Shown: positions 1 to 64,000 of the stretch, piece after piece
Layout of the letters: every line of letters begins with the position of its first letter
How positions within the stretch are numbered: the first letter of the stretch is position 1
Virus record (IMG/VR): IMGVR_UViG_3300032782_000002
Direction: 5' to 3' (one strand)
DNA: 64,000 bases
Source: a virus
Taxonomy: Duplodnaviria; Caudoviricetes
Made by a program: the position numbers and the translations under genes
The notes under the pieces: generated by a model
Seen by the model: the letters and a program-made list of their open reading frames with translations, nothing else
Database searches by the model: none
Told to the model about the DNA's origin: nothing

Positions 1-388
1 GTGGTCGTCGTAGTACGGGTGCGAGACCGGCTTGTTGTGGTCGATGTAGCAGATGTCCCCGAGCTTCTTCACGGCGTGCGCCTCGGGGTGCAGTACCGGT
101 CGCGCACCCGCTGCGCCAGCGTCACGAGATCGGGCGCTGCGTTCGGCGACGCCAGGACGGCATCCGAGAGCCGGTGCAGCGCCGCGCGCACGAAGTCCTC
201 GCCGGAGAGGTTGCCGTCCGCGTGATCCTGCTCGTACAGGTGCAGAAACTCGCGCACGTCATGCGCCAGCCCGTCGGCCTGCCCCGCGAGGTAGGGCTCG
301 CCGCCCCATCCCTCGCGCTTCGCTCGCTCGATGTGGTCGCACCTGGACTTCATGCGCCCCACCAGCTCTCGTCTTGCTCCCGCGTTGT

Positions 389-949
389 TCACGGCTTCTC
401 TCCTCTGTCGAGATGGTCGACGTTGGCGTTGGTGCGTCGTCCGTGGCTCCAGTCGACGACGGCGACGGCTCCGTGCACGTAGACGACGACGCCCTCATCG
501 CCCACACGGAGCCCCAGGATGTCGAGCTTAGCGGTCGGGAATCGATCCGACACGCGCACTCGATCGCCTCTTTTCATGGGGACGGGCATGCGTGTCGGCA
601 GGCGCTTCCACCAGTGGACGCCCGCATCGGGCACCGACGTGTAGCCCCAGAACGTGTCGCCCTCTTCGGTGGGCACTGCCGGCACGCGCAACCCGATCGA
701 GTCGGTTCGGCCCATGTCGTGCGTGCGCCCATCTGCGTCCTTGACGAACCACTTGATCCGCCCGTCGGCGTCGATGGCGCTCACATCCTTGTCCTGGCTC
801 TTGCCGGCACAATCGCAGCACACCAGCTCTGTGTGGTCGGCGAAGGTCTGGTACTCCCGCCAGAGCTTGCAGCCGTGCGCGCCGCACGTCGTGCACCGGT
901 AGAGAGCGGGCGGCGTGGTGTTCGCGTAGTTGACTCGTCCGAAGTTCAT
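389..949 (-). CDS. Phage hypothetical protein, Cys-rich
   Basis: 186-aa ORF with CxxC motifs (YRCTTCGAHGCKLWREY) and FWGYTSVP; overlaps its neighbours. Confidence 0.55.
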   Translation of the reverse strand: MNFGRVNYANTTPPALYRCTTCGAHGCKLWREYQTFADHTELVCCDCAGKSQDKDVSAIDADGRIKWFVKDADGRTHDMGRTDSIGLRVPAVPTEEGDTFWGYTSVPDAGVHWWKRLPTRMPVPMKRGDRVRVSDRFPTAKLDILGLRVGDEGVVVYVHGAVAVVDWSHGRRTNANVDHLDRGEKP

Positions 950-3900
950 CGGCGGGCCTCTTCACGTGCGCGCACTGCGTAGCCCACAACTGCGCCCACG
1001 TTGAAAGTGACACTGAGGATGAATAGATCAAAAAGCCACGTCGGCATTGTCTCTCCTCGCTTTCGCCACCGCCTCGTCCCATCGCGCGGCCCACGCCTGA
1101 GCGTCGGCTGGTAGTCGCTGACGCAGGCTCTCACCGGCCGCGATGAGGTTCACGATGGCGGCGTGCATCGACGGGGATGACGAGTCTACGGAGGCCAGCA
1201 TGTGCGACCGCAGTTCGACCACCAGCGCGCGTGTGGTCGGCGTCATGTCCCACTCCTGGCCGCGTTCGCTGACGACGCCAGCCGCGTCGAGCAACGCACG
1301 CTCCACATCCGCCACCCGTGCGCGCTCGCGGTCGATCATGCCGAAGAGCGAGCGAAGCACTCCACCGAGCGGGTCGCCGACCTCGGATGCCATCTTGCGG
1401 AGCGCGTCCTCTGCCTGTCTTTCGCCGGTCTCGTCAGCCATTACGCCTCTCTTTCAGCCCGCAGTGCGCGCCGGAGCGCCACCGTCACTACTGCACGAGA
1501 TGTTGTGAATCATCGGCCCCCGTCCAAAGTTCATGGGCGCGTTGCCGCACGCCGGGCACGCTACCGCCAGCTTGTCCGCCGCCGTCAATCCGGCCGGACA
1601 TTCGTTGCGACACTCCCCGAGACGGAACCAACCACACCAGCACCGTTGTGCCGGTGGTATGCGCTCCAGCGCCTCGTAGGCGGCCCTTTGCTCTCTGTTC
1701 ATCCAGTCTAGGGACACGTCTCCTCGCTCATCGGACTACCGTCCGTCCGTTTACGGTGTCTGTGCCCGTCAAGCCAGGGCATCCGTCGTGCGGTGGGTGC
1801 GGATAACAGGAGGTACACCAGTGCGAACTCGTGTCGCGGTCGATACGACGCTCGCGCTTTCTTCGCGCCTTCGGCCGCGCCGTTTCGCCCGACTTTTTGC
1901 CCGCCATTGTCTACGCCTCGGGAACGTCACGAACCCAGAACCACAAGATCGGCTGCTTCGACGCCCGCATCTCTCCGAGCACGGAGCCGCACATCACCCA
2001 CGCGGAATCATCAGGCGGGCAGGGATCGTCGACGTCATAGATGCTGAAACCAGGCTCGTCCCAGTTCAACGTCCCGATCGTCGTTCGGTACTCTCTCATC
2101 CTCTGATCTCCTCGTTGCCGAGCAGCTCGTCGATCTCCTCGATCTCATCGACTGCTCGGTTGTACGCCTTGCTGAAGACGCGGACCCTGTCCACAACCTC
2201 TTCGGCAGCTTCGCGGCGACGAAGTAGGTAGGTGCGCACTTCTGGGTTGGTCCTCTTCTTCTTGTGCATCGACCTAATCCTCGCGGATCGCCCTCACCTC
2301 GACCTTGCAGTCCGGATACAGTTTTCGGAGATGCTCGGCCTGCTTGGCGGCTTCCGCGTGTGACCCTTCCCATCGATCGCCGTCCTGATCGCCGTCGTTC
2401 ATCCACCGCCCTTGCGGCTTGACAGGCTTGGGTGTGAGAAAGACACCGAATCGCTTGCTCATGGTCTTGCTCCCGCGCGAGTACTGCTTCAGCGTGTGTT
2501 CTAGCTCGCGCGCAGCTTTGTCCGCGCTGTCCTGAGCCGCCCAGGCGAATCGGCAGATACCGGTGCGTGACAGTCGCTCGCCGACCCCGATAGAGATGCT
2601 GGCCTCCCAGAAGTAGTCCTCCCCATCCCGACGCTCGATTCTCGTGGTCGCTTTGGTCACGCGGGCACCCTGTCTGTGTGTAGGCGCAGCCATCGAGCCT
2701 GCTCTTCGATGACGGCGCGGGCTATGGCCTCCCACCGAGCTTGCGTGTCGGGTGCGATGCCCGACCACGGATTGGCCTCCTCGGCACCGAGAAACGCGCG
2801 CTGGCGTACGGCCTCCTCGAACGCGGCCTGGCCCGGGGTTCTCCGCTCCCGCGCTGTTTCCAACTGCGCGACCCGCGCACGCAGATTCAGGATTGTCAGG
2901 TCGCGAGCGCTGATGTCCGCGCTGTACTTCGTCTCCAGGTCTTCGAGCAGCTCGCGGACGCTCGCCTCGTTCTCCGTTGCGAGCGGCAGCGCCTCGCATC
3001 CAGTCGCGGCGTGCTTGTGGCCGTCGGGGCTGAGCCATGCGGCCGCGCCATCCGGGATGACCGCTTTGCCGCAACTGCAGCGACGCGCGCTAGCGGGCGA
3101 CATGGTCCTTGCACCCGCTCATGATGTGGGTGGTCAGCAAGTGCTTCGGCACGTTGCGGCCGCACGTGGCGCACATGCCGAGGGGCGCGTCGCCCTGCAG
3201 TCCAGGCGTCACGCCGCCGACCATGATGGGTGGCGGTGCCGGCGGCGGTGGCGGCGCCTGCGGCAATGCTTGCGGCACCGGGGGCGTCTGCGCCTGGTGC
3301 GTGGCTGGCGGCGCGACGGAAGGCGTGCGGCCGCCGGCCTTCGTGATGATCAGCTCGCAGAGCGTCGCCAGCGCCACGGTCGGCAGCGGGTGCACCTCGC
3401 CGTTCTTGAGCTTCACGTTGCGGCGCTGCGCGTCGATCTCGCCGCCGATGGCGGCAATGCGCGCGGCGATGTCGAGGGCCACGTCGTCGAGGATGGTCAC
3501 GGGGTCTTCTCCTGCTCTGCTAGGTCCAGCGCAGTCCGTTCGTCACGGTGCGCAGGCGGTCCAGGTGTTCGCGGACGCCGCGCGGGACGGCCACCGACGG
3601 CGGATCTGCGCACGCCGGCAGGTTGAGCATCTGCGCGATCTCGCAGAGCGCGGTCAGGTGCCGGTCGTCGCCGCTCGTGGGCGGCGGTGCGGGCGTCTCG
3701 CGCGTGAAGGCGCTGACCAGCGCCGTCACGACCGCAACCGACAAGGGCTTGTACTCGCCCCAGGATCGCGACGCGAGCACGATGTCGCGCCGCGCCAGCC
3801 ACGCCAAGAACGTTGTGATGTACATGTCGGGGCTCCTACTGGATGAGGTGTACGCCCTCGTTGAGGGTGAAAGTGTTGTTGTCGGTGTTGTACGTGCCGG

Positions 3901-4818
3901 CGCCGATCGTGACGAGGATGGACAGGCTGCGGCGGTGGCGCGCCTCGGTGGGGAGGGGCTCGGGCGCGGCCGCCTGCGCGGCGCGCACGATGGCGTGCTG
4001 CGCGCGGGTGAGCGCGAAGATGCGTGGGCCGACGCGCACGAGGTGCGTGTGGCTCGCGGTTCTCGATCCGGAACGGCCTCCCATCAGATGGTCTCCTGGG
4101 TGATGTCGGCGACGACGACGTAGACGCTGACGGCGATGCGCTCGGCGCGCACCTGGCGTGTGTGGATGCGCGGCCGTCGTCCGAGCGCCTTGTGGTGGTC
4201 GCGGCACTCTTCCGCGTCGGCGCGCACGAGGAAGACGTTGTAGATGCAGCGCCCTGCCACGGTCATGTGTACCACTCATCCGGTTCCAGCAGTTCCTTCG
4301 CCACCTGCGCCGACAGCTCGCTGTTGGCCGGCAGGTGTGGCGCGCATGCTCGCAGTAGCTCGCGCAGGCGGTTGACGCGTTGGTGGCTGGCACGAAGCCC
4401 CTCGTCGGCATGTCCAGCCGCGAAGGCGTCGTCGTCGCTGCTCGGGTGCAGAAGGCTCATGGTTCACCGGGGGTGACGATCCGCTTCGGTGGGCGGAAGC
4501 GGTACTCGATGCCGCAGTTGTCGCAGTGCCAGCCGCTCACATGCGCCTGCTGCGGCGGGCTGCCGAGGACGTCACTGGGGTGGAAGCGGATATCGGCGAT
4601 GACGAGGCCCTCGCAGACGTAGCAGGTGCCGGGATGCGGTGCGTACTTGCCGGTGAGCGTGCGCTGCTCCTCGTCCTCGCGCTCGCGCTCTTCCATGCGG
4701 CGTGCCAGCTCGACGGGATCGACCCGGAAGAATCGCGGCAGATCCGGCGGGATCTCGGGCAGCCGCACCTTCGGGCGCTTCGGACGCCGTGTCGAGAGTC
4801 GTCGAGGGCGGCGCTCGG

Positions 4819-7491
4819 TCACGCTTCGATCTCCTCGGCATTGGGGTCGGCGGCTTGCTTGGCCTTCATGCGCTCGTACAGACCCTTGAGCACCTGGACG
4901 GGCGTCTTGTCGCCGCCCTCCAGATCCCTCTGCAGGCCGTCGCTGCTCTTGCCGACGCTGTCCTTGAAGTCGCTCATCTTGCGGATGATGGTGTCGCGAA
5001 TCAGCTCGTCGGCCGTGCCGCGCGCGACGACGTACTGGAAGAGCGTGCGCATCTGCTGGCGGAAGCGGTGCATGCGGCCCTCCCACTGCACCAGCTTGCT
5101 CGGCACGTACGGCAGCTCGGCGCAGATGCCGATGTTGGCGTAGGTCAGGTCCAGGCCCACGCCCATCGAGTCGATGGTCGCGCAGAGCACTGTGGGCTTG
5201 GCCTCGATGATGGCGCGCCTCTTGGCGGCCCCGACTTCCCCGTGGATGACCTGCGCGTCGACGCCCTCGCCACGCAGCGCGTCCGCCAGCTGCTCGGCCA
5301 CGATCTTGCGCCACGTGCCGATGACGATCTTGCTGCCCGCCTCGGCGTGGCTGTACGCGAGCGACGCGACGTCGTTGAGCTTGCCGTCGGCCGCCATGTC
5401 GAGCGCGCGGCGCAGCGACTCGTCGTTCTGCAGCGCGACGGCCATGGAGAGCTGGAAGCGCCGCTCCACGTCGACCTCGATGATCTGCCGCGTACGCGGC
5501 GGAAGCTGCATGCCGACGTCGTCCTTGGTCCGGCGCAGCATGAAGAACGACAGGCGACGCTGTAGCTCCGGCAAGTCCGAGCTGCCCTTGGTGTTCCACA
5601 CGACGCGCTCGGCGCTGATGCGCTCTTGGAAGGCCCCCGTGTGCTTTTTGTAAAAGGCGAATGGTGCGCCGAATCGGCCTTCGCTCATCACGTTGATGGG
5701 CGCCCAGAGATCCCGCGGGCGGCTCGTCATCGGCGTCGCCGACAGCAGCATGCGGCTCTCAGCCAGCTTCGCGAGCTTCTCGGCCGCGCGCGTGCGCCGG
5801 GCCCGGTCGCCCATCAGCATGTGGGCCTCGTCGAAGATGATCGTTCTGGCACCCCACGCGAGCAGGATGTCCGTCCAGGCGTAGAGGATGTCGTAGTTGA
5901 TGATGACGATCTGGATGTCGCCGTCGGGCTTGAGCAGCTGCGCCTGCTCGTACGTGTCGCGCGCAGCCTTCGAGGGCGGCTTGACGCCGGTCGTCTCGAT
6001 GATGCGCTTGAGCTGCCCCTTGTTGTCGGCGGTAGCCTTCGCCAGTGCGATGGTGTCGAGCGCCATCTTGGTGTTGGCCAGATCCTCGGGGCTCGTCTGA
6101 ACGCCGGTCAGCACGAGCACCTTCTGCCCCGGCCATCCGGCGGGGGTCGGTGGATCGAGCTTCGCGTCACCTTCGAGCCCCGTGACCCAGACGCCCTTGA
6201 GGAATGTCGGGCACACAATGATGGTGCGCCCCCGTAGGGCGCGCGCTGCGCGAAGCGCCTGTACTGTCTTACCGCAGTTGTGGACGACGATGCCGTCGGC
6301 AACGAAGTTGCGGTGCGGATCGGCGCAGACGATGTCGTAGACATGCGTCTCGCCGTCCGGACGCACGCGGACCACACGTTCCTTGTGGGGGAAGAACACG
6401 ACCTCCCCGCCTTTGCCGCCGATGCCGCCGTGCAGATGACGGAACTTCTCTTCCTCACCGTGCAGCTGCGCGTGCACGCTCTTGGTCATCAGTTCGAGGT
6501 TCGCGAGGCGGTTGTCGTCCTTGATGCCGTTCTTGTGGTGGACGATCTCGTCATCGGTAAGGTACCGCCGGAGGTGGGCCTCCATGACGAGCCGGTGTTC
6601 GGGAACGCGCCCACCAGCCCGCGGTGGGTGATCGTGCATGCCGCTGACGAGGACGTACCCGTCCGCGTCGTAGTGGCGGCCGCCGATGGATGTCGGCTTC
6701 GTGCGCAGGTGGCGGTAGATACACGTGCGACAGTGCCCGGTGAACCGCGGTCTGGATGGATACGACGGGGTAGTAGTGACGCCCTTGGTGGATCCGCACC
6801 GACGGCATCGTGCGCGGCCGTTGGCCAGCACGTACTGGCCTGGGCGTAGGGTGTCGGCTCTCACGAAGCCGTCAGGTGTTCCGATCTCGTGATCGGGTGT
6901 GACGCGGATCGTCTTGCCCGAGTCGAGTTCGACGCGCACGACTGCTCGCACACCACGATCGACGACGTCTCGGATCGGGTGCAGGCGCAGTGTGTCCCCG
7001 CAGAGCGAACGCACGTAGGTCGGAATGGACGGGCGCCACGTCTTGCCGCCGTGGCTCTTGCCGCCGTGGAACTTGTGGTGGAGGGCCGCGAGCTTGATGA
7101 CGAAGCTCTTTGCGGCGCGGCTTACACGCACGGTGGCCTCGCCGTCAACGCAGCCGACTTCGTCGGCGAGGAACGCGCCCTCGCCCGAGTGCACGACCAG
7201 GAACTTGACGCCGTCCTTCTGGTAGTCGCGCAGATCCGTGAACGAGATGGGCGCCAGCACGTTCTTCGGGATGGCGCCGGGCGACGGCAGCCGGCTCATG
7301 TCGATGCGCAGCTTCTTGGCGGCGATGCGCCGCGCGGCCGCGTCCACCGCGTCCACGTAGCCAACCCACGCCTTGCGCTCGGCCGCCCAGTGCAGGCCCG
7401 GTGTGGCCTTGCACTCCTCGCGCACGGTGGGGCTGTAGATCGGCGTGTGGATGCCCCACTCACTGCCGCCGTAGTGTCGTACGAGGATCAT
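4819..7491 (-). CDS. SNF2-family helicase/ATPase interrupted by an intein
   Basis: Q motif LRDYQKDG; Walker A split as LADEVG|CGKT; IIFDEAH; LSATP; FMLRRTK; GVGLDLT; QWEGRMHR. Confidence 0.92.
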   Translation of the reverse strand: MILVRHYGGSEWGIHTPIYSPTVREECKATPGLHWAAERKAWVGYVDAVDAAARRIAAKKLRIDMSRLPSPGAIPKNVLAPISFTDLRDYQKDGVKFLVVHSGEGAFLADEVGCVDGEATVRVSRAAKSFVIKLAALHHKFHGGKSHGGKTWRPSIPTYVRSLCGDTLRLHPIRDVVDRGVRAVVRVELDSGKTIRVTPDHEIGTPDGFVRADTLRPGQYVLANGRARCRRCGSTKGVTTTPSYPSRPRFTGHCRTCIYRHLRTKPTSIGGRHYDADGYVLVSGMHDHPPRAGGRVPEHRLVMEAHLRRYLTDDEIVHHKNGIKDDNRLANLELMTKSVHAQLHGEEEKFRHLHGGIGGKGGEVVFFPHKERVVRVRPDGETHVYDIVCADPHRNFVADGIVVHNCGKTVQALRAARALRGRTIIVCPTFLKGVWVTGLEGDAKLDPPTPAGWPGQKVLVLTGVQTSPEDLANTKMALDTIALAKATADNKGQLKRIIETTGVKPPSKAARDTYEQAQLLKPDGDIQIVIINYDILYAWTDILLAWGARTIIFDEAHMLMGDRARRTRAAEKLAKLAESRMLLSATPMTSRPRDLWAPINVMSEGRFGAPFAFYKKHTGAFQERISAERVVWNTKGSSDLPELQRRLSFFMLRRTKDDVGMQLPPRTRQIIEVDVERRFQLSMAVALQNDESLRRALDMAADGKLNDVASLAYSHAEAGSKIVIGTWRKIVAEQLADALRGEGVDAQVIHGEVGAAKRRAIIEAKPTVLCATIDSMGVGLDLTYANIGICAELPYVPSKLVQWEGRMHRFRQQMRTLFQYVVARGTADELIRDTIIRKMSDFKDSVGKSSDGLQRDLEGGDKTPVQVLKGLYERMKAKQAADPNAEEIEA
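6277..7152 (-). mobile_element. Intein (292 aa) with an HNH homing endonuclease
   Basis: Starts CVDGEA, block B VTPDHEI, ends VYDI...FVADGIVVHN followed by +1 Cys; internal EHRLVME...VHHKNGIKDDNRLANL HNH motif. Confidence 0.93.
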
Positions 7492-9124
7492 CGGTCGGCT
7501 CTGTCCGTCTGGATGGCGAGGGCGAGATCCCGCTCGGCGTCGCGAAGCGCCTGGTTCATGTCGGAGATGCGCTTCTGGGCGCCCTCGACGATGTTGGCCA
7601 GCAGCTCGATGAGCGCGTCTTCGGGCGTGTCCGCGAGCATGTTGCGGTCCACGTGGCGCGTGGAGTGGTTGCCGCAGGTGGCGCTGTACTTGGGCGTGTC
7701 GGCGTCCAGGTGGGTGCCCACGGTGATCTCGATCAGCGTGGCGGTCGGGATCTCGCGACTGACGAGCGCGTGGATCCGTTCGTAGCGCTGGGTGATGGTC
7801 AGGCTGCGCAGGCGCTGGGTGAGCGCGTAGCGTACGGCGCGCTTCGACTCGTCGACGAGCGGCGGGTGGCTGGCTTCGCCCTTCACGGCTTCCCCGCGAT
7901 CTTCAGGATGGTCAGTTGTGCGGCGGCTTCCACGGTCTCCTCGTCCATCAGGCCATGTTCTGGGATCAGCTCCACGCGCGTCTTGGGGATGGGGCTGCGG
8001 TTGAACCTGCGCTGGATGCGCAGCGCCTCGCTTACGTAGCCGACGCCGTGCGGATCGCCACTCGGGACGAAGCAGTCGTCGATGGCACGCCATCCCCAGG
8101 TCTCGCCGTTGCGCGCGACGCGTACGTGGTTGCCCGCGGCGATCTGGACGGTGCCGAGCACGAGGGTCTTGCCGTCCTCGCTGCCGAGAAACCACACCTC
8201 CATGCCCTCACTGGCCCAGGCGACGCGTTCGTAGCTCACAGCGGGCACCTGGGAGGAAAGGGGGTTGTCTTGGGGGTGGGGTCGTCACTCCGGGTGTGAG
8301 GCTCGTCGGGGCACCACGGGTGGCCGTCGCGTTCTCTGCGCTGCGGGTGCTCGCAGCACGACACAGCAAAGAACCCCATCGACCGCTCCGGATCGGCTGG
8401 TGCGCGGTACGGGCACTCGAATCGGTTGTGGACGTCGAGCGTGACGCGCTTCACAGCTTTCATGGCTGGCGCTCCGCAGCCAGGCGCGCCTCGATCCACT
8501 CCAGCAGCGCCACGGCGTCGCGGTCTTCGGAGCGCCCGCAGATGAGTCGACGGGACCCGCAGTGCGCGTCGCAGGCGTGCAGCTCCCCGCACGGCTCGTA
8601 CTCGCCGTAACAGCTCCCCGGAGTGCGTGCCACCGCGCCGCTCGGGCTCCCGACGTGGACGTGCGCCCGGTAGCGAAGCCTCGCGAGCGCGTCCTCGAAC
8701 GGATGCGCGCCGCAGTGCTTGCAGCGCCGCAGCCGGTACCGCGTCTCCGGAAGCCACTCGTGCTGGCAGCCGGCGTCGCGCTCGCGATGGACGGCGCTGT
8801 CGTGCAGCTCGTGGTGGGCGGCGTTGTCGTAGGTGCTCACTTGCGCCTCGCCTTCCTGCGCTTGCGCTTCTCGCGGCGGCGCACAGGCTTCTCGCGACGG
8901 CGCACCGTCGAGAGGGCGGAGGTGGTCGTCACGACGGTCTCACTCAGACCCCCGGTTGCCCGGACGCGAGCCCACCGCAGCACCGGCACGTACCCGGCTT
9001 CGCGCAGCAGGTGCTCCTCGGTCTTGGTGACGCTCGGGAACAGGCCCACCATGGCCTCGTTGTTGGGATCGGCAGGGCGCATAGCGGCGGCCACGAGCGT
9101 ATCGGCGAGCTGAGGCATTGTCAA

Positions 9125-9934
9125 TCAGCGGGTTTGGCGGGTGTACCGGTCGGTCAACTGCCGCAGCCGGCGCCCCGAGATCCCCTCGCGGGTGCGCGCT
9201 TCGGCCATGGCTGCCTCGGCGCCTCTGCAGAGCTTGTCGTAGAAGGCGGGCGCGTCGAAGGGCGCGGCCTCGACGATGCCCGAGACGGAGTTGAGCGCTT
9301 CGTCGGCGTACCGAATGAGCAGCGCTTCGTGCTCGTCGGTGTCGTTGACGAGATCGGCGAGCATCCGGTTGCGGATCTCCTCATGGCTGATCCGGGGCCC
9401 GGCGGTATTGTCGGGGTTCTCGATCCACTCCACCATCAGCTCGATGGTCCCGGCGCAGTACGGCGCGTCGCACCGGCACGGGTGCTGGCTCTTGTCGATC
9501 GCCGCTTTGAGCCCCAGCCACCCGTAGTGGATGGTGATCTCCTCGCCGGCAGCGATGGGGCGCGTGGCGCGCACGAGCAGCGCGCTGTATTCGACGCGGC
9601 CCCACCGCGCGTTGGGTCGGCACGAGTGGTTGATGAGGTGCGCGCCGATCGCGTCGAGCTTCTCGGGGTAGAGATGAGCGTTCGTCGACGGCAGCAGCGC
9701 GGCGTACTCGTTGATGAACTCGAAGCGCGCGCGATCGGTGGCGTGCAGCGCGAAGAGAGCCGTCCGGTCGATGGTCTTGCCGAGGTAGGCCGCGACGAAG
9801 TCGCCGGGCTTGAAGTCGCGCGTGGCGTACAGGCCCCGCATCGACTCGCCGGAGGGTAGCTGCCGCTCGCCGATGCGTATGCCCTCGTGGCGCAGCGCGC
9901 GGGTGATGTGTTTGCGTTCGGTCCAGGGTTTCAT
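9125..9934 (-). CDS. SET-domain protein-lysine methyltransferase with post-SET motif
   Basis: RGLYATRD, LINHSCRPN, GEEITIHY, CRCDAPYC; ATG at 9934 overlaps the upstream stop. Confidence 0.88.
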   Translation of the reverse strand: MKPWTERKHITRALRHEGIRIGERQLPSGESMRGLYATRDFKPGDFVAAYLGKTIDRTALFALHATDRARFEFINEYAALLPSTNAHLYPEKLDAIGAHLINHSCRPNARWGRVEYSALLVRATRPIAAGEEITIHYGWLGLKAAIDKSQHPCRCDAPYCAGTIELMVEWIENPDNTAGPRISHEEIRNRMLADLVNDTDEHEALLIRYADEALNSVSGIVEAAPFDAPAFYDKLCRGAEAAMAEARTREGISGRRLRQLTDRYTRQTR

Positions 9935-10323
9935 GCGCGTAGCGACTCCGCCATCTCGCGGTGGCACTCGGGACTGCAGATGCACTCGCGATCCCCGCCC
10001 AGCGCCTCGACGGCCTTGTAGATGTCCTCGCCGCAGTTCATGCAGCGCCCCACCCGGACCTGCGTGCCGGGTGTCCACGGGATGTACTCGCCCACGCCGG
10101 CCCCGAATTGCCCGGCGGTGGGGTCCACGATCTCGCCCTGCGGTGTGACGCACCACCAGTGCTCGACGCGCCCGGCGGGAGCGACCATCACGTGCCCCGG
10201 GATCGCCTTCAGCTCCGGAAACGTCTCGACCATCTCGCGCGTCGCGCTCTGACACGTGCCGTAGAGGCGGTCGTGATGGCGCTTGGCGAACGCAGCGATC
10301 CACGCAGCATACTCAGGGTTCAT
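9931..10323 (-). CDS. Hypothetical protein, possible transglutaminase/papain-like fold
   Basis: GTC...EHWWC...IVDPTAGQF gives a Cys-His-Asp arrangement. Confidence 0.4.
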   Translation of the reverse strand: MNPEYAAWIAAFAKRHHDRLYGTCQSATREMVETFPELKAIPGHVMVAPAGRVEHWWCVTPQGEIVDPTAGQFGAGVGEYIPWTPGTQVRVGRCMNCGEDIYKAVEALGGDRECICSPECHREMAESLRA

Positions 10324-10705
10324 GAGCCTCCTCACATGGCGGCAAGCTTGCGCAGGCAAAGCTTGCAGGTGACCTTCTCACGCTGGCGCGTCAGGTTGCG
10401 CACCGCGACGTAGACCGTGTCGCAGATCTGCGCGCCGTCCTCGGCGTAGTGGACCTTGCGCGGCGTGAAGTGCAGGACCTCTTCCTTGGTGGCCTGGCGC
10501 GCTTCGGCCCAGCGCGGGTACACGTCGCGGCCGCCCAGCGCCAGGAACCGCTCGCGCAGCAGGGTCTGGATCTCCTCGGCGGCGAGCTGCAGTCGCACGT
10601 AGTCGGCTGCCGGGAAGATGCCGAGGATGCTGATCTCGACCACCGTGGCGATCGGGAATCGCGGCGGCGCCGTGAACGGGAGCTTCGGATCGTCCTTGTC
10701 GTCGC

Positions 10706-11122
10706 TCATCGACGGGTCCTCCGCTTGGCGTGGCGCTTGTCGAACTCGCGCTCGTGCGCCTCGCGCATCTCCTCGAACGAGTCGTAGACCGGCGCGTTCA
10801 TGTCGAGCTGGCGCGCGTCGTACACGCCGATGCGCTCGGAGATGCGCATCATCTGCGACGGCTGCCCCAGCTTCTCCAGCAGGATGAGCGCCCCGGCGCA
10901 GTGGACCTCGCCCGTACTGTCTCGCAACTCCAGCTCCAGCAAGCCGTCGTCGCGCTCCGGTGCGGAGTCGTAGTTGACCGTCTTGTGGCACGGGAACTCG
11001 CCGCGCACCAGGCCCTGCTCGATCTCGTCCACGCGCTCGGGGCGGATGAATGGGCGGATGTCCGAACGGAACGGGCAGCTGGTGCACGGCGTCTTGAGCG
11101 CGTAGGGCGGGTGGACTCGCAT
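10706..11122 (-). CDS. Cys-rich phage hypothetical protein
   Basis: PCTSCPFR...FPCHKT...HCAGA metal-binding pattern. Confidence 0.5.
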   Translation of the reverse strand: MRVHPPYALKTPCTSCPFRSDIRPFIRPERVDEIEQGLVRGEFPCHKTVNYDSAPERDDGLLELELRDSTGEVHCAGALILLEKLGQPSQMMRISERIGVYDARQLDMNAPVYDSFEEMREAHEREFDKRHAKRRTRR

Positions 11123-12209
11123 TACTTCTCCACGTCGGTCAGCACCTTGCGCAGCAGCGGCACGGTCTTGATCGGCCAGTCCAGCGCCACCTCGATGGCC
11201 AGCGCGCGTATCGCTTCGATCTGTAGCAGCTCCATGGCGCCCGGCTTCTTGGCGGCGATGATGTACAGATGGGCTCCGGCGAAGAGAAAGACCTGCGTAT
11301 CGGTGCGGTGTACGTAGATGCGAGACGGCCCGTACATCAGCACGCGCGCGGCTTCGTGCACCTCGTCGGGGATGTGGCGCTGCATGAAGTGTTTGAGGGC
11401 GCGTGTCTCGCTGTCGTTGAGGGGTATGTCGAGCCACTCGTCGGCGCTACGGATTGCGACCCAGTCGTGCTGCGCCATGTAGAGCTGAAGCCCCATCAGT
11501 TGAGCGTGCGCGGGTTGTCGCGGGTGAGGCGCCGTTCGAGCAAGCGGGCACCGAGGTTGTCGTACGCGCGGTGGGTGGGGAGATCCTCGCGGCGCGCCAG
11601 GATGAGGATGCCCGTGTCGTCCGGGTGGCCGCACAGGGTGCAGATGCAGATGAGCGCGCCCCCGCGCACGACGCAGTACGCCACGGGGCCCCGGCATCCC
11701 CCGGGATGGCTGTCCTTGCAGTCACACTCGCAGTGAGCGGCCATCAGGCACCTCGCGTTCTGGTGACGCACGCTTCGATCAACAGGTAGTCGCACCGGAG
11801 GCAACGCCTGTCTCGCGGCCGTAGTTCGCTCAGCGTCGCCGGGCGTGCCTCGGGGCTGTAGGGCAGTCCGCAACGCGACTCGGAGGCGCGCGCGGGGAAT
11901 TGATGCGGCGTGTGCTGTGCCGGCAGGATGTACCACCCCGACATCGCGACCGTCGTCATCCCGCGCCTCGTGTCTTGGTGAGGTACTCCTCGAACTCCTC
12001 GCGCGTCAGCTCGACCTGTTCCTTCGAGTGCACGCGGCGGTAGTAATCGGCGGCCTGATCGTGCACGGCCTTCTCCATGCGGTCGGCCATGAAGGGGTCG
12101 ACGGTGCGCAGCGCCTCCAGCCCGGTCAGGCCGGTCGGCACGCGCGCGAGCAGCCGGTGCTTGCGGCTCACCTGCTGGTAGCCGGCGGCGATGAGATCGT
12201 CGACGCGGC

Positions 12210-12833
12210 TCACGACTCGTCCTTCGGGGTGAAGGCGCCGAAGTTGCCGCCGGCTTCCTTGTGGGCGCGCAGCTGCGCAGCGATGGCGCGGCCGCGCGGG
12301 GTCAGCCGGTAGCGCGGGTTGACGGCGGACCCCAGGTTCTCCAAGAGGCCCTCGCGCGCCAGATCGTCCACGCAGTCCCAGTCGTCGTGGTGGGTGAGCG
12401 TCTTGTCGCCCTTGAGGCGAGTCGGGTGGGCGCTGCCGTCGCCGTTGCGGCCGACAAGCATCGGGTGCCGATTGGCGTGGCAGCGCATGCTCTCTCGCTG
12501 CGGGCTCCCGCCGTGGTCGACGCAGCGTGTCTCGATGTAGCCGAACGTCGACCAGTGGTCCTTGCCGAAGTCGGCCATGGTCGGGACCGGCTCGGCGGCC
12601 GTCTGCGCGGCTTTGCGGCGCTCGGCTCGGTTGCCGACGCCGCGGTCCGTGGCCGGATCGCAGTCCTCCGGGTACGCGAGCACCTTGCTTGCCGGCTGCG
12701 TGTCCAGCTCGATCCAGGCGCGCACGCCGTCGGTGAGGATGCGCGTTACCCGGCCGCTCTTGTTGATCGTCTTGTCGTCCTCGTCCTTGCGCACGAAGAC
12801 GGGCTGCCCCGTGTGAAACTTGTTGACGCTCAT
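12210..12833 (-). CDS. Phage hypothetical protein
   Basis: DHWSTFGYIETRCVD and HDDWDC motifs; start overlaps the upstream stop. Confidence 0.5.
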   Translation of the reverse strand: MSVNKFHTGQPVFVRKDEDDKTINKSGRVTRILTDGVRAWIELDTQPASKVLAYPEDCDPATDRGVGNRAERRKAAQTAAEPVPTMADFGKDHWSTFGYIETRCVDHGGSPQRESMRCHANRHPMLVGRNGDGSAHPTRLKGDKTLTHHDDWDCVDDLAREGLLENLGSAVNPRYRLTPRGRAIAAQLRAHKEAGGNFGAFTPKDES

Positions 12834-13029
12834 GACTGGGTTCCTTTCAACGGCAGCTGGTTGCCGTTCTTGTCGGTCGGGCGACGCCGTCGCCGCTTCG
12901 GGGGCAGCGCGCTCGTGGGGATGTCGGCGCAGATGCGGGTCTTGCCGCAGTCCTCGCAGGGGCCTTCGCTGCGCGTGAAGATGAAGACGTTGGGGTGCCG
13001 CTTCCGGAGGCACGGTCCGCAGATGAACA

Positions 13030-13677
13030 TCAGGGATTCTCCTGTAATGCGCGCTCGCGCTGGACGCGCAGCCAGTTGTCCAGGGGGATGAGCGCGCGTC
13101 GCCCCAGCTTGTCGATGGCAGCGTAGATCGTGGCGGCGTGCACGCCGAGCATGGCGGGATCGGCATTGGCGAGCCAGAAGAGCTGGGCGTCGCTCATCTG
13201 CCCCGGCTCGTAGTCGGGGCGATCGAGTTCGCGATCCAGCCTGAGGAGCTTCTCGATGAACGCCCACGCCGTACCGTACGGCAGCACCGTGTAGTCGAAG
13301 AAGTGCTGCTCTTCCTCCGGATCCCAGCGCGGGGGTAGACCAGACGTCGCCGCGCGGAACTGTGTGCCGCCCTCGTCGTAGTGGTCGGCCGGCCCGATGT
13401 AGAGATACGGCGCGATGTGCTCGAAGACCCAGCGTGTCGGATCGAGCACGCGCTTGTCGGGCAGGATCACCCAGCCGTGCTGTACGAAGAGAGGACCGGT
13501 GCGGTAGAAGCGCGACTTGGGGTGTACGGGGCCGAGCCAGTGGCCGTAGACGGCGACGCCCTTGACGGCGCCGCGATCGACGAGTCGGCAGGCGATCTCG
13601 TAGCAGCGACCGGCCCACTTGGTGGCGGGCTCGCCAAGGACCTTCTCGGCGCGCTTGAGCGTGAGGATGGCGCCCAT
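13030..13677 (-). CDS. Hypothetical protein, possible transglutaminase/papain-like fold
   Basis: GRCYE...QHGWV...VLDPT Cys-His-Asp arrangement. Confidence 0.4.
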   Translation of the reverse strand: MGAILTLKRAEKVLGEPATKWAGRCYEIACRLVDRGAVKGVAVYGHWLGPVHPKSRFYRTGPLFVQHGWVILPDKRVLDPTRWVFEHIAPYLYIGPADHYDEGGTQFRAATSGLPPRWDPEEEQHFFDYTVLPYGTAWAFIEKLLRLDRELDRPDYEPGQMSDAQLFWLANADPAMLGVHAATIYAAIDKLGRRALIPLDNWLRVQRERALQENP

Positions 13678-14088
13678 GCTATGCGAGCAGCAGTTTGGCG
13701 ATGGCCGCGGTCCGATCGCCGAAGTTGAGGTGACTGCCCACCGACTTCTCGGCGAGCGCCCAGGCCGAGGCGTCGAGATCGGCCGGGATCGTCGCGCCGT
13801 GCGGCAGCGAGATCTCGTAGATGCCCGGGTATGCCGGGCCGGCTTTGATTCCCCCCGGGTCCACCGTGGCCCGCACCGGGCATACGGGCCAGCGCTCGCC
13901 GTTCATCTCGACGTACTCGATCGGCTGCCACGCCAGGGGTGCCGTGGCGCAGCCGACAGCTCTCGCGGCGAGCGTCCGCGTCTCGTAGAGTGTGCGCTTG
14001 ACGGCGCCGAGCGCGTGAACCTCGCCGCTGTTCGAGGCGCGCTCGAACTGCCAGATCACCACTGTGACGACGCCCTTCTTGCGCGTGC

Positions 14089-14640
14089 TCATTCCGCGTC
14101 GTCCTTCTTGACCGGCTTGACCGGTGCGGGCGGCAGCAGGCCCTTGATGCGCTCGTCGCTGCGCAGCGCCTTGATGGCCGGGCTCACCGACTGGCTGTAC
14201 CAGTCGCGCCACTGCTTGTCGGGGCCGGACGACGGCAGCCGGTCGATCCGGACCAGCTCCGCGTTGCGCGCGAGCGCCTTGTGGGCGCTGTTGACGCGGC
14301 GCACGTTGCCCGGCATGGACGACTTGACGACGTCCAGGTCGTCCACCGTCGCGCGGGCGCCGACGCCGCTGACGTTGCGCATGTCGCGCTTGTACTTGTC
14401 CTGCAGGATCGGGCGCATCGACGAGATCTTGCGCCGCAGCGACTCGACCTCCTCACTGCTCGTGCGGGGCGTGTGGTCGTACCCCATGATGTACTTGAGC
14501 ATGATGTTGTACGGGATGATGGTGCCCGCCGACTTGTCCGCGGCCCACGCGAGCAGCATCGCTCCCCGCGCCGGGATGGACATGGTCATGTCCATCTTGA
14601 AGCCCTTGAAGAACGCGCCCCAGTTGATCGTGGTGCTCAT
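14089..14640 (-). CDS. Hypothetical protein
   Basis: 183-aa ORF with typical codon usage, coupled to its neighbours. Confidence 0.55.
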   Translation of the reverse strand: MSTTINWGAFFKGFKMDMTMSIPARGAMLLAWAADKSAGTIIPYNIMLKYIMGYDHTPRTSSEEVESLRRKISSMRPILQDKYKRDMRNVSGVGARATVDDLDVVKSSMPGNVRRVNSAHKALARNAELVRIDRLPSSGPDKQWRDWYSQSVSPAIKALRSDERIKGLLPPAPVKPVKKDDAE

Positions 14641-14642
14641 GG

Positions 14643-15599
14643 TCAGTGGTCTCCCTTGTCCGTGCTCTGGTACGACTCTTCGACGAGGCGCATGGCCTCG
14701 ACAGCCTTTTCAAAGTGCCCGCGCGCGTCCGGCGACGGGTTGTGATCCGGGTGGTACTCGCGCGCGAGCTTGCGGTAGTTCTTCTTCGCGAGACTGTAGC
14801 TGGCGAAGTCCACGGCACCCCCGGCATGCCGCGGAGGGTCGATGCCCAGCAGCGTGCACGCGTCGCGCAGCTCTCGCCGCTTGGTGGACGGCTTGATGAT
14901 CGGCTCGTCGAGATCTGCGTTCTTCTTGACCGAGCGGATGCGCGCGTTGAGCAGCTTCACGAGCGACTGCACCTCGGCCTCGCACTGGCCGCGCAGCCGG
15001 TCGCGCACGCGCGGGTCCATCTCGGTCCCCAGCTCGCAATCCAGTACACGCAGGATGGCGGCTCGCACGGCCGTCCACGCATCGGATGGGGGCGGCGCGG
15101 ACGTCGGCTCTTTGGACGCGCGCACCGCCCTCGTCTCGGGCGGTCGGCATCGATACGATCGGCCGTTAGGCAGCCGTCGCATGATCCACGAGTCGTAGAT
15201 CCGCAGCTCCTGCTCGACGGCTTGTTGCACGCTGATGGATTGCTGCTTCGCGGCGATGCGTGCGCGGCTCACGATGCCGGCGGCGCTGTTGAGCGTCATG
15301 CGCTCGGGGCCGTCTACGCGCTCCCAGATGATGTCGCTCGCGGGCTGGGCGCGACGCAGCATCATGCGCGCCTCGGTGTCGTTGATGCCGACGCCGAGTG
15401 TGGCGGCGAGCCACTTGGCACCGCCCATCTTGTGGGCGTCCTCCGGCGCGAGCACACGGGCCACGTCCCACATGCGCCCCTCGATCTCGGCGCGTTGGCG
15501 ATCCGTGGTGGTGTAGGACCACATGGCGCGCAGATCGGCCATGTCGATCTTGGGGTTGCGCGACGGCGGCGGCTCAGGGGGTTGTTGGCTGGTCATCAC
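14643..15599 (-). CDS. Protein with a C-terminal J (DnaJ) domain
   Basis: KKNYRKLAREYHPDHNP...FEKAVEAMRLV with an intact HPD motif. Confidence 0.8.
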   Translation of the reverse strand: MMTSQQPPEPPPSRNPKIDMADLRAMWSYTTTDRQRAEIEGRMWDVARVLAPEDAHKMGGAKWLAATLGVGINDTEARMMLRRAQPASDIIWERVDGPERMTLNSAAGIVSRARIAAKQQSISVQQAVEQELRIYDSWIMRRLPNGRSYRCRPPETRAVRASKEPTSAPPPSDAWTAVRAAILRVLDCELGTEMDPRVRDRLRGQCEAEVQSLVKLLNARIRSVKKNADLDEPIIKPSTKRRELRDACTLLGIDPPRHAGGAVDFASYSLAKKNYRKLAREYHPDHNPSPDARGHFEKAVEAMRLVEESYQSTDKGDH

Positions 15600-15920
15600 G
15601 GGCGGCTCCGCTTGATGCGCTCGCGGATGCGCGCGATGGCGGCATCGTCGAGCGGCTTGTCGTAGATGCGCGTGGTGGGGGCGGGGCCCTTGCGCGGCGG
15701 CACGCGTACGCCGTGCTCCTGTAGCGTCTCGCGCGTGACGGGGCGTGAGACGTGCTCGGGCGGGTAGCTGTACTCGTCCTCGATCGGCTCGGGCGGCGGA
15801 CGACGGCGGCGGCTCATGCGCACCTCGGGCGGACGTCGAACCGCCAGTCGGGATGCTCGGCGCGGCCCTGCGCGGCGCACGCGGCGGCTTCCCTGAGCGA
15901 CGCGAGCGGCGGCGTGTCGT

Positions 15921-17021
15921 TCACGACTCGTCCTCCTCGATGGGCTTGAGCCCCAGATCGCGCTCGATACGGTGGAACCGCTTGTCGAGACGCACCAGCA
16001 CGTCCACGATCTGTGTCAGGCGCTCGGCGATGACGGCGAAGGGATCCTCGACGGCGGCGGTGGGCATCGCGGCGGGTGTCGTGAGGGTCTCTTCCGGCGA
16101 CGCCGACGTCAGGCTGGGCATGGCGGCTGGTGTCAGGCCGCCGCCCCAGAGCACGTCACTCAGCTGCTCGTCGGTCATCTCGCGCACGAAGGTCTGCATG
16201 GTCTCCGGGATCTGCCACAACACACCCGGACCGTTCATGCCTGTGCCGATCTGCTCGTGGCGTTCGATGAGCCCCGCCTCGCGCAGTTTCTTGCCGAGGC
16301 GGCTCGTCTCGGCCGCGATGGTGATCCGATAGATGGGCGGGCGCTGGCCATCCGCGCACGCATGTAGCCATCGGCGCACGTCGTCGAGGATGCGCTGGCG
16401 CTTGCCGGCGTAGGTGCTCGGGACGGGATCCTTTGACGGGGTGTACGGCGGCGGCACCGCTGCGGCGGCGGCGGTGTCGGTGTCGGTGTCGGTGTCGGAG
16501 ACGCCGATCTCGACGTCGGGGATAGGCGGCGGCTGCTCGGCCTTCATGATCGCCAGGACGTCGTTCAACTCGAACGTGGCCCCGGATTGCGCGAGCGCGA
16601 TGAGCTTTCGCGTCGCGACGGTGCCGCCCGCCGGGCCGCGCAGCATGGCGACCAGCCCCATGGCTACGAAGCGTTCGACATAGCTGCGCAGCACGTGACG
16701 AGGAATGGAGTCGCTGATGGCGTGGACCGGCATCCGGTTGCCCGCGGCCAGGTGGATGAGCCACTGCTGGATGGCGCCCGCGATCTCGGTCAGATCGTAC
16801 CGGGTGTGCGGCTGATGCTGCGACACGACGGCTTCCTCCTCCTCGACGGGCTTCTCGGCGGGCGCCTCGACGCTGACAGGCGCCGACTCCGGTACCGGCG
16901 TCGCCACTCTGGCCAGTGCTTGCGCGAGCTGGTTGCCGCGTAGCGGCTCGGGGCTCTTGCCGCGCTCCGTGTACGTGTTGTGCGAGTAGGACGGATCGAC
17001 CTGGATGGTTCGGCGGCTCAC
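15921..17021 (-). CDS. Hypothetical protein, possible winged-helix segments
   Basis: 366-aa ORF with two helical segments (LRSYVERFVAMGLV; KKLREAGLIER). Confidence 0.45.
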   Translation of the reverse strand: MSRRTIQVDPSYSHNTYTERGKSPEPLRGNQLAQALARVATPVPESAPVSVEAPAEKPVEEEEAVVSQHQPHTRYDLTEIAGAIQQWLIHLAAGNRMPVHAISDSIPRHVLRSYVERFVAMGLVAMLRGPAGGTVATRKLIALAQSGATFELNDVLAIMKAEQPPPIPDVEIGVSDTDTDTDTAAAAAVPPPYTPSKDPVPSTYAGKRQRILDDVRRWLHACADGQRPPIYRITIAAETSRLGKKLREAGLIERHEQIGTGMNGPGVLWQIPETMQTFVREMTDEQLSDVLWGGGLTPAAMPSLTSASPEETLTTPAAMPTAAVEDPFAVIAERLTQIVDVLVRLDKRFHRIERDLGLKPIEEDES

Positions 17022-19340
17022 GTGGATGCTCGCTTCCTCTTTGCGCGGTAGGTGGTCTTGGACGCGCGGACGCGGACGAACGGCGGCCAGATCAGCGCGG
17101 TGACGGTGGCGTATGTCGGCCGCGTCTTCCTTGGCGGCCGTGCGGGCTGCCCCCGACCTCTCGGTATGTGACGCTGGCCGCGCTGTCGGTGCCGCCCTCG
17201 TAGACGAAGTTCACAGGATCTCGCGGCGTGTGCGCAGCGCCTTGAGCACGGCCTGGAACCGCGCTGTAGGGTCGTGGTTGACGGGCCACTGCCTCATCTC
17301 GACGACGGCGGCCTTGATGTCTTCGAGCGACAGCGTGAGATCGGCCATGGCCTTCAGCTCCCCGACATCGAACGTGATGCCGAGAGCGGTGGCAGCGGCG
17401 AAGTAGGCGAGCTGCGCCTCGGCGCGGTTGACGGTGCGGGCCATTCAGCCGTCCCTCCGCAGCGGCTTGATGGCGCGCACCGGGGCGGGTGCGATGCGGG
17501 CGAGGCGGGTCGGCCAGTGGGTCGACACGGCGCCGCGGAACGCGTTGATGGCGGGCGACATGGCGGCGCCGCACTCGGCGGCCGTCGTCTCGCCCGGAAT
17601 GTCGATCTCGAACACGACTTGGATCTTCATGCGCTTCTCCTGTGCGGCTTGGCCATCTCGATGGCGATGGCCGCGTCGGTTGCGGTGTCGATGAGACCTT
17701 CTCTGATCTCGGCAGATACCCAGTGCGCTCTGTCGAGCACTGTGGTGGTGATGGACGGGTCCTCGATGCCCGGGAATGCTTCGCGGATAGCCCAGAGGAA
17801 CCTGCGTGCGACGCGGAAGGGATCCTGCTCTCCCATGCCTGCTGACAGGCCGATCTCGTGGCGCACGTAGAGGCACACGCCGTGGGGCATGCGGGCCCCG
17901 CCGCCTTCCCGCACCGGCCGGCGCAGTCTCTCGGTCCAGGGCAGCCACACGTCGCACGATCGGGTGCCGGTCGCCTTGCGGACCGTGGCGATGAGGCGCG
18001 GCCGCTGCTCGATGGGGACGTCCGCGAAGATGTCCGTCAGGAACGTGGTGCCCATCAGCGCTTCCTCACTTTGGCCAGCTGCGCGGCGGCTCGGTTGAGC
18101 GCTCTGTCGTACGCCAGCGCGGCGTCGACAAGATCGGTCAGGGTAGTCCACGTGACCCCGTCGAGGGAGCCGTCCGACCTGCCATGCGGTGGCCGGTTCT
18201 GCGCCTCCGCGAGGACTTCGCTCAGCTGCGCGATGTTGTCGCCGCGCGCGGTGTGGGCGAAGCGGGCGAGGCACGAGCGGGCGCGTTCGAGCTGCGTGCG
18301 CGGCGGCGGGTTGCGGGTGCTGCTCATGCTACGGCCCGGCCGAACGAGGTGATGGTCCTGCATGCCGCCTCGGCGCGCAGCAAGAGTGCGATCTCGGTCC
18401 ACACCTTGTGCAGCGGGCCGCGCACGTCCGGCTTGATGCCCATCTGCTCGGTGACCGTACGGCGGATGAACCGGCGCGACGCGGTGCGCGAGGGCGGATC
18501 CTTGGTGTATCCGAGGTGGTTGGCCGCGTCGCACGTTAGGCACCACAGCAGCTCGGCGACGGTGGTCAGCGCCCGCGCGTCGTACTTGTCGGCGCCGTCG
18601 TGATCGTAGATGACGACGTGGTGCTCCTCGATGCGGGGCTGGCGCGGCGTCTTCGACGTGCGCACCTCCCAGATGGGGCGCGCCGCGCTGTGGTGCAGGA
18701 GCAGGTTGGACAGCACGTGGTTGCCGCACCGGAAGTTGGCGTTGACGTCCTCCTGGCTCATGGTGGCGAGCTTGCGCTCCCGGCGTCGCTTGGCCTGTCG
18801 CTTCGCGCGCTCCGCAGCGCGGCACCGCTTGGCCTCGATCTTCGACGAGACACGCTCCGCCAGCCGCCCCGACTTCTCCGAGCAGGCCAGGCAGTAGCGG
18901 CGCACGTCGTCTCGCCGCGGTCGGCTCGGCCCCAGCACACCTGGGTGCGCCTCGTTCGGGCAGTTCCAGCGAATCATCTTGGTCATGTGGTGGTCTCCGG
19001 GATGAACGCGCGTGTGATGAACTGGTACGGCAGCTCGACGTGGCGCGCCTTCACGTTGCTGCCGAAGAAGGCGCCGCACTTGGGGCACGCCGTGCGCGGG
19101 TACTTCCGACCCCGGCGCGATCCGCCTCGGCCGATCACGGGGGCACCGGCCGGCCGAAGTGGCGCGCAGCCATCTGCGCCAGGTTCCGTTTGCCCGTGGC
19201 GGTGGCGATGACGCCGCACTTGGCGCACTGGTCCTCGGTCTCGTTGACTGGGCGCCACACGTGGTGCGGCTCGCACCGGTACGCGCGGATGAGCAGGATG
19301 GTCTGGCGCGCGAGGGCGGCGACTTCCATGAAGGGACCTC

Positions 19341-19387
19341 TAGTATATCAGGTTCTGATTGAAGTGCAAGTGCCGTTGCACTGGCAC
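19341..19387 (-). promoter_or_regulatory. Sigma70-type promoter with an upstream 18-bp operator-like box
   Basis: Minus strand TTGCAC-N16-TATACT with extended -10 TG; GTGCCAGTGCAACGGCAC at 19370-19387. Confidence 0.55.
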
Positions 19388-19394
19388 TGAGGGG

Positions 19395-20006
19395 CTAGCG
19401 TTGCCCCTGGTGCGCCTCGCGAGCGTGTCGATCGTTCTCCTCGCGGGCGAACCGTTCGACGTCGCCGGTGCGCTCGATGCGCCGCTTGAGCCACTGCCGC
19501 TGGATGCGACACGCGCGGCGGTAGGCGCGCAAGATCCAGCGGTCGGTGGAAGACGATCCGCGCCCGCACATGGCCGGCAGCTCGAAGTGCGTAGGCGGCA
19601 GCAGACCGAGGCGCATGAACGCCTCGCAGATCTCCCAGGCCATGTCCATGCCCCCGCCTGTCAGCGCGAGGCCCCACTGATCGTCGTCGCCGTCGAACTG
19701 CACGAGGACGAGCGGCAGGTGCTTGATGCGGCGCGCAGCGCGTGCGACGTCGGTGCACACACGCGGCGGCAGCGGGTAGTAGTAGTTCATCGCGGGCGGG
19801 TAGCCCTGATGCCAGTCGCACTTGCCGTGCTCCTCGACCAGGCCGTCGACGGCCAGCATGTCCTTCTGGCAGCCCAGACACTCGACGAACTCGAAGTAGT
19901 TGTAGTTGCCCTCGTCGGAACCGACTTCGTGCTCGTTCCAGCGGTAGTCGATGGGCTTGGTCTCGATCGCGTCGGTGTGCAGCTCCGTGGTCCGCGGGCG
20001 CTTCAC
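19395..20006 (-). CDS. Phage hypothetical protein
   Basis: PAMNYYYPLP and LALTGGGMDMAWEICEAF motifs. Confidence 0.55.
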   Translation of the reverse strand: MKRPRTTELHTDAIETKPIDYRWNEHEVGSDEGNYNYFEFVECLGCQKDMLAVDGLVEEHGKCDWHQGYPPAMNYYYPLPPRVCTDVARAARRIKHLPLVLVQFDGDDDQWGLALTGGGMDMAWEICEAFMRLGLLPPTHFELPAMCGRGSSSTDRWILRAYRRACRIQRQWLKRRIERTGDVERFAREENDRHAREAHQGQR

Positions 20007-20239
20007 GGCGCCGCCTTGATGGCGCGGATGCGCGCCTTCTCGAAGGCCGCCTTCAGGCGCGGCTCCTTGTTCAGCCAGCGGCGCAGGGTGTCGACGCTGA
20101 TCTTGAGGCGCCGCGCGGTGCCGTTGAGGTTGCCCTCCTCGGCTTTGACAGCCGGCAGCAGATCGTCGCGGAGAGCGGCCGAGCGGTCGTCGGCGAACTT
20201 GCGGCTGAGCTTCGGGTTGAGCAGGCGGGTGGGGTCCAC
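20003..20239 (-). CDS. Small helix-turn-helix protein (Fis-like)
   Basis: GNLNGTARRLKISVDTLRRWL. Confidence 0.65.
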   Translation of the reverse strand: MDPTRLLNPKLSRKFADDRSAALRDDLLPAVKAEEGNLNGTARRLKISVDTLRRWLNKEPRLKAAFEKARIRAIKAAP

Positions 20240-20250
20240 GTGGTTTTCTC

Positions 20251-21003
20251 CTAGAGGCGGGTGATGCAGAGGTTGGTGATGGTACCGGCGAGCGGGCCGT
20301 CCGCGATCGAGCATGCGTCGGCGCCGACCGTCAACGCGGGCAGCGTGCCAAGCACGTTGGTGTCGGGGGCTGGCACGCTGGCGGGCGTGGCGTCCACGCG
20401 CACGTAGATGGTCCCCGCCTGGCGCCAGGCGGCTACGTGGTGCTTGCTACCGTCGTTGACGCCGGTGCCGCCGACGGTGAAGACGCGGTCGGCCCCCTGG
20501 CCGTCGTCGGTCTCCAGCTCGACGGCGCCGGTGGGCGAGGTGTAGAGGGCCCAGCCCGCGTACGGCGCGCAACTCGCGCGCTGGCTGGCAAGCGCCTGGC
20601 TCGTGGCGCCGGTGGTCACGACGTCGAGATCGATGCGGAAGTCGCCCGCGCCGATGTTGGACAGATCGGTCACGCAGGTCGGGCCGGTCTCGGCGGCCAT
20701 GGAGTCGGCCGCGTCGTCCGGCGCGTCGGTGCCGGCGTCGGAGTCGGGGGTGCCGGAGTCGGTCGCGATGGAGTCGGCGCCGGAGTCGGCGGCGTCGGAG
20801 GCGTCGGAGGCGTCGCGATGATCACCCTCGTCCCCGGTGTCCGGGTCCATGGCGCCGCTGTCCATGGTCCCGGTTTCCCCGCCGGAGCTGGACGCCGACT
20901 CGTGGCCGGCATCGCTCTCGGCCTTCACGTCGCCGACAGTGAACGGCGCGCCGCCGCATGCGACCAGGGCGAGCAGCGCGGGCAAGGTGGCCAGACGGTT
21001 CAC
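20251..21003 (-). CDS. Lipoprotein with a LamG/concanavalin A-like domain
   Basis: Lipobox LVAC, Asp/Ser/Ala/Gly linker, VNDGSKHHVAAWRQAGTIYVRVD. Confidence 0.7.
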   Translation of the reverse strand: MNRLATLPALLALVACGGAPFTVGDVKAESDAGHESASSSGGETGTMDSGAMDPDTGDEGDHRDASDASDAADSGADSIATDSGTPDSDAGTDAPDDAADSMAAETGPTCVTDLSNIGAGDFRIDLDVVTTGATSQALASQRASCAPYAGWALYTSPTGAVELETDDGQGADRVFTVGGTGVNDGSKHHVAAWRQAGTIYVRVDATPASVPAPDTNVLGTLPALTVGADACSIADGPLAGTITNLCITRL

Positions 21004-21922
21004 GGCTTGTTCTCCTCTTCGGCGGCGGCGGCGGCGTCGTACTCGTCGTCGGATGCCTTGAGCGCGGCACGCACGTCGTCGGGCGTGACGCGCCCGGCCT
21101 TGTGCAGCTGCTCGACGACGATCCACGCGGAGTCGCGCATCGTGTCGCCGCGCTCGTGGAAGGGCCAGATCAATGCGTCGCGCGGGTTGTCGGACGGCTT
21201 GAGCGCGTCGACGAGCGCGCGCAGCGCCTGATCGACGTTCTCTTTGAGCGCGTTGAACGTCAGCTCGCCCTCGCCCGCGTAGACGCTGACCGACGAGCCG
21301 TAGCGATTCTCGATGCACCTAAGCTCGAACGTGGAGACGGCGGCGTGGGCCTTGGCCCAGGGCGCCTTGCGCAGCGTGAAGCGCCATCCCGTCTTCCAGA
21401 CCGGCGCGGCGAACCAGTCGTCTTTCTGACGCCGATCGGGCCGCGGGTTGGGGATGTCCTTGGTGAGCACGTAGATGCCCTCGGCGAGGGGGCACGGCCG
21501 CACTTCCTTGCCGCGGAACTCCTCGGCCATAGCGTCGATCGCGGCGCGGTCCTCTGGCATCACGTCGTGCAGCTGCGCCTGCGTAGTGCCGTCAGATTGG
21601 ATGACCTGTTTCGTATGCGTCGTGTACGCTCGCTCGCGGGGCCCCACGCAGCGGAGGTTGGACGCGAAGGCGACGGCGAGCCGCTCGGTCGGGAACTCGT
21701 AGATGATGGTCGGTGCGGGGGTCATGGGCTCCTCGGGTGGCAGCAGAGTGTAGTCGCCGAGATCCTCGGCGCGGATGACGGCGAGGCCGCCGTCGTCGAA
21801 CTTGATGACGGCCTTCATCTGCAGCGTGGGCGGCTCCTGCACGCGGCCGTACGTCGGCGTGTAGCCGGCGGGGCGGTAGCACACGCGCGCGCCCGCCTGC
21901 AGCATGAGCGCCTCGGTGACGT

Positions 21923-22129
21923 TCATCGGCGGCTCCGACGCTTGCTCTCGTCGCGGTCGGCGATGTGGCCGTGCTCCTCGGCGATCCGGCGGCAGAGCTT
22001 CACCAGGGAGCGCGCAGCTTGCGCCTCGTTCTCGCTCAGATCGTCCGCGTCGCCATCGTCCAGGGCCCGCGCGCAGTCGCGCAGATCGGCCAGCGTGTTC
22101 TCGAATCGGCAATAGCTCATGTTGGACAT
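21923..22129 (-). CDS. Small phage hypothetical protein
   Basis: MSNMSYCRFENTLADLRDC N-terminus. Confidence 0.55.
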   Translation of the reverse strand: MSNMSYCRFENTLADLRDCARALDDGDADDLSENEAQAARSLVKLCRRIAEEHGHIADRDESKRRSRR

Positions 22130-22587
22130 CAGTCGTCTCCGATCTCGTAGTTGTCGAGGAGCTTGCACGCCTCGCGGTGCAGCGCGGTCCTCTCGTTGAG
22201 GATGTGGTGTTCCCAGCGCGCGCGGGCGATGGTGTTGTTGGCGTAGCGGATCGGCACCTTGCGCAGCGCGTACGCGTTGAGGATTGCGCACATGTGCTCG
22301 GCCACGTCGAGATCGCCCCCGTTGTGCTCGATGTCCATGCGACCCGTGTACGTGTCGCCGTCCGTGTAGACGACCGACAGGTCCACCTTGTCGTAGCCGT
22401 CCGGGCTCACGGTGGCCGCCCAGCCGCGCAGCACGCGGTTGGCCTCCAGCCACAAGTTGCCGCCTCCGCTCGCGCCGCGCTCGATGGTGACGCGCACGCA
22501 CTCGTGCGGGAAGCCTTCCGCGCGCTCCAGCACGATCTTGGTCGCGCGGATCTTGGTCGTCTTCAGGGTCTCGACGAGGGTGGTCAT
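22129..22587 (-). CDS. Polyvalent-protein-domain-like (LPD25-like) hypothetical protein
   Basis: GYDKVDLSVVYTDGDTYTGRMD motif; family assignment from memory. Confidence 0.4.
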   Translation of the reverse strand: MTTLVETLKTTKIRATKIVLERAEGFPHECVRVTIERGASGGGNLWLEANRVLRGWAATVSPDGYDKVDLSVVYTDGDTYTGRMDIEHNGGDLDVAEHMCAILNAYALRKVPIRYANNTIARARWEHHILNERTALHREACKLLDNYEIGDD

Positions 22588-24203
22588 GACGGCTCTCGCA
22601 GAGCGCGGCGCAGCGCGCGCCGTGCGGCGTGGCGGTCTCGCCGATGGAGTATCCGGCGCACGGCGGCGCTCGGACGCATCTTGCGCAGGCTCGTCGGGAT
22701 CACGAGTCGAGATCGGCATCGGGATCTCCGATGGCCGCCTCCGTGGTGTCGAAGAGCTGGATGATGTACTGGTTCATTCGCTGGCGCAGGATGAGCAGCG
22801 CCTGGCGCAGCGTCTTGGGCTCGCGCGTGATGCGCCGGTAGCCGCGCTTGAACATCACCTCCACGTGGAAGGTGGTGGGCTTGCCGGTGAGCAGCCGCGC
22901 GATGCCCACGGACCCGGTGCTGTGGTCGGGCGTGGCGCACACGAGACGCGGCGGGCACGAGACCAGCTGCGCGAGGTTCATCAGCGCGAGTTTGTCGAGG
23001 ACGGAGAGCTTCTTGGGGGTCGTCATGCGGGCTCCTGGTTGAGGTCTACTTGCGCCACTCGTTGTCGCGGGCCAGCATCGCGGCGCGCTCCGGCGTGCCG
23101 TGCATCGCTTGGAGCTTCATCAGCTCGGAGCACGGCTTGCAGTTGGGCGCGTGGCCCATGTGGCTCCAGCGATGCAGCCGATCGCCGCCGCGGCACTGTT
23201 TGCCGTGCGGGCACTTGTGTGGGTGGCTGCCCCGGTTGCCGCTGACGCGACCGCCGACCGGGTAGTGCGCCACGATCCGTCCGCAGACGTGACACGGGCG
23301 CTTCGTGTGCTCGGCGGCCATGGCTACCGGGGCCCCACGATCGGCGCGAGGGCCGCGATGACGGCGCGCGCCTCGTCCTCGGTGTTGGCGACGAGACTGA
23401 TGCGGATGCCCTCGGCCTCGGCCTCGAACTTGAGTCGGCCCTCGTAGATCGTGCGCTTTGGCCGCTTGCGCCCCACGATCCGCGCGATGCCCAGGGCGTT
23501 GGCGTCGCGCCTGGCGTAGCGCGCCTCGTCCCGCTCGCGCTCGGCGGCCCAGCGCTCTTCGTCCGCGCGCTGGCGTGCGACGTCGGCGACGAGCGCCTGG
23601 GCGATGGCCTCGACGTCGAGGCTGTCGTCCTTGCGCACCTTGAAGAGGCGCAGGCCGCCCGGCTCGTTGATGCGCCCGCGCCCGACGTTCACGTGGCTGA
23701 CGCGGTCCGGGCCGCGGATGTAGCCGCGCATGCGTGGCTCCCAGCGCGGGCACTTGCCGTTGACGGTCGCGATGCGCCCGTTTGGTGCGATCTCGACGAC
23801 GGCGCCGGCCGCGATGAGCGCGGTTTGGATGCGAGTGATCAGCTCTTCGTAAGTCATGGCGCCATGGTCTCCGGGCGGTTGTGCACGACGAGGCTCGCCC
23901 TCGCCGGCCAGGTGTTGATCGAGATCTCGCCGCGCTGCTCGCGCAGGATGACGATGGCCGCCTCGACGAGCGGCTCGCATGCGACGCGGTAACCAAACGC
24001 CGGGTGCGCGGCGACGGCCAGCGGCTCGGCGAGCCACGTGGTCGTGGACGGCATGCCCGGGTCGCCGTCGAGCGCGCACGCGTGCTGCGTGCAGACGCGG
24101 GCGACGACGTCGCCGCGCTCGTCCAGGGCGATCTCGTCGACCGAGGCTGGGCAGCGTGTGCCGTCGTTGAAGTCGCAGCGGGCGATGTCGATCATGGTTT
24201 AGG

Positions 24204-24269
24204 GGGCTGGCGGGGAGTCGAACCCCGCGAGGGCGGCGGAACCCCGCGCGCCCTCGAACCGTCCAGCCC
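24204..24269 (-). ncRNA. tRNA-like (tmRNA tRNA-like-domain-like) small RNA
   Basis: 7-bp acceptor stem GGGCTGG/CCAGCCC and canonical T-arm CGGGG-TTCGACT-CCCCG; no D-stem; long central stem; intergenic. Confidence 0.65.
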
Positions 24270-24277
24270 TGGGTCTG

Positions 24278-25186
24278 CTACTGGCCGGCCGTCGCGAGGG
24301 CGGCCGTCGCTACGGCGGCGCGGGTCTCGTCGATGACGGCGCGCAGCTCGTCGAGCTTGCCACCGAGCAAGCCCTCGTACGCCGCGACGCGCTCCAGCAG
24401 CGACGCGGTCTCTTTCTCGCGATTGGCCAGGGCCCGCTCGCCCATGTCGCCGTCCGCGATGTCGTCGGCGATCTTGTTGCACGCCTGGCGCGTGGCGTCC
24501 GTCAGCGAGGCCAGGATGGCCTCCGCCGCGTCGGAGCTGCGCATCGCGGGGATGACGTGCACGCGGTGCTTGCTGCACGCCTGCAGCGCCTTGACGATCT
24601 TGTTCCACTTGTCGACCGAGAATTGCGGCAGGAAGTAGACGCCCCCGCGATCCCGCAGCGCCACGGCCTTGAGCGCGGTCAGCTTGTCACAGAGCCACGT
24701 GCCGATGTCCGACGGCGCCAGCGTGTGGCGGGCGACCTCGTACGCGGCGCGGATCTGCTCGGCGCCCTGCCCCTCGATGGTCAGCGTCTCGACGCCGGCC
24801 TTGTCCCGCTCGACCTTCGCCTCGCAGGCGATGGGGTACTGCAGCGTCTTCTTGCCGTCGACCTCGACCTCGGTCGGCTTGCTGACGATGGCCCAGCTGC
24901 CGCGCGCCTTGTGGTGCACGTCGAGGTGGCCCAGCGTCTTGGCGACGGCGTCGACGGCCCGGTGCAGCGCCACGAGCGCGCTGGGCTCCTCGGGCGGCAG
25001 CGCGTGGCTCGTGGCCGCGATGAGCGCGGCGGCGAGCGCGCTGCTCGTCACGTCGCCCTGGTTGCTCCACATGACGATGCGCCCGCAGGCGCGCTTGTCG
25101 ATCTCGTTCTGCGGATCGATGGCGATGACGGTGCCGCCGGTGGAGAGCGACGGCTTCGCGGGCGTGGAGACGGTGGTTGCGTTCAT
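24278..25186 (-). CDS. MoxR/vWA-associated protein (DUF3150/DUF6744-like)
   Basis: GGVYFLP motif, coiled-coil C-terminus, third gene of the AAA-vWA operon. Confidence 0.5.
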   Translation of the reverse strand: MNATTVSTPAKPSLSTGGTVIAIDPQNEIDKRACGRIVMWSNQGDVTSSALAAALIAATSHALPPEEPSALVALHRAVDAVAKTLGHLDVHHKARGSWAIVSKPTEVEVDGKKTLQYPIACEAKVERDKAGVETLTIEGQGAEQIRAAYEVARHTLAPSDIGTWLCDKLTALKAVALRDRGGVYFLPQFSVDKWNKIVKALQACSKHRVHVIPAMRSSDAAEAILASLTDATRQACNKIADDIADGDMGERALANREKETASLLERVAAYEGLLGGKLDELRAVIDETRAAVATAALATAGQ

Positions 25187-25210
25187 GGTGGTTGGTTGTC
25201 CTTCTCTTCT

Positions 25211-26452
25211 TCAGGGGTGGTTGTGTTGCGTAGCGATGTCGCTGGCGTCGATGACGTCAGCCCAGGGGGGCGGTGTGCCGTATCCCTGGCGAGTGAGTAC
25301 GACGACGACGGGGCAGTTGGGGGGCGTGGCCGGCCAGCCGGTGCCGCCGTCGGTCACGACGACGATCACGTCGGCGCCCGTCTGCTCGGCGCACTCGATG
25401 CCGACGCACATGTTCGTGCCCCCGCCTCCGCGCAGCGCGTCGCGCAGGTCGTCGATGTGCGCGATGTCGACCGGCTCGGCAGCCTGCGTGTCGCAGCCTA
25501 GCGCCTTGACCGTGCCAAGGACCTGGACGGCATCCCAGACGACGCCGATCACCTTGCCGATGTCGGTGTCGTCCATGCTGGCGCTCGTGTCGCCGACGAT
25601 CGTGACGTTGGCGCGGGGCGTCCGGTGCACGGGCAGCACGAGGCCCCCGTTTTCCCGGCGCGAGGGCCGCGCGTAGCTGGCGACCGGCCCCAGGCGCGTC
25701 TCGATGTGGTAGCGCACCCGGCCCGCGATCATGTCGCGCCAGTCGATGTGCGGCGGCGCCAGGAACTCCTCGGCCCAGCGCAGCAGACCCGCCGCGACGT
25801 TGCCCGGCTGGCCCTTGTGGTGCTCGCGGATGGCGTGCGCCACCTGGACGCGCACGATCTCGGTCTCGGCCTCGGTGAGGCCCTTGGGTCCCTTGGTCGG
25901 GTCGGGCGGCAGCTCCCACGGTCCGGGAACGCCGGTGACCCCGGATCCCCCGCTGCACATGGCGCCCCCGCCGTCCTTGCCGTCGTCGTCGAGGCGGTAG
26001 TACTCCTCCGCCGACTTGTGCGCCGGCCAGCCCAGCCGCTCGGGGGTCAGATCCTTGCTCCAGATCTTGATCCCGGCGGCCTGGATGTCCTGCACCAGCT
26101 CGCAGTCGCCGCACTTGTTCCACTTGGCGTGGTTGACGGCGCGGAAGGCGATGCCGCGCGTCCTGTGACGGCGCAGCGTGTGAAGGCACTCGTGGATGAC
26201 GCCGGTGATGAGGCACTCGAAGTCCTCGGCCATGCACTCGGCGATGTGCGCGGGGTTGACGTACACCCGCCACCGATCGTCGATGGCCATCGTCGGCACG
26301 GCGTCCGTCAGGATGTACTGGCAGGCGTACAGGCCTTTGGCCAGATAGGGCAGCTTCTTCGTAGCCCACCAGCGGGCTTTGATCAGCAGCTCCATCGGCG
26401 TCGGGCCGCCCCGGGTTACCGGGCGGGCAGCGGCGGCGGCGGGTGTGGTCAT
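25211..26452 (-). CDS. Metallopeptidase-like + vWA domain protein (DUF2201-type)
   Basis: PTMAID, HECLH, SYARPSRR, MIDAS DTSASM, GGGGT, VVTDG. Confidence 0.85.
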   Translation of the reverse strand: MTTPAAAAARPVTRGGPTPMELLIKARWWATKKLPYLAKGLYACQYILTDAVPTMAIDDRWRVYVNPAHIAECMAEDFECLITGVIHECLHTLRRHRTRGIAFRAVNHAKWNKCGDCELVQDIQAAGIKIWSKDLTPERLGWPAHKSAEEYYRLDDDGKDGGGAMCSGGSGVTGVPGPWELPPDPTKGPKGLTEAETEIVRVQVAHAIREHHKGQPGNVAAGLLRWAEEFLAPPHIDWRDMIAGRVRYHIETRLGPVASYARPSRRENGGLVLPVHRTPRANVTIVGDTSASMDDTDIGKVIGVVWDAVQVLGTVKALGCDTQAAEPVDIAHIDDLRDALRGGGGTNMCVGIECAEQTGADVIVVVTDGGTGWPATPPNCPVVVVLTRQGYGTPPPWADVIDASDIATQHNHP

Positions 26453-26468
26453 GGGTGTCGGGCTCCTC

Positions 26469-27596
26469 TTACTGCGCCAGCAGGGTGGCCATGCGGGGCG
26501 TGTACTTCGCCATCAGCACGTGCGGCCGGGTGAGCTTGGTCACGGCGTTCTTGTCGCGCTTGGCGACGTCCCGGTAGTGGGTGACGAGCATGTCGCCGCC
26601 GACCACCGCGGCGTCGAACCCGCCGGTGTCCGTGACGTGCCCCATGATCTCCCAGGCGGCCGCCCAGCGCTTCTCGGTGAAGTCACTCTGCACCGCGGCC
26701 ACGACGGCCGTCAGCGCGGCGATGGAGCGGTCCACGCGGTCCGCCTCCAGGGTGATGCTCTTCGGGTCCGCGAGCCACGCCTCAGCGTCGACGAGGTCGG
26801 CGTCCGTGCAGTAGGCCATGAAGGAGATGGCGGCGCCCTCGCCCACGCATCCGCTCAGCAGCGCGAGGCGGTCGTCGACGCTGTAGCCGAGTGACGCCGC
26901 GACGGCGTACACCTTCTCGGCGGCCTCCCACGATCGGGGGCTCGGCCACGCCTTGCCCGCCAGGGTGGGATCGTCCGGCTCGTTGTCGAGCATGTCCGGC
27001 ATTCGCTTGATGAACGCGCTCGCCAGGGCCTTGACCTTGGTGAGCGCGCGAGACTGCTCGTCCGCGTCTGGCGTCGGGAAGTCGGCCTCGTCGGCGGCCC
27101 AGCCGACCAGCTGCGCCTGCGCCCACGCCTGCGGGTTGGCCGGCACCTGCAGGTGGCAGAACCGGTTGGCGGCGGCGCTGCCCAGCGCGCGCGCGCTCTG
27201 GCCTCGCTTGACCGGGTTGCCGGCGGCGACGACGGCGACGTACTCCGGCGGCGCGTCGATGCGGTCCAGGGCCGCGTTCTCGGTCTCGCGCGTGGCCCGG
27301 TTCAACTCGTCGTAGAAGGCGATGCCGCCCTTGACCTTGCGGGCCTCGATGACGAGATCCTCGATCTCGGGCGGATCGCAGACGATGACGCGGCCCTCGT
27401 GGTAGACGCGGGGCTTGAGGTCGATGGGCTCGCAGCGGCTCAGCAGCCAGCGCTTGTAGTGCCGGCCGGTGATGCGCGCGTACGCCTCGGTGCGGCTCGT
27501 CTTGCCGGTGCCAGGGCCGCCCTCCATGTAGACGGGCACCAGCGCCGTGACGCAGGCGTGCAGACGGCGCATGATCGGATCGGGGTGAAGGTTCAT
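26469..27596 (-). CDS. MoxR-family AAA+ ATPase
   Basis: GGPGTGKT, FYDELNRA, AAGNP, NRF, PSPRSW. Confidence 0.88.
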   Translation of the reverse strand: MNLHPDPIMRRLHACVTALVPVYMEGGPGTGKTSRTEAYARITGRHYKRWLLSRCEPIDLKPRVYHEGRVIVCDPPEIEDLVIEARKVKGGIAFYDELNRATRETENAALDRIDAPPEYVAVVAAGNPVKRGQSARALGSAAANRFCHLQVPANPQAWAQAQLVGWAADEADFPTPDADEQSRALTKVKALASAFIKRMPDMLDNEPDDPTLAGKAWPSPRSWEAAEKVYAVAASLGYSVDDRLALLSGCVGEGAAISFMAYCTDADLVDAEAWLADPKSITLEADRVDRSIAALTAVVAAVQSDFTEKRWAAAWEIMGHVTDTGGFDAAVVGGDMLVTHYRDVAKRDKNAVTKLTRPHVLMAKYTPRMATLLAQ

Positions 27597-28112
27597 CGGG
27601 AAGCTCCGGGTGGGGTGGGCGGGTTGACGGCAGCGGCCTCGTAGAAGGACCGCGAGGTGACGGGTGGACGGTTGGCGCGTACGCCGTACGCGCCGGTGTG
27701 GCGCTCTGCCCAGCGCCAGAAACGCGCGTTGCAGGTGGGGCAGCGTAAGGGCTCGTTGCAGTAGTGATCCATCTCGACGGTGGGGCGCTCGCGGCGAGCG
27801 CGCACGCGGTCGCAGGCGTCGTACAAGGCGGCCTTCTCGGCCTCGTAGGTGCCGAATCGGTACCACGTCTCGCCCGGTGCGGGCGGCTGCCCGATGCTCG
27901 CCTCGATGGCGGGGTTGTACCGGGTCAAGACGTCGTCGACCGTCTCGGTGACCCCGGGATCCCGGACGCGCCAGACCATGGCCGGCGGCCGCTTGGCGGC
28001 GGGCATCGCCAACCACGCCACGGCTTCCGCCCCGATGGCGCGCAAGCGGGCGACGATCTCGGCCGGCGTGCGCTTGGGGGTTGCGGTGTCCACGGTGGTC
28101 ATTGGAAGCTCC

Positions 28113-28152
28113 AGTCTATCAGAAGTGTATCAACGCGCCAGTGCTATGGCAC
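28113..28152 (-). promoter_or_regulatory. Extended -10 promoter with the 18-bp operator-like box
   Basis: Minus strand CTGATAGACTGGAG, like CTGATATACTAGAG at 19.3 kb; GCGCCAGTGCTATGGCAC at 28135-28152. Confidence 0.5.
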
Positions 28153-28156
28153 TAGC

Positions 28157-28720
28157 TCACGTCACGAGAGCCAGCTGGCGCTCGTCAATCTCGCCGCGGG
28201 CCCTGCGCCGTGCGGGCGAGTGCCACGCCCGGATGCGTGCCTGCGCATCCGCGATCGTCTCGTGCTCGTACATGAGCATCCCGGTCGGCAGCAGCAGGCC
28301 GGTCACGCCGCGCTCCAGCACGATTGCGGGTTGGTCGTCGAGCAGCCGGCTCGCGTCCATCTCGCCGAGGGCCACGGCGGCCTCGCGCGCGACGGCGACG
28401 AGCGGATCGGGCTCCACGCGCACGGCGCCGACGCACAGCTTGTTGTTCTGGCGCCACGCCTGCACGCGCGGGCAATACGTATGGATCTTGCTGGACGTCG
28501 TCATCGTTGCCCAGCCGCCCGAGCGGATTGCGACGATGCCGTTGTCGCCGTTGTACGTCACGACGTCGGTCTCGTGGTAGCGGACCGCGATCTGCCGGGC
28601 GTCGAGGCGGTAGAGAGTCGTCGCCTTGCCGGGCAGCCGGAGCTGGGCGCGGCCGCGCAGGTGCGTCTCGGCGTCGGTGTACTCTTGCCCGCCGTGCGGG
28701 TTGAAGTGGCGCGCGCTCAT
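28157..28720 (-). CDS. Phage hypothetical protein
   Basis: AVRYHETDVV...SGGWATMTT motif. Confidence 0.5.
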   Translation of the reverse strand: MSARHFNPHGGQEYTDAETHLRGRAQLRLPGKATTLYRLDARQIAVRYHETDVVTYNGDNGIVAIRSGGWATMTTSSKIHTYCPRVQAWRQNNKLCVGAVRVEPDPLVAVAREAAVALGEMDASRLLDDQPAIVLERGVTGLLLPTGMLMYEHETIADAQARIRAWHSPARRRARGEIDERQLALVT

Positions 28721-28731
28721 ATGCTGGGCTC

Positions 28732-29187
28732 CTACTTGGTGGCGCGCTGGCCGCGCATGAAGGCCAGCCAGCGGTCGCGCTGGACGGCGGTGAGGAAGTT
28801 CGCCCACGGCTTGCCGTCGCGGTAGACGGCGAACGGCAGGTCCGGCACGCAGCTCGGCGCGGCGCGCCAGTCGGGTTCGACGTACCGCGAGTGACGGAAC
28901 GTCTCGACGCCGTCGACCAGCATGCGCAGCACGCGGTCGACCGAGATGGCCGTTCCGCCCGTGGAGCGGCGGCTGGCGAGCAGCAGCGGCGCCTTGACCG
29001 TGCCGGTCGAAAGGCCCACGTAGCCGGTCACGTCGTTTTCCTCGCCCCAGTCGCGGCCCGTCTCCGGGTCGCCGTAGAAGAGGCGCACGCGCTTGGCGCT
29101 GCCGGCCAGGCGCGGCAGGGCGACGGCGGGGAGGCTGTTGTGGGCCTCGGTCGCCACGACGACGAGGGCGGGGATCTCAGACGTCAT
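28732..29187 (-). CDS. Phage hypothetical protein
   Basis: RVRLFYGDPETGRDWGEENDVTGYVGLSTG motif. Confidence 0.55.
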   Translation of the reverse strand: MTSEIPALVVVATEAHNSLPAVALPRLAGSAKRVRLFYGDPETGRDWGEENDVTGYVGLSTGTVKAPLLLASRRSTGGTAISVDRVLRMLVDGVETFRHSRYVEPDWRAAPSCVPDLPFAVYRDGKPWANFLTAVQRDRWLAFMRGQRATK

Positions 29188-29478
29188 CGGGGCGGCTCCT
29201 CTCTATCTCGTCGATGCACGTCATGAGATCGGCGTAGAAGGCGTCGAACACGCTTCGCGGGGCTCGGCCGTCGGACACGACGTCCTCGCCGTTGCCTGCA
29301 ATGAGGAGCAGCTGCGCGCGGGCGTCATCGCTCGTGCGGCGCAGCGGGATCCATCCGTAGCCGATGGCGTCGATGCAGCGGCAGACGTCCTCGCTGGACG
29401 CGAGGTTGCCGCCGAGCTTCCAACCGAGGCGTGCCAGGATGGCGAGCGCCTGTTTCACGCGGGCTTGCTCCAGGGCGA

Positions 29479-29871
29479 TCATGTGCTCCTCACGAGGTAG
29501 GTGGTTCCGTCGAACGTGATCTCGCGGTAGTCCACGCGCAGCTCTTCCGCGGCGGCCTTCCAGTCGATGTGGTTGCACGGCCACTTGGCATCGGCGGGGA
29601 TGCACCCCAGATCTCCGGCCAGCTCCTCGGCGTACTCCTCGAACTCGTCGATGGGAACGGCCGTAGGCTCATTGGCGGCGTACTTCGTCAGGCCGCGCAG
29701 CTGGTCATCCAGCGCGACGAGCGCGTCGTAGCGCTCGCGCTCGACGGAATCGAGCGGGTCGACGTCGAGGGCCGCTTGCGCTTCCTCGACGAGCGGCTCG
29801 GTCTCCAGGCGCTCGCGCAGCGCGTCCAGCTCCTCGGCGAGTAGCCGCAGATCGATGGCATGGATGGTCAT
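29479..29871 (-). CDS. ArdA-like acidic antirestriction protein
   Basis: Highly acidic; FEEYAEELA...HIDWKAAAEELRVDY resembles the ArdA C-terminal YIDWE.AARDL motif. Confidence 0.55.
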   Translation of the reverse strand: MTIHAIDLRLLAEELDALRERLETEPLVEEAQAALDVDPLDSVERERYDALVALDDQLRGLTKYAANEPTAVPIDEFEEYAEELAGDLGCIPADAKWPCNHIDWKAAAEELRVDYREITFDGTTYLVRST

Positions 29872-30027
29872 CGCGGGCCCGGTTGCAGCGGCTGCACCGG
29901 GTAGTCGGGAGGGATCTCGTGCATCGGTGGTGTCTCCGGTTGAGATTCAAGGCGCAAGGGCGGCCGCGTCGTGTGGACGCGGTCGCCCTCGCGGGCGAGC
30001 GGTGTGCTCGCCGGCTCGGGTGTCGTG

Positions 30028-30417
30028 CTACTTGCCCTCGCGCAGCTTGGCCAGCTCGGCCTCCAGCTTGGCGATCTTGTCGGCGCGCGCCTTGTCGGCG
30101 GTCGCCTTGAGGGCGGCGTTGACCGCGGCCACGCGGGCCGTGGTGGCGGCCTCGCGCGCGGTCACGGCGGCGGCCTCCGCCTCGCGTGCGGCCGTCTCCA
30201 GGGCGGCGATGCGCGCCTCGACGTCGGCGGGCAGGGCGATGCTCGTGGGCGACTTGGGCGCCGCCTTGCGGACGCGCTTGGGCGGCTTGTCCGCGGTCGG
30301 CATCTCGTTGGCGGGCGTGGTGTCGGTCGGCGGCGCGGGCGTGGTGTCGGTCGCCTGGACGTCGACGGGGGCAGCAGTGGCGGGCGCGGTCGCGCCGTTG
30401 ACGGGAACGGTCTGCAT
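30028..30417 (-). CDS. Ala/Lys-rich coiled-coil protein
   Basis: 129-aa ORF with an upstream AAGGA RBS; low-complexity N-terminus and coiled-coil C-terminus. Confidence 0.55.
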   Translation of the reverse strand: MQTVPVNGATAPATAAPVDVQATDTTPAPPTDTTPANEMPTADKPPKRVRKAAPKSPTSIALPADVEARIAALETAAREAEAAAVTAREAATTARVAAVNAALKATADKARADKIAKLEAELAKLREGK

Positions 30418-31747
30418 GGCGGTTGGATCCTTGGTTGGTTGGTGAGTCGGGCGCACAAGGCGCGACCGTCCAGGCGGACGGTCGTGCCCCGCGGACGCGA
30501 CCTCAGGGGATGACGTTGCCCTCGGCGTCGAAGTCCTCCGCGCGCCAGTCGCCGCGCTCGCGGCGGCGGTCGCGCCAGTAGCGATCGGAGGCGACCGTCT
30601 CCGGGTGGTCGCCCGGATCGGTGTCGTACAGCGGCGCGTCGTCGTTGCCGCGCGTAGACTGCCGCGCCTCGGGCGCACGGGTCGCGACGACACCGATCGT
30701 CGGATGCCGGACCCGCAGCGTGGGCTGCGTGTCGACCACGATGCGGTCGCCTACGAGCCGCTCACTGGCGAGCATGTGCGCGCCGCCGTGCTTGGGCGCG
30801 CCCGTGTCGAGGCGCGGCCGGACGAGCACAAGCGTGCCCTTCTTGCCGCTGCGCCGCGTGCTGCCGTCGACGCTCGTCATGCGCGTCTGTGCGACGCGCG
30901 CGCCGAACGTGGGCGCGCCGTCAACCTGATGCGGGGTGTGCCCCGCGTACGCGCTGGCGCGCGGGCCGTGCGTCACGATGACGTCGGCGCGCATGTCGTC
31001 GCGCTTGTCCGCGGCGAGCGCGATTGCTCGCGCCGCCTGTGCCTCCTGAAACTTCCGCTTGGCGTATCTAGGCATCGCGGTCGACACCCGAGCCGACTAG
31101 CTCGTGCGTCGACCGCGACGGGCGGGGTACCAGAGGAGAGGCATCGTCCCGCACGCGGCCTTGACCTTGCGGTCCGGCGTACGCGCGCGGCGCGACGCTG
31201 CGGTGTGCGGCGTCACTCCTCATTGTCCCCGCCTGTTGCGGCGGCTTTGCCCGTCCTTCCCCGGTGGTGTGCCGGTCTCGCCTCTCGGCGAGCGGCCTGT
31301 GCCACTGCAGCGCCCCGACCGCGACCTCGACGCCGGCCGCGCGCTGCCGCCTACAAGCGCGCCGTACTGGCCGCGGTAGGTGGGGCAGCGCGCGGGCCGT
31401 CGCGAGTGACGGTATCCGCGCTAGGGTACTCACCCCGGCCGTGTCCGGCGCGCGCCTCCTTTTGGGCACGTGCGCATTGCACCGTCCGGTGCGGGGTGTG
31501 CGTTGAGCTGGTCAGCCCGGATGGCCGGGGCGGATCGCCTGCCGGCGCACGCGCGAGGGCCGCGTGCGCCCGACGATCCACCGTCCCGCGCGGCACTGGC
31601 GTGGCGCGCGGCTCGGGTCCGGGTCGGTGAAGGGGGCCGCATGCCGGCGCGCGCACCATGCGCGCGGGGGAACGGACCGCACCAGGCGCCAACCGGCGCC
31701 GCCCCCGCCGACCGGGGGCAGACCACAAGCCTAGCACCGCATGTGCC

Positions 31748-31767
31748 AGTGCTAGTGCACTAGCACT
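31748..31767. repeat. Perfect 20-bp palindrome
   Basis: AGTGCTAGTGCACTAGCACT; overlaps a third copy of the 18-bp box (31743-31760). Confidence 0.85.
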
Positions 31768-31904
31768 AGCATACGGCTAAGTGCTTGATATTGCTCGTGA
31801 AAACGGGGATCGGACGGGGGGTATGCCCCGGCTGCGGGGCGCCGATCATGACATTCGAGTCGCGGTGTGACCGGATCCGGCTACTGCGTGCGCGACGCTT
31901 CTCG

Positions 31905-31989
31905 GATCGGCCGATCCGCGCGATCGGCGGATCGGCCCCTAGATCGCCGCTGATCGGCGATCGGCCCTTGATCGCCCTTGCGCGCGATC
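31905..31989. repeat. GATC cluster
   Basis: Nine GATC sites at 31905, 31913, 31922, 31930, 31942, 31952, 31959, 31970 and 31986. Confidence 0.8.
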
Positions 31990-32344
31990 CTCAGGTACGA
32001 GTTACACGTGAACCGCAGTTCACTTTTGCCCCAGGATCGACGCGCGCGACCCGGGCGAGGGGGCAGTGGCCGGACCGCGTCCCGGCGCGTAGGCGGGCCG
32101 TTTCCGGGGCAGCAATCGCTATGCAGATTGTTCCGATCACGGCAGATCGGAAGCCAATTCACGAGCAATTCCACGTAGTTACGCACCGCACGTATTCCGG
32201 CCGTAACGCGTCAAAAACGACCCTGCCGCGCGGTCGGCGCGTGAATACCGGCCCCCGATCGCCCGTCGACGGCCGATCGGAGAAAAGGGGGCGTGGTCAT
32301 TCCTCCGCTTGTCAGATCGGGGCGCGGCGCGCGTCGGCGTGATC

Positions 32345-32584
32345 ATGCCTTGCCCCGTTTGCGGTAACCCCGATCTGGCCACGTTCGAGATCTGCCCCGT
32401 GTGCGCGTGGGAGGTCGACATCGCGCACGACGAGTGCCCCTGTGGGCGCCACGACTGGTCATCGGCCAACGGCGCGTGCCTCACGCGCTACATGCTGCTG
32501 CACATCGCGCGCGACGTGCGCGCCCGCTACCACGCGCAGCTGCGCGTGATGCGCGCGCTGCGCTCCGGCCGCGACCTCTTCTAG
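32345..32584 (+). CDS. CPCC-type cysteine-rich protein
   Basis: PCPVCG...FEICPVCAWEVD...SSAN. Confidence 0.65.
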   Translation: MPCPVCGNPDLATFEICPVCAWEVDIAHDECPCGRHDWSSANGACLTRYMLLHIARDVRARYHAQLRVMRALRSGRDLF

Positions 32585-33482
32585 CGCGCTGCTCGTCAGA
32601 CAATGCAACGCTCAGCGTCGAGCGTATGTGAGCAATCGTCCCGCGGGACGGCGCCCCCGCTACGTGCGCGCCATTGCCGATCGCTTCCCTCCTCAGTCTG
32701 ACGGCTACGTGCTCGATATCGAGTGCGCCGACGGACGTCGGATCGACGACTGGTTCCCCGGCTCGGTCCAGCAGGCCGTGGGAGCCGCGCGCGTCGCGCA
32801 CCCCGGGTGCGCCATCCGCGGCGTGATGGAACTGTCCTGGGCCGACTGGGTCGGCACGCTGGACGACTGGGCGCTCGGCCCCTGACGTCAGAACGGGCCC
32901 CGGTCGGGCGTCGTCTGCCGCATGACGACGCCCCGCTACGCTCCACGCTGGTACCGCCGCCGCGCACGCGCGCGCGAAGAGCTTGTCCACGCCGCCCAGA
33001 CGGCGCTTCTTGAGCCCCTCGTGGCCGAGGCGCGCCTTGCCCTGTGCGCGCCCCCACCGACGGCCGTGTTCCTCGATCCGCTCTCGCGCGAGCGGATCGT
33101 CTACGCGGCCAGCGAATGGGATCGGCGCGGCGTCGCGCTCGTCGGCATCGATCGGGATCACGTGTGGATCGGGACCGAGTTTGCCGCCCTCATCATCGAG
33201 GACGGCGGCGAGCTGTGTTTCGAGCTGTGGGGCGTGCTCTTCGGGCACCTGTGGCACGCCTGCGTGGTCGCGCGCAGCGAGGACGCGGCCCGGAGCTTCG
33301 CTCTGCGGATCGGCGCGAGCGACGTCAACGTGGACGGCCTGGCCTTCGATCCGTCGGATCTCGATCCGCCCGGCGCCTGAACCCGGTGCGTATCGGCAGG
33401 ATTGCCGATAGCACATCCTGCGCCGATTGTTGAGGGCTACCAGCCTCACCTTCGCGCGCCCCGGTTGGGGTAGCATCGCCCG

Positions 33483-34253
33483 ATGCGTTACCTCCTCGTT
33501 CTCCTCGCGCTCGTCGCTGGTTGCAGCGGCAGCTGCAGCTGCACCCCTGCCCCCGCGATCCCCGACGCGGCCCCCGCCTTCGACGGCGCGGCGGACGCCG
33601 CCGCCGACGGGGCACCGGCCATGGACAGCGCCGCCATGGACGGCGCTTCCGACGCGCCCTCGCCGGCCGCCGGCTACGAGGTCACGGTGATCAACGGCAC
33701 GACGGCGGCGACGACCGTCTACGTCGCATTCGGATCGGACTCCGCGATCCGCACCTGGCCGTTCTGCCAGACCGATGCCGGCTTCGGCGGGTGCGTCTTC
33801 CCGCTCGTGGCCGGCGCCTCGCGCGGGCTGCCGGTCGGCGGCAAGTACCTCAACGCGACCGTCTCGCTCGGCGGCAACGGCTGCAACGCGACCAAGGCGG
33901 AGATCAACCTCAACAACCCCGCCTGGACGAGCGACACCGCCGACGTGTCGCTGGTCGATGGCTACTCGAACAAGCTCTCCATCCAGGTCGTGCGCGGCGC
34001 CTCCGACGGTGGGGTGCTGCAGCTCGGACCGCCGCTCGGCAAGGACGGCAACGCGCACGTCTTCGGGCTCTTCCCGTACGGCTGCGACGTGTGCGTGGCG
34101 CGCCAGGCGCCGCCGTGCGGGATCACGCCGTGCGGCTCGCCGACCGACGGCGGCGCGTGCGGGTGCAAGGCCGGCAGCCAGTACAACCCCGCGGTGCCCT
34201 GTCAGTGGTCCGGGCCGCGCGGGCTGCACTACCTCATCGAGCTGCTGCCGTGA
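33483..34253 (+). CDS. Lipoprotein with a thaumatin-like domain
   Basis: Lipobox LVAGC, DA-rich linker, ATKAEINL...DVSLVDGY thaumatin hallmark, Cys-rich C-terminus. Confidence 0.65.
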   Translation: MRYLLVLLALVAGCSGSCSCTPAPAIPDAAPAFDGAADAAADGAPAMDSAAMDGASDAPSPAAGYEVTVINGTTAATTVYVAFGSDSAIRTWPFCQTDAGFGGCVFPLVAGASRGLPVGGKYLNATVSLGGNGCNATKAEINLNNPAWTSDTADVSLVDGYSNKLSIQVVRGASDGGVLQLGPPLGKDGNAHVFGLFPYGCDVCVARQAPPCGITPCGSPTDGGACGCKAGSQYNPAVPCQWSGPRGLHYLIELLP

Positions 34254-34836
34254 CGACGCTCGCCTACCGCGCGGGCAAGCTGCCCGACGAGCTGGCGGTC
34301 GGCGAGTGTGTCATGCGGCCCACGCGGGCCGGCAGCGTCGTGTACTGGCGCCTCGACTTCTGCGTCACGCGCACCGACAACGGGCAGCCGCAGATCGCAG
34401 GCGTACCGGTCAACATCGGCGGCGACTACACGCAGAGCGGCCCGGCCGGCAAGACCTGGGGGCTCAAGAAGATCGCCGAGGGCACGTGGCAGGTCTCGCC
34501 TTCGATCAACGTGCTCGCGGGTGGCGCGCCGCATCCGGGTGAGCATCCGACCGAGCCGTCCATCTGGCACCATACGCCCCAGATCGTCGGCGTGCCGGCG
34601 GGCGAGCGGTGGCAGTCGGGCGCGGCGCCCTAGACCTTCAGCATCTGGGCGGCCGACTCGCGCGCGAGCCGGACGATCTCACGGCGGCGATCCGAGTCGC
34701 CGCCGTCGAGCACGTACACCTGGATGCCGTCGCGGTAGATGGCCAGGTGCTGCAGGTGGATGACCAGCCGCTCTACGAAGCGAAGCGCCGCGCCCTCGTC
34801 CTCGAAGACGAAGAGGTAGTGCGGCGGCATGGCGGA

Positions 34837-35610
34837 CTAGACGATCCGGCGCACCGATCCGCCGAACTTGTCGTAGAGCAGGAAGCTTCCCGCGGCGATG
34901 GCGCCGCCGAGGGCAAACCCCCCGAGGACGGTAGCGATCTTGCTCCACGTCGTCCCGAAGTCCTCCCCGCGGACCGGATCGTGCGGCTTCTCGCCGGGGC
35001 GCGCGGCGTACATGGCGGCAAGCGCGTTCTGTACCGCCTCGGAAGCGCTCTGCTTGGCGACGAAGTGACCGAGGTCGGCGACCGTGATGTAGCCTTTGCC
35101 GTCCCAGTCTAGGCCCGGGTTGGCGTTGTAGACGGCGGCTTCGCTGAGCGACGATCCAGGGATGTTGTCGCTCGACCCTTGCGTCGCCAGTACGCTATCG
35201 AGCGTCGTCGCCGTCGCGAGCGTCGAGGGCAAAAAGTTCGCCTGATAGGCGCGCGTCCCTGATCGGATCTGTCCGAAGTGCGAGATGATGGACTGGAACA
35301 TCGGTGCGATGCCGCTCTGGAGCTGCTGACTCGCGCTCCAGTCTCCGTATCCATCCGGCACGTTGGGCGGGCACATCTGGTTGAGCCCGACACATCCAAT
35401 GCTGTTCGTGACCGTCGTCGAGAACCCGCTCTCGTTGTAGAGCACCGGAAGAAGGTACTCGGGGCGCGGCAGTCGGCCTGCGTCGAACTCTTGCCAGTAG
35501 ACGGTGGCGAACGCGGGGAAGTCGAGCGCGCCGACGTAGCCGTACCCGGCGCCGGCCTGCTGGATGGCGCGACGGGTTGCATGCGGGAGTAGGTAGAGAG
35601 CGCTCGGCAC
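34837..35610 (-). CDS. Lytic transglycosylase-like protein with a C-terminal transmembrane anchor
   Basis: LYNESGF catalytic Glu, CVGLNQM motif, hydrophobic C-terminal helix. Confidence 0.7.
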   Translation of the reverse strand: MPSALYLLPHATRRAIQQAGAGYGYVGALDFPAFATVYWQEFDAGRLPRPEYLLPVLYNESGFSTTVTNSIGCVGLNQMCPPNVPDGYGDWSASQQLQSGIAPMFQSIISHFGQIRSGTRAYQANFLPSTLATATTLDSVLATQGSSDNIPGSSLSEAAVYNANPGLDWDGKGYITVADLGHFVAKQSASEAVQNALAAMYAARPGEKPHDPVRGEDFGTTWSKIATVLGGFALGGAIAAGSFLLYDKFGGSVRRIV

Positions 35611-35625
35611 GGGCTCAGTCTACCA

Positions 35626-36204
35626 CTACAAAGCCAGGCGTCGCGCCATGTGCAGCGCGGCGACGCCGTAGCGGCCATAGAGCCAGTAGCCCCCGTATGC
35701 GAGCGCGCCCCCGATGGCTAGCCCGACTAGCGCAAGCGCGATCTTGTGCGCCCAGGGTCGAACGGGTGCGGGCAGGATGGGCGCGGCGAGCAGATCTGCG
35801 GTGGGATCGGGGTGGGTCGTTCCCTGATCGAACGACCCCGTGGGCCAGACTTGAAAGTGTACGTGGGAGATGCCGACGAGCGCGGCGTTGCCCGTCGTGT
35901 CCACTCGCCCGATCTGTTCCCCGCGCTGCACCTGGCGTGTGCCCGACTGCGCGTCGAGCAGGTGCGCGTAGTAGTACGCCGTACCGTCGGCCACGTGCAG
36001 AATGGCGACGTTGCCCCCGAACGGATCGGTGCCGTAGTTGACGATGCCATCGTCCACGGCGACTGCTGCGGAGCCTTGTGGCGCGCAGAGATCGCACGCA
36101 TCGTGCAGCGCCGTCGTCCCGTCTGTCGCGGGCCGGTTGCCGTAGCCAGCGCAGATGTCGCGCTCGACGCCAGCGATGGGGTAGACGGCGATGGCCACGA
36201 CCAA
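35626..36204 (-). CDS. M23 peptidase with a C-terminal transmembrane anchor
   Basis: HDACD (HxxxD), YYAHL, HVHF (HxH), hydrophobic C-terminus. Confidence 0.85.
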   Translation of the reverse strand: MVVAIAVYPIAGVERDICAGYGNRPATDGTTALHDACDLCAPQGSAAVAVDDGIVNYGTDPFGGNVAILHVADGTAYYYAHLLDAQSGTRQVQRGEQIGRVDTTGNAALVGISHVHFQVWPTGSFDQGTTHPDPTADLLAAPILPAPVRPWAHKIALALVGLAIGGALAYGGYWLYGRYGVAALHMARRLAL

Positions 36205-36242
36205 AGCCTACGCCGGGCCGGTCTCAGGCTCAACCGCGTGTG

Positions 36243-36572
36243 TCAGGGCGCGTCGCCCGGGTTGATTAGCATGTCCACCACGAAGAGTGCGGGCAGGCCG
36301 AAGAGCAACGTGGCGCCGCCAGCGAGCAGCGCGCTGCCGGTGATCGCGTACGTGCCGATGGCGACCGCCGCGGGCCCCAGCAGGGGTGCGTTGACCTTGA
36401 CCATCTCCATGGTCGAGCAGTACAGCGCGCCGGTCGCCGGATCGGATGCGGGGCGCTGCCAGAAGTGGCATGCGGGGATGGCGGCGAGGGCCGGCGGGGT
36501 CGCGGCGGCGACAGGCGGCGGCGCGCCCTGGCCGGTGTGGTGGATGACGAGCTGGAAGGTGCGCGGGAGCAT
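36243..36572 (-). CDS. Small membrane protein
   Basis: Long hydrophobic C-terminal segment. Confidence 0.45.
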   Translation of the reverse strand: MLPRTFQLVIHHTGQGAPPPVAAATPPALAAIPACHFWQRPASDPATGALYCSTMEMVKVNAPLLGPAAVAIGTYAITGSALLAGGATLLFGLPALFVVDMLINPGDAP

Positions 36573-36605
36573 GTCCCGAGCCTACCACTGCTCGTTCACG
36601 CGCGC

Positions 36606-37217
36606 TCAGCTGCCAAGACGCTGCTGGATGGTCCGCGTGAGCGGCCCGAGGCGCTCGTAGCGCGTGAGCGCGTGGCCCTTGAGTTGCCCCTCGACGCGCG
36701 CGCGGAACGCCTCGGCGTGGTCTTCGAGCGCGCTCTTCTTCGCGTAGCTGCTGACGAACGATCCGCCCAGCCGGTCGATCTTGGTGCGGTGGTGGTGATC
36801 GGCTGCCCAGCGCGCGCGCGTCTTCTGCGTCGCGATGTGGAACCACACGCGGTGCCCCAGCTCGTGCACGATGATGCCGGGCGCCCGGTCGCGCTGGCCG
36901 ATGAGGTCCTTGAGCGCGATGCAGAGTGTGTTGCCGCGCCAGAACCGCGCGTAGTAGCCGCGCCGGCTCGTGAACACGACGTCGACGCCGTCGGCGAGCT
37001 TGGTGAGGTTGCGCGCGGCGAGCAGCGCCATCGCCTTGTCCCAGATCTTGGCGAACGCGGCGAGATCCTCGGCGAGCCCCGGGTAGTTGACGATGCACAC
37101 CTGGATCCGCTTGGCCCCCCGCAAACGGTAGTGGGGTACGCGGTGGACGTGCTTCTCAGCCTCGCGCGTGTAGCTCACCCGATTGAGGCTACCACGGAGT
37201 TCGGTAGACTGGGCCAA
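36606..37217 (-). CDS. Zincin-like metallopeptidase
   Basis: VHELGH...VSSYA...EDHAEAF. Confidence 0.7.
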   Translation of the reverse strand: MAQSTELRGSLNRVSYTREAEKHVHRVPHYRLRGAKRIQVCIVNYPGLAEDLAAFAKIWDKAMALLAARNLTKLADGVDVVFTSRRGYYARFWRGNTLCIALKDLIGQRDRAPGIIVHELGHRVWFHIATQKTRARWAADHHHRTKIDRLGGSFVSSYAKKSALEDHAEAFRARVEGQLKGHALTRYERLGPLTRTIQQRLGS

Positions 37218-37512
37218 TGGCTGCCGAGATGCGCGTGGTCCGTCGGGGAGTGACTGGTGCCGTGGCGTGGGGATCGCCCCGGCTGCACGGCTGGCACATC
37301 CTCTGGTACGGGCCCGGCAGCGGCCTGTATCTGACGAGTGGCGGACGGTCGTCCTCGCTCGTGCGCATCGAGCACTGGGCGGCCGACGGGCAGTACCGCA
37401 GCGAGCGCGAGGCGGCCAGGGCGGCGCGGGCGTTCATCGAGGCGCCCCCGATGACGCGCGGATCGCGCATGGCCAACCGCGCGCGTCGCAGCCGGCGTCC
37501 GACGCGCAGGCG

Positions 37513-37974
37513 CTAGCGACTCGTCTCGTGCGGCTCGTACAGGAGCACCTCGACGCGCTTGACAGTGCCGAGGATCTGCTGCGTGCTCTTGCTGACGACC
37601 GACCAGGGCAAGCGCCCGTTGCCGCACCCGAGGGCGGGCACGGCGATGCTATGCAGCGGCGTCGTCTGCAGCCAGGCGCGCAGCTTGAAGAGGCCCTCGT
37701 GGATGTCTTCGAGCCGGCTGCTGCTACGCCAGTGGTCCTTGGTCGGAAAGTAGACAATGTGCTTGGGGCGCTCGGTGCGCGCGACGACGAAGAGATCGCC
37801 CAGGTGAAGCTCGCCGCGCCCCGCCGCGCCCTCGTACTTCATCTGCTCGCGCGGGAAGCGGCGCGCGAAGATCTTGGCCAGACCGGCCCCCGATACCCCG
37901 ATGCAGTTGACCGGATTGACGAGCGCGTCGGCGCCCGACTCGAACATGTCGCCGCTGACGAGCTGCACGGTCAC
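37513..37974 (-). CDS. Macrodomain (DarG/TARG1-like ADP-ribosylglycohydrolase)
   Basis: GDMF...ALVNPVNCIGVSGAGLA...FPTKDHW...SIAVPALGCGNG; GTG start at 37974. Confidence 0.88.
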   Translation of the reverse strand: MTVQLVSGDMFESGADALVNPVNCIGVSGAGLAKIFARRFPREQMKYEGAAGRGELHLGDLFVVARTERPKHIVYFPTKDHWRSSSRLEDIHEGLFKLRAWLQTTPLHSIAVPALGCGNGRLPWSVVSKSTQQILGTVKRVEVLLYEPHETSR

Positions 37975-39071
37975 TTGTCTTTCGGCTCCTGAGCGGCAAG
38001 CTCCTGGGCGGCGAGCGTGGCCTCTTCGACGAGCGGCGGGGTTCGCGCGGCCTGCGCGGCCTGGGCGCCTGCCTTGGCGGCGAACTGCGCGAGGGCGCCC
38101 GCGCCCATCGCCTTGAGCGTCGGGTCGTCTCCGGCGGCTCCGATCGCGAAGCCGACCACGCCGGCTACGAGGCTCGCAGCGCCGGACTCGCGTGTGGAGG
38201 CGATCTCGTCGACGAAGGCACCAATCGTGGCGCCGGCCGCGATGTTGAGCACGTTGTGGAGCGGATCGGAGGCGGGCTGCTGCCCCGCCTTCTCGCGGGC
38301 GCGCTTGAGCGCGTCGGCGAGCTTTGATCGACTCACGGCTTGGGCGCCTCGGTAGTGACAGTGGACGGCGGCGCGGGCGGAGCCGGCGGGGGCGGCGCGG
38401 CCTCCGGCGGCAGCAGCCCACGATCGCGCATCAGCTTCTTGACGCGCTCCTCCCAGTCGGCCGGCGGCTCCTCGCCCGGCTTGACGCCGATGGCGTCCAT
38501 CATCGCGCGCGTCTGGACCCACGACTGCGCGAGCATGTCGAGCAGCGTGTCGGCGTCGAAGGGCGTCGCCTGCGCGCGGCTGACCAGCACCGTCATGAGG
38601 GCGACGACGGTCAGCTTCGGATCGATCTTCTCGACGACCTTGTGCACGGCGGACGCCACCTGCGTGACGTGATGCTGGAACTGGATCTGCTCGGGCGAGA
38701 GGGTGGGCTGGCTCATCAGTGTAGATATAGTCTCGATTAGCCTCGACGAGCAACCCGCGTGGTCGCAGAGGCTCCCGGCTGTCCTCGGCACGCTACCGTG
38801 CACAAGTGCACGCGCGTGAAGCGCCGCGCGGCCAGGCACGCAGGGCACGGAATGTACTGAGATCGTTCGGGTACGGCGCGCATCGACTGCCAGTAGGTCC
38901 GGATGTACCGGCGGCCCCCGGGATCCCCGCGGCGCTGCCTCCTGTGCGCCGTATCCCACGGTCCGATGAAGAACGCGATGCAGCAGTCCGGGATCTTCGA
39001 ATGCCGTCCCCGCACGACGTCCGGATCATCGGGTGGCAGTGTCTGGGCCATTGGGAGTAGACTAGCTTCCC

Positions 39072-39638
39072 ATGAGCGCTGCGTTTGGAGACATGCTGTG
39101 GCTGCGGGAACGGAGCGACTTCATCGCCACGACCAAGCAGGGTCGTTACGTCGTCTACCACGCCGGGGGTCGCCTCTACGCGACGTCCTTCCGGCCGAGT
39201 GGGATGCGCGCGCTCACCCGCGATCTCGGTGTAGGCGGCAGCATCGGGGAAGCCAAGTCCATCGCCGAGCGGCACGCCCTGCGCGCGCTCGGGCACGCGG
39301 CCTACGCCAGTCGCGCCACGGTCACGCGGCTGCCCTCGAACTTCAGGCTGCAATCGCTGCTCTTGCCGCACGGCAAGTTCACGCCGTCCACGGCGGTCGC
39401 GTGGGCGGCGCGCCATGGGTGGCGCCACGACAAGATCGATGTGCCCGCCAACGGGCGCTATCTGCGTCTGCGTCAGTTCGCGCCGGGCGAGGCGATCAAG
39501 GGCACCTTCCGCATCGTGCCGTTCGGCAAGGGGATCAAGGCCGTGTTCGCGCGCGTGCCGCGCCAGCTCGCGGCACGTCTCGACGCCGAGCGCCGTTCGC
39601 GGCTGGGGCACTCGACGCGTGTTCGGCGCGCGGCCTGA
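39072..39638 (+). CDS. Basic hypothetical virion-type protein
   Basis: C-terminal LQSLLL...AVAWAARHG...KIDV...YLRLRQ...KGIKAV module. Confidence 0.45.
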   Translation: MSAAFGDMLWLRERSDFIATTKQGRYVVYHAGGRLYATSFRPSGMRALTRDLGVGGSIGEAKSIAERHALRALGHAAYASRATVTRLPSNFRLQSLLLPHGKFTPSTAVAWAARHGWRHDKIDVPANGRYLRLRQFAPGEAIKGTFRIVPFGKGIKAVFARVPRQLAARLDAERRSRLGHSTRVRRAA

Positions 39639-39923
39639 TCACACGGCCGGCGGTCGGATCTTCAGGTCCTCCTCGAACCCGTTGACGCCGCGGGCCATGA
39701 CCGCGCGGTAGATCGCGCTCTTGCTCACGGGAACGGGTGCCAGCTCGTTGTGCTTGCGCCAGACGGTCTCGACGCGAGCGCGCAGCTCGGGATCGACGTT
39801 GATGGCGATGGCCTTGCTGATGTCCACGGTACGGGGTCGGGGTTGAACGGGGGCTTGGGGTGTCTTCTTCGCGGTGGTGGCCTTGGCTATGGGGTCGGCC
39901 TCCCTTCTAGATAGAGGGTGCAT
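39639..39923 (-). CDS. Possible ribbon-helix-helix DNA-binding protein
   Basis: IAINVDPELRARVE...VSKSAIYRAVMARG. Confidence 0.45.
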   Translation of the reverse strand: MHPLSRREADPIAKATTAKKTPQAPVQPRPRTVDISKAIAINVDPELRARVETVWRKHNELAPVPVSKSAIYRAVMARGVNGFEEDLKIRPPAV

Positions 39924-39970
39924 CAGAAGCTGATGACGGTCAATAGAGCTTGAATTAGGATGGCCGCGCG

Positions 39971-40450
39971 GTGAGCGACCAGTTCAACATCAAGAACCTG
40001 CCTCCGCTGGGGACTCGCGATCCGGGGTTTCGACAGTCGATGGTGCTGGGCGTCAACACGAAGGCGCCGCTGCAGCCCGGTGTGCGCACGAAGCTCAAGG
40101 CGATGCCCCAGATGTCGTTCAAGATGGAGAAGCTCGTCATCCCCGACGAGTACAAGGACGCCTCGGTGTACGGGATGACGGTGGGCGGCCAGCAGGAGCT
40201 GGTGAGCGCGCAGCCGCTCCCAGGCGCGATGTTCTCGCCCAGTGCGTTCGGCACGCAGCTCCAAGTGCGCCCAGCCCACCCGGGCATGGAGATCGAGCTG
40301 GAGGTCTCGCGCCCCGAAGGCGGTCCGTTCAACGCTGCGTTCATTGGCACCCAGTGGGAAGATCCCGAGCCCGAGATCCCCGCCCTCGTCGAGGAGGCCG
40401 CCAAGGCGCAGGCGCTCGTCGAGCTGGCAGAGAAAGAGAAGGCTCCATGA
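39971..40450 (+). CDS. Beta-rich protein, capsid/jelly-roll-like candidate (paralog 1)
   Basis: PQMSFKMEKLVIP...MTVGGQQEL...PLPGAMFSP; alignable with the next ORF. Confidence 0.4.
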   Translation: MSDQFNIKNLPPLGTRDPGFRQSMVLGVNTKAPLQPGVRTKLKAMPQMSFKMEKLVIPDEYKDASVYGMTVGGQQELVSAQPLPGAMFSPSAFGTQLQVRPAHPGMEIELEVSRPEGGPFNAAFIGTQWEDPEPEIPALVEEAAKAQALVELAEKEKAP

Positions 40451-41130
40451 TCGGCAGATCCGCGCGGCGAGAACGATCGACCACGAACTGCCGCGCGGAT
40501 CTGCCGATCGCGGGCAGCTCCCACTCGTCGCTGACGCCGTGCCCGAAGTGCGCGGCGCCGATGCTGGTCGCGCCGGGCGAGTGCTTCTACTGCCGCGCCA
40601 TGGCCGCCGAGGCGAAGCTCGCGCGTCTGTCGGTCTGGGGCGACGACGAGTGGATGCTCAAGCTCGCGCAGCTGCTGCCGCACAATAACCCAGCGTCCAA
40701 GCTCGTGCCGCTTGGGTTCCAGGGTGATCTGCCGCCGGCCGGGCGCGGACTAGTTCTCAACGTGCGGCCCCAGATTCCCTTCCGCCCCGAGATCCTTACG
40801 GTGGCTCCGGAGTGTGCGGGACTCGGGACGCTCACCGACTTCGTGATCGGTATCCGATCGCAGATGGTCGGCGTCACGCCCCTGCCGCTTACCGTCTTCA
40901 GCCCCGCGCTCTGGCAGAACGTCAAGACGATGCACACGCTACTCGGTCGCATGCAGATGGACGCGTGCGATGTCGCGCAGGACATCAGCCTGCGGTTCGA
41001 CATCACGGCGTGGCCGCCGGAGCCGCTCGTCGAGGTGGCAATGGAGGCGGTCGGCAAGCAGCCGGTGACCAAGATGCGCGCCGTGCTCTGGGGCGCCGCG
41101 GGGCCCGAGGTGCGCAGTACACTTCGTTGA
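40447..41130 (+). CDS. Beta-rich protein, capsid/jelly-roll-like candidate (paralog 2) with an N-terminal zinc ribbon
   Basis: CPKC...CFYC, then PQIPFRPEILTV...FVIGIRSQM...PLPLTVFSP. Confidence 0.4.
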   Translation: MIGRSARRERSTTNCRADLPIAGSSHSSLTPCPKCAAPMLVAPGECFYCRAMAAEAKLARLSVWGDDEWMLKLAQLLPHNNPASKLVPLGFQGDLPPAGRGLVLNVRPQIPFRPEILTVAPECAGLGTLTDFVIGIRSQMVGVTPLPLTVFSPALWQNVKTMHTLLGRMQMDACDVAQDISLRFDITAWPPEPLVEVAMEAVGKQPVTKMRAVLWGAAGPEVRSTLR

Positions 41131-41205
41131 CCTTGTCAACACCGTCGTGCAAAAACGACGCCGAGAAGTTGACGTGCGGTGGGGCTGTGAGCATGCTGGC
41201 CCGCC

Positions 41206-41793
41206 ATGCGTAACGCCAACTTCACCAAGCTGGCCCTTGCGGCCCTCACGATGATCTCGACGTGTTCGCCTGCGAGCACCCCGGCTTTCGCGGAAGACGC
41301 GCCCTCCGCGACGGTCGATGACGTGCTCGGTGTGATGCATCGCCTGCCCGAGGAGGGATGCCTGTACAACCCGCACGGCAAGGGCTGCACGATGCCGGGC
41401 CGCTTCGACCACGGACCCGACGCGCGTCGCATCGCCGAATCGATCGTGGTGGCGGCCGACGGCTCCATCACTGGCAACCGCGCGCTCGACGCCGCGGTCA
41501 TGGCCACGTTTAGCTCCTACGAAAGCGGCAACGACGCAAGCGCCGTGGGCGATCGTGGACGCGCTCGTGGTGCGATGCAGCTGTGGTTCGTCAGCGACTC
41601 GGTCGCGTTCGATCCCGCGCAGTCGGTCCTGGCGTGGCGCGCCATCGCGCGCGGCTCCGTCAAGATGTGCAAGGACAACGCGGCCGACGAGAAGCTCGCG
41701 AGCGTGGCCGGATCCTGCTCGTACTGGAAGGCCCGCCAGAAGGTGCGCCAGCGCATGCAGGCGGCGCGCGACGCGCTCACCGCGAAGGACTAG
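41206..41793 (+). CDS. Secreted lysozyme/transglycosylase-like protein
   Basis: Signal peptide (ends AFA), YESGNDASAVGDRGRARGAMQL. Confidence 0.6.
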   Translation: MRNANFTKLALAALTMISTCSPASTPAFAEDAPSATVDDVLGVMHRLPEEGCLYNPHGKGCTMPGRFDHGPDARRIAESIVVAADGSITGNRALDAAVMATFSSYESGNDASAVGDRGRARGAMQLWFVSDSVAFDPAQSVLAWRAIARGSVKMCKDNAADEKLASVAGSCSYWKARQKVRQRMQAARDALTAKD

Positions 41794-41971
41794 CCCAAGA
41801 CCGATGCGGAATGGTTCGCCATGCGGTTCCCGTCGCCGGCCGCGCGGGCAGCAGCCGACGCCGCGATCGAGCCGCTCGATGTCGGCGCTCCGATGAGCGA
41901 GTACATCGACGTCTGGATCGCGGCGTACCGTGCGGCGGGCGGTGCGCCACCGCGCGAGAGCTGGGGCGCGC

Positions 41972-41999
41972 TTGACATCAAGTGCGCCTCGTGCACAAT
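41972..41999 (+). promoter_or_regulatory. Promoter of the HTH-cas1-cas2-array unit
   Basis: TTGACA-N16-CACAAT; 29/39 identical to the promoter at 45591. Confidence 0.7.
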
Positions 42000-42006
42000 G
42001 CGCATC

Positions 42007-42195
42007 GTGGCACGCCAGACATCGCCGAAGGCCGTGGAAGTAGATCCGCAGACGGTTGCGCGGCTGGCCGCCGAAGCCCAGGTCGATCGCCGCACGGCCA
42101 AGAAGGCCCTGACCGATGGCGTCGATGCGGTACGTGGGGAGTTCATGCGCGGGCGGCTGCGTGTCGCGGCGCAGACGCTCGGGCTCAAGTTGTAG
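42007..42195 (+). CDS. Small HTH protein (LacI-like HTH) upstream of cas1
   Basis: TVARLAAEAQVDRRTAKKAL; in-frame GTG 7 nt after the -10 box; stop 6 bp before cas1. Confidence 0.55.
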   Translation: MARQTSPKAVEVDPQTVARLAAEAQVDRRTAKKALTDGVDAVRGEFMRGRLRVAAQTLGLKL

Positions 42196-42201
42196 GGCGT
42201 C

Positions 42202-43215
42202 ATGCGCCTCACCGCGCGCGTCGTGGATGTCGCGGAGCACGGTCGGCGACTGTCGCTTGAGCAGGGCTTCCTGGTTGTCCACGACGAACGACGCGCCGAG
42301 CTTGGGCGCGTTCCGCTAGATGACGTTGGCGCGGTGCTCCTGCACGCGCAGGGCACGAGCTGTACGACACCCCTCATAGCGGCCCTGGCACACCGTGGAG
42401 CCGTGCTCGCGGTGTGTGACGGCCATCATCTACCCGTCGCGTGGACCCTGCCGGTCGGAGATCATTCGGGGCAGGCGCGCACTATCGCCGCTCAGGTGGA
42501 TGCTCCCAAGCCGTTCACCAAGCGGTTGTGGCAGTACGTTGTTCAGGCCAAGATCGCTTCGCAGGCGGACGTGTTGGCGGTGTGCGGGAAGAACCGCGCG
42601 CTGCTCGACGGTCTGGTCGGACTTGTGCGCTCTGGCGATCCGGCGAATGTCGAAGCGCGCGCCGCGCAGGCGTACTGGCCGACGTTGTTCGGGGCGGCCT
42701 TCCGGCGTGATCGCGAGGCACCGGGCATCAACGCGGCGCTCAACTACGGCTACACGGTGTTGCGCGCCTCGGTGGCGCGCGCCGTTGTCGCCTGCGGCCT
42801 GCACCCAAGTATCGGCGTCAAGCACCGTCGTGACCCGCTCGCTCTCGTGAGTGATCTGATGGAGCCGTTTCGTGCGGTGGTCGATTGTCGGGTGGCGATC
42901 ATGGCGGTGGACGGGCGCGCTGATACGAGCCGCCGCTCACGTGAGGAGCTGGTGGAGCTGCTCGGCGGTGACATCGAGGCGGGCGTGATGCGGTTCGCGC
43001 GATCGATCGGGGACGCTTACCTGACGGGTGTGTGCCCGGTGTGGAGGCGATCGGATGTGGCTGTTGGTGCTGTTCGATCTGCCGGCGACGACACGCGCGG
43101 ATCGCTGGTTAGCGTCGCGGTTCCGGAACGCCCTTCTGGCCCGCGGCTTCGAGAGGCTTCAGCTGTCGGTGTACACGCGGAGGTGCCCTGGGGCGGCGAC
43201 GACGCTGGCGGCTGA
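42202..43215 (+). CDS. cas1: CRISPR integrase Cas1, type II-like
   Basis: GRVPLDDV, GDPANVEARAAQAYW, INAALNYGYTVLRA, GLHPSIGVKH, SDLMEPFR; catalytic E/H/D present. Confidence 0.95.
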   Translation: MRLTARVVDVAEHGRRLSLEQGFLVVHDERRAELGRVPLDDVGAVLLHAQGTSCTTPLIAALAHRGAVLAVCDGHHLPVAWTLPVGDHSGQARTIAAQVDAPKPFTKRLWQYVVQAKIASQADVLAVCGKNRALLDGLVGLVRSGDPANVEARAAQAYWPTLFGAAFRRDREAPGINAALNYGYTVLRASVARAVVACGLHPSIGVKHRRDPLALVSDLMEPFRAVVDCRVAIMAVDGRADTSRRSREELVELLGGDIEAGVMRFARSIGDAYLTGVCPVWRRSDVAVGAVRSAGDDTRGSLVSVAVPERPSGPRLREASAVGVHAEVPWGGDDAGG

Positions 43216-43351
43216 TGTACGCCGTCTTTTGCCGGCGAGCGGCAGCGCGTGCCTAATCGAGCTGACGGATCTGCAGTACGAGGGGCTCGTTCGTCTGCAA
43301 GGCGGCGAGCCGCTGGTCTTTGAAAAACCGAAGCGGCTGATCTCGTTCTGA
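43055..43351 (+). CDS. cas2: Cas2, type II-like
   Basis: MWLLVLFDLP...FRNALLARGFERLQLSVY...LTDLQYE; GGAGG RBS at 43043-43047. Confidence 0.93.
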   Translation: MWLLVLFDLPATTRADRWLASRFRNALLARGFERLQLSVYTRRCPGAATTLAADVRRLLPASGSACLIELTDLQYEGLVRLQGGEPLVFEKPKRLISF

Positions 43352-43423
43352 GGTCTGAGGCCGCCTTTCTCAAGCGCGCCGCGGATGGATTGCCGTGGGG
43401 TGCTGGGGTGTTGCGTGAAGTCA

Positions 43424-45517
43424 GATGCAAGGGGATGCGATCCCCTTGTGAGTTCCAACACCGACTACCGGATGATCGTCCTGGCGACGTCGATGCAAGG
43501 GGATGCGATCCCCTTGTGAGTTCCAACGGGCGCGGCGCATGACATCCCCCGTCACTGCCGATGCAAGGGGATGCGATCCCCTTGTGAGTTCCAACACGGC
43601 CGCGCATGCGCAGAGATCGGGGCGCGCGATGCAAGGGGATGCGATCCCCTTGTGAGTTCCAACACAGGCGCGCGAAGAAGAGGGCCAGACGTCTAGGATG
43701 CAAGGGGATGCGATCCCCTTGTGAGTTCCAACACGAACATGCGGCCGGTGCGCGGATCGATCTGGGATGCAAGGGGATGCGATCCCCTTGTGAGTTCCAA
43801 CTAGCGGGCGAGGGCGGCGCGGAGCCTGCGGTGGATGCAAGGGGATGCGATCCCCTTGTGAGTTCCAACTTGATCCCGACGCATCCGATCGAGTTGACCG
43901 CGATGCAAGGGGATGCGATCCCCTTGTGAGTTCCAACTCTTTGCCGAGCGCCAGGCGCTGCATGTAGAAGATGCAAGGGGATGCGATCCCCTTGTGAGTT
44001 CCAACCCAGAGGCGCGCGCCGCTCCCGAAGTGGTCGCGGGATGCAAGGGGATGCGATCCCCTTGTGAGTTCCAACTCGCGCACCGCGTGCGTGTCCAGGT
44101 AGCTGCGATGCAAGGGGATGCGATCCCCTTGTGAGTTCCAACGCGGGGCCCGCGAAGACCGCTTGCAGGAAGAAGATGCAAGGGGATGCGATCCCCTTGT
44201 GAGTTCCAACGACTACATGACCGAGACCGCAGCCACGGTTTCGATGCAAGGGGACGCGATCCCCTTGGGAGTTTCAACCGAGGGTGGCTCCAACAGCACC
44301 ATGGGTCTCCGCTGCAAGGGGGAACGATCCCCTTGAGAGTTCCAACTGGCTGCACACAAGGCATAGGCACCGCTCGTGATCAAGGGGACTAGATCCCCCT
44401 GGGAGTTTCAACATTAGGGCCTGATAGACGTTGTGGACGGCGGCGATGCGGGGGGATTCGATCCCCCTGGGAGTTTCAACGAGTGAGACCCGAGACCAAC
44501 CCAATCCAGTAGGATGCAAGGGGGTTCGATCCCCCTGGGAGTTTCAACTGGGACGTGACGCTGACGCCGGCCGGCGGCAGATGCAAGGGGGTTCGATCCC
44601 CCTGGGAGTTTCAACCTCATGGGTGGCGATCAGGCGGGTGGGCGCGCGATGCAAGGGGGCACGATCCCCTTGGGAGTTCCAACCTCGACAAGGCGCTGCG
44701 ACGGGATAGGTGCGTGATGCAAGGGGGCTCGATCCCCTTGAGGGTTCCAACGACATGCGGGTGCCTCTCAACCACGACGATCAGTGCGAGGGGACGTGAT
44801 CCCCTTGAGGGTTCCAACTTGATGCCGCGGTCGGCCGATGCTGACACGGAGATGCGAGGGGGATGAGATCCCCTTGGGAGTTTCAACTCGGCCACGCACA
44901 GCAAGACGTCGCGGTCTTCGATGCAAGGGGATGAGATCCCCTTGGGAGTTCCGCCGTGAGGTGGCTACCGCTGCGCTCGTGAGCTTGCGGTGCAGGGGAT
45001 GAGATTCCCCTCGTGAGGTCCAACCCCATGGCCTTTTCGATCAACTCGTCGCGCACGAGATGCAAGGGGACGTGATCCCCTTGATGGTTTCAACGTGAAC
45101 CGCACAGCGGAGGGCTAGACGTACGGGATACAAGGGGGCGATCCCCTTGAGATGTTTCAACTGGTTGGCGAAGCCGACGGCGAACGCGATGCAAGGGGAT
45201 CCCCTTGAGAGTTTCAACCAGGCCGCGCAGCAGGGCCGCGCGCATCACGGATGCAAGGGGGTGTGATCCCCTCGCGAGTTCCAACTCGATCATTGTCACC
45301 GTGCGGGCGAGGACCAGGCGGATGGCAAGCAAGGGGAGTGATCCCCTTGATAGTTTCAACTTGCGGACGTACGCGCGCACCTGGTTTCAACTGGAGTGCC
45401 TCGGGCGCGTTGCCGTCGTGCTCGGACGCAAGGGGATGAGATCCCCTTGGGAGTTTCAACGGCATCGTGGCACCGAGCGGGAGGAGCAAGGGGAGCGATC
45501 CCCTTGAGAGTTTCAAC
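43424..45517 (+). CRISPR. CRISPR array: ~31 repeats plus one remnant, 36-nt repeat, spacers mostly 31-34 nt
   Basis: Repeat GATGCAAGGGGATGCGATCCCCTTGTGAGTTCCAAC; first 12 copies identical (43424-44210), later copies degenerate; 72-bp leader after cas2. Confidence 0.98.
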
Positions 45518-45590
45518 AACACGGCGTACACCCTCGTGTCGCTCACGACGACGGCGCCCGCGCGCCTCTACACCGTGGTGCGAAGCGGGC

Positions 45591-45618
45591 TTGACACTGC
45601 GCGCGCCGCGGGCATAAT
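45591..45618 (+). promoter_or_regulatory. Promoter of the Cascade-helicase operon
   Basis: TTGACA-N16-CATAAT, near-consensus in GC-rich DNA. Confidence 0.75.
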
Positions 45619-45681
45619 GCGCGTCATGTCGTGGCGGTTGATTCGAAGCGTATCAACGGCTACTACGGCCAGGAGGATGTG

Positions 45682-45858
45682 ATGACGGCCCGTCAACCGC
45701 AGGTGCGTGTGCGTAGCAAGGGCGTGCACAAGATCATCATCGAGATCGACCTCGCGCCCGTGGCGGCGCCGCGCAAGACGGCCGCGGAGCGGTCCGCCAT
45801 TGCGAAGAAGGCGGTTGCGACGCGTCGTCGTCGTGCCGCGGAGCGTGCGGCGTCGTGA
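45682..45858 (+). CDS. 58-aa basic protein heading the Cascade operon
   Basis: AGGAGG RBS at 45671; RKTAAERSAIAKKAVATRRRR; GTGA overlap with cas5. Confidence 0.65.
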   Translation: MTARQPQVRVRSKGVHKIIIEIDLAPVAAPRKTAAERSAIAKKAVATRRRRAAERAAS

Positions 45859-46625
45859 CGGCGCCCAGGGTCTTTTGCGTGCGCGCCACGGCGCCGTACG
45901 CGTGCTGGACCAACCCGGCGCTCACGGCCGAGAGGTTCTCGTACCCCGTGCCGACTCCCGTCGGGCTGGAGGGGGTGCTCAAGTCGGTGTTCTGGCGCAA
46001 GGGCCTGCGCTACCAGATCCAGTCCATCGGCATCTGCGCGCCGATCCGGCGCCACCTGCTGCGCCGCAACGAGATCGACCACACGCCCCGTGCGGATGCG
46101 AGCACGGGGTTCAACGGCGACCGGTACGCCGTGCAGCGCATGACCAGCCGTCTCAAGGACGTGGACTACCGCGTGGAGTTCGTACTCGATCTCGACGACG
46201 GCTACAGGGATCGCTCGCTGCTGATGAAGTGCGAGGCGATGCTGTCGCGCTACCTGGATCGCGGCCACTGCTTCCAGCAGCCGTTCTTCGGCTGCAGGGA
46301 GATGGTGGGCGATGTCCGGTGGGCGGAGACCTCCGATCCGACCCCGATTGCCGAGACGCGGCCGCTCGGGCGGATGATCTACGGCTACATCTGGGACAAC
46401 GCGCGCAACCGCCGTGACGTCGTGCTGGAGTACGAACCGCACCTCGATCACGGTGTGGTTCATGTCCCGCCGCGCGGCGAGGTGTTGCGTCTCAACGGGG
46501 TGGCGCGCCCCGGAGTCGCGACGCCGCACCCGCCAGCGCATCCTCGACGGCCTCGCGCTCGTCCTGGGACACGTCCTGCCGGTCGCTCGCATCTGCCCAC
46601 CAGGTCGAAAGGAACTGCGGCGTGA
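45855..46625 (+). CDS. cas5: Cas5c (Cas5d), type I-C
   Basis: ACWTNP...ERFSYPVPTP...FWRK...RRNEI, LKDVDY, GHCFQQPFFGCRE. Confidence 0.93.
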   Translation: MTAPRVFCVRATAPYACWTNPALTAERFSYPVPTPVGLEGVLKSVFWRKGLRYQIQSIGICAPIRRHLLRRNEIDHTPRADASTGFNGDRYAVQRMTSRLKDVDYRVEFVLDLDDGYRDRSLLMKCEAMLSRYLDRGHCFQQPFFGCREMVGDVRWAETSDPTPIAETRPLGRMIYGYIWDNARNRRDVVLEYEPHLDHGVVHVPPRGEVLRLNGVARPGVATPHPPAHPRRPRARPGTRPAGRSHLPTRSKGTAA

Positions 46626-48289
46626 GGCTGCTCCAGGCGCTGGCGGAGTTCGCCGACCACAACATCCCTGACCCGACGTTCGAACGGCGGCGCATCGCCT
46701 ACGTCGTCGTGGTGGCGCCGGACGGCTCGCTGGTCGAGATCGAGGAGCACGGGCAGGACGAGCAGGTGCCGCGCATCGACGGTGGCACCAACGCCGTCAA
46801 CCCCAAGTTCCTCGTCGACACGCCCCAGTACGTGTTCGGCCTCGGCGAACAGCCCGCGGATCGGCGCGCGAAGTGTCACGCGGCGTTCGCCCAGCTCATG
46901 GCGGACCTGGCGACCCAGTGTCCGGATGCGGGCTTGAAGGCTGTCGCGGCTTTCATGCGCAAGCCGGTGCCGGCGAAGGCCAAGGCGCTGTCGCTCAAGG
47001 GTACCGAGTGGATGACGTTCCGGCTGCAGGGCGACAAGAGGTTCGTGTTCGAGCGGCCGAAGGTGCGTCGCTTGTGGAACGCCCGCATCGCGGCAGCGGG
47101 CTCCGATCTCAAGGCCGTGTGCCGCGTGACAGGCCGCACCGCTCCGATCGCGATGCTGCACCCCACCATCGCGATGCCAGACAGCAAAGGCGCCAAGCTG
47201 GTCAGCTTCAACCTCGATGTGTCCCGCTTCGAAGGTCGCAAACAAGGCGCGAACTTCGAGGTGTCGCAGGACGTGGCGCGCGCGTACGGCGCGGCGCTCA
47301 AGTTCATGCTGGAGCGCAAGGAAGACGGGCAGCTCAGGTCGGCCGCCTTCTTCAAGGGCGACCTGAAGGGCAGCGCCATGGGGACCGTCGTGCCCTTCAC
47401 CAAGGACGGCCGATCCATGCAGCCGCTGCTCGACGTGCTGATGCTGCCGTTCATCAAGGACGAGCGCGAGCGGTCTGCGCGTCTGGAGCAGGCGTGGGCG
47501 ACGATGACCGCCTGGTGCGCCGACGACGAACTGCTGCACGTCGTGATCCTCAAGAGCAACCAGGCCCGCATCATGGTGCTCGACTACTTCGAGCGGCCGC
47601 TGTCGGAGATCGCGGCCAACGTGTTGCAGTTTCGCCGCGAGGTGCTCGACGAGCTTGCACGCCCCGAGTCCGAGACGCCGCGTGCCGTGACGCTCGCGTA
47701 CCTGCTCAACACCATGATGGGTCCGGACGGACGCATCACGCCGTTCGCGTTGGGGATCCTGCGCGCCATGTTGTGCGGGGATCCGTACCCCCAGCCGCTC
47801 GCCTGGATGCGCGGTGAGAGCGGTGACGTATGGCGCCGGGCTATCCGGCGCCGCAGTCAGAAGGAGCCCGTTTCCATGAGTCTCGATCCCGACAACCCCG
47901 ACCAGGCGTACCAGCGCGGACGGCTGGCCGCGATCATCAAGGAACTGCACTACGAGGTGACTCGCGGGCGCGGGCAGTTGACGCTCGTGCCGTCGATCGC
48001 GCAGGCGGCCAAGATGCCCTCGTATGGCATGCAGCTGCTGCAGCGTCGCGCGCTCCAGTTCATCGACGCGCTCGAACGGCGCAACAACCGCGCCTCCGCC
48101 GCCGCGTACTACGAGGTCGCGGGCAAGATCGGGCCGGCGCCTATCCGCCACACGCGCGCGCAGGAGGAGTCGTTCATGCGCGGCTTCGTGGATCAGGTGC
48201 AGGCGCTGCGCGAGCGCATCCGCCGCTACCAGGAGGAGAAGAACGCTGTGGACGCCGTCGAAGGCGTCGAGGCCCCCGCGGCCGAGTAG
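46622..48289 (+). CDS. cas8c: Cas8c (Csd1), type I-C large subunit
   Basis: LLQAL N-terminus, FLVDTPQYVFG, CRVTG...LHPTI, GAKLVSFN, C-terminal LDPDNPDQAYQRGRL. Confidence 0.9.
   Translation: MRLLQALAEFADHNIPDPTFERRRIAYVVVVAPDGSLVEIEEHGQDEQVPRIDGGTNAVNPKFLVDTPQYVFGLGEQPADRRAKCHAAFAQLMADLATQCPDAGLKAVAAFMRKPVPAKAKALSLKGTEWMTFRLQGDKRFVFERPKVRRLWNARIAAAGSDLKAVCRVTGRTAPIAMLHPTIAMPDSKGAKLVSFNLDVSRFEGRKQGANFEVSQDVARAYGAALKFMLERKEDGQLRSAAFFKGDLKGSAMGTVVPFTKDGRSMQPLLDVLMLPFIKDERERSARLEQAWATMTAWCADDELLHVVILKSNQARIMVLDYFERPLSEIAANVLQFRREVLDELARPESETPRAVTLAYLLNTMMGPDGRITPFALGILRAMLCGDPYPQPLAWMRGESGDVWRRAIRRRSQKEPVSMSLDPDNPDQAYQRGRLAAIIKELHYEVTRGRGQLTLVPSIAQAAKMPSYGMQLLQRRALQFIDALERRNNRASAAAYYEVAGKIGPAPIRHTRAQEESFMRGFVDQVQALRERIRRYQEEKNAVDAVEGVEAPAAE
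47876..48289 (+). CDS. cas11: Cas11 small subunit, internally translated from cas8c
   Basis: AAGGAG at 47861-47866, then in-frame ATG (MSLDPDN), the arrangement known from type I-C. Confidence 0.7.
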   Translation: MSLDPDNPDQAYQRGRLAAIIKELHYEVTRGRGQLTLVPSIAQAAKMPSYGMQLLQRRALQFIDALERRNNRASAAAYYEVAGKIGPAPIRHTRAQEESFMRGFVDQVQALRERIRRYQEEKNAVDAVEGVEAPAAE

Positions 48290-48345
48290 GTGCCCGGCTG
48301 CAGCCGGTGAGAGTCCCCACGAAGGCGACATAGGGAGAGACACAC

Positions 48346-49347
48346 ATGCTGAAAACGAATGTGAAGCGCCGCGATCTCGTGCTGCTGTACGACGTGATGG
48401 ACGGGTCCGTGAACAACGATCCCGACACCAACGCGCCCCGCCAGGATCCCGACACCGGGATCGGCTCGGTCAGCGCCGAGTGTATCAAGCGCAAGATCCG
48501 TGACGAGGTCGCACGCGAGAAGGCGGGCGAGCCTGGTTACGAGCTGCTCGTGGCGCGCGGTGCGGTGCTCAACCGCGCCATCCGCGAGGCGTACGAGGAG
48601 GCGTCCGTCAAGATCCCGGACGCCCCGAAGAAGCCCGCGAAGGCTGCGAAGGCGGGTAAGAGCGGCAAGTCGGCGAGCGCGCCCAAGGACGACGAGGTGG
48701 CCGAGGACGAGGAGGTCGGGCAAGAGCGCGACCAGCGCGTCTCGGCCGCGGATGCTGCGCGCGGCAATAGGCGTCTCGTCGAGAAGTTCTTCGACGCGCG
48801 CTGGTTCGGCCAGGTCGTGACGGGTGTCGGTGCGGGGCGCATCACGGGTCCGGTGCAGATCCAGGAGGCGCGCTCGATCGTGCCGGTGCGCATCGACGAG
48901 GTCGCGCGTACGCGCGTGGCGACGACGAACGAGGAGCAGTCCAAGGCCCAGAAGGGGCTCAACCAGAATCGGTCGCGCAAGGCGCGGTTGTCGCATGCTC
49001 TCTACAAGCAGATGCTGCACATCTCGCCCTTCCAGGCGCTCACTACCGGGTTTTCCGAAAAGGACTTCGAGGTGCTGTTGAAGGCGCTCAAGTCGATGTT
49101 CGAGAACGATCGCTCGACTTCGCGCGGCATGGTCTCGATGCGTCAGATCGTCGTGTTCGAGCACACCGATCCGCTGGGCAGCGCGCGTGCGGTCGACCTG
49201 CTCAACAGCGTGCGCGTCGTGCCGCAGGTCGAGGCGCCGACGTGCTTCGAGCAGTACACCGTGACCATCGATCGCAGCACGCTCCCCGCGGGGGTGATCG
49301 TCACAACGGCGTGGCCGGAGGCGACGGCCTCCGCGGCGGCCGAGTAG
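48346..49347 (+). CDS. cas7: Cas7 (Csd2), type I-C backbone
   Basis: LLYDV.DG..NNDPD...PRQD..TG.G...CIKRKIRD, FFDARWFGQV, TGPVQI, TGFSE.D, MFENDRS..RG. Confidence 0.95.
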   Translation: MLKTNVKRRDLVLLYDVMDGSVNNDPDTNAPRQDPDTGIGSVSAECIKRKIRDEVAREKAGEPGYELLVARGAVLNRAIREAYEEASVKIPDAPKKPAKAAKAGKSGKSASAPKDDEVAEDEEVGQERDQRVSAADAARGNRRLVEKFFDARWFGQVVTGVGAGRITGPVQIQEARSIVPVRIDEVARTRVATTNEEQSKAQKGLNQNRSRKARLSHALYKQMLHISPFQALTTGFSEKDFEVLLKALKSMFENDRSTSRGMVSMRQIVVFEHTDPLGSARAVDLLNSVRVVPQVEAPTCFEQYTVTIDRSTLPAGVIVTTAWPEATASAAAE

Positions 49348-49361
49348 GAAGACGCGCCGTG

Positions 49362-49390
49362 GGCGCCCGGCGTGTGGTGCGCCGGGCGCC
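49362..49390 (+). other. GC-rich hairpin between cas7 and the helicase
   Basis: GGCGCCCGGCG-TGTGGTG-CGCCGGGCGCC, 11-bp stem, no U-tract. Confidence 0.6.
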
Positions 49391-49413
49391 GCTGCGTTAT
49401 GAGGGACCACACG

Positions 49414-51753
49414 ATGGGTATCAAGCGGCTGCACTACTACCAGCAGCGGCTGGTCAAGCAGTTGTTGGCTGTGCCGGCGACGCAGCAAGAGATCGGGGTG
49501 GTCTACCCGCAGGGCTCGGGCAAGACGCTCATACTGTTGTGCTACGCGGCTCTCGCTCTTGGGTCGCGTGTCAGCCACGTGCTCGTTGTGTGCCCGCAGG
49601 GGCAGATCTCGGACGCGTGGCGCCGCCCAAGTGGCCTGTGGAGTGTGGGTGGTGGCCTCTGCGTGAACCTGGATGATCTCGTGGACCTCGCCGGTGAGGG
49701 GCTCACGGGCACTGTCGAGAATGTGTGCGGCTACCTGAAGTTGCCGCGCGCGGATCGCGTGTTGATCGCGCAGCACGCGACGCTCACGTGGTCGCGACCA
49801 GGCAGCGACGGTCCGGCACTGCTCGACTCTCTACCCCAAGATCTGTCCGGCTACGTGCTGGTCATCGACGAGGCGCACCGCAACCGCGCGGTGGGGCTGT
49901 CGCGGATCCGTACTGTGTGGTTGGCGCGCGGCGGTACGGTCATCGACGTGACCGCGACACCGTATCGTACCGACAGGCAGCCCGTGATGGGGCCGACCGC
50001 GCGCGTCTTCTCGCGTAGCTACGCCCTGCACGCGGTTGAGGGGTACGCGCCGAGCAACATCGAGACGGCCATCATTCCGGTGCCCGTGCCAGCGGCGGCG
50101 ACCGACGGCCTGGACAAGGATGCGTGGATCGAGCACGTCTGCGATCGGGTTGTCGCCCAGTGGTCTCAGGACGGTCGCCCGAAGGCGGTCGTGCACGTGC
50201 CCGCCATCGCGCGGGAAGACTCGGGTGAGGACAGCGGCGAGCCGTTCTTGCATGAGAAGATCGTGAATCGGCTCGGCGATCTGTTTCGCGCGCGTGGGGT
50301 CCCCGTGTTCGCGGCATTCGATCGACAGCGCTCCGATATGGTGACGGCGCAGTTCATCGAGATGCTCCGGCAGGAGCGGGATCGCGCCGCGCAGGGCTAC
50401 GCGGCGTCCAAGTACGATGTCATCCTGGCCGTGCGGCGGATGGATGAGGGGACCGACTGGCCGTTCTGCTCGGCCGTCTACTTCATCGACATGCCTGGCG
50501 CGCAGTGGATCATCGAACAGGTCTTCGGCCGCGCGACGCGCGACAAGCGCACCATCCCCGGCTACCCGGCAGCGTGGGTCGATCGAGTCCGCGTCGCATT
50601 CTTCATCGCCGACGCGGACACCGCCGTGCGCAAGCACCCGCTGTCGACGTTCATCTCGGCGTGCATGCTGGCCGATCACGGCATCTCGCAGCGCATCGCG
50701 AACCTGAGGCGGATCAAGACAAGCTTGGAGCGCGCTATCGGGCACCGTGCCGGTCGGATCGTGCGCCAGATCGCCGAGATGTGCGACGTACCCGCGGACG
50801 TCAGTGCGTTGATCGAGGGCTCGATCATCGCGACGTCTTCTCGGGATCCGGCTGTCATCGAGCGCCACCTGGCTGCGTCGGGCAAGCCGGTCGCGCCGTC
50901 CGTGCTCGCGGGGTATCTGGCACTGCGTGACGGATCGTCGGCAGAGGCGGTGGCCGGCGCGTACGTAGGTCGCCACCGCGACCGCGATCCGTACGGGCTG
51001 GCGGATCTCGACACGGCGTTGCTCGCGGCCTTCGAGGAGCCGAGCAAACAGTTCGCGCACGGTCGCGTCACGGCCGCCTATGACGAACGTACAAAGGCGA
51101 TCATCGCCTCGCTCGCCAGGTTCGACGCCCAGGAGGCTTCCGAACCGGCTGAAGTGGCGCGCAAGTACCTCCAGCTCGCGGCCACGCCGTTGGATCTCAC
51201 CGACATCCAGGTGGCCGTGCGCAAGTTTGTTGACGAGCGCCGCGTCCATCCGATGTATCGGGACGGTCCCGTGCGACCCGGTCTCATGTGGTCCGAGGTC
51301 GTGGCCGCCGTCCTTGAAGGTGCGCGTGGACTACCGCGCTACGATTCGTGGAACCACTTCTGCCGTGACGCGCTCGGGGCAGACGCGAAGGACGCGAAGG
51401 ATGCCTGGGCTGACGACTACGCGGCCGTGGTTGGGGTCGAGTACTTCGATCTGACCGATGACGCATCGGTGCGGGCGAAGATGATGCGCGCGTACCCCAA
51501 GCTCAGCTCCAAGGATGCCCCGGCTCTCTGCCGCGCGGTGCACTTGTTCGGGGCCGATCTCGTCGCGAGTCTTGGTGCGGAGGCGGCCGTGCCGCTCGGG
51601 GACAAGAAAGTCTGGAAGCAGCTACAGGGTCAGAACCGCCGCGCCATCGACAAGCTTCGGCGCGACATTCTGGCGCGCCGGGATCGCGGCGAGACGTTTC
51701 AGGCCGGCGACGTGCGGCGCGAGCTGAAGCGGCACATCGACACGGCAGGTTGA
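49414..51753 (+). CDS. SF2 DEAH helicase (ResIII/HsdR-like), CRISPR-associated, no HD domain
   Basis: LHYYQ, PQGSGKT, LVIDEAH, TATPYR, MDEGTDWP, EQVFGRATR; ~330-aa C-terminal extension; start could also be 49399. Confidence 0.88.
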   Translation: MGIKRLHYYQQRLVKQLLAVPATQQEIGVVYPQGSGKTLILLCYAALALGSRVSHVLVVCPQGQISDAWRRPSGLWSVGGGLCVNLDDLVDLAGEGLTGTVENVCGYLKLPRADRVLIAQHATLTWSRPGSDGPALLDSLPQDLSGYVLVIDEAHRNRAVGLSRIRTVWLARGGTVIDVTATPYRTDRQPVMGPTARVFSRSYALHAVEGYAPSNIETAIIPVPVPAAATDGLDKDAWIEHVCDRVVAQWSQDGRPKAVVHVPAIAREDSGEDSGEPFLHEKIVNRLGDLFRARGVPVFAAFDRQRSDMVTAQFIEMLRQERDRAAQGYAASKYDVILAVRRMDEGTDWPFCSAVYFIDMPGAQWIIEQVFGRATRDKRTIPGYPAAWVDRVRVAFFIADADTAVRKHPLSTFISACMLADHGISQRIANLRRIKTSLERAIGHRAGRIVRQIAEMCDVPADVSALIEGSIIATSSRDPAVIERHLAASGKPVAPSVLAGYLALRDGSSAEAVAGAYVGRHRDRDPYGLADLDTALLAAFEEPSKQFAHGRVTAAYDERTKAIIASLARFDAQEASEPAEVARKYLQLAATPLDLTDIQVAVRKFVDERRVHPMYRDGPVRPGLMWSEVVAAVLEGARGLPRYDSWNHFCRDALGADAKDAKDAWADDYAAVVGVEYFDLTDDASVRAKMMRAYPKLSSKDAPALCRAVHLFGADLVASLGAEAAVPLGDKKVWKQLQGQNRRAIDKLRRDILARRDRGETFQAGDVRRELKRHIDTAG

Positions 51754-51754
51754 G

Positions 51755-52444
51755 ATGGCGAGCAACTTCACTTCCGCAGAGAAGATGAACTACCGGCTGC
51801 GCAATCTGCGCTGGATGCGCGACGAGCTGGTGATGCTCTGGGGCGAGGACGGGCGCCTCAACGCGGACTACTGCGAGCTGAGCGGCGAGTCGGGAGGGCT
51901 GACAGTCGAGTTGTTCGAGGCACACGACGTGTTCGGTGCGGGGCGTGTGCTCGTCGGGGTGGATCGTGATCCCGCGTTCATCGCGGTCCATCAAGCGCGC
52001 TACCCGCGGCACACGTGGCGTGCCGGCGAGCTGTACACCGTGTTCAGCGACGCGGAGTTCGATGGGGTAGCTGTGTGGAACGTGGACGCCTCTAGTGAGG
52101 TGGGCAGCCCGCGTCTCGAAGCGGGCGTGAAGGGTCTCGCGACACGCATGCGTGTGGCACTGGAGCGCCACCGCGAGATCGGGTTCATGCTCAACTGCTG
52201 CCTCGATACGCGTCGCGGCGGCCCTGTAGGTTCCAGGGTGGTCGCTCACGCGGAGATGATCGCGGCGGCGTTCACGACGGCGCTCGGGAGGCGCCGCACC
52301 GTGGAGCCCAAGCTGCTCCTGCCGCCGGACAAGGACGTCTCGCTGCTGGATGATCCGGCCTACGAGGACTTCGAGTTCGGGTGCTTCGACGTGCACTGCA
52401 CCCGGACGCTGCGGATGATCAACCTGCGGTTGGCACTGGTGTGA
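51755..52444 (+). CDS. Hypothetical protein, possible SAM-dependent methyltransferase fold
   Basis: Starts 1 bp after the helicase stop; YCELSGESGG, LVGVDRD and VWNVD resemble Rossmann MTase strands. Confidence 0.4.
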   Translation: MASNFTSAEKMNYRLRNLRWMRDELVMLWGEDGRLNADYCELSGESGGLTVELFEAHDVFGAGRVLVGVDRDPAFIAVHQARYPRHTWRAGELYTVFSDAEFDGVAVWNVDASSEVGSPRLEAGVKGLATRMRVALERHREIGFMLNCCLDTRRGGPVGSRVVAHAEMIAAAFTTALGRRRTVEPKLLLPPDKDVSLLDDPAYEDFEFGCFDVHCTRTLRMINLRLALV

Positions 52445-52799
52445 TGGGCGTGTGGTAGAATCGACGTCGTGGCTGTCACTGCGCACGACGTCGTCAATGC
52501 GGCCCTCGCCGGCTCGGCGCTCAAGCTCGTGCCGACGCGCGGCCTGTCGCAATCCGAGGTGACCTTGCTCTCGCAGTGGACGCCGGGGGCGCTGCTCACC
52601 GTGCCGAAGGCGGCGCTGCAGTCTTTCACGCCCGACGCCATCGCCGCACGCCTGTCGCCGACCGCGCTCGCGCAAGGCTGGGTGCAGGATCTGGCGACGG
52701 CGGCGATCGTCGCGGCGCTCGCGTAGTTGATTGAATCCTGATTAGCGTCGCGATCTCGCGTCCTTGCTCCAAGTCGCCGGCAGGTCGTACACTCTGCTC

Positions 52800-53399
52800 A
52801 TGCCGCGGCAGGGCGACATGAAGTTTCTTGCGGGCTGGCCCCTGCCGGCAGGCAGCAAGTTCAAGATCTCGGTGCGGACGCTCTCGGGACGCCCCGATCT
52901 CTGGTACGTCTACGGGCCGCGCGTCGTGCGCGGCGGGCGCGTTGACTACTCGACGACGGCAGCCTACGGCGTCATCCACAAGAAGACCGGCAAGATCACT
53001 GCCTGGGGCGGCCGCGGCGCGGCGGGCGAGTTCTACAAGACCTACCTGGAGACCGTCCGCGATCGGCTCAAGCGCCGGCTGACCATCGCCAGCCGCTACA
53101 CCGGCGAGCCCCTCGTCGTCGAGGCCCGCAAGGCGGTGCGCCACGGCAACATCGTCATCACGCCCCCGCCGGGTCCGAGCGCGGCCATCCGTCGCTTCAG
53201 CGTCGCGCGCGTCCATCTCAATCGGGGCGGCTACGACAGCCGCGGGCGGTACTTCGGCGCTGCGTTCCATCCCGGCGAGCGGCTCTGGCACGTCGAGGAC
53301 CGCGAGACCGAGCGCGGCATGTACGTGCGCGCGGAGACGGCGAAGAAGGCGCGCGCCGAGGCCATGATGCGCCCGCACTACTGGGGAGGTTGGCGGTGA
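52800..53399 (+). CDS. Basic hypothetical protein (RHGN motif; LNRGGYD module)
   Basis: VRHGN; RVHLNRGGYDSRGRYFG. Confidence 0.55.
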   Translation: MPRQGDMKFLAGWPLPAGSKFKISVRTLSGRPDLWYVYGPRVVRGGRVDYSTTAAYGVIHKKTGKITAWGGRGAAGEFYKTYLETVRDRLKRRLTIASRYTGEPLVVEARKAVRHGNIVITPPPGPSAAIRRFSVARVHLNRGGYDSRGRYFGAAFHPGERLWHVEDRETERGMYVRAETAKKARAEAMMRPHYWGGWR

Positions 53400-54205
53400 C
53401 ACTCGCTCAGGCCAAGGCCGCGCTGCGTCCGCTCGGGATCGTGCTCACCAAGAAGGACGGCGAGTACCGCGTCAACCTCTACAAGGGGCGCGAGGCCACG
53501 GCCTACTACACGAGCGATCTCGACGACGCGGTAGCGACCGGCAAGAGTATGGCGCGCCACGGCAACCGTCGGCGCACGCGGCACGGCAACACCGAGCTGC
53601 AGCCGGGCCGCTTCTACGGCTACAAGGGCCATCAGGTGTGGCTCGATCGCGCGCCGGGCGGCGGCTACTTCGCGATGATCCAGGGCACCGCCCTCGAAGC
53701 GCGCGGCGCGACGCAGGGCGAGGCGTTGAAGAAGCTGCGGGCCAAGCTCGACGCCGGCAACTTCGGCAACAGCCCGGAGCGGATCATCATCGAGAAGTCC
53801 CGCGGCCAGTACATGGTCCACCTCGATCGTCCGACGGCGCGCTACTACGTCGTGTCGTCGTACCCCGAGGCGTTCGCAATGGCGAAGGGCATGGAGTTCA
53901 GCGGCCGCGTCATCGTCGACAAGACCGGCGAGGGGTTCGGCAACCGTGGGCGCCGCGTGCGGCACGGCAGCGCCATGGTCGCGCCGCACTACGCGACCTC
54001 GACATCGGCGGCGCAGCAGGCAGCGATGCGCGCTCTCCACCTGGCGTCCGAGCACCTGAGCAACAACCGGCAGGCCGAGACGTACCTCAATGTCGCCCGC
54101 CGACTGTACAACAGCGGCGACTTCGATCAGGCGCGCAAGCGCGCGCTGGCGAGCCTCGACTGCTCTATCCGGTACGCCGAGCGGCGTCGTGGGCGGAGGC
54201 GCTGA
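53396..54205 (+). CDS. Modular basic hypothetical protein with repeated RHGN/FGN linkers
   Basis: EYRVN...AYYTSDLDDAVATG; ARHGN, TRHGN, VRHGS. Confidence 0.6.
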   Translation: MTLAQAKAALRPLGIVLTKKDGEYRVNLYKGREATAYYTSDLDDAVATGKSMARHGNRRRTRHGNTELQPGRFYGYKGHQVWLDRAPGGGYFAMIQGTALEARGATQGEALKKLRAKLDAGNFGNSPERIIIEKSRGQYMVHLDRPTARYYVVSSYPEAFAMAKGMEFSGRVIVDKTGEGFGNRGRRVRHGSAMVAPHYATSTSAAQQAAMRALHLASEHLSNNRQAETYLNVARRLYNSGDFDQARKRALASLDCSIRYAERRRGRRR

Positions 54206-55359
54206 TGGGCTGGCTCTCCTCGCGCTCCGAGCGCACCGGCCCGCGCTACGATCCGCATCGCCCGTGGCTCGTGGTGGGCTACCGACCCGGGGGCGGCCGG
54301 GCCAAGAGCGTGCACTTCTTCGGCTCGCAGGCCGAGGCCGCGCACCATCTGCGTCAGCAGCTGCGCGAGCAGCGCGAGTACGAGCTGGACGCGCGGTACG
54401 TCTACCTCATCAGGCACGTGACGGGCGGCCCGTCGCAGTGGTGGGTGCTGAGCGACGCCATGCCGCGCTACGAGTGGGAGCGGCTGGCCCGCACGCAGGC
54501 GCGCGCCGCATCGAGTTCGCGCTACGGAATGGCATCGAGGAGGAGTCGGTAGATGGGTCACCCCTTGTTCCCGCGCGTCGTCGTGTACCTGTGGAAGACC
54601 GGTCCCGGTAGGTACGATCCAGTTCGGTACGACGTCGCTGTCACGGTACAGTCGTACCCCGGCGGCCCGTGGGTGACGGTGGTGCGCGACAAGGGGAGTA
54701 GCGCCACCGAAGCGCGCGGGATCGCTCACTTGCTGGGCAGGGCGTGGGAGAAGAGGGCGGGCGCTCCGGGGCAGTACGAGCTGGTGCACGGGGAATCGCC
54801 GGAGACGCGAGGGGCGTATGGCTCTCGTCGTCAATGGTCACGCCGCGGGCGGTGATGGCTGCGCAGCCGCCCATCAGTGGCGCTGCCGTCCAGGCCGCGC
54901 TCACCGAGATCAGCACGCAGACCCCCGAGCAGATCGAGGGCGCGACGGCGCTCAGGTGGGGCGCCCGCGCGCTCGCGGCCTGGGCGCTGTGCAACGCGCA
55001 GCCGGTCGGATCGGCCGGCTACATGTTCTGGTATGCCCAGGCGATAGCCATGAAGCACGAGGCCCTGGAGCACGCCGGTTGGGGTCCGGCGGGGCTCGTC
55101 GACGCGCTCAAGACCCAGCTGGCAGGTGTCCCATGATGAGCAGGCTGTTCGGCAACCGCAAGTACGAGTGCCGTGCCCACGGCCACGGTCGCGAGCGCGT
55201 CGTCGTGCACGACAAGAAGTGCCGTTCGAGCCGGCCGCTCTGCAAGTTCCGTCGTAAGACATGCTACTGCTCAGCGCTACACTACCCGCACCGGGCAGGG
55301 TCTGTTCGTGGCTGTCGGGAAGGCGGCATCCCCGAAGTGATCCTGCAGTCTCGCAGCTA

Positions 55360-56334
55360 TCAGCATGCGTCGCATGCGGCTGTGTGGCGGTCCCGTAGCT
55401 CGCGGGCTGCGCGCCGTCGCTGATCTCGATTGACTCCCGGCACACGGTTGGCGAGCGCCGGTGATGGGCTCTCGGTGAGGGCCCGCTCGACGGGCCAGCC
55501 GCGTCGCAGTCGTTCCACAACAGTTTTCACGTTGAGTCCAAGGTGACGTGCCCAGGCACACACGGTGCGTGTCTCGCCGCGGAACGTGATTGTGTTGTGC
55601 CGTGGCGGCATGGTGACGGCCCGCTCGGCATCCCAGCCGGCGACGAGACGCCGCTGGATTAGCGCCGCGCGCACGCCCAGGCGCTCCGCAAGCTCAGCAA
55701 TAGTGAGCCTCTCGCCGCGGAACTCGACGGTGTGGTTGGTGCGTTTGTTACGTGCTTGCTGGACGAGCGTCGCCCATCGCACATTGCCGGGTGCGTAGTC
55801 CCCATCGCGATTCGGCCACCGATCGAGGGTGTGCGCCATAGACGGGCGCGGTCCTACGGCCAATAGGAACCGCTCGAATCCGCCGCGCCCGCGCCACGCC
55901 GACGCGACTTGCACACCACGGCCACCGTAGGATGTGTAGGCTGTCACATTCGGATTGGTGCATCGTTGGATCATGCTCTTCCACACTGTGTACTCCGGGC
56001 TTTGGCCGGTGCGGCGACTGTGCCCGTGGCGCAAGGGACCGACGGGTGCCGCGCCGCCGGAGCTGAGGTTGAGGCCACGCGGAGTGCGGCAATCGAGATG
56101 TGCTATCCACCAGATCTCTGTCGCGGCTGCCAGTGCGCGGTCATCGACGCGCTCAAGCTCCTCGTGGGTGAAGGTGTGCTTGCCGTGGCGTCGAATCGCG
56201 ACGCCGAGTAGCCCGCCGACGCCTCGCGTGGCGGCGAAAACATGGTCGCGCCAGCGCTGCGACAGCGACTGGGATGTGAGACCCACGTACGCCTCGCCGG
56301 TAGGTACGCACGTGATGCGGTAGACGGTAAACAC
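55360..56334 (-). CDS. Homing endonuclease-like protein: GIY-YIG plus HNH-type domain
   Basis: TVYRIT...AYVGLT...RWRDH; YGGRGV...TLDR...DYAPGNVRWAT...QARN; C-terminal HTH-like repeats. Confidence 0.8.
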   Translation of the reverse strand: MFTVYRITCVPTGEAYVGLTSQSLSQRWRDHVFAATRGVGGLLGVAIRRHGKHTFTHEELERVDDRALAAATEIWWIAHLDCRTPRGLNLSSGGAAPVGPLRHGHSRRTGQSPEYTVWKSMIQRCTNPNVTAYTSYGGRGVQVASAWRGRGGFERFLLAVGPRPSMAHTLDRWPNRDGDYAPGNVRWATLVQQARNKRTNHTVEFRGERLTIAELAERLGVRAALIQRRLVAGWDAERAVTMPPRHNTITFRGETRTVCAWARHLGLNVKTVVERLRRGWPVERALTESPSPALANRVPGVNRDQRRRAARELRDRHTAACDAC

Positions 56335-56343
56335 GTGGCCTAA

Positions 56344-56778
56344 TCAGTCCGAGACGGTCTGCGTGCTCAGTGCCAGCGCGCTGTTGCGCGTCACCGCGAG
56401 CGCCACGAGCATCACGACCGGTGCGGACAGTAGGCCAATCGCGCCCGCCATCGGCCACGTCGCCCCCAGCAGCTTGGCCGTGAGCAGCCCCGGAATCGGC
56501 GCCATGCCGTACAGGATGCTGCGCTGATCGGTCGGGCTGAGATCGCGCCACATGGTCACGACGCCCCCGGAGGTGACTTCGAGCACTTGCGGCGGTGCGA
56601 TGGCACCGAGCGCCTTGGCATGGACCGCCGCACGATCCCAGTCGCCCTGCGCGAGCGCCTCTTCGAAGTGGCTGGCGTGCAGACCCGCCTGGAACGCGCG
56701 CTGCTCGCTGGGTGAGAGACCGGACACGTACGCCCGCATCGATGCGATGGTGGTCCGCAGAGCATCCGCCAGCGTCAC
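56344..56778 (-). CDS. Membrane protein
   Basis: Two hydrophobic C-terminal segments. Confidence 0.45.
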   Translation of the reverse strand: MTLADALRTTIASMRAYVSGLSPSEQRAFQAGLHASHFEEALAQGDWDRAAVHAKALGAIAPPQVLEVTSGGVVTMWRDLSPTDQRSILYGMAPIPGLLTAKLLGATWPMAGAIGLLSAPVVMLVALAVTRNSALALSTQTVSD

Positions 56779-56821
56779 GCTCCCGAGCGTACCACGATCG
56801 TCGCCGCGCGACGCCTATCGA

Positions 56822-59076
<2,255 letters not shown>

Positions 59077-59104
59077 GGAGGGTTTCGGGAGGCGGCGCAC
59101 AGTC

Positions 59105-60454
59105 ATGACGGATGTACAGATCGAGATCGGAAGTGGTCGGGGCAAGATCGTCCTCGCGATCCCGCCCAACGCGGTCGGTCCGAACGCGGCGTGGTCTGTG
59201 GCTGACTGGTACGTCGATCCCGTGAGTGGGGACGACAGTCGCGACGGCCTGACACCGTCCACGGCGGTGCGAACCATCATGGGCGGCATCATCGCGCGCT
59301 GGGGCACGACGAGCCCCATCCTGAAGCAGAACACCACGATCCATCTGCTGAGCACCGAAACGGCTGGGCAAGAGGACGTCGTGCTCTCGCCCATCGTGAC
59401 GCAGACGGCGTGGTTCGCTGTCGTGGGCGTGCCGAAGCTCATCGCCAGCTTCTCGCTGGGGGCGGTCACTGCCAAGGCGCGCGGCAATCCGGGAACGCTT
59501 CTTCAGGCCGCGGGCTTTACGGCGCCCGGACTGGCTACGGGCCAGCTCGTCGTGAACACGACGTCCGGCAAGCAGAGCGAATGCTGGATCTACGCGCTGG
59601 GCGGCGGCGTCGCCACACTCTCGCAGCCGCTGGTGCCCGTCACTCCCGCCGCGGACGCGTCGAACTTTCCGGCATCGCCCCCCGCACAAGTCAACACGTG
59701 GGCGATCAACGACACCGTCGAGGTGTACGAGGTACCGCTGCTGAATCTGAAGGTCTGGCAGCCTGCCGGCGGCGACACGTCAGCCGCTTCGATCGGCGGT
59801 GTCGCATGGCTGCAGAACGTCTTTGTTCCGGATGTTGCCGGGACACCCGGCTACAGCTACCTGGCGGTTACCGGAACCATCACAGGGTGCGTGCCGTGGG
59901 TCGTCAGCTGCCGCATCCAGCCCTACGTGGAGATGCTCGGTCAGTCCGGCGGCGGCGTGCTCGGTGGCTTCGCCGTCAACTGTTACCTGGAAGGCGGCGC
60001 TCAGGTCGAGAACGCGAGCATGTGGGCGGGTGCTTGCCTGCTCTACGGTGTCGGTCTCGGCACGTTCGGTTCGATCGATGGCGACGCGATCGTGGAGTCG
60101 ATCGGGCTGTACGGCGCGGACAGCGCGTTTGTCGGGGCGGTCTACGTGCACACGTCGTACACCTCGTATGGAGGCGGTTGCGGAAAGCTGGATCCCACGG
60201 CGTACGGTACGGGCGCGCTCTGGGGCCCGGCAAGTCTGGCGCTCACGGATCGGTCGACGCTGCAGCTCGTCGGCGGTACGTGGGTCGACTGTCTCTTCCT
60301 CTCTCCGCTCACGATCGAGGGTGTGGGTACGGGCACGAGCTACGCGGGTGGCATCTGGACCGACGGCATCGACCTCACACCCACCAACCTCGACGCGCAC
60401 AGCGGCAGCCTGCAGAACCCGCGCACGAACTGCGGCTTCTTCCAGAACGCGTGA
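59105..60454 (+). CDS. Fibre/spike protein paralog A
   Basis: WYVDPVSGDDSRDGLT motif; colinear with the next gene. Confidence 0.7.
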   Translation: MTDVQIEIGSGRGKIVLAIPPNAVGPNAAWSVADWYVDPVSGDDSRDGLTPSTAVRTIMGGIIARWGTTSPILKQNTTIHLLSTETAGQEDVVLSPIVTQTAWFAVVGVPKLIASFSLGAVTAKARGNPGTLLQAAGFTAPGLATGQLVVNTTSGKQSECWIYALGGGVATLSQPLVPVTPAADASNFPASPPAQVNTWAINDTVEVYEVPLLNLKVWQPAGGDTSAASIGGVAWLQNVFVPDVAGTPGYSYLAVTGTITGCVPWVVSCRIQPYVEMLGQSGGGVLGGFAVNCYLEGGAQVENASMWAGACLLYGVGLGTFGSIDGDAIVESIGLYGADSAFVGAVYVHTSYTSYGGGCGKLDPTAYGTGALWGPASLALTDRSTLQLVGGTWVDCLFLSPLTIEGVGTGTSYAGGIWTDGIDLTPTNLDAHSGSLQNPRTNCGFFQNA

Positions 60455-60461
60455 GGGACCG

Positions 60462-61814
60462 ATGACGCGCATCTTTCTGGGCGGCGGTAACGGCTTCGTC
60501 GAGATCCCGGAAACGGTCTCGCCTGTCGTCCCGAACCCGACGTGGGCTCAGGCCGACTGGTATGTCGATCCGGTTCACGGCGACGACGACGCGGATGGTC
60601 TGACGACCGGTACGGCGGTCCGCACCATCATGGGCGGGATCGTGGCCAAGTGGGGCACGACGTCTCCGGTGCTGCAGCAGACGACCACGATCCACTTGAT
60701 GGCGACGCAGACGCTCGGCCAGGAGTTCGTGGTTCTGCAGCCGACGCGGGTGAAGGGCACCGCGTTCATCATCGACGGCACGCCCGGACTGCGCCCCATC
60801 GCCACGTTCAACCTCGGCGTGATCACGCCGAAGTCGCGCGTCGGGGCGGGCTCGCCGCTCAAGTCCACCGGGTTCACCGCACCGGGTCTCGATGTCGGAC
60901 AGCTCGTGGTCAACGACATCACGGGTACCCACTCGTTCATTCAGGCGCTCGCAGGTGGCACGGCGACGCTCGCCCAGCCGCTGGAGTATCAGACGCCGCA
61001 GTACACCCCGCAGCCGACCGAGGACGATACGTGGACGGCAGGGCAGCAGGTGACGGTCTACGAAGTGCCGCTACTCAACCTGGAGGTCCTGGCGCCGGCC
61101 GGTGGCGACTCGACGGACTACACGACCAACGGCATGACGTGGGTGAACGCGATCCACATCCCGGACAACGGGGGTACCCCGGGCAACAGCTTCTTCGCGG
61201 TGCAGCTCACCAACCAGATCGTCAACTTTCAGGACTGCGTGTTCGATCCGTTCATGACCTCGCAGGGCGGCGTGTTTACGCACCATTCGGGGCACTTCTC
61301 CAACTGCGCTTTCAACAGCGGCGGCGAAGTCTCGAACGTGTCCGTGAACGGCGGGTACAGCAACCAGTACCCGCTGACGCTCGATGAGTGGGCCGTCGCA
61401 GACCTCGACCACATCGCCAGCGCCGGCTTCAATCCAGGCGGAGCGTTCTGCTTCGTCGGGTACCTCTACGTGCCCGGCACAGCGCCGACGATCTTCTGCT
61501 ACCCCGGCACGAACCTCATCATCGACGACGATCTCAACGGAACGCCCGGGGCGTGCCTGTACGGTGGGGCGGCCCTCACTGTCGGCGCGAACGCGGCCGT
61601 CTTGCAGCGCTCCGGAGGCACCTGGGCGAATCGGTTGCAGCTGACCGGCACGCTCAGCCTCATGGACTCGGCGGGCCCGGTGACGACAGGATCGAGCTAC
61701 GCGGCCGGAGCCTTCACCGACGGTGTCGCGATCAACACGACGAACCTGGACGCACACGGCGGTCTGCAGAATCCGGTCACGGGGGCCAGGTTCGCCATCG
61801 CTATAGGGCCATAG
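60462..61814 (+). CDS. Fibre/spike protein paralog B
   Basis: WYVDPVHGDDDADGLT motif; ATG at 60462 with a GAGG RBS. Confidence 0.7.
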   Translation: MTRIFLGGGNGFVEIPETVSPVVPNPTWAQADWYVDPVHGDDDADGLTTGTAVRTIMGGIVAKWGTTSPVLQQTTTIHLMATQTLGQEFVVLQPTRVKGTAFIIDGTPGLRPIATFNLGVITPKSRVGAGSPLKSTGFTAPGLDVGQLVVNDITGTHSFIQALAGGTATLAQPLEYQTPQYTPQPTEDDTWTAGQQVTVYEVPLLNLEVLAPAGGDSTDYTTNGMTWVNAIHIPDNGGTPGNSFFAVQLTNQIVNFQDCVFDPFMTSQGGVFTHHSGHFSNCAFNSGGEVSNVSVNGGYSNQYPLTLDEWAVADLDHIASAGFNPGGAFCFVGYLYVPGTAPTIFCYPGTNLIIDDDLNGTPGACLYGGAALTVGANAAVLQRSGGTWANRLQLTGTLSLMDSAGPVTTGSSYAAGAFTDGVAINTTNLDAHGGLQNPVTGARFAIAIGP

Positions 61815-61817
61815 CAC

Positions 61818-63851
61818 ATGACCAAGCGAAGCATTCAGATTGGTGGCGGCCGAGGACCGATCGCGCTCGATGCGGACGACATCAACTACGAACCCGAGAC
61901 GCCTGGCGATTGGCCGTCGCCGCCACCCGAAGACGTCGGGCAGGCCCTCGATCAGTTGGCGGCCAAAAGCGGCGATTCGGCGTTCATCAGCATCAAGGAG
62001 TTCGGCGCAGCCGGGAACGGTACGCACGACGATGCTCCGGAGTTTCTGACGGCGGAAACGTACGTCGCTCCTCGCGGCATCACGTTGTGGCTGCCGGGAG
62101 GCAACACGTTCCTTCTGCGAACGAAGTGGGTGACGCCCAACAACACGCAGATGCGGGGTTCACCCACCGCCGTCGTCAACCAGCAGTACACGGCAGGCGC
62201 TGGTGCCGCGTGGAGCAATTCATTCATCTATCAGACGGCTGCCCAGACGACGCTTGGTTCGCTTCACTCGACACCATCGCTTGGCGACGTGTCGCTGGAC
62301 ATCGACGTGCCGGCAGCTCCCGTCGTCGGTCAGCCGATCTTCGTGGAGAACGGACCCGGTCTTCTCACCGCGGCCACGTACAGAATCACGTCGGTCACGC
62401 ACGTATCGGGCACGCACTACACGGTCGGGATCTCTCGGCCCGTCGTGTTCCCATTCGTCGCCACCGGTTCTGGCGTGGCGCTTTGCGCGTCGGCGCCGAG
62501 CAACATCCTGAACGATGGACAGCAGATGACTGTGTCGGGCACCGGCGACGCGGTGTGGGAACTCTTCGCGGCTATGGGCTGCGAGATCCGTGGTCTGAAC
62601 TACGACGAGCGATTCGGTGATGTCACAGGTCTTGGTGGATCGGTCGGCAACCTTGACGCAGGCGGTTACTCCAACCTCGCCAGCGACAGCAAGGCAGTCG
62701 TGGGAGGCGCGACCGAGTCGGGCTGGCAGATGCAGAGCCAGGAGCGCTCTGTCTTTCGCCGACTGGAGTGTAGCTGGCTCGGTACTGGGCCGAGCTTCAA
62801 CGGGATCGCGATCTACGACTCCTACAACAGCACGGCCGAGGACTGCTGGGTCTACGGAACCACGTCCGTCAACGCCGCAGCCATCGGCTTCAACCTGGGC
62901 ACCTTCGGTCCAGGCAACTGCGGCAACATCTCGTGCAGCATTCGAGGCGGCGGCGTCATCGACATGGGCGTCGGCGTCTTCGTCGGCCAGTCGGTGGACA
63001 CCGGCATCAGCGACTTCGTCGCTCAGAAGTGCAACATCGGCATCGAAGTCTTCACTGGCGCCTCAGGCACGGTGATCCGTAACGCGAACGTGTCGTACAA
63101 CAACGACGGGCTGTACCTGTCGGGCTCCACCGACACGGAGGTCTACGGCCTCGACATCAGTCACTGCACCGGATACGGCCTCTACGCTGGCGCTCCGGTG
63201 CGCGCGTACGGTGTCAAGGGCGACTTCGCCTCGACGGACACGGCCTTCTGCATCCATCAGCCTGCGGCCGGCACCGCGATGCTTCTATCTGGTGCGCGCC
63301 TCAACTCCGCCGTCGTGAGCGGCATCGGCGTCAACGTGAGCGGATCCGGCTGCACGATCGAAGACTCGACATTCACGATGACGGGCGGAGGCGCGAGCTG
63401 CGCGGTCACCGTCAACGCTGGCGATGTGTACCTGAGCGGCGTCAAGAGCGTCAGCTCGGTGTACGGCGTCATCGGCTACGGCGGAACGGTTCACATCGGG
63501 CCTGGATGTGACTTCAGCGGCGGCGCCAACGCTCTGTTCTTCGGCGGATCCGCGTTTGTGATGGAGCAGACTGGCGGCGTCGCGGCCATTCCCGGGACGG
63601 CCAGCCCTGTCGCGCTGACATTCCTCCAGCACTACAACATGAGCATCGAGCTTGCCGCTGGCGCCACGGGCGACACCACGGTGACGACGTACCCGATCCC
63701 GGGCCTGACGTTCGTCGCACGCAACCTGAGTGCGCACAACCTCGTCGTGAAGACGTCGAGCGTAGCTACGGTCACGGTCGCGGCGGGAAAGTCGGCCGAG
63801 ATCCAGGTGGACGAAGCCGGCGACATGGTCCGCGTGACGGTGGACCAGTGA
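61818..63851 (+). CDS. Right-handed beta-helix spike/depolymerase (pectate-lyase-like)
   Basis: SIKEFGAAGNGTHDDA N-terminal motif, LWLPGG, repeated beta-helix rungs. Confidence 0.78.
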   Translation: MTKRSIQIGGGRGPIALDADDINYEPETPGDWPSPPPEDVGQALDQLAAKSGDSAFISIKEFGAAGNGTHDDAPEFLTAETYVAPRGITLWLPGGNTFLLRTKWVTPNNTQMRGSPTAVVNQQYTAGAGAAWSNSFIYQTAAQTTLGSLHSTPSLGDVSLDIDVPAAPVVGQPIFVENGPGLLTAATYRITSVTHVSGTHYTVGISRPVVFPFVATGSGVALCASAPSNILNDGQQMTVSGTGDAVWELFAAMGCEIRGLNYDERFGDVTGLGGSVGNLDAGGYSNLASDSKAVVGGATESGWQMQSQERSVFRRLECSWLGTGPSFNGIAIYDSYNSTAEDCWVYGTTSVNAAAIGFNLGTFGPGNCGNISCSIRGGGVIDMGVGVFVGQSVDTGISDFVAQKCNIGIEVFTGASGTVIRNANVSYNNDGLYLSGSTDTEVYGLDISHCTGYGLYAGAPVRAYGVKGDFASTDTAFCIHQPAAGTAMLLSGARLNSAVVSGIGVNVSGSGCTIEDSTFTMTGGGASCAVTVNAGDVYLSGVKSVSSVYGVIGYGGTVHIGPGCDFSGGANALFFGGSAFVMEQTGGVAAIPGTASPVALTFLQHYNMSIELAAGATGDTTVTTYPIPGLTFVARNLSAHNLVVKTSSVATVTVAAGKSAEIQVDEAGDMVRVTVDQ

Positions 63852-64000
63852 AGGCGATTCTCGACCTCTAGCCCCCCGGCCCTACGCTCCGGCCCGCTCC
63901 GGGGCGCTCGGGGGCTCCGGCTCGGGCTCTGGGGCGCGCTCGGGGGCCCGGTTCGGGGCCGGCTCCCGGCGCGGGGCCTGTGGGCGGGGTGGGTTGTGCG

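What the first reader, a model, noticed from the sequence alone, without database searches (positions are those of the whole stretch)
42007..52444. Virus-encoded hybrid CRISPR-Cas: type II Cas1-Cas2 plus type I-C Cascade, with a non-Cas3 helicase and an MTase-like partner
Seen in the sequence: one co-oriented locus, HTH-cas1-cas2-array-small basic ORF-cas5c-cas8c/cas11-cas7-SF2 helicase-229-aa ORF. There is no cas3, cas9, cas4, cas6 or csn2 anywhere in the window. Established: the Cas1 (GDPANVEARAA, DLMEPFR) and Cas2 (MWLLVLFDLP) motifs are those of class 2 type II adaptation modules, while Cas5/8/7 are type I-C. Type II adaptation normally depends on Cas9 for PAM selection, and I-C normally uses Cas4 and Cas3. 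Cas3-less phage type I systems are known, so the novelty rests on this specific combination. Inference: a self-contained cross-class system that acquires its own spacers and acts through a new effector module.
Basis: partly seen in the sequence, partly recalled or inferred. Interest (0 to 1): 0.96.

Follow-up and report, generated by a model that had tools for sequence, protein, structure and literature searches.

The report
Phage helicase-Cascade with borrowed Cas1-Cas2
A large phage-like genome carries a CRISPR targeting complex with a motor protein and a methyltransferase-shaped partner in place of the usual DNA-cutting enzyme (a layout published in 2020 but never tested), and, unlike the relatives I could inspect, it also has its own target-recording enzymes, taken from the Cas9-system lineage.

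Summary
The locus is real and is reproduced in two other assemblies. Cas1/Cas2 are type II-C-like; Cas5/8/7 are type I-C; there is no cas3, cas4 or cas9 in the window. The effector half is not new. The same cas5-cas8-cas7-helicase-partner order, with the same helicase family, is in a phage genome of Al-Shayeb et al. 2020 (I-C variant with a helicase instead of Cas3), and this scan reported it on other DNA. I found three more Cascade-linked loci. The 229-aa partner has a class I methyltransferase fold; helicase and partner also occur together without CRISPR. What is new is the adaptation module. This Cas1 belongs to a small II-C-derived clade; the two other members with a readable effector sit beside Cas12f-like proteins, without an adjacent Cas9. 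The spacers (mode 32 nt) match that clade's arrays (31-32), not the closest Cascade relative's (36), so this Cas1-Cas2 probably built the array. Most likely mechanism: PAM-blind acquisition, Cas5c processing, then cut-free, helicase-assisted silencing, as in type IV-A. No spacer target was found, and about 157 kb of the contig was not searchable. Verdict: new variant of a known kind.

The parts
41972..41999 (+). sigma-70-like promoter ahead of the adaptation half (10/12 match)
   Evidence: 3 sites found against 1.2 +/- 1.0 expected, so weak on its own
42007..42195 (+). small ORF (62 aa), possible regulator; HTH label unverified
   Evidence: no family match
42202..43215 (+). Cas1, type II-C-derived clade; catalytic E/H/E kept; 3' end overlaps cas2 by 161 nt, as in relative L025 (167 nt)
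43055..43351 (+). Cas2, type II-like
43352..43423 (+). 72-nt leader (inferred from array polarity)
43424..45517 (+). CRISPR array: 31 repeats (36 nt: 4-nt 5' end, 8-bp stem, 5-nt loop, 11-nt 3' tail), 30 spacers of mode 32 nt; decays away from cas2
45591..45618 (+). sigma-70-like promoter ahead of the effector half (11/12 match)
45682..45858 (+). small basic ORF (58 aa), no family match
45855..46625 (+). Cas5c (presumed pre-crRNA nuclease)
46622..48289 (+). Cas8c
47876..48289 (+). probable internal Cas11 (137 aa): in-frame ATG with a Shine-Dalgarno-like hexamer 9 nt upstream; matching start in L007
   Evidence: internal cas11 in I-C per PMC11127173
48346..49347 (+). Cas7c with a Lys/acidic insertion shared with L007 and, by eye, the published SR-VP phage protein
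49414..51753 (+). SF2 ResIII-like helicase/translocase, 779 aa; Walker A, DEAH and motifs III, V, VI intact; helical C-terminal half; no nuclease domain detected
51755..52444 (+). 229-aa class I Rossmann methyltransferase-fold protein, 1 nt after the helicase stop; G44, D70 and D111 invariant in 10 homologs

Best explanation
This is a member of the phage helicase-associated type I-C variant that has gained its own adaptation module. (1) A II-C-derived Cas1-Cas2, of a clade that mobile elements use without an adjacent Cas9, inserts ~32-nt spacers at the cas2-side leader. With no Cas4 or Cas9 it probably picks spacers without regard to PAM, leaving selection or Cascade-assisted capture to enrich useful ones (inferred). 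(2) The array is read on the + strand and Cas5c cuts at the base of the repeat hairpin, leaving an 11-nt 5' handle (geometry shown; cutting inferred from I-C). (3) Cas5c-Cas7-Cas8c-Cas11 binds double-stranded targets, probably next to a T-rich 5' PAM (inferred). (4) The nuclease-less helicase is recruited to the R-loop and moves along the DNA, shutting down transcription or replication of rival phages or plasmids without cutting, as CasDinG does in type IV-A. The methyltransferase-fold protein is its co-inherited partner, probably a SAM-binding cofactor (inferred). Helicase plus partner is an older two-gene module that Cas3-less I-C Cascades have recruited.
For: Cas1 forms a four-member clade (SH-aLRT 98, quick tree) nested among II-C; I-C is separated at 100. 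Two of the other three members follow ~580-aa Cas12f/V-U3-like genes with 36-nt-repeat arrays. Spacer lengths: window mode 32; Cas1-clade arrays 31-32; closest Cascade relative with no cas1 nearby 35-41, mode 36; II-C references 30; I-C references 33-35. Identical repeats lie next to cas2. The hairpin survives in the decayed repeats, many with the 11-nt tail, and L001/L007 has the same 4/8/5/8/11 geometry. This helicase family lies beside a Cas3-less I-C Cascade in five loci: window; MAG GCA_017886315.1 in a different order, split at the array; GCA_041443065.1, helicase-254 aa-cas5-cas8-cas7; L049, helicase in the cas3 slot; published phage SR-VP_PHAGE_CIR_63_141. L049 and GCA_041443065.1 came from helicase-only searches. 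One relative's spacer matches a primase-like gene in its own sample with TTG on the 5' side (L002). Type IV-A precedent: PMC11656645.
Against: Helicase and partner also occur together with no Cascade or array in the flanks (L003, L004, L009, L042-L044, L053, L055, L084), so they have a CRISPR-independent role. L049 has the helicase but no partner in the 12.7 kb available. No window spacer has a target, so PAM, target type and activity are unshown. Only one Cascade locus has cas1-cas2. Cas3 or Cas9 elsewhere on the contig or in the host is not excluded. Cas5c has K-C where several references have K-H; references vary here too. Nothing was tested experimentally.
Confidence: 0.5

Rival explanations
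1. Cascade works alone as an RNA-guided roadblock, or borrows a host Cas3; helicase and partner are an independent phage conflict module that tends to land next to it.
For: The pair is found without CRISPR in about ten loci. Cascade-linked helicases are scattered on the tree; holding window, L001 and L049 together is weakly rejected (p-AU 0.042).
Against: Five Cascade-linked loci, four gene orders, helicases only 28-43% identical, and none shows a cas3 in the DNA available. Repeated pairing points to function rather than chance.
Confidence: 0.2
2. The methyltransferase-fold protein is the real effector: Cascade and the helicase deliver it to chosen DNA, where it methylates or otherwise marks the target (RNA-guided modification).
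For: Class I fold (VIA Z 12.9, rmsd 3.6, 174 aligned). Motif I glycine, motif II aspartate and a strand-4 aspartate are invariant in 10 homologs. The gene is tightly coupled to the helicase.
Against: At 229 aa it has no target-recognition domain, and I saw no DPPY/NPPY or PC motif. Its best fold matches are small-molecule and RNA methyltransferases at 3-14% identity, which shows the fold only. It was not detected beside the L049 helicase.
Confidence: 0.15
3. cas1-cas2 is a relic of a displaced Cas12f-like system and does not supply this array; spacers come from a host or other adaptation module.
For: The clade's other readable members sit with Cas12f-like genes. The Cascade relatives persist without a nearby cas1. 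cas1/cas2 GC3 is 0.78-0.79 against 0.90 for Cascade, suggesting later arrival. The Cas1 reading frame runs deep into cas2.
Against: Catalytic residues are intact; the overlap is shared with L025; old and new spacers alike have the length seen with this Cas1 clade, not the 36 nt of the closest Cascade relative.
Confidence: 0.15

Closest known systems
Helicase-associated type I-C variant of huge phages (Al-Shayeb et al. 2020, PMC7162821, Extended Data Fig. 9; supplementary genome SR-VP_PHAGE_CIR_63_141). From memory, later called type I-X in Al-Shayeb 2022, which I could not read.
   Same: cas5c-cas8c-cas7-helicase-~230-aa ORF in the same order; same helicase motif region, same Cas7 insertion and a clearly similar partner (compared by eye); no Cas3 or Cas6. 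I did not confirm that this genome is one of the two the text refers to.
   Different: The published variant lacks Cas1 and Cas2; this one has both, of type II-C origin. The array lies before Cascade. The small protein that follows the partner in L001 has no BLAST match in the window. The partner is annotated only as hypothetical there.
Canonical type I-C (Desulfovibrio vulgaris, Neisseria lactamica)
   Same: Cas5c, Cas8c with internal Cas11, Cas7c; hairpin repeat with an 11-nt tail.
   Different: No Cas3, Cas4 or Cas1c; 36-nt rather than 32-nt repeat; Cas7 only 34-37% identical to references.
Type II-C adaptation module, and its use in trans by type VI-B (Hoikkala et al. 2021, PMC8092290)
   Same: Cas1/Cas2 family, cas1-cas2-array layout, 36-nt repeat; precedent for II-C Cas1-Cas2 feeding a non-Cas9 array.
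   Different: Here the module is in cis, with no Cas9 or anti-repeat in the window, and feeds a class 1 effector; spacers are 32 nt rather than 30.
Type IV-A (CasDinG) (PMC11656645, PMC11519345)
   Same: Mobile-element class 1 complex with a non-Cas3 SF2 helicase and no nuclease; model for cut-free silencing.
   Different: I-C Cascade rather than Csf proteins; ResIII-like helicase rather than DinG; own Cas1-Cas2; methyltransferase-fold partner.
Cas12f1/V-U3-like loci L025 and L026
   Same: Same Cas1-Cas2 clade, with the same two-residue deletion near the catalytic His, cas1/cas2 overlap, 36-nt repeats and 31-32-nt spacers.
   Different: Single TnpB-like effector and unrelated repeat sequences.

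Membership tests
Helicase-associated I-C variant (Al-Shayeb 2020) | I-C-like Cas5, Cas8, Cas7 without Cas6 | tested here: met
Helicase-associated I-C variant (Al-Shayeb 2020) | non-Cas3 helicase in place of Cas3, same family as in the paper's genomes | tested here: met
   motif search of the supplement found this helicase family next to cas5/8/7 in SR-VP_PHAGE_CIR_63_141; comparison by eye
Helicase-associated I-C variant (Al-Shayeb 2020) | lacks Cas1 and Cas2 | tested here: not met
   cas1 and cas2 present; hence a variant of it
Helicase-associated I-C variant (Al-Shayeb 2020) | carried by a huge phage | tested here: inconclusive
   220,885-nt contig, dense small ORFs; no hallmark gene tested
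Canonical type I-C | Cas5c, Cas8c, Cas7c | tested here: met
   (Cas8c under the TIGR cut-off, over Pfam's)
Canonical type I-C | Cas3 helicase-nuclease | tested here: not met
   none in the 64-kb window; rest of contig not searchable
Canonical type I-C | Cas4 and Cas1c adaptation module | tested here: not met
Canonical type I-C | hairpin repeat with 11-nt handle | tested here: met
Canonical type I-C | Cas5c catalytic residues | tested here: inconclusive
   lysine kept, next residue Cys; references vary at these sites
Canonical type I-C | T-rich 5' PAM | tested here: inconclusive
   no window protospacer; one protospacer of the relative has TTG
Type II-C | type II Cas1 and Cas2 | tested here: met
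Type II-C | Cas9 | tested here: not met
   none in window
Type II-C | tracrRNA anti-repeat | tested here: not met
   no repeat match over 10 nt outside the array; no Rfam hit
Type IV-A | DinG helicase and Csf subunits | tested here: not met
   no DinG or Csf model matched the window proteins
Type IV-A | helicase-dependent, cut-free silencing | not testable with these tools
   needs experiments
Class I SAM-dependent methyltransferase | Rossmann seven-strand fold | tested here: met
   model pLDDT 83.6; Foldseek E 4e-5; VIA Z 12.9
Class I SAM-dependent methyltransferase | SAM binding and methyl transfer | not testable with these tools
   motif I is non-canonical; acidic motif II residue invariant

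The most novel reading that the evidence does not exclude
A self-sufficient cross-class CRISPR system: a Cas9-independent offshoot of II-C Cas1-Cas2 acts as a plug-in memory module on large phages, serving either Cas12f-like proteins or, here, a class 1 Cascade whose output is RNA-guided delivery of a translocase and an active methyltransferase to chosen DNA.
Probability: 0.15. Interest if true: 0.9.

Novelty: new variant of a known kind. Interest (0 to 1): 0.62.

Why it matters
It is a compact, seven-gene, apparently complete version of a phage CRISPR variant that has been known since 2020 and for which I found no functional test. It makes two open questions directly testable: what Cas3-less Cascades with a foreign helicase do to their targets, and how a type II-family Cas1-Cas2 supplies PAM-compatible spacers without Cas9 or Cas4. 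If the methyltransferase-fold partner is active at targets, it would be a natural RNA-guided modifier.

Tried and rejected
Whole-genome search: no genome is held, and the ENA contig is not searchable by handle. Spacer targets: none in the window, fetched loci, GenBank phages, plasmids or 401 Myxococcota genomes; best hits had 4 or more mismatches and no shared flank. Cas7, partner and P0030 scans of viral or metagenome contigs found nothing. Complex prediction of Cas8c with the helicase C-terminal half gave no verdict; this is not evidence either way. The helicase C-terminal model was low-confidence (pLDDT 60) with no fold match; a hidden nuclease is not excluded but nothing suggests one. Rejected: assembly chimera; Cas1 in the I-C clade; repeat length as proof of type II origin. 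One origin for all Cascade-linked helicases is weakly rejected (long branches). Al-Shayeb 2022 is not held. The 2025 classification (PMC12669027) and Altae-Tran 2023 (PMC10910872) showed no such combination in the passages searched. The Cas1 tree is a quick search without bootstrap.
Full report
Observation. The locus is as described. On the + strand: a 62-aa ORF, cas1, cas2 (overlapping cas1 by 161 nt), a 72-nt leader, a 31-repeat array, a 58-aa basic ORF, cas5c, cas8c with a probable internal cas11 start at 47876, cas7c, a 779-aa SF2 helicase and a 229-aa ORF. Cas1 passes the type II model TIGR03639 and fails the I-C model; Cas5 and Cas7 pass the I-C models. HMMs built from annotated Cas3, Cas4 and Cas9 find nothing in the window. 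Two other assemblies reproduce the DNA. The contig is 220,885 nt; the rest could not be searched. Virus origin is inferred from size, gene density and relatives, not from a tested hallmark gene.

The effector half is a known kind. Al-Shayeb et al. [quoted passage not shown] Searching their supplementary genomes with short helicase motifs led to SR-VP_PHAGE_CIR_63_141. It encodes cas5-cas8-cas7-helicase-231-aa ORF in the same order as here, with the same Cas7 insertion and a partner that resembles the 229-aa protein by eye. Earlier agents of this scan reported the same module on other genomes. I found three more Cascade-linked loci. MAG GCA_017886315.1 has cas5-cas8-cas7-leader-array on one contig and array-helicase-partner on another; both end in the same repeat, and identities to the window are 56, 42, 60, 43 and 49%. 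GCA_041443065.1 has helicase-254 aa-cas5-cas8-cas7 followed by a 2.2-kb gene-free gap; no DNA was available, so the 254-aa ORF and the gap were not examined. L049, a Nannocystaceae MAG contig, has the helicase in the cas3 slot. None shows cas3, cas1 or cas2 in the DNA available.

Helicase and partner. The helicase has intact Walker A, DEAH and motifs III, V and VI, matches ResIII, and has no HD or other nuclease match. Its C-terminal half is predicted helical, with low confidence and no fold match. The 229-aa protein folds confidently (pLDDT 83.6) as a class I Rossmann methyltransferase; G44, D70 and D111 are invariant in ten homologs, but I saw no DNA-methyltransferase catalytic motif. The two genes also occur together without CRISPR in Planctomycete-type chromosomes and other large phage-like contigs. 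The pair is therefore an older module. Cascade-linked helicases do not form one branch (p-AU 0.042, long branches), so either the module was recruited more than once or an old link was often lost.

The adaptation half is what is new. Among 1.84 billion representatives, three Cas1 proteins stand above the rest (65, 52 and 48% identity). They form a clade with the window Cas1 (SH-aLRT 98) inside a branch holding II-C references, far from I-C (quick tree). Two of the three follow ~580-aa Cas12f/V-U3-like genes and precede cas2 and a 36-nt-repeat array, with no Cas9 in the flanks; the third is on a 1.5-kb contig that looks chimeric. The next-best hit outside the clade follows a Cas9 fragment. So this is a II-C offshoot used without an adjacent Cas9. 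Spacer length links it to the array: mode 32 here, 31-32 in the clade's other arrays, 36 in the closest Cascade relative, 30 in II-C and 33-35 in I-C references. The repeat itself belongs to the Cascade lineage: the relative without a nearby cas1 has the same 36-nt geometry and 3' end, and the hairpin persists through the decayed repeats. Lower GC3 in cas1/cas2 (0.78-0.79 against 0.90) fits later arrival. II-C Cas1-Cas2 feeding a foreign array has a precedent in trans (type VI-B, PMC8092290). I found no report of it in cis with a class 1 effector; that search was limited to open-access text.

Targets. No window spacer matched anything above chance. In the relative, a Logan contig runs from an old spacer directly into an unrelated gene that I read as a P4/D5-type primase from its motifs (not HMM-tested). 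This is best explained as an assembly join at an exact protospacer, with TTG on the 5' side. It is one data point, consistent with a T-rich I-C-type PAM and with targeting of small mobile elements.

Mechanism. Shown: gene content, families, fold, repeat geometry, recurrence and the spacer-length match. Inferred: Cas1-Cas2 adds spacers, probably PAM-blind; Cas5c releases crRNAs with an 11-nt handle; Cascade binds DNA; the helicase, with its partner, silences the target without cutting, as in type IV-A (PMC11656645). I give this 0.5. Rivals: Cascade alone or with a host Cas3 (0.2), RNA-guided modification by the partner (0.15), relic cas1-cas2 (0.15).

Verdict. Real and unusual, but less novel than first scored. 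The effector layout is published and recurs in this scan; the in-cis II-C-derived adaptation module, its sharing with Cas12f-like loci, and the spacer-length evidence are the additions. New variant of a known kind; interest 0.62.

Noticed in passing
L049:954-1329, 7441-8026, 8803-9238, 10909-11394 (CAZVEM010000175.1): Cas3-less I-C Cascade plus the same helicase family, with arrays of very short (~11-12 nt) repeats at a 35-37-nt period placed between the cas genes. The repeat resembles just the I-C 5' handle and is too short for a hairpin. Possibly a distinct minimal-repeat CRISPR variant; worth its own study.
   Followed up: partly
L025:2668-4407 and L026:7461-9206: The ~580-aa Cas12f/V-U3-like proteins beside this Cas1 clade appear by eye to lack the RuvC-I aspartate (L026 also the RuvC-II glutamate), so they may be nuclease-dead effectors with their own Cas1-Cas2. 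Not aligned formally.
   Followed up: partly
L026:9857-10984: A frameshift in cas2 puts its C-terminal half in frame with Cas1, giving a Cas1-partial-Cas2 fusion in three assemblies (L026-L028).
   Followed up: no
L002:1-936: Logan contig joins an array spacer to its exact protospacer in a primase-like gene; 5' flank TTG.
   Followed up: partly
L009:17767-19531: About 25 irregularly spaced copies of a ~25-40-nt repeat in a large phage contig, 5 kb from a helicase-partner pair; not a regular CRISPR array.
   Followed up: no
L003:14711-15620: A second, broken copy of the methyltransferase-fold gene between the helicase and the intact copy, next to PemK and AAA_21/DUF4276 genes.
   Followed up: no
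window:45182-45517: Trailer-end units show deletions and a repeat remnant near 45381-45391; spacers of 20, 39, 64 and 23 nt.
   Followed up: partly
window:56887-63851: Four large co-oriented ORFs, the first with collagen-like repeats and two that look paralogous; probable fibre or surface proteins.
   Followed up: no
window:37513-37974: ORF that looks like a macrodomain (DarG-type) protein by eye; not scanned.
   Followed up: no

Follow-up and report, generated by a model that had tools for sequence, protein, structure and literature searches.

The 36-nt repeat of this CRISPR array appears to be the native repeat of a helicase- and methyltransferase-linked I-C variant, inherited together with its Cascade, and the cas1-cas2-leader block in front of it appears to have been acquired later; we put the probability of this reading at roughly 70%. 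What is hybrid is the locus, while the repeat itself is ordinary for its rare, nuclease-less I-C variant family and unremarkable alone. The locus lies in a 64-kb stretch (the window) of a ~221-kb contig, and the element carrying it looks phage-like, judging from its small unknown genes, collagen-like fibre genes and a phage-family ATPase. On the + strand the order is cas1, cas2, leader, array, a small ORF, cas5c, cas8c, cas7c, an SF2 helicase and a 229-aa ORF (Table 1). This combination of array, Cascade and II-C-derived cas1-cas2 was found at one locus, and no report of a type II-family Cas1 paired with a I-C Cascade was found in the literature searched, the coverage of which was incomplete.

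Table 1. Features of the CRISPR locus, in positions of the 64-kb window.
Feature	Position	Strand	Remarks
Sigma70-like promoter (predicted)	41972..41999	+	Consensus match 10/12; upstream of small ORF and cas1-cas2-array
cas1, type II-C-derived	42202..43215	+	TIGR03639 212.7 bits, cut-off 120
cas2, type II-like	43055..43351 (ORF open from 43028)	+	PF09827, TIGR01573, PADLOC Cas2_II
Leader, 72 nt	43352..43423	+	Between cas2 stop and first repeat
Leader-proximal repeat	43424..43459	+	4-nt 5' flank, 9-bp stem, 3-nt loop, 11-nt predicted crRNA 5' handle
12 identical repeats	43424..44210	+	Spacers 31-34 nt, mean 32.25
~19 variant repeats	44243..45517	+	Stem core and tail mostly kept; loop and first handle base vary; spacers ~32 nt
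Sigma70-like promoter (predicted) for Cascade operon	45591..45618	+	Consensus match 11/12
cas5c, predicted processing nuclease	45855..46625	+	TIGR01876 101 bits, cut-off 85
cas8c, divergent	46622..48289	+	PF09709 227 bits; TIGR01863 196.6, below cut-off 218.65
cas7c	48346..49347	+	TIGR02589 193.5 bits, cut-off 182.25
SF2 helicase (ResIII-like), in Cas3 slot	49372..51753	+	No HD dipeptide, no Cas3 match
Class I SAM-methyltransferase-fold protein, 229 aa	51755..52444	+	Model pLDDT 94

The leader-proximal repeat is the first of the exact copies, of which none would be expected by chance, and a 13th copy carries three mismatches to the 36-nt unit. The Watson-Crick stem runs from C5-G25 to T13-A17, and 11 nt (TGAGTTCCAAC) follow G25 on its 3' side. 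The minimum-energy fold (-15.4 kcal/mol, z -3.4) adds a G4-U26 wobble, which leaves a tail of 10 nt. Since most variant copies have G, A or C at position 26, and the C5-G25 pair is intact in 19/19 distinct copies, the reading of 9 bp plus 11 nt holds, with G25 as the base of the stem. Covariation in the stem among the variant copies did not exceed that of shuffled sequences. Of the first 25 spacers, 17 measured 32 nt, within a range of 31-34 nt. The anatomy given in the original prediction (36 nt, 9-bp stem, 3-nt loop, 11-nt tail and modal 32-nt spacers) was thereby borne out, and the gene models agreed with its picture of a repeat of Cas5c-type layout, flanked by a type II-like Cas1-Cas2 on one side and a I-C Cascade on the other.

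The identical repeats sit at the cas2 end of the array, and the + orientation is backed by gene direction, the promoter-like sites and the polarity of repeat decay. In the trailer units at 45183-45517, deletions and a short duplication were observed (a 31-nt repeat, a repeat remnant near 45384-45391 and a 23-nt spacer). Repeat-pattern scans of viral and metagenome contigs gave no second copy of the exact repeat, and no protospacers were found in phage or plasmid collections, the fetched loci or the window.

In its layout, the effector matches the helicase-linked, Cas3-less I-C variant described from huge phages (Al-Shayeb et al. 2020), with a methyltransferase-fold partner. That variant is presented with a helicase instead of Cas3 and without Cas1 and Cas2 (PMC7162821, Extended Data Fig. 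9). The window locus resembles the variant as described in a Cas5d-like Cas5 with a partly altered active site, Cas8c, Cas7, the absence of Cas6, a non-Cas3 helicase and a phage-like element, and differs in having a II-C-derived cas1-cas2-leader in cis. The methyltransferase-fold partner present here is not mentioned for the variant in that part of the source. The Cas8c is above the Pfam cut-off and below the TIGR cut-off. In Cas5c, alignment of the catalytic triad showed that the Lys is conserved as K125, a placement based on the K-x-x-x-M spacing (one local alignment is shifted by one residue), whereas F46 occupies the Tyr position and C126 the His position; a Cys at the latter falls outside the substitutions listed in PMC8524198. 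Judged from these residues, processing activity of Cas5c is likely.

The helicase has no HD motif and no match to any solved Cas3. For the 229-aa protein, the top PDB matches of the model were all methyltransferases (TM ~0.4), and a gene of this fold stands behind the helicase in all three related elements, with homologues in L013, L202 and G001. The protein has 44 relatives in a representative library and no Pfam family. Cas3, Cas4 and Cas1c were all absent from the 64-kb window, and no Cas9-sized or Cas9-like ORF was present around the array within the 64 kb taken from the ~221-kb contig. Outside the array, the window contained no tracrRNA anti-repeat at 14 nt with up to one mismatch, and no Rfam tracrRNA was detected.

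Relatives of the Cascade carry repeats of the same kind with no cas1 next to them. In locus L007, Cas5 and Cas7 are 56% and 60% identical to the window proteins, and the 36-nt repeat, which has a flank of 4 nt and a stem of 8 bp, agrees with the window repeat in all of its last 10 nt. The L007 array continues on L202 into matching helicase and methyltransferase-fold genes, and no cas1 was found in the available flanks on either side of L007/L202. Two L202 genes of 221 and 482 aa were considered as adaptation genes and rejected, being ORFs that run across the array. A second array, 29-nt and I-E-like, lies at 13-640 of the L007 contig, 8 kb upstream of the variant Cascade. Loci L013 and L014 contain the matching five-gene module with a degenerate 35-36-nt repeat and no adjacent cas1. 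The repeat tail also led to a complete 437-kb phage (G001), in which array, cas5, cas8, cas7, helicase, methyltransferase gene and a further array follow one another (L248, G001:C1:99640-111120). Its arrays have 36-nt repeats with the tail as in the window, a modal period of 72-74 nt and spacers of 36-38 nt, and no Cas1 was found anywhere in the genome. The G001 repeats vary mainly in the loop, with the stem and handle persisting, as they do in the older repeats of the window.

The same features are frequent among ordinary I-C repeats. In a control of 83 distinct repeats of 31-37 nt, 29 measured 35-37 nt, essentially all ended in AAC or AAT (AAAC or AAAT), and the layout of 4 nt, 9 bp and 11 nt was common. 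Over the last 11 nt, identity to the window repeat was 8-10 for the Cascade kin, 6.9 for I-C, 5.8 for II-C and 4.7 for the Cas1 kin, the window handle matching ordinary I-C handles at 6-8/11 positions. Because the Cas1-less Cascade kin and ordinary I-C repeats share the 36-nt length, the hairpin, the handle and the AAC end, these features are, on sequence comparison, effector-side I-C heritage that needs no type II explanation. Compared with canonical I-C systems (B. halodurans, S. mutans, D. vulgaris and N. lactamica), those of the 35-37-nt repeat class among them, the locus shares the hairpin with its 11-nt tail, the AAC end and the Cas5c-Cas8c-Cas7 operon, but its handle differs at 3-5 of 11 positions, the canonical Cas3, Cas4 and Cas1c are missing from the window, and its spacers are 32 rather than 33-35 nt long.

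The original prediction had taken the 36-nt length and the AAC end as type II traits, and the corresponding scenario, in which a type II integrase imposed length and termini on a 32-nt I-C repeat, is very improbable, being largely refuted by G001 and L007. The II-C repeats fetched are indeed mostly 36 nt long and many end in CAAC, and type II integrases are guided by a length ruler and by the bases at the termini (PMC6895254). However, equal length and tail occur in the complete phage G001, which has no Cas1 and 36-38-nt spacers, and in L007, with no cas1 in its available flanks, and also in L202 and L013, while the kin of the window Cas1 itself use 37-nt repeats ending in GAGG. The comparison with GTT...AAC repeats had therefore addressed the wrong relatives. 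Likeness to type II-C systems (cas9-cas1-cas2) is confined to the Cas1/Cas2 family, the cas1-cas2-leader-array order and the 36-nt length; the differences are the lack of Cas9 and anti-repeat in the window, spacers of 32 vs 30 nt, a hairpin energy of -15.4 kcal/mol vs -1.7 to -9.4 in II-C, and the repeat sequence. In alignment, the best match of the window repeat was the Cascade relative L007 (z 4.7), and the II-C repeats averaged z 0.6. The repeat-clustering check proposed in the original prediction thus came out, in substance, on the I-C side.

The origin of the integrase is a different one. Cas1 fails the I-C Cas1 model (51 vs cut-off 385), and together with its 19 nearest relatives (51-68% identical) it forms one clade with support of 100/100 inside the II-C-type Cas1 proteins. 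In five typable kin loci (L001, L002, L005, L009 and L250) a TnpB/Cas12f (V-U3-like) gene adjoins cas1, and no Cas9-sized gene was called in any Cas1-kin locus read. Since the window Cas1 is nested in this clade, with type V-linked members on both sides in the tree, the Cascade locus probably took its cas1-cas2 module from type V loci, as tree and neighbourhood suggest. Cas2 is 48-64% identical to the Cas2 of most Cas1-kin loci, and both ORFs are intact in the window. The distance from cas2 to the first repeat, 72 nt here, is 73-75 nt in 6/7 Cas1-kin loci and ~30 in L009. The phage TnpB/Cas12f loci resemble the window further in the cas1/cas2 overlap and in a G(G/A)TG(C/A) repeat start, but they have a single Cas12-like effector and a ~200-aa gene instead of a Cascade, and their 37-nt GAGG-end repeats are weakly folded, with spacers of 29-32 nt. 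Clade-specific and single-protein scans of viral contigs gave no close Cas1 or Cas5 relatives, and a scan for further Cas1-kin arrays was blank.

Several observations were made on this clade in passing. At 43028-43215, the 3' end of cas1 overlaps cas2 by ~160-190 nt in another frame; the extension of cas1 is common to most of the clade (~335 aa vs ~305 in II-C), and the overlap may represent overprinting or a frameshift fusion. L001, L002, L003, L005, L009 and L250 are recurrent phage-like loci. They combine II-C-type cas1-cas2 with a TnpB/Cas12f-like gene of 492-690 aa, which is untyped in L003, and with a ~200-aa gene that in most of them has a coiled-coil end; where the sequence includes an array, its 37-nt repeats end in GAGG. 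These six may form an undescribed type V lineage that carries an adaptation module of its own. In L005, two internal copies of the 37-nt repeat (12214 and 12481) have another base in place of the final G, a hint that this G may come from the spacer and not belong to the repeat.

Spacer length and leader length seem, from these sequences, to follow the integrase lineage. Mean spacer length is 32.25 nt here, 30.0-30.5 nt in the Cas1 kin and 36.2-37.3 nt in L007/L202, and ordinary I-C arrays have modes of 33-35 nt in 79 of 83 cases; the spacers here are 2 nt longer than in the Cas1 kin, so that the match to a ruler is inexact. These lengths bear on the proposal that cas1-cas2 and the array are loose neighbours, the former being the leftover of a deleted type V locus and a host integrase filling the array in trans. 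All other members of the Cascade family manage without a local Cas1, and host adaptation genes acting in trans are the usual assumption for systems on mobile elements (PMC9071438), but the intact ORFs, a leader of the donor's length abutting the first repeat, and spacers that throughout are 4-5 nt shorter than in the Cascade kin and lie below the usual I-C modes make this proposal unlikely.

[quoted passage not shown] Its 5' bases, possibly with the entire 5' arm, would derive from a type V-linked repeat or have converged on one, so that the imported integrase meets a leader-repeat junction of its own kind. The mosaic overlaps the reading of a native repeat with a later-acquired block and adds the specific claim on the 5' end. 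Adaptation to the integrase would be expected in the first five repeat bases, because type II-A Cas1-Cas2 reads no further than 10 bp into the leader and 5 bp into the repeat (PMC6895254). The window repeat starts with GATGC and the Cas1-kin repeats with G(G/A)TG(C/A), for example GGTGC or GATGC. At least four of these five bases were matched in 4/7 Cas1-kin repeats, compared with 6/79 I-C, 0/13 II-C and 0/3 Cascade-kin repeats; the nominal Fisher p for Cas1 kin vs I-C was 0.003, for a 5-nt motif chosen post hoc and kin that are not independent. L011 is identical over the five bases, L005 matches if read one base in, and the L250 repeat matches at 8 of the first 13 bases. On the other hand, the usual I-C start already shares 3/5, a GAT start occurs in 4/83 ordinary I-C repeats, identity over the first 13 nt is barely higher in the Cas1 kin (5.9) than in the Cascade kin (5.5), and neither a Cascade-type 5' end nor long spacers have left a trace among the trailer repeats. 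An origin of the entire G-rich 5' arm in the Cas1 kin was rejected, as G001 has a similar arm. We regard the mosaic as possible but short of probable, and the shaping of the first five bases by the integrase lineage as equally tentative. The claim of the original prediction that the repeat serves both a type II integrase and a I-C processing enzyme does not stand for length and termini; spacer length, leader length and perhaps the first five nucleotides are what remains of it.

Under the favoured reading of a native repeat joined by an acquired block, cas1, cas2 and leader would have reached the element from type V (TnpB/Cas12f-like) systems of phages, which in turn go back to II-C. The acquired integrase would now build the array, which would account for spacers that have shortened to 32 nt from the 36-37 nt of the Cascade kin. 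It may also have drawn the first five bases of the repeat toward its own junction motif. The + strand would be transcribed and cut by Cas5c after G25 at the base of the hairpin; in this family, Cas5c cleavage at the stem base gives an 11-nt handle (PMC8524198). By analogy with family biochemistry, the crRNA would consist of the 11-nt handle, a 32-nt guide and a 25-nt 3' hairpin, and its processing would take place without tracrRNA or RNase III. Once bound to DNA, the Cascade would bring in the helicase and the methyltransferase-fold protein; that the target is then blocked or modified without being cut is a guess.

Swaps of adaptation and effector modules are a recognised process (PMC12669027). 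In its fullest form, the locus would be a chimera of class 2 adaptation and class 1 effector, in which a II-C-derived, Cas12-associated Cas1-Cas2 remodelled five repeat bases, reset the spacers to 32 nt and feeds a nuclease-less helicase-methyltransferase Cascade; we consider this full version rather unlikely. During acquisition, PAM choice depends on Cas9 in type II and on Cas4 in I-C systems. If the chimera were real, PAM choice without Cas9 or Cas4 would fall to the Cascade itself or be absent, and one repeat would separate a 5' junction read by the integrase from a stem base and handle read in processing. Repeats in general have this double role, the integrase using them in DNA form and the processing and effector proteins in RNA form. 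The locus represents a natural swap experiment, with Cas1-less Cascade kin on one side and Cas12-linked Cas1 kin on the other. The comparison indicates that the effector keeps the length, hairpin and handle of its repeat, and that the integrase brings its spacer length, its leader and perhaps five bases at the junction. With adaptation and effector together, the locus is also a self-contained copy of the Cas3-less variant.

What the first reader, a model, noticed from the sequence alone, without database searches (positions are those of the whole stretch)
43870..43901. Spacer 7 encodes the same peptide as this element's own transglycosylase, pointing to targeting of related viruses
Seen: the reverse complement of spacer 7 reads A-V-N-S-I-G-C-V-G-I-(N/K), and the ORF at 34837-35610 contains V-T-N-S-I-G-C-V-G-L-N. 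Against 35381-35412 the DNA identity is only 21/32, and every mismatch within NSIGCVG is synonymous. That is the signature of a diverged homologous gene, not self-targeting. Inference: the array is used in competition between related viruses. If the target keeps Asn-Gln, its 5' flank would be YTGR rather than the canonical I-C TTC PAM.
Basis: partly seen in the sequence, partly recalled or inferred. Interest (0 to 1): 0.8.

Follow-up and report, generated by a model that had tools for sequence, protein, structure and literature searches.

The report
Phage CRISPR spacer against rival's lysin gene
One spacer in the CRISPR array of this large phage-like element was copied from another element's version of a cell-wall-cutting gene that the element also carries, which fits the known use of CRISPR by mobile elements against competitors; the flank beside the target is unusual.

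Summary
Spacer 7 (43870-43901), read in reverse complement, gives AVNSIGCVGI(N/K). The ORF at 34837-35610 (-) has VTNSIGCVGLN, and the DNA identity at 35381-35412 is 21/32.

On the window alone this is weak: 21/32 is what every spacer reaches by chance, and the raw peptide score is not significant. Outside data settle it.
- The ORF belongs to a metagenome-only family of lytic-transglycosylase-like proteins. Its most conserved motif is NSIGCxGINQ.
- A profile built without the window's own protein scores the spacer peptide at 35 bits, against a null maximum of 20.8 in 20,000 trials.
- Homologues in a different, well-supported subclade match the spacer at exactly this in-frame site: 29/32 in two JGI contigs, 28/32 in two others (one with spacer bases 1-20 perfect). 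Background is 19-24.
- One homologue encodes exactly AVNSIGCVGIN.

Limits:
- No perfect protospacer was found.
- The other 29 spacers have no traceable target.
- The target-type contigs share with this element only the lysin and two tailspike-like genes.

This is a new example of known inter-element CRISPR targeting. Earlier notes of this scan cover the same locus; none on other DNA came up.

The parts
43870..43901 (+). Spacer 7 (32 nt). As crRNA it is antisense to the lysin-family coding strand.
   Evidence: reverse complement encodes AVNSIGCVGI(N/K)
43424..45517 (+). CRISPR array: 31 repeats and 30 spacers. The first 12 repeats are identical and the later ones are degenerate.
43352..43423 (+). 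Presumed leader between cas2 and the first, perfect repeat.
   Evidence: inferred from the repeat-decay gradient and the repeat orientation: 9-bp hairpin plus an 11-nt TGAGTTCCAAC handle, read from the sequence
42202..43215 (+). cas1 of type II kind.
   Evidence: Pfam Cas_Cas1; NCBIfam cas1_NMENI 212.7 bits against a cut-off of 120
43028..43351 (+). cas2.
   Evidence: Pfam CRISPR_Cas2; TIGR01573
45855..46625 (+). cas5c.
   Evidence: Pfam Cas_Cas5d
46622..48289 (+). cas8c/csd1.
   Evidence: Pfam Cas_Csd1 E 6.6e-67; TIGR01863 196.6 bits, below its cut-off of 218.65
48346..49347 (+). cas7.
   Evidence: Pfam Cas_Cas7
49372..51753 (+). SF2 helicase (ResIII / Helicase_C) in the Cas3 position, with no HD nuclease domain detected.
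   Evidence: no NCBIfam Cas3 hit
34837..35610 (-). The element's own lytic-transglycosylase-like gene (P0001), with a C-terminal hydrophobic helix.
35381..35412 (+). The element's own site homologous to the protospacer. Identity 21/32; mismatches at spacer positions 5, 12, 18, 21-23 and 27-31; 5' flank CTGG.
35626..36204 (-). M23 peptidase next to the lysin gene. The two are fused in homologue P0019.
59105..60454 (+). 449-aa beta-rich, tailspike-like protein. Its homologues lie next to the lysin gene on the target-type contigs.
   Evidence: tblastn; low-confidence model (pLDDT 60) whose best Foldseek hits are phage tailspikes
61818..63851 (+). Beta-helix / pectate-lyase-like protein, weakly similar to the tailspike-like gene of L030.
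   Evidence: Pfam; tblastn; L030 protein hits tailspike PHROGs

Best explanation
Spacer 7 is a piece of foreign DNA taken from another phage-like element's copy of a lytic-transglycosylase-like gene. It covers the segment that encodes the family's most conserved motif, next to the catalytic Glu-Ser.

Proposed mechanism:
1. The array is transcribed on the + strand from the cas2 side.
2. Cas5c cuts each repeat after the 9-bp hairpin, leaving an 11-nt 5' handle.
3. crRNA-7, carried by Cas5c-Cas8c-Cas7 Cascade, pairs with the coding strand of the rival's gene.
4. The linked SF2 helicase, which has no nuclease domain, then blocks or clears the rival's DNA or its transcription. This would exclude a competitor for the same host.
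5. The element's own gene is spared because it differs at 11 of 32 positions, including seed position 5.

Shown here: the cas genes, the array, the spacer, its family origin, near-protospacers at 28-29/32, and their flanks.
Inferred: expression, interference, its nuclease-free mode, and the ecological role.
For: - Locus anatomy: type II cas1 and cas2, the array, then cas5c, cas8c, cas7 and a helicase.
- The 12 leader-proximal repeats are identical and spacer 7 lies among them.
- Family motif NSIGCxGINQ. PSSM without the own protein: 35.3 bits against a null maximum of 20.8.
- Near-protospacers at the same in-frame site: L031 and L032 29/32; L026 28/32 with spacer positions 1-20 perfect; L028 28/32; L027 and L029 26/32; the own copy 21/32.
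- Background for the other 29 spacers over 247 kb of these loci is 19-24 for the 30-34-nt spacers; none approaches spacer 7's 29/32.
- P0181 encodes exactly AVNSIGCVGIN.
- The best matches cluster in a subclade with 100/98 support that is separate from the own protein's clade.
- Target-type contigs look phage-like: dense co-oriented small ORFs, tailspike PHROGs, phage methyltransferases. No relatives were found in the GTDB species genomes.
- No strand bias among spacers, 13 sense and 17 antisense, as expected for DNA targeting.
- Precedents: phage spacers against other phages, and a type I-C variant with a helicase instead of Cas3 (PMC7162821); carriers whose orthologous locus is mutated so that they avoid self-targeting (PMC6858448).
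Against: - No perfect protospacer in IMG/VR, JGI metagenome contigs, GTDB genomes, INPHARED phages or PLSDB plasmids.
- The best match still has 3 mismatches.
- The target region is the family's most conserved stretch, so near-matches do not pin down the exact target lineage.
- The flank TGG/TGA is not the TTC PAM of type I-C (10.1101/2022.06.15.496202), so Cascade may not act on it.
- There is no nuclease in the locus.
- 29 of 30 spacers are untraced.
- No viral hallmark gene was seen in this window or on the short target contigs.
- The source sample could not be searched.
Confidence: 0.72

Rival explanations
1. Inherited host memory. The CRISPR locus, with spacer 7 already in it, was captured from a bacterial host. 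The spacer would then record the host's immunity against phages carrying this lysin family, not a weapon the element acquired for itself.
For: Phage CRISPR loci ultimately come from cells. The distal two thirds of the array are decayed, which suggests long inheritance. The near-targets are phage-like elements that a host would also target.
Against: - Spacer 7 lies within the 12 identical leader-proximal units, next to an intact cas1-cas2 carried by the element.
- The only Cas8c relative found (42% identity) also sits on a phage-like contig with HNH and DnaB genes.
- No GTDB genome matched the spacer pattern.
Confidence: 0.13
2. A non-functional or accidental spacer. Type II Cas1-Cas2 without Cas9 takes up DNA without choosing a PAM, so spacer 7 is real foreign DNA but cannot guide the type I-C-like Cascade because the flank is TGR rather than TTC. 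It would have no biological role.
For: Cas1 is of type II kind and no cas9 is present. The flank is CTGG, CTGA or TTGG in all near-targets. The canonical type I-C PAM is TTC.
Against: The PAM of this divergent Cas8c is unknown; it scores below the NCBIfam cut-off. The array holds 30 spacers, 12 of them between perfect repeats, which argues for a system kept in use. A single spacer cannot define a PAM.
Confidence: 0.12
3. Chance resemblance, or a self-derived spacer whose source gene later mutated away.
For: 21/32 DNA identity and the raw peptide score are within chance for this GC-rich window.
Against: The PSSM score is 35 bits against a null maximum of 20.8. Members of another subclade match at 28-29/32. 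The spacer peptide fits the family consensus (Ile, Asn) better than the own protein does. A self-origin would need 11 changes in 32 nt, several of them non-synonymous.
Confidence: 0.03

Closest known systems
Huge-phage CRISPR-Cas systems whose spacers target other phages, including a type I-C variant with a helicase instead of Cas3 (Al-Shayeb et al. 2020, PMC7162821)
   Same: A large phage-like genome (220,885-bp contig) carries Cas5-Cas8c-Cas7 plus a helicase without a nuclease. A spacer matches a gene of another phage-like element within 3 mismatches, which is the looser criterion of that paper.
   Different: That paper's type I-C variant lacks Cas1 and Cas2 and has compact arrays (median six repeats). 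This locus has a type II-kind Cas1-Cas2 and 30 spacers. The target here is the homologue of a gene the carrier also has.
Virus-borne mini-CRISPR arrays in interviral conflict (Medvedeva et al. 2019, PMC6858448)
   Same: The spacer is aimed at a locus that the carrier also has, and the carrier's own copy is mutated so that it is not targeted.
   Different: Those are archaeal viruses with 1-2 spacers, no cas genes, near-identical sister strains and reciprocal targeting in one population. Here the target gene is only about 46% identical in protein, and reciprocity and co-occurrence could not be tested.
Type IV-A CRISPR-Cas of plasmids: DinG helicase, nuclease-free interference, inter-plasmid competition (10.1101/2023.06.23.546257; PMC11519345)
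   Same: Works alike in outline: a Cascade-like complex with a helicase and no nuclease, carried by a mobile element and aimed at competing elements (abstracts).
   Different: The Cas proteins differ (type I-C-like Cas5, Cas8c and Cas7, not Csf), the helicase family differs (ResIII-type, not DinG), and the locus has its own adaptation genes.
Canonical type I-C CRISPR-Cas (D. vulgaris type)
   Same: Cas5c, Cas8c and Cas7. The repeat has a hairpin followed by an 11-nt handle ending in AAC.
   Different: No Cas3 HD nuclease and no Cas4 found. The repeat is 36 nt and the spacers are 32 nt. Cas1 is of type II kind. The flank of the only traceable target is TGR, not TTC.

Membership tests
Type I-C CRISPR-Cas | Cas5c, Cas8c (Csd1) and Cas7 effector genes | tested here: met
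   Pfam Cas_Cas5d, Cas_Csd1 (E 6.6e-67) and Cas_Cas7. Cas8c scores below the NCBIfam equivalog cut-off, 196.6 against 218.65.
Type I-C CRISPR-Cas | Cas3 helicase-nuclease with an HD domain | tested here: not met
   The gene in that position matches only ResIII, Helicase_C and DEAD. There is no HD domain and no NCBIfam Cas3 model.
Type I-C CRISPR-Cas | Type I-C adaptation module (Cas1c, Cas2, Cas4) | tested here: not met
   Cas1 matches type II cas1_NMENI at 212.7 bits (cut-off 120) and cas1_DVULG at only 51 bits (cut-off 385). No Cas4 hit among the neighbours tested.
Type I-C CRISPR-Cas | 5'-TTC-3' PAM on the non-target strand | tested here: inconclusive
   All eight near-protospacers of spacer 7 have CTGG, CTGA or TTGG. 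This rests on one spacer, and no perfect target is known.
Mobile-element-borne CRISPR used against competing elements | The array lies on a viral or mobile genome | tested here: inconclusive
   The contig is 220,885 bp. It carries phage-type helicase/HNH, tailspike-like genes and a lysin plus M23 peptidase. No capsid, portal or terminase was seen in this window.
Mobile-element-borne CRISPR used against competing elements | A spacer matches another element with few mismatches | tested here: met
   29/32 in L031 and L032; 28/32 in L026 (spacer positions 1-20 perfect) and L028. No 0-1-mismatch hit was found.
Mobile-element-borne CRISPR used against competing elements | The carrier's own orthologous site is diverged, so there is no self-targeting | tested here: met
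   The own site has 11 mismatches, including seed position 5.
Mobile-element-borne CRISPR used against competing elements | Carrier and target occur in the same community; reciprocal targeting | not testable with these tools
   No genome or sequencing runs were available for the source. The 14 spacers of the related array in L022 hit neither the window nor the other loci.
Lytic transglycosylase (lysozyme-like, SLT/GH23-type) | Catalytic Glu(-Ser) motif and lysozyme-like fold | tested here: met
   E60 and S61 are invariant in 33 sequences. PDB profile hit 9udh at E 8.8e-5. AF2 pLDDT 87, and the Foldseek top hits are 9udh, MltE, Slt, MltC, MltF and phiKZ gp144, but at weak E-values of 0.013 or more.
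Lytic transglycosylase (lysozyme-like, SLT/GH23-type) | Match to a curated family model | tested here: not met
   No Pfam or NCBIfam hit; only a weak match to phrog_13530.

The most novel reading that the evidence does not exclude
This hybrid system combines type II Cas1-Cas2, a type I-C-like Cascade and a helicase without a nuclease. It may recognise a PAM other than TTC (TGG or TGA), or none at all. It may silence rather than cut rival phages by sitting on the DNA that encodes an essential, slowly evolving catalytic motif. In the register of spacer 7, half of the codon wobble positions (spacer positions 6, 12, 18, 24, 30) fall on the bases that Cascade does not pair. One guide would then tolerate synonymous drift and cover many lineages of the lysin family.
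Probability: 0.2. Interest if true: 0.65.

Novelty: new member of a known kind. Interest (0 to 1): 0.42.

Why it matters
This spacer is the only one in the array that can be tied to a target. It is therefore the only direct clue to what this unusual nuclease-less, hybrid CRISPR system of a large phage-like element is used for, and to what PAM it accepts.

It points to competition with other elements that carry the same cell-envelope penetration genes, and so probably use the same host. It also gives concrete sequences for a binding or repression assay: the spacer with flank CTGG or CTGA, compared with TTC.

The general idea, mobile elements using CRISPR against each other, is already established.

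Tried and rejected
- **Exact spacer 7 and a codon-degenerate pattern for AVNSIGCVGI(N/K):** no match in IMG/VR, JGI metagenome contigs or GTDB genomes.
- **Relatives of the lysin:** none in IMG/VR, INPHARED phages or GTDB genomes. The first try of the GTDB search gave a machine error.
- **Whole array against phages and plasmids by blastn:** only a 24-nt core of spacer 12 in cluster-K Mycobacterium phages (E 0.2, flanks do not match) and a 29-nt, 93% match to Rhizobium megaplasmids (E 0.6). Both were treated as chance.
- **The 24-nt starts of spacers 1 and 12 in IMG/VR:** nothing.
- **A second spacer against the same gene:** spacer 15 matches 35108-35139 at 24/32, but this was rejected. The PSSM score is 4.0 bits, and the peptide replaces the nearly invariant Tyr161 and Asn164.
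- **Spacer 18 against cas1 (23/32):** out of frame, so chance.
- **Reciprocal targeting:** the 14 spacers of the only related Cas8c locus (L022) gave no hits.
- **Cluster members of the best homologues:** all are singletons.
- **Complex prediction:** not used; no binding claim is made.

Full report
**1. What is at the coordinates**

Positions 43424-45517 hold a CRISPR array of 31 repeats of 36 nt. The first 12 repeats are identical and the rest are progressively degenerate.

- Upstream lie cas1 (42202-43215) and cas2 (43028-43351).
- Downstream lie cas5c, cas8c/csd1 and cas7, followed by an SF2 helicase that matches only ResIII and Helicase_C and has no HD domain.
- Cas1 is of the type II kind: cas1_NMENI at 212.7 bits against a cut-off of 120, and cas1_DVULG at only 51 bits.

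Read on the + strand, each repeat has a 9-bp hairpin followed by an 11-nt tail, TGAGTTCCAAC. This is the type I-C layout. Together with the decay gradient, it places the leader at 43352-43423 and makes the + strand the crRNA strand. This is my reading of the sequence and an inference.

Spacer 7 is 43870-43901. Its reverse complement reads AVNSIGCVGI followed by AA. ORF 34837-35610 (-) contains VTNSIGCVGLN. The ungapped identity to 35381-35412 is 21/32.

**2. Is it more than chance?**

On the window alone, barely.

- Each of the 30 spacers finds a 19-24/32 match somewhere in this 68%-GC window.
- A search of six frames against six frames with BLOSUM62 gives spacer 7 a score of 41. Of random codon-model 32-mers, 11% reach that score, because the junk frames are rich in Arg, Ala and Pro.
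- Weighting identities by residue rarity gives 32.5 bits against 26.0 +/- 1.7. That is p about 0.003 per spacer, or roughly 0.09 for the array.

The decisive evidence comes from outside the window.

**3. The gene family**

The ORF (P0001) has no Pfam or NCBIfam match. It does have 32 homologues in the 5.8-billion-protein set. A profile search finds 2027 cluster representatives at E <= 1e-3.

- The consensus around the invariant Glu60-Ser61 is LYSESGFxPSxxNSIGCxGINQxCP.
- A profile of the family hits the phage lytic transglycosidase 9udh at E 8.8e-5.
- An AlphaFold model (pLDDT 87) has almost only lytic transglycosylases among its best Foldseek hits (9udh, MltE, Slt, MltC, MltF, phiKZ gp144). 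The E-values are weak, 0.013 and above.

'Lytic-transglycosylase-like' is therefore reasonable. The neighbouring gene is an M23 peptidase, and the two are fused in homologue P0019.

**4. The spacer comes from a family member other than the own copy**

- A PSSM built from the 32 homologues, leaving out the window's own protein, scores the spacer peptide at 35.3 bits at exactly the motif position. The null is 6.0 +/- 2.4, with a maximum of 20.8 in 20,000 random 32-mers. No other spacer exceeds 10.5 bits.
- Where the spacer peptide differs from the own protein (Ile for Leu, Ala-Val for Val-Thr), it agrees with other members.
- P0181 encodes exactly AVNSIGCVGIN.

At the DNA level, identity to the spacer at the same in-frame site is as follows:

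| Locus | Source | Identity | Mismatched spacer positions |
|---|---|---|---|
| L031 | 12.9-kb JGI contig, 3300076623 | 29/32 | 15, 27, 28 |
| L032 | JGI contig, 3300081829 | 29/32 | 15, 27, 28 |
| L026 | Logan SRR28285666 | 28/32 | 21, 28-30 (positions 1-20 perfect) |
| L028 | JGI contig, 3300066614 | 28/32 | 6, 10, 11, 24 |
| L027 | Logan SRR32164460 | 26/32 | 6, 15, 18, 30-32 |
| L029 | ENA ERZ27259776 (encodes P0181) | 26/32 | 6, 9, 15, 21-23 |
| own gene | this window | 21/32 | 5, 12, 18, 21-23, 27-31 |

Across 247 kb of these loci, the other 30-34-nt spacers reach only 19-24.

In a maximum-likelihood tree, the best matches fall in one clade with 100/98 support (P0018, P0182, P0024, P0179, P0180, P0181). 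The own protein sits in a different clade. These proteins are about 46% identical to the own one.

No second family member on the 220,885-bp contig appeared in either protein search. A perfect self-target in a paralogue is therefore unlikely, although the rest of the contig could not be read.

**5. What carries the target-type genes**

The larger contigs (12.9 to 89 kb, GC 61-73%) are dense rows of mostly co-oriented small ORFs. They carry DNA methyltransferases, an integrase in one case, Prim-Pol/VapE, and Tad2-like and DUF5131 proteins.

- The 626-aa beta-helix protein of L030 hits tailspike PHROGs, and L031 has phage-type methyltransferase and phrog_3230 proteins.
- No relative was found in 185,579 GTDB species genomes, in INPHARED or in IMG/VR.

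With this window they share only three things:

- the lysin;
- a 449-aa protein (59105-60454), present in one or two copies right beside their lysin gene;
- weakly, the beta-helix protein at 61818-63851.

A low-confidence model of the 449-aa protein (pLDDT 60) best matches phage tailspikes.

The shared part is thus a module for penetrating the cell envelope. That argues for a similar host rather than for close kinship. 'Related viruses' is true only in this loose sense.

**6. The flank**

Asn-Gln follows the motif in nearly all members, and Gln78 is invariant. As a result, the four bases 5' of the protospacer, on the strand identical to the spacer, are CTGG (six loci), CTGA (L026) or TTGG (L030). 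The own gene has CTGG as well.

It is not the 5'-TTC-3' PAM of type I-C (10.1101/2022.06.15.496202 and PMC5602111, listed).

Three readings remain open:

- This divergent Cas8c reads another PAM.
- Type II Cas1-Cas2 without Cas9 takes up spacers without PAM selection.
- Spacer 7 is non-functional.

One spacer cannot decide between them.

**7. How it most likely works**

Shown:
- the gene set, the array and its polarity gradient;
- the origin of the spacer in a foreign member of the lysin family;
- near-targets with 3-4 mismatches;
- divergence of the own copy at 11 positions, including seed position 5;
- no strand bias among spacers, 13 sense and 17 antisense by a codon-model call that is 83% accurate on known genes.

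Inferred:
- crRNA-7 in Cascade binds the coding strand of a co-infecting element's lysin gene.
- The helicase, lacking a nuclease, blocks or strips the target or its transcription. This was proposed for nuclease-less phage systems in PMC7162821 and is reported for helicase-linked type IV-A systems in plasmid competition (abstracts).

In the register of spacer 7, codon wobble bases fall on spacer positions 3, 6, 9, ... 30. Half of these (6, 12, 18, 24, 30) are the positions that type I Cascades leave unpaired; this is established knowledge for type I-E and an inference here. The effective mismatches would then be 2 for L028, 3 for L031 and L026, and 8 for the own gene.

**8. Comparison with what is known, and novelty**

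Phage-encoded spacers against other phages, and a type I-C variant with a helicase instead of Cas3, are described in PMC7162821. Carriers whose own orthologous site is mutated to avoid self-targeting are described in PMC6858448. The finding is therefore a new example of a known kind.

What is less ordinary:
- an own adaptation module, of type II kind;
- a long array;
- a target that is a distant homologue (about 46% identical) of a gene the carrier keeps, hit at its catalytic motif;
- a flank that is not TTC.

**9. Limits**

- No perfect protospacer was found.
- 29 of 30 spacers are untraced.
- The source sample could not be searched.
- The viral nature of carrier and targets rests on gene content, not on hallmark genes.
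- Nothing is known about expression or interference.

Noticed in passing
window 44211-44242 (spacer 12): A 24-nt exact core, including an ATG and the first six codons (MTETAAT), matches the start of gp90 of cluster-K Mycobacterium phages (Fionnbharth, Wintermute, Eponine and others). E is 0.2 and the flanks do not match. It is a possible hint of an actinobacterial host range, or chance.
   Followed up: partly
L022:12448-13444 and L022:1-650: The only relative of this Cas8c (42% identity; MAG contig of GCA_017886315.1) has cas5-cas8c-cas7 followed by an array. The repeat is 36 nt, shares the GGGAGTTCCAAC tail, and separates spacers of about 36 nt. No cas1 or cas2 is present in the 13 kb. A second, degenerate array with a 29-nt repeat of type I-E appearance lies at the other end of the contig.
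   Followed up: partly
window 59105-60454; L031:1294-2862 and 3110-4432; L030:1025-2458; L024:12649-14019: A conserved protein of about 450 aa without Pfam or PHROG hits lies beside the lysin gene in the target-type contigs, duplicated in L031. In this window it lies 24 kb away from the lysin gene. A low-confidence model resembles phage tailspikes or depolymerases.
   Followed up: partly
window 4819-7491 (-): An SNF2-type helicase is interrupted by an intein with an HNH endonuclease (Pfam SNF2-rel_dom, Intein_splicing, HNH_3).
   Followed up: no
window 45361-45424: The 64-nt 'spacer 29' contains GGTTTCAAC at about 45383-45391. This is probably the remnant of a decayed repeat, so the old end of the array once held at least one more unit.
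   Followed up: no
window 9125-10303 (-) and 25211-28016 (-): A SET-domain protein, and a pair made of a DUF2201 metallopeptidase/VWA protein and an AAA ATPase, are encoded upstream. Their function in this element is unknown.
   Followed up: no
L019:10001-11242: In homologue P0019 the M23 peptidase and the lysin domain are fused into one 413-aa protein. In this window they are adjacent separate genes (35626-36204 and 34837-35610).
   Followed up: partly

What the first reader, a model, noticed from the sequence alone, without database searches (positions are those of the whole stretch)
49414..51753. ResIII/HsdR-like DEAH helicase occupies the Cas3 slot but has no nuclease
Seen: the Q-motif and Walker A start within the first ~40 aa, leaving no room for an N-terminal HD domain, and no HD or PD-(D/E)xK motif is evident later. 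The motif style (TATPYR, MDEGTDWP, EQVFGRATR) is restriction-type SF2 rather than Cas3 (QRAGR). The C-terminal ~330 aa are unexplained and include LDLTDI...HP...GPV.PGLMWSEV.AAV..GARGLP, which resembles a helicase-associated helical module from memory. Inference: a Cascade-recruited translocase giving non-nucleolytic interference, analogous to CasDinG in type IV-A. That would allow silencing of relatives or host genes without cutting DNA.
Basis: partly seen in the sequence, partly recalled or inferred. Interest (0 to 1): 0.85.

Follow-up and report, generated by a model that had tools for sequence, protein, structure and literature searches.

The report
Phage Cascade with helicase-methyltransferase partner
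A giant-phage-like genome carries a CRISPR targeting complex that lacks the usual DNA-shredding enzyme Cas3; a nuclease-free motor protein and a tightly coupled methyltransferase-shaped protein sit beside it instead, a layout noted in 2020 but never tested, which probably acts on targets without cutting them.

Summary
Window 49414-51753 encodes a 779-aa SF2 helicase (ResIII, intact ATPase motifs) directly after cas5c-cas8c-cas7c. It has no N-terminal HD domain, and I found no nuclease domain or conserved nuclease residues.

Five of the eight nearest relatives with usable context lie in Cas3-less type I-C loci. In all, seven lineages (38-70% GC) show four different gene orders. Cas5, Cas7, Cas8c, helicase and partner diverge in parallel.

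It has a class I SAM-methyltransferase fold and is the helicase's constant partner.

The wider helicase+partner family mostly stands alone, in other huge phages and in Planctomycetota chromosomes, there often among toxin-antitoxin genes. So this looks like a pre-existing two-gene conflict module captured by Cascade.

Binding to Cascade, non-nucleolytic interference and methyltransferase activity remain untested.

Al-Shayeb et al. 2020 reported a huge-phage "type I-C variant with a helicase instead of Cas3". This scan has also met the system on other DNA. This window is therefore a new member of a known kind, unusual in having cas1 next to the array.

The parts
42202..43215 (+). cas1 (337 aa), immediately upstream of the array on its leader side
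   Evidence: Pfam Cas_Cas1 PF01867, E 1.3e-27; precomputed gene call.
43424..45520 (+). CRISPR array. It has 12 near-identical 36-nt repeats (43424-44211), then about 18 increasingly degenerate repeats. Each repeat has a hairpin plus a ...GAGTTCCAAC 3' handle, as in type I-C.
   Evidence: TRF, sequence read, repeat and spacer extraction.
45591..45618 (+). Promoter-like site (TTGACA-16-CATAAT, 11 of 12) ahead of the cas5-to-p229 gene string. No + strand terminator-like site lies between it and 52444.
   Evidence: Consensus scan; the operon reading is inference.
45855..46625 (+). cas5c (256 aa)
   Evidence: TIGR01876, 101 bits; PF09704.
46622..48289 (+). cas8c/csd1 (555 aa)
   Evidence: PF09709, E 6.6e-67; PADLOC Cas8c, E 1e-65. 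About 24% identical to canonical Cas8c and 31-42% to those of sister loci.
48346..49347 (+). cas7c/csd2 (333 aa)
   Evidence: TIGR02589, 193.5 bits; PF05107, E 4e-60.
49414..50748 (+). Helicase motor core, residues 1-445. Two RecA-like domains with Q motif, Walker A, DEAH, TATPYR, EGTDWP and QVFGRATR.
50749..51753 (+). Helicase C-terminal region, residues 446-779, all helical. Residues 446-590 are modelled with low confidence. Residues 590-779 are moderately confident and hold the only conserved C-terminal element (P613, P622, W, A632, R638-G).
   Evidence: AF2 model; six-sequence alignment; no family or fold match.
51755..52444 (+). p229, a 229-aa class I SAM-methyltransferase-fold protein. 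Its start is 1 nt after the helicase stop (TGA-G-ATG).

Best explanation
The 779-aa protein is an ATPase-competent SF2 helicase or translocase with no nuclease of its own. With the translationally coupled 229-aa methyltransferase-fold protein it forms a two-gene module. A Cas3-less type I-C Cascade (Cas5c-Cas8c-Cas7c plus array) has captured that module as its effector.

Proposed mechanism:
1. crRNA-loaded Cascade finds a protospacer in a rival phage or other mobile element and opens an R-loop. This is inferred from what type I-C Cascades do.
2. The helicase is loaded at the R-loop. This is inferred from gene linkage only.
3. ATP-driven translocation or unwinding blocks or strips polymerases and so interferes with transcription or replication without the system cutting DNA. 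This is inferred from the absence of a nuclease.
4. p229 acts as an adaptor or regulator of the motor, or modifies a nucleic acid at the target. This is open.

Shown here: the domain content, the lack of a detectable nuclease, the conserved helicase-p229 pairing, and the recurrent linkage to Cas3-less I-C loci. The other steps are inference.
For: Motor intact: all SF2 ATPase motifs are invariant across 108 relatives and the core is modelled with confidence.

No nuclease found:
- No HD, PD-(D/E)xK or HNH family matches.
- Walker A starts at residue 32.
- The C-terminal 334 residues are helical, and their only invariant residues are P, P, A, R and G.

Linkage to Cas3-less type I-C loci:
- L110: cas5-8-7-HEL-p229-array.
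- L112/L113: the same order.
- L004: the same order, with the array after p229 and a repeat ending ATTGAAAT.
- L120 plus L001, two contigs of one assembly: cas5-8-7-leader-array, then array-HEL-p229, sharing the same repeat.
- L003 and L091: HEL-cas5-8-7.
- These loci share only cas5, cas8, cas7, HEL and p229.

Parallel divergence, as identity to the window in the order L120/L001, L110, L112:
- Cas5: 56, 48, 48%.
- Cas7: 59, 48, 43%.
- Cas8c: 42, 35, 31%.
- Helicase: 43, 29, 32%.
- p229: 49, 27, 29%.

Tree: window, L001 and L110 form a starred clade made up only of CRISPR-linked rows.

Cas3:
- A bona fide phage I-C Cas3 (L115) finds nothing in the window or in the sister loci.
- The 196-kb record holding L004 has no cas3_core hit.
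- Conversely, the one related phage that does have Cas3 keeps its I-C genes 16 kb from HEL-p229.

Operon layout: RBS, 1-nt coupling and a single promoter-like site.
Against: - Most of the helicase-p229 family is not next to cas genes. This covers 28 Planctomycetota rows and several other huge-phage clades, and three near relatives: L111, L122 (IS-disrupted) and L123. The module therefore has a cas-independent job, and co-location in accessory islands is possible.
- Only 64 kb of a roughly 221-kb contig is visible, so a Cas3 or another nuclease elsewhere, or a host nuclease acting in trans, cannot be excluded.
- Residues 446-590 are modelled poorly, so an unrecognised catalytic fold is not excluded.
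- No experiment exists, and no paper I found tests this system.
Confidence: 0.55

Rival explanations
1. Unwinding motor with a nuclease supplied in trans. The helicase plays the Cas3' role: it is loaded at the R-loop and reels or unwinds DNA. A separate nuclease then destroys the target, for example a host Cas3''/HD protein, RecBCD, or another phage nuclease such as one of the many HNH or GIY-YIG genes in the window. The outcome is nucleolytic.
For: Split Cas3'/Cas3'' systems are established in some type I subtypes. The window is rich in HNH and GIY-YIG endonuclease genes. Only part of the genome is visible.
Against: No nuclease gene is shared among the seven CRISPR-linked loci. The helicase is not a Cas3' homolog. 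The endonucleases seen look like homing enzymes.
Confidence: 0.2
2. Neighbours only. Helicase-p229 is an independent conflict or defence module (or a DNA-metabolism pair) of huge phages and Planctomycetota. It merely tends to sit in the same accessory island as a degenerate, Cas3-less Cascade, which acts by binding alone or uses host Cas3.
For: The family is mostly cas-free. In Planctomycetota it lies among PemK, PIN and AAA_21 genes. In the 528-kb phage (L035/G010) it lies 16 kb from a Cas3-bearing I-C locus.
Against: Seven lineages from 38% to 70% GC keep the five genes and the array together through four different gene orders. In L004, L110 and L112 the pair is sandwiched between cas7 and the array. 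All five proteins diverge in parallel.
Confidence: 0.12
3. RNA-guided modification. Cascade serves as the specificity subunit of a nuclease-free, restriction-modification-like machine. The motor translocates from the R-loop and p229 methylates DNA or RNA near the target.
For: p229 has a confident class I methyltransferase fold with an E-L-x-G motif I, an acidic or amide residue after strand 2, and an invariant D111 at the motif IV position. The helicase's top Foldseek match is the type ISP enzyme LlaBIII, a motor-methyltransferase fusion. One apparent helicase-p229 fusion exists (L053).
Against: No DNA-methyltransferase family matches. The second glycine of motif I and the ribose-binding acid are lost in several relatives. 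The aromatic residue after D111 is absent in the window protein. No target-recognition domain is present.
Confidence: 0.1
4. The helicase serves adaptation or array maintenance, for example primed spacer capture with the neighbouring Cas1, rather than interference.
For: The window has cas1 beside the array. Cas3 helicases feed primed adaptation in canonical type I systems.
Against: The sister loci with the same helicase show no cas1 in the flanks read.
Confidence: 0.03

Closest known systems
[quoted passage not shown] 2020, Nature 578:425, PMC7162821, Extended Data Fig. [quoted passage not shown]
   Same: A huge-phage setting; I-C-like Cas5, Cas8 and Cas7; no Cas6; no Cas3; an unidentified helicase beside the Cascade genes; no functional data.
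   Different: The published pair of phages is said to lack Cas1 and Cas2, whereas this window has cas1 next to the array. I could not confirm that the published helicase belongs to the same family: tblastn against GenBank phages gave no match and a motif search of the stored supplements found nothing. The main text and Extended Data Fig. 9 legend that I read do not mention the methyltransferase-fold partner.
Type IV-A CRISPR-Cas with CasDinG
   Same: A Cascade-like complex on a mobile element paired with a nuclease-free SF2 helicase. The published outcome is non-nucleolytic repression (PMC11519345; 10.1101/2023.06.23.546257).
Canonical type I-C CRISPR-Cas (Cas3-Cas5c-Cas8c-Cas7c-Cas4-Cas1-Cas2)
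   Same: Cas5c, Cas8c and Cas7c families; repeat with a hairpin and an 11-12-nt 3' handle; no Cas6.
   Different: No Cas3 and no Cas4. Cas8c is only about 24% identical to canonical Cas8c. The helicase follows cas7, and cas1 lies on the other side of the array.
Type I and type ISP restriction-modification motors (HsdR of EcoR124I, LlaBIII)
   Same: ResIII-type SF2 motor; the top Foldseek match is LlaBIII; paired with a methyltransferase-fold protein.
   Different: No PD-(D/E)xK nuclease domain and no HsdS or target-recognition module. p229 matches no DNA-methyltransferase family.

Membership tests
Cas3 (type I effector) | N-terminal or separate HD nuclease domain | tested here: not met
   Walker A starts at residue 32. 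No HD family hit. No conserved H or D set in the C-terminus. The HD part of a real phage Cas3 (L115) finds nothing in the window or sister loci.
Cas3 (type I effector) | Cas3-type helicase core and Cas3 C-terminal domain (TIGR01587, PF22590) | tested here: not met
   No NCBIfam, Pfam or PADLOC Cas3 model hits the window protein. A true Cas3 in a related phage does hit them. The fold comparison is generic SF2 and so uninformative.
CasDinG (type IV-A) | XPD/DinG-type SF2 helicase matching the type IV DinG models | tested here: not met
   PADLOC typeIV_DinG does not hit the window protein. By fold, DinG 6fws is tied with dozens of other SF2 enzymes, which is inconclusive.
ResIII / SF2 helicase superfamily | Two RecA-like domains with Q, I, Ia, II (DEAH), III, V and VI motifs | tested here: met
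HsdR (type I restriction subunit) | N-terminal PD-(D/E)xK endonuclease domain before the motor | tested here: not met
   The motor starts at residue 1 and no nuclease domain was found.
Type I-C CRISPR-Cas | Cas8c, Cas5c and Cas7c signature genes, no Cas6, I-C-type repeat | tested here: met
Type I-C CRISPR-Cas | Cas3 present in the locus | tested here: not met
   None found in the 64-kb window. The rest of the roughly 221-kb contig could not be read.
[quoted passage not shown] | Huge phage, I-C-like Cascade genes, no Cas3, adjacent non-Cas3 helicase | tested here: met
   The contig is 220,885 bp with phage genes. Locus content.
[quoted passage not shown] | Same helicase family as the published one; no Cas1 or Cas2 | tested here: inconclusive
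The window does carry cas1, unlike the published description.
Class I SAM-dependent methyltransferase (for p229) | Rossmann-like seven-strand fold with a SAM-binding motif I | tested here: met

The most novel reading that the evidence does not exclude
Cascade acts as the RNA-guided specificity subunit of a nuclease-free, restriction-modification-like machine. The captured helicase translocates from the R-loop, and the coupled methyltransferase-fold protein chemically marks DNA or RNA at or near the target. This would give programmable, non-destructive marking or silencing of rival phages or host genes.
Probability: 0.1. Interest if true: 0.9.

Novelty: new member of a known kind. Interest (0 to 1): 0.55.

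Why it matters
How Cas3-less type I systems on phages interfere with their targets is an open question. Only type IV-A, with the unrelated CasDinG helicase, has been worked out.

This locus and its six sister lineages give a defined five-gene set that can be reconstituted: Cas5c, Cas8c, Cas7c, the helicase and p229.

The stand-alone helicase-p229 pairs in Planctomycetota and other huge phages offer a natural comparison for what Cascade adds. If the motor silences without cutting, or if p229 modifies the target, it would be a second, independently evolved route to non-nucleolytic CRISPR interference and a possible compact programmable tool.

If the pair is only a neighbour, the finding reduces to a Cas3-less Cascade of a kind already described.

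Tried and rejected
- Complex prediction of Cas8c (555 aa) with the helicase core (residues 1-445) gave no verdict. It says nothing either way.
- I first read the closest relative (P0002, L001/L002) as lacking cas genes. That was wrong. Its 'upstream genes' are spurious ORFs across a 32-repeat CRISPR array, and the cas5-8-7 genes lie on another contig of the same assembly that ends in the same array.
- DNA and protein searches of the GenBank phage collection found nothing.
- No whole genome is held for the window, so the rest of the contig could not be searched.
- PADLOC found no known defence system for the helicase or p229. There were only P-loop-level PbeA hits.
- phmmer against PDB sequences gave nothing useful.
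- The ESM Atlas gave no usable match for the helicase C-terminus: no hit by features, and all TM-scores by structure were under 0.5.
'No known fold' is therefore not claimed, only 'none found'.
- Three leader-proximal window spacers and the repeat's 3' half had no exact match in IMG/VR.
- A search of the Al-Shayeb supplements for the EG[TLSM]DWP motif found nothing. The files are truncated in storage.
- The alignment-based locus scan failed with the 40-sequence alignment and worked with a 12-sequence core alignment.
- Literature searches found no paper describing a Cascade-helicase-methyltransferase system.
Full report
**1. What is there**

The window is a 68% GC stretch of a contig of about 221 kb. 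It carries phage-type genes:
- several HNH and GIY-YIG homing endonucleases;
- a phrog_62 helicase;
- a phage ATPase.

On the + strand the locus reads as follows.

| Feature | Coordinates | Evidence |
|---|---|---|
| cas1 | 42202-43215 | |
| CRISPR array, 12 intact then about 18 decaying 36-nt repeats | 43424 to ~45520 | |
| Promoter-like site | 45591-45618 | |
| 58-aa ORF | 45682-45858 | |
| cas5c | 45855-46625 | |
| cas8c | 46622-48289 | |
| cas7c | 48346-49347 | |
| Helicase | 49414-51753 | |
| 229-aa gene (p229) | 51755-52444 | |

The helicase start at ATG 49414 has a GAGGGA ribosome-binding site. It matches the 779-aa product in the public collection. The p229 ATG lies 1 nt after the helicase stop.

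**2. The helicase itself**

- Pfam calls ResIII above threshold, plus Helicase_C. NCBIfam calls nothing, so none of its Cas3 models match.
- A HMMER search of 1.84 billion representatives found 426 relatives.
- In an alignment of 108 relatives, the invariant columns are exactly the SF2 ATPase motifs: G36, K37, D152, E153, A181, Q369, G372, R373 and R376. The motor should therefore be active.
- The AlphaFold model has mean pLDDT 79. The two RecA-like domains (residues 1-440) are confident. Residues 445-590 are a poorly modelled helical stretch. Residues 590-779 are a moderately confident helical domain.
- Foldseek ranks the type ISP enzyme LlaBIII, XPB/Ssl2, Lhr, RecQ, Hef and HsdR first.
- Cas3 is not among the top 50 matches of either list.
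- Six CRISPR-linked relatives share only P613, P622, A632, R638 and G713 after the core. No histidine, aspartate, glutamate or lysine constellation is conserved, and nothing suggests an HD, PD-(D/E)xK or HNH site.
Its description of the helicase as restriction-type rather than Cas3-type is fair.

**3. The partner**

- p229 has no family hit.
- It folds with pLDDT 92.5 into a class I SAM-methyltransferase fold.
- The listed Foldseek matches are SAM methyltransferases.
- Thirty-nine homologs keep K10, R14, an E-L-x-G motif I, G68 followed by D or N, W88, G91, an invariant D111 at the motif IV position, N147 and Y214.
- The fold is certain. Activity is not.

**4. Context of relatives: the key result**

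I fetched 124 loci in total:
- by pattern scans of viral, metagenome and genome collections;
- by exact look-ups of the top HMMER hits.

Iterated profile searches over their six-frame ORFs gave three results:
- p229 lies beside the helicase on the same strand, usually just downstream, in about 45 loci.
- One apparent fusion exists (L053).
- No other neighbour is conserved in more than 8 loci.

Helicase plus p229 is therefore the conserved unit.

Cas genes or arrays are attached in seven lineages:

| Lineage | Gene order |
|---|---|
| Window | cas1-array-cas5-8-7-HEL-p229 |
| L120 + L001 (two contigs of one assembly, same repeat) | cas5-8-7-leader-array ... array-HEL-p229 |
| L110 | cas5-8-7-HEL-p229-array (about 30 repeats) |
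| L112/L113 | cas5-8-7-HEL-p229-array |
| L004 | cas5-8-7-HEL-p229-array, repeat ending ATTGAAAT |
| L003 | HEL-cas5-8-7 |
| L091 | HEL-cas5-8-7 |

Further points on these lineages:
- They span 38-70% GC.
- They share only those five genes.
- Among the eight nearest relatives with usable context, five are CRISPR-linked. Three are not: L111, the IS-disrupted L122, and L123.
- In a tree of 53 helicase cores, window, L001 and L110 form a starred all-CRISPR clade, and L003 with L091 form another.
- Both clades, along with L004, branch at the base of a well-supported group. Its other 28 rows are cas-free Planctomycetota copies.
- Identity to the window falls in the same order for Cas5, Cas7, Cas8c, the helicase and p229. 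That is what co-inheritance as one unit predicts.

**5. Cas3**

- A real phage I-C Cas3 has HD motifs, a DEAD domain and the Cas3 C-terminal domain (L115). It finds nothing in the window or in the sister loci.
- The 196-kb record holding L004 has no cas3_core match.
- The one related huge phage that does carry Cas3 (L013/L035, a 528-kb contig) keeps cas3-cas8-cas7-array 16 kb away from its helicase-p229 pair.
- So adjacency goes with absence of Cas3. The same case shows that the pair exists independently of CRISPR.

**6. The stand-alone module**

In Planctomycetota chromosomes the pair is often multi-copy. PemK/MazF, PIN or AAA_21 (AbiEii-like) genes are frequently inserted between or beside the two genes. 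That is the look of a conflict or defence island.

The stand-alone helicases are longer (about 1000-1260 aa, against 737-914 aa in most CRISPR-linked ones). They carry extra copies of the C-terminal G..P...W element. This would fit Cascade having replaced a built-in targeting part. That last point is inference.

**7. What the arrays target**

I found no target for the window spacers.

In the sister phage, one spacer is identical over 36 nt to a D5_N/DUF5906 primase-like gene. A run-level assembly joined that gene to the array at exactly that point (L002). This fits targeting of replication genes of mobile elements.

**8. Mechanism**

The best-supported reading is that Cascade recruits the helicase-p229 pair at the R-loop, and that the system acts without a nuclease of its own (confidence 0.55).

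- The linkage part is strong. I put it at about 0.8 that the pair is a functional component of the CRISPR locus.
- The non-nucleolytic part rests only on failing to find a nuclease.
- The rivals are a nuclease supplied in trans (0.2), mere neighbourhood (0.12), guide-directed methylation (0.1) and a role in adaptation (0.03).

**9. Relation to what is known**

- Al-Shayeb et al. [quoted passage not shown] - I found no functional study and no mention of the methyltransferase-fold partner.
- I could not confirm that the published helicase belongs to this family.
- Earlier notes of this scan describe the same helicase-methyltransferase layout on at least four other genomes.
- This window is therefore a new member of a known but uncharacterised kind. 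Its own peculiarity is cas1 beside the array.
- It is not a Cas3, a CasDinG or an HsdR, because each fails a defining feature.
- It may work like type IV-A.

Noticed in passing
window 42202-43215 (and 41821-42195): cas1 sits on the leader side of the array, unlike the published Cas1/Cas2-less description of the variant. The 124-aa ORF just upstream has no Pfam hit.
   Followed up: partly
window 44243-45520: The array's distal two thirds consist of progressively degenerate repeats, including shortened ones. L110 and L112 show the same decay, so long decaying arrays seem typical of this system.
   Followed up: partly
L002 901-936 versus L001 2310-2346: A spacer of the sister phage's array is identical over 36 nt to the end of a D5_N/DUF5906 primase-like gene. 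A run-level contig joins that gene to the last three repeats at exactly that point. This is either an assembly join through spacer and protospacer, or a real recombination product.
   Followed up: partly
L013/L035/L115 (528-kb phage contig Ga0222640_1000001): This huge phage has a Cas3-bearing I-C locus (Cas3 792 aa, cas8, cas7, 15-repeat array) 16 kb upstream of its helicase-p229 pair. It may be an evolutionary intermediate, or a sign of a shared accessory island.
   Followed up: partly
L017, L089, L100 and other Planctomycetota loci: PemK/MazF toxins, PIN-domain proteins and AAA_21 (AbiEii-like) ATPases are repeatedly inserted between or beside the stand-alone helicase and p229 genes. Several genomes carry two copies of the pair. 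Many copies in long-read MAGs look frameshifted.
   Followed up: partly
L006-L008 17771-19060: A different 36-nt repeat array (GTCTCAATACCTGC...GGCAAC) lies 5 kb downstream of a helicase-p229 pair, in phage records without any Cas7. No effector was identified. The large ORF between them is an NAD-dependent DNA ligase.
   Followed up: partly
window 4819-7491 (-): An 890-aa phage helicase (phrog_62) carries an HNH endonuclease segment at residues ~250-350, which looks like an inserted homing element.
   Followed up: no
window 55360-56334 (-) and 56887-59076 (+): A GIY-YIG plus HNH-type homing endonuclease gene, followed by a 729-aa protein with long Gly-X-Y collagen-like repeats and glycine-rich tracts. 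The latter is probably a fibre.
   Followed up: no
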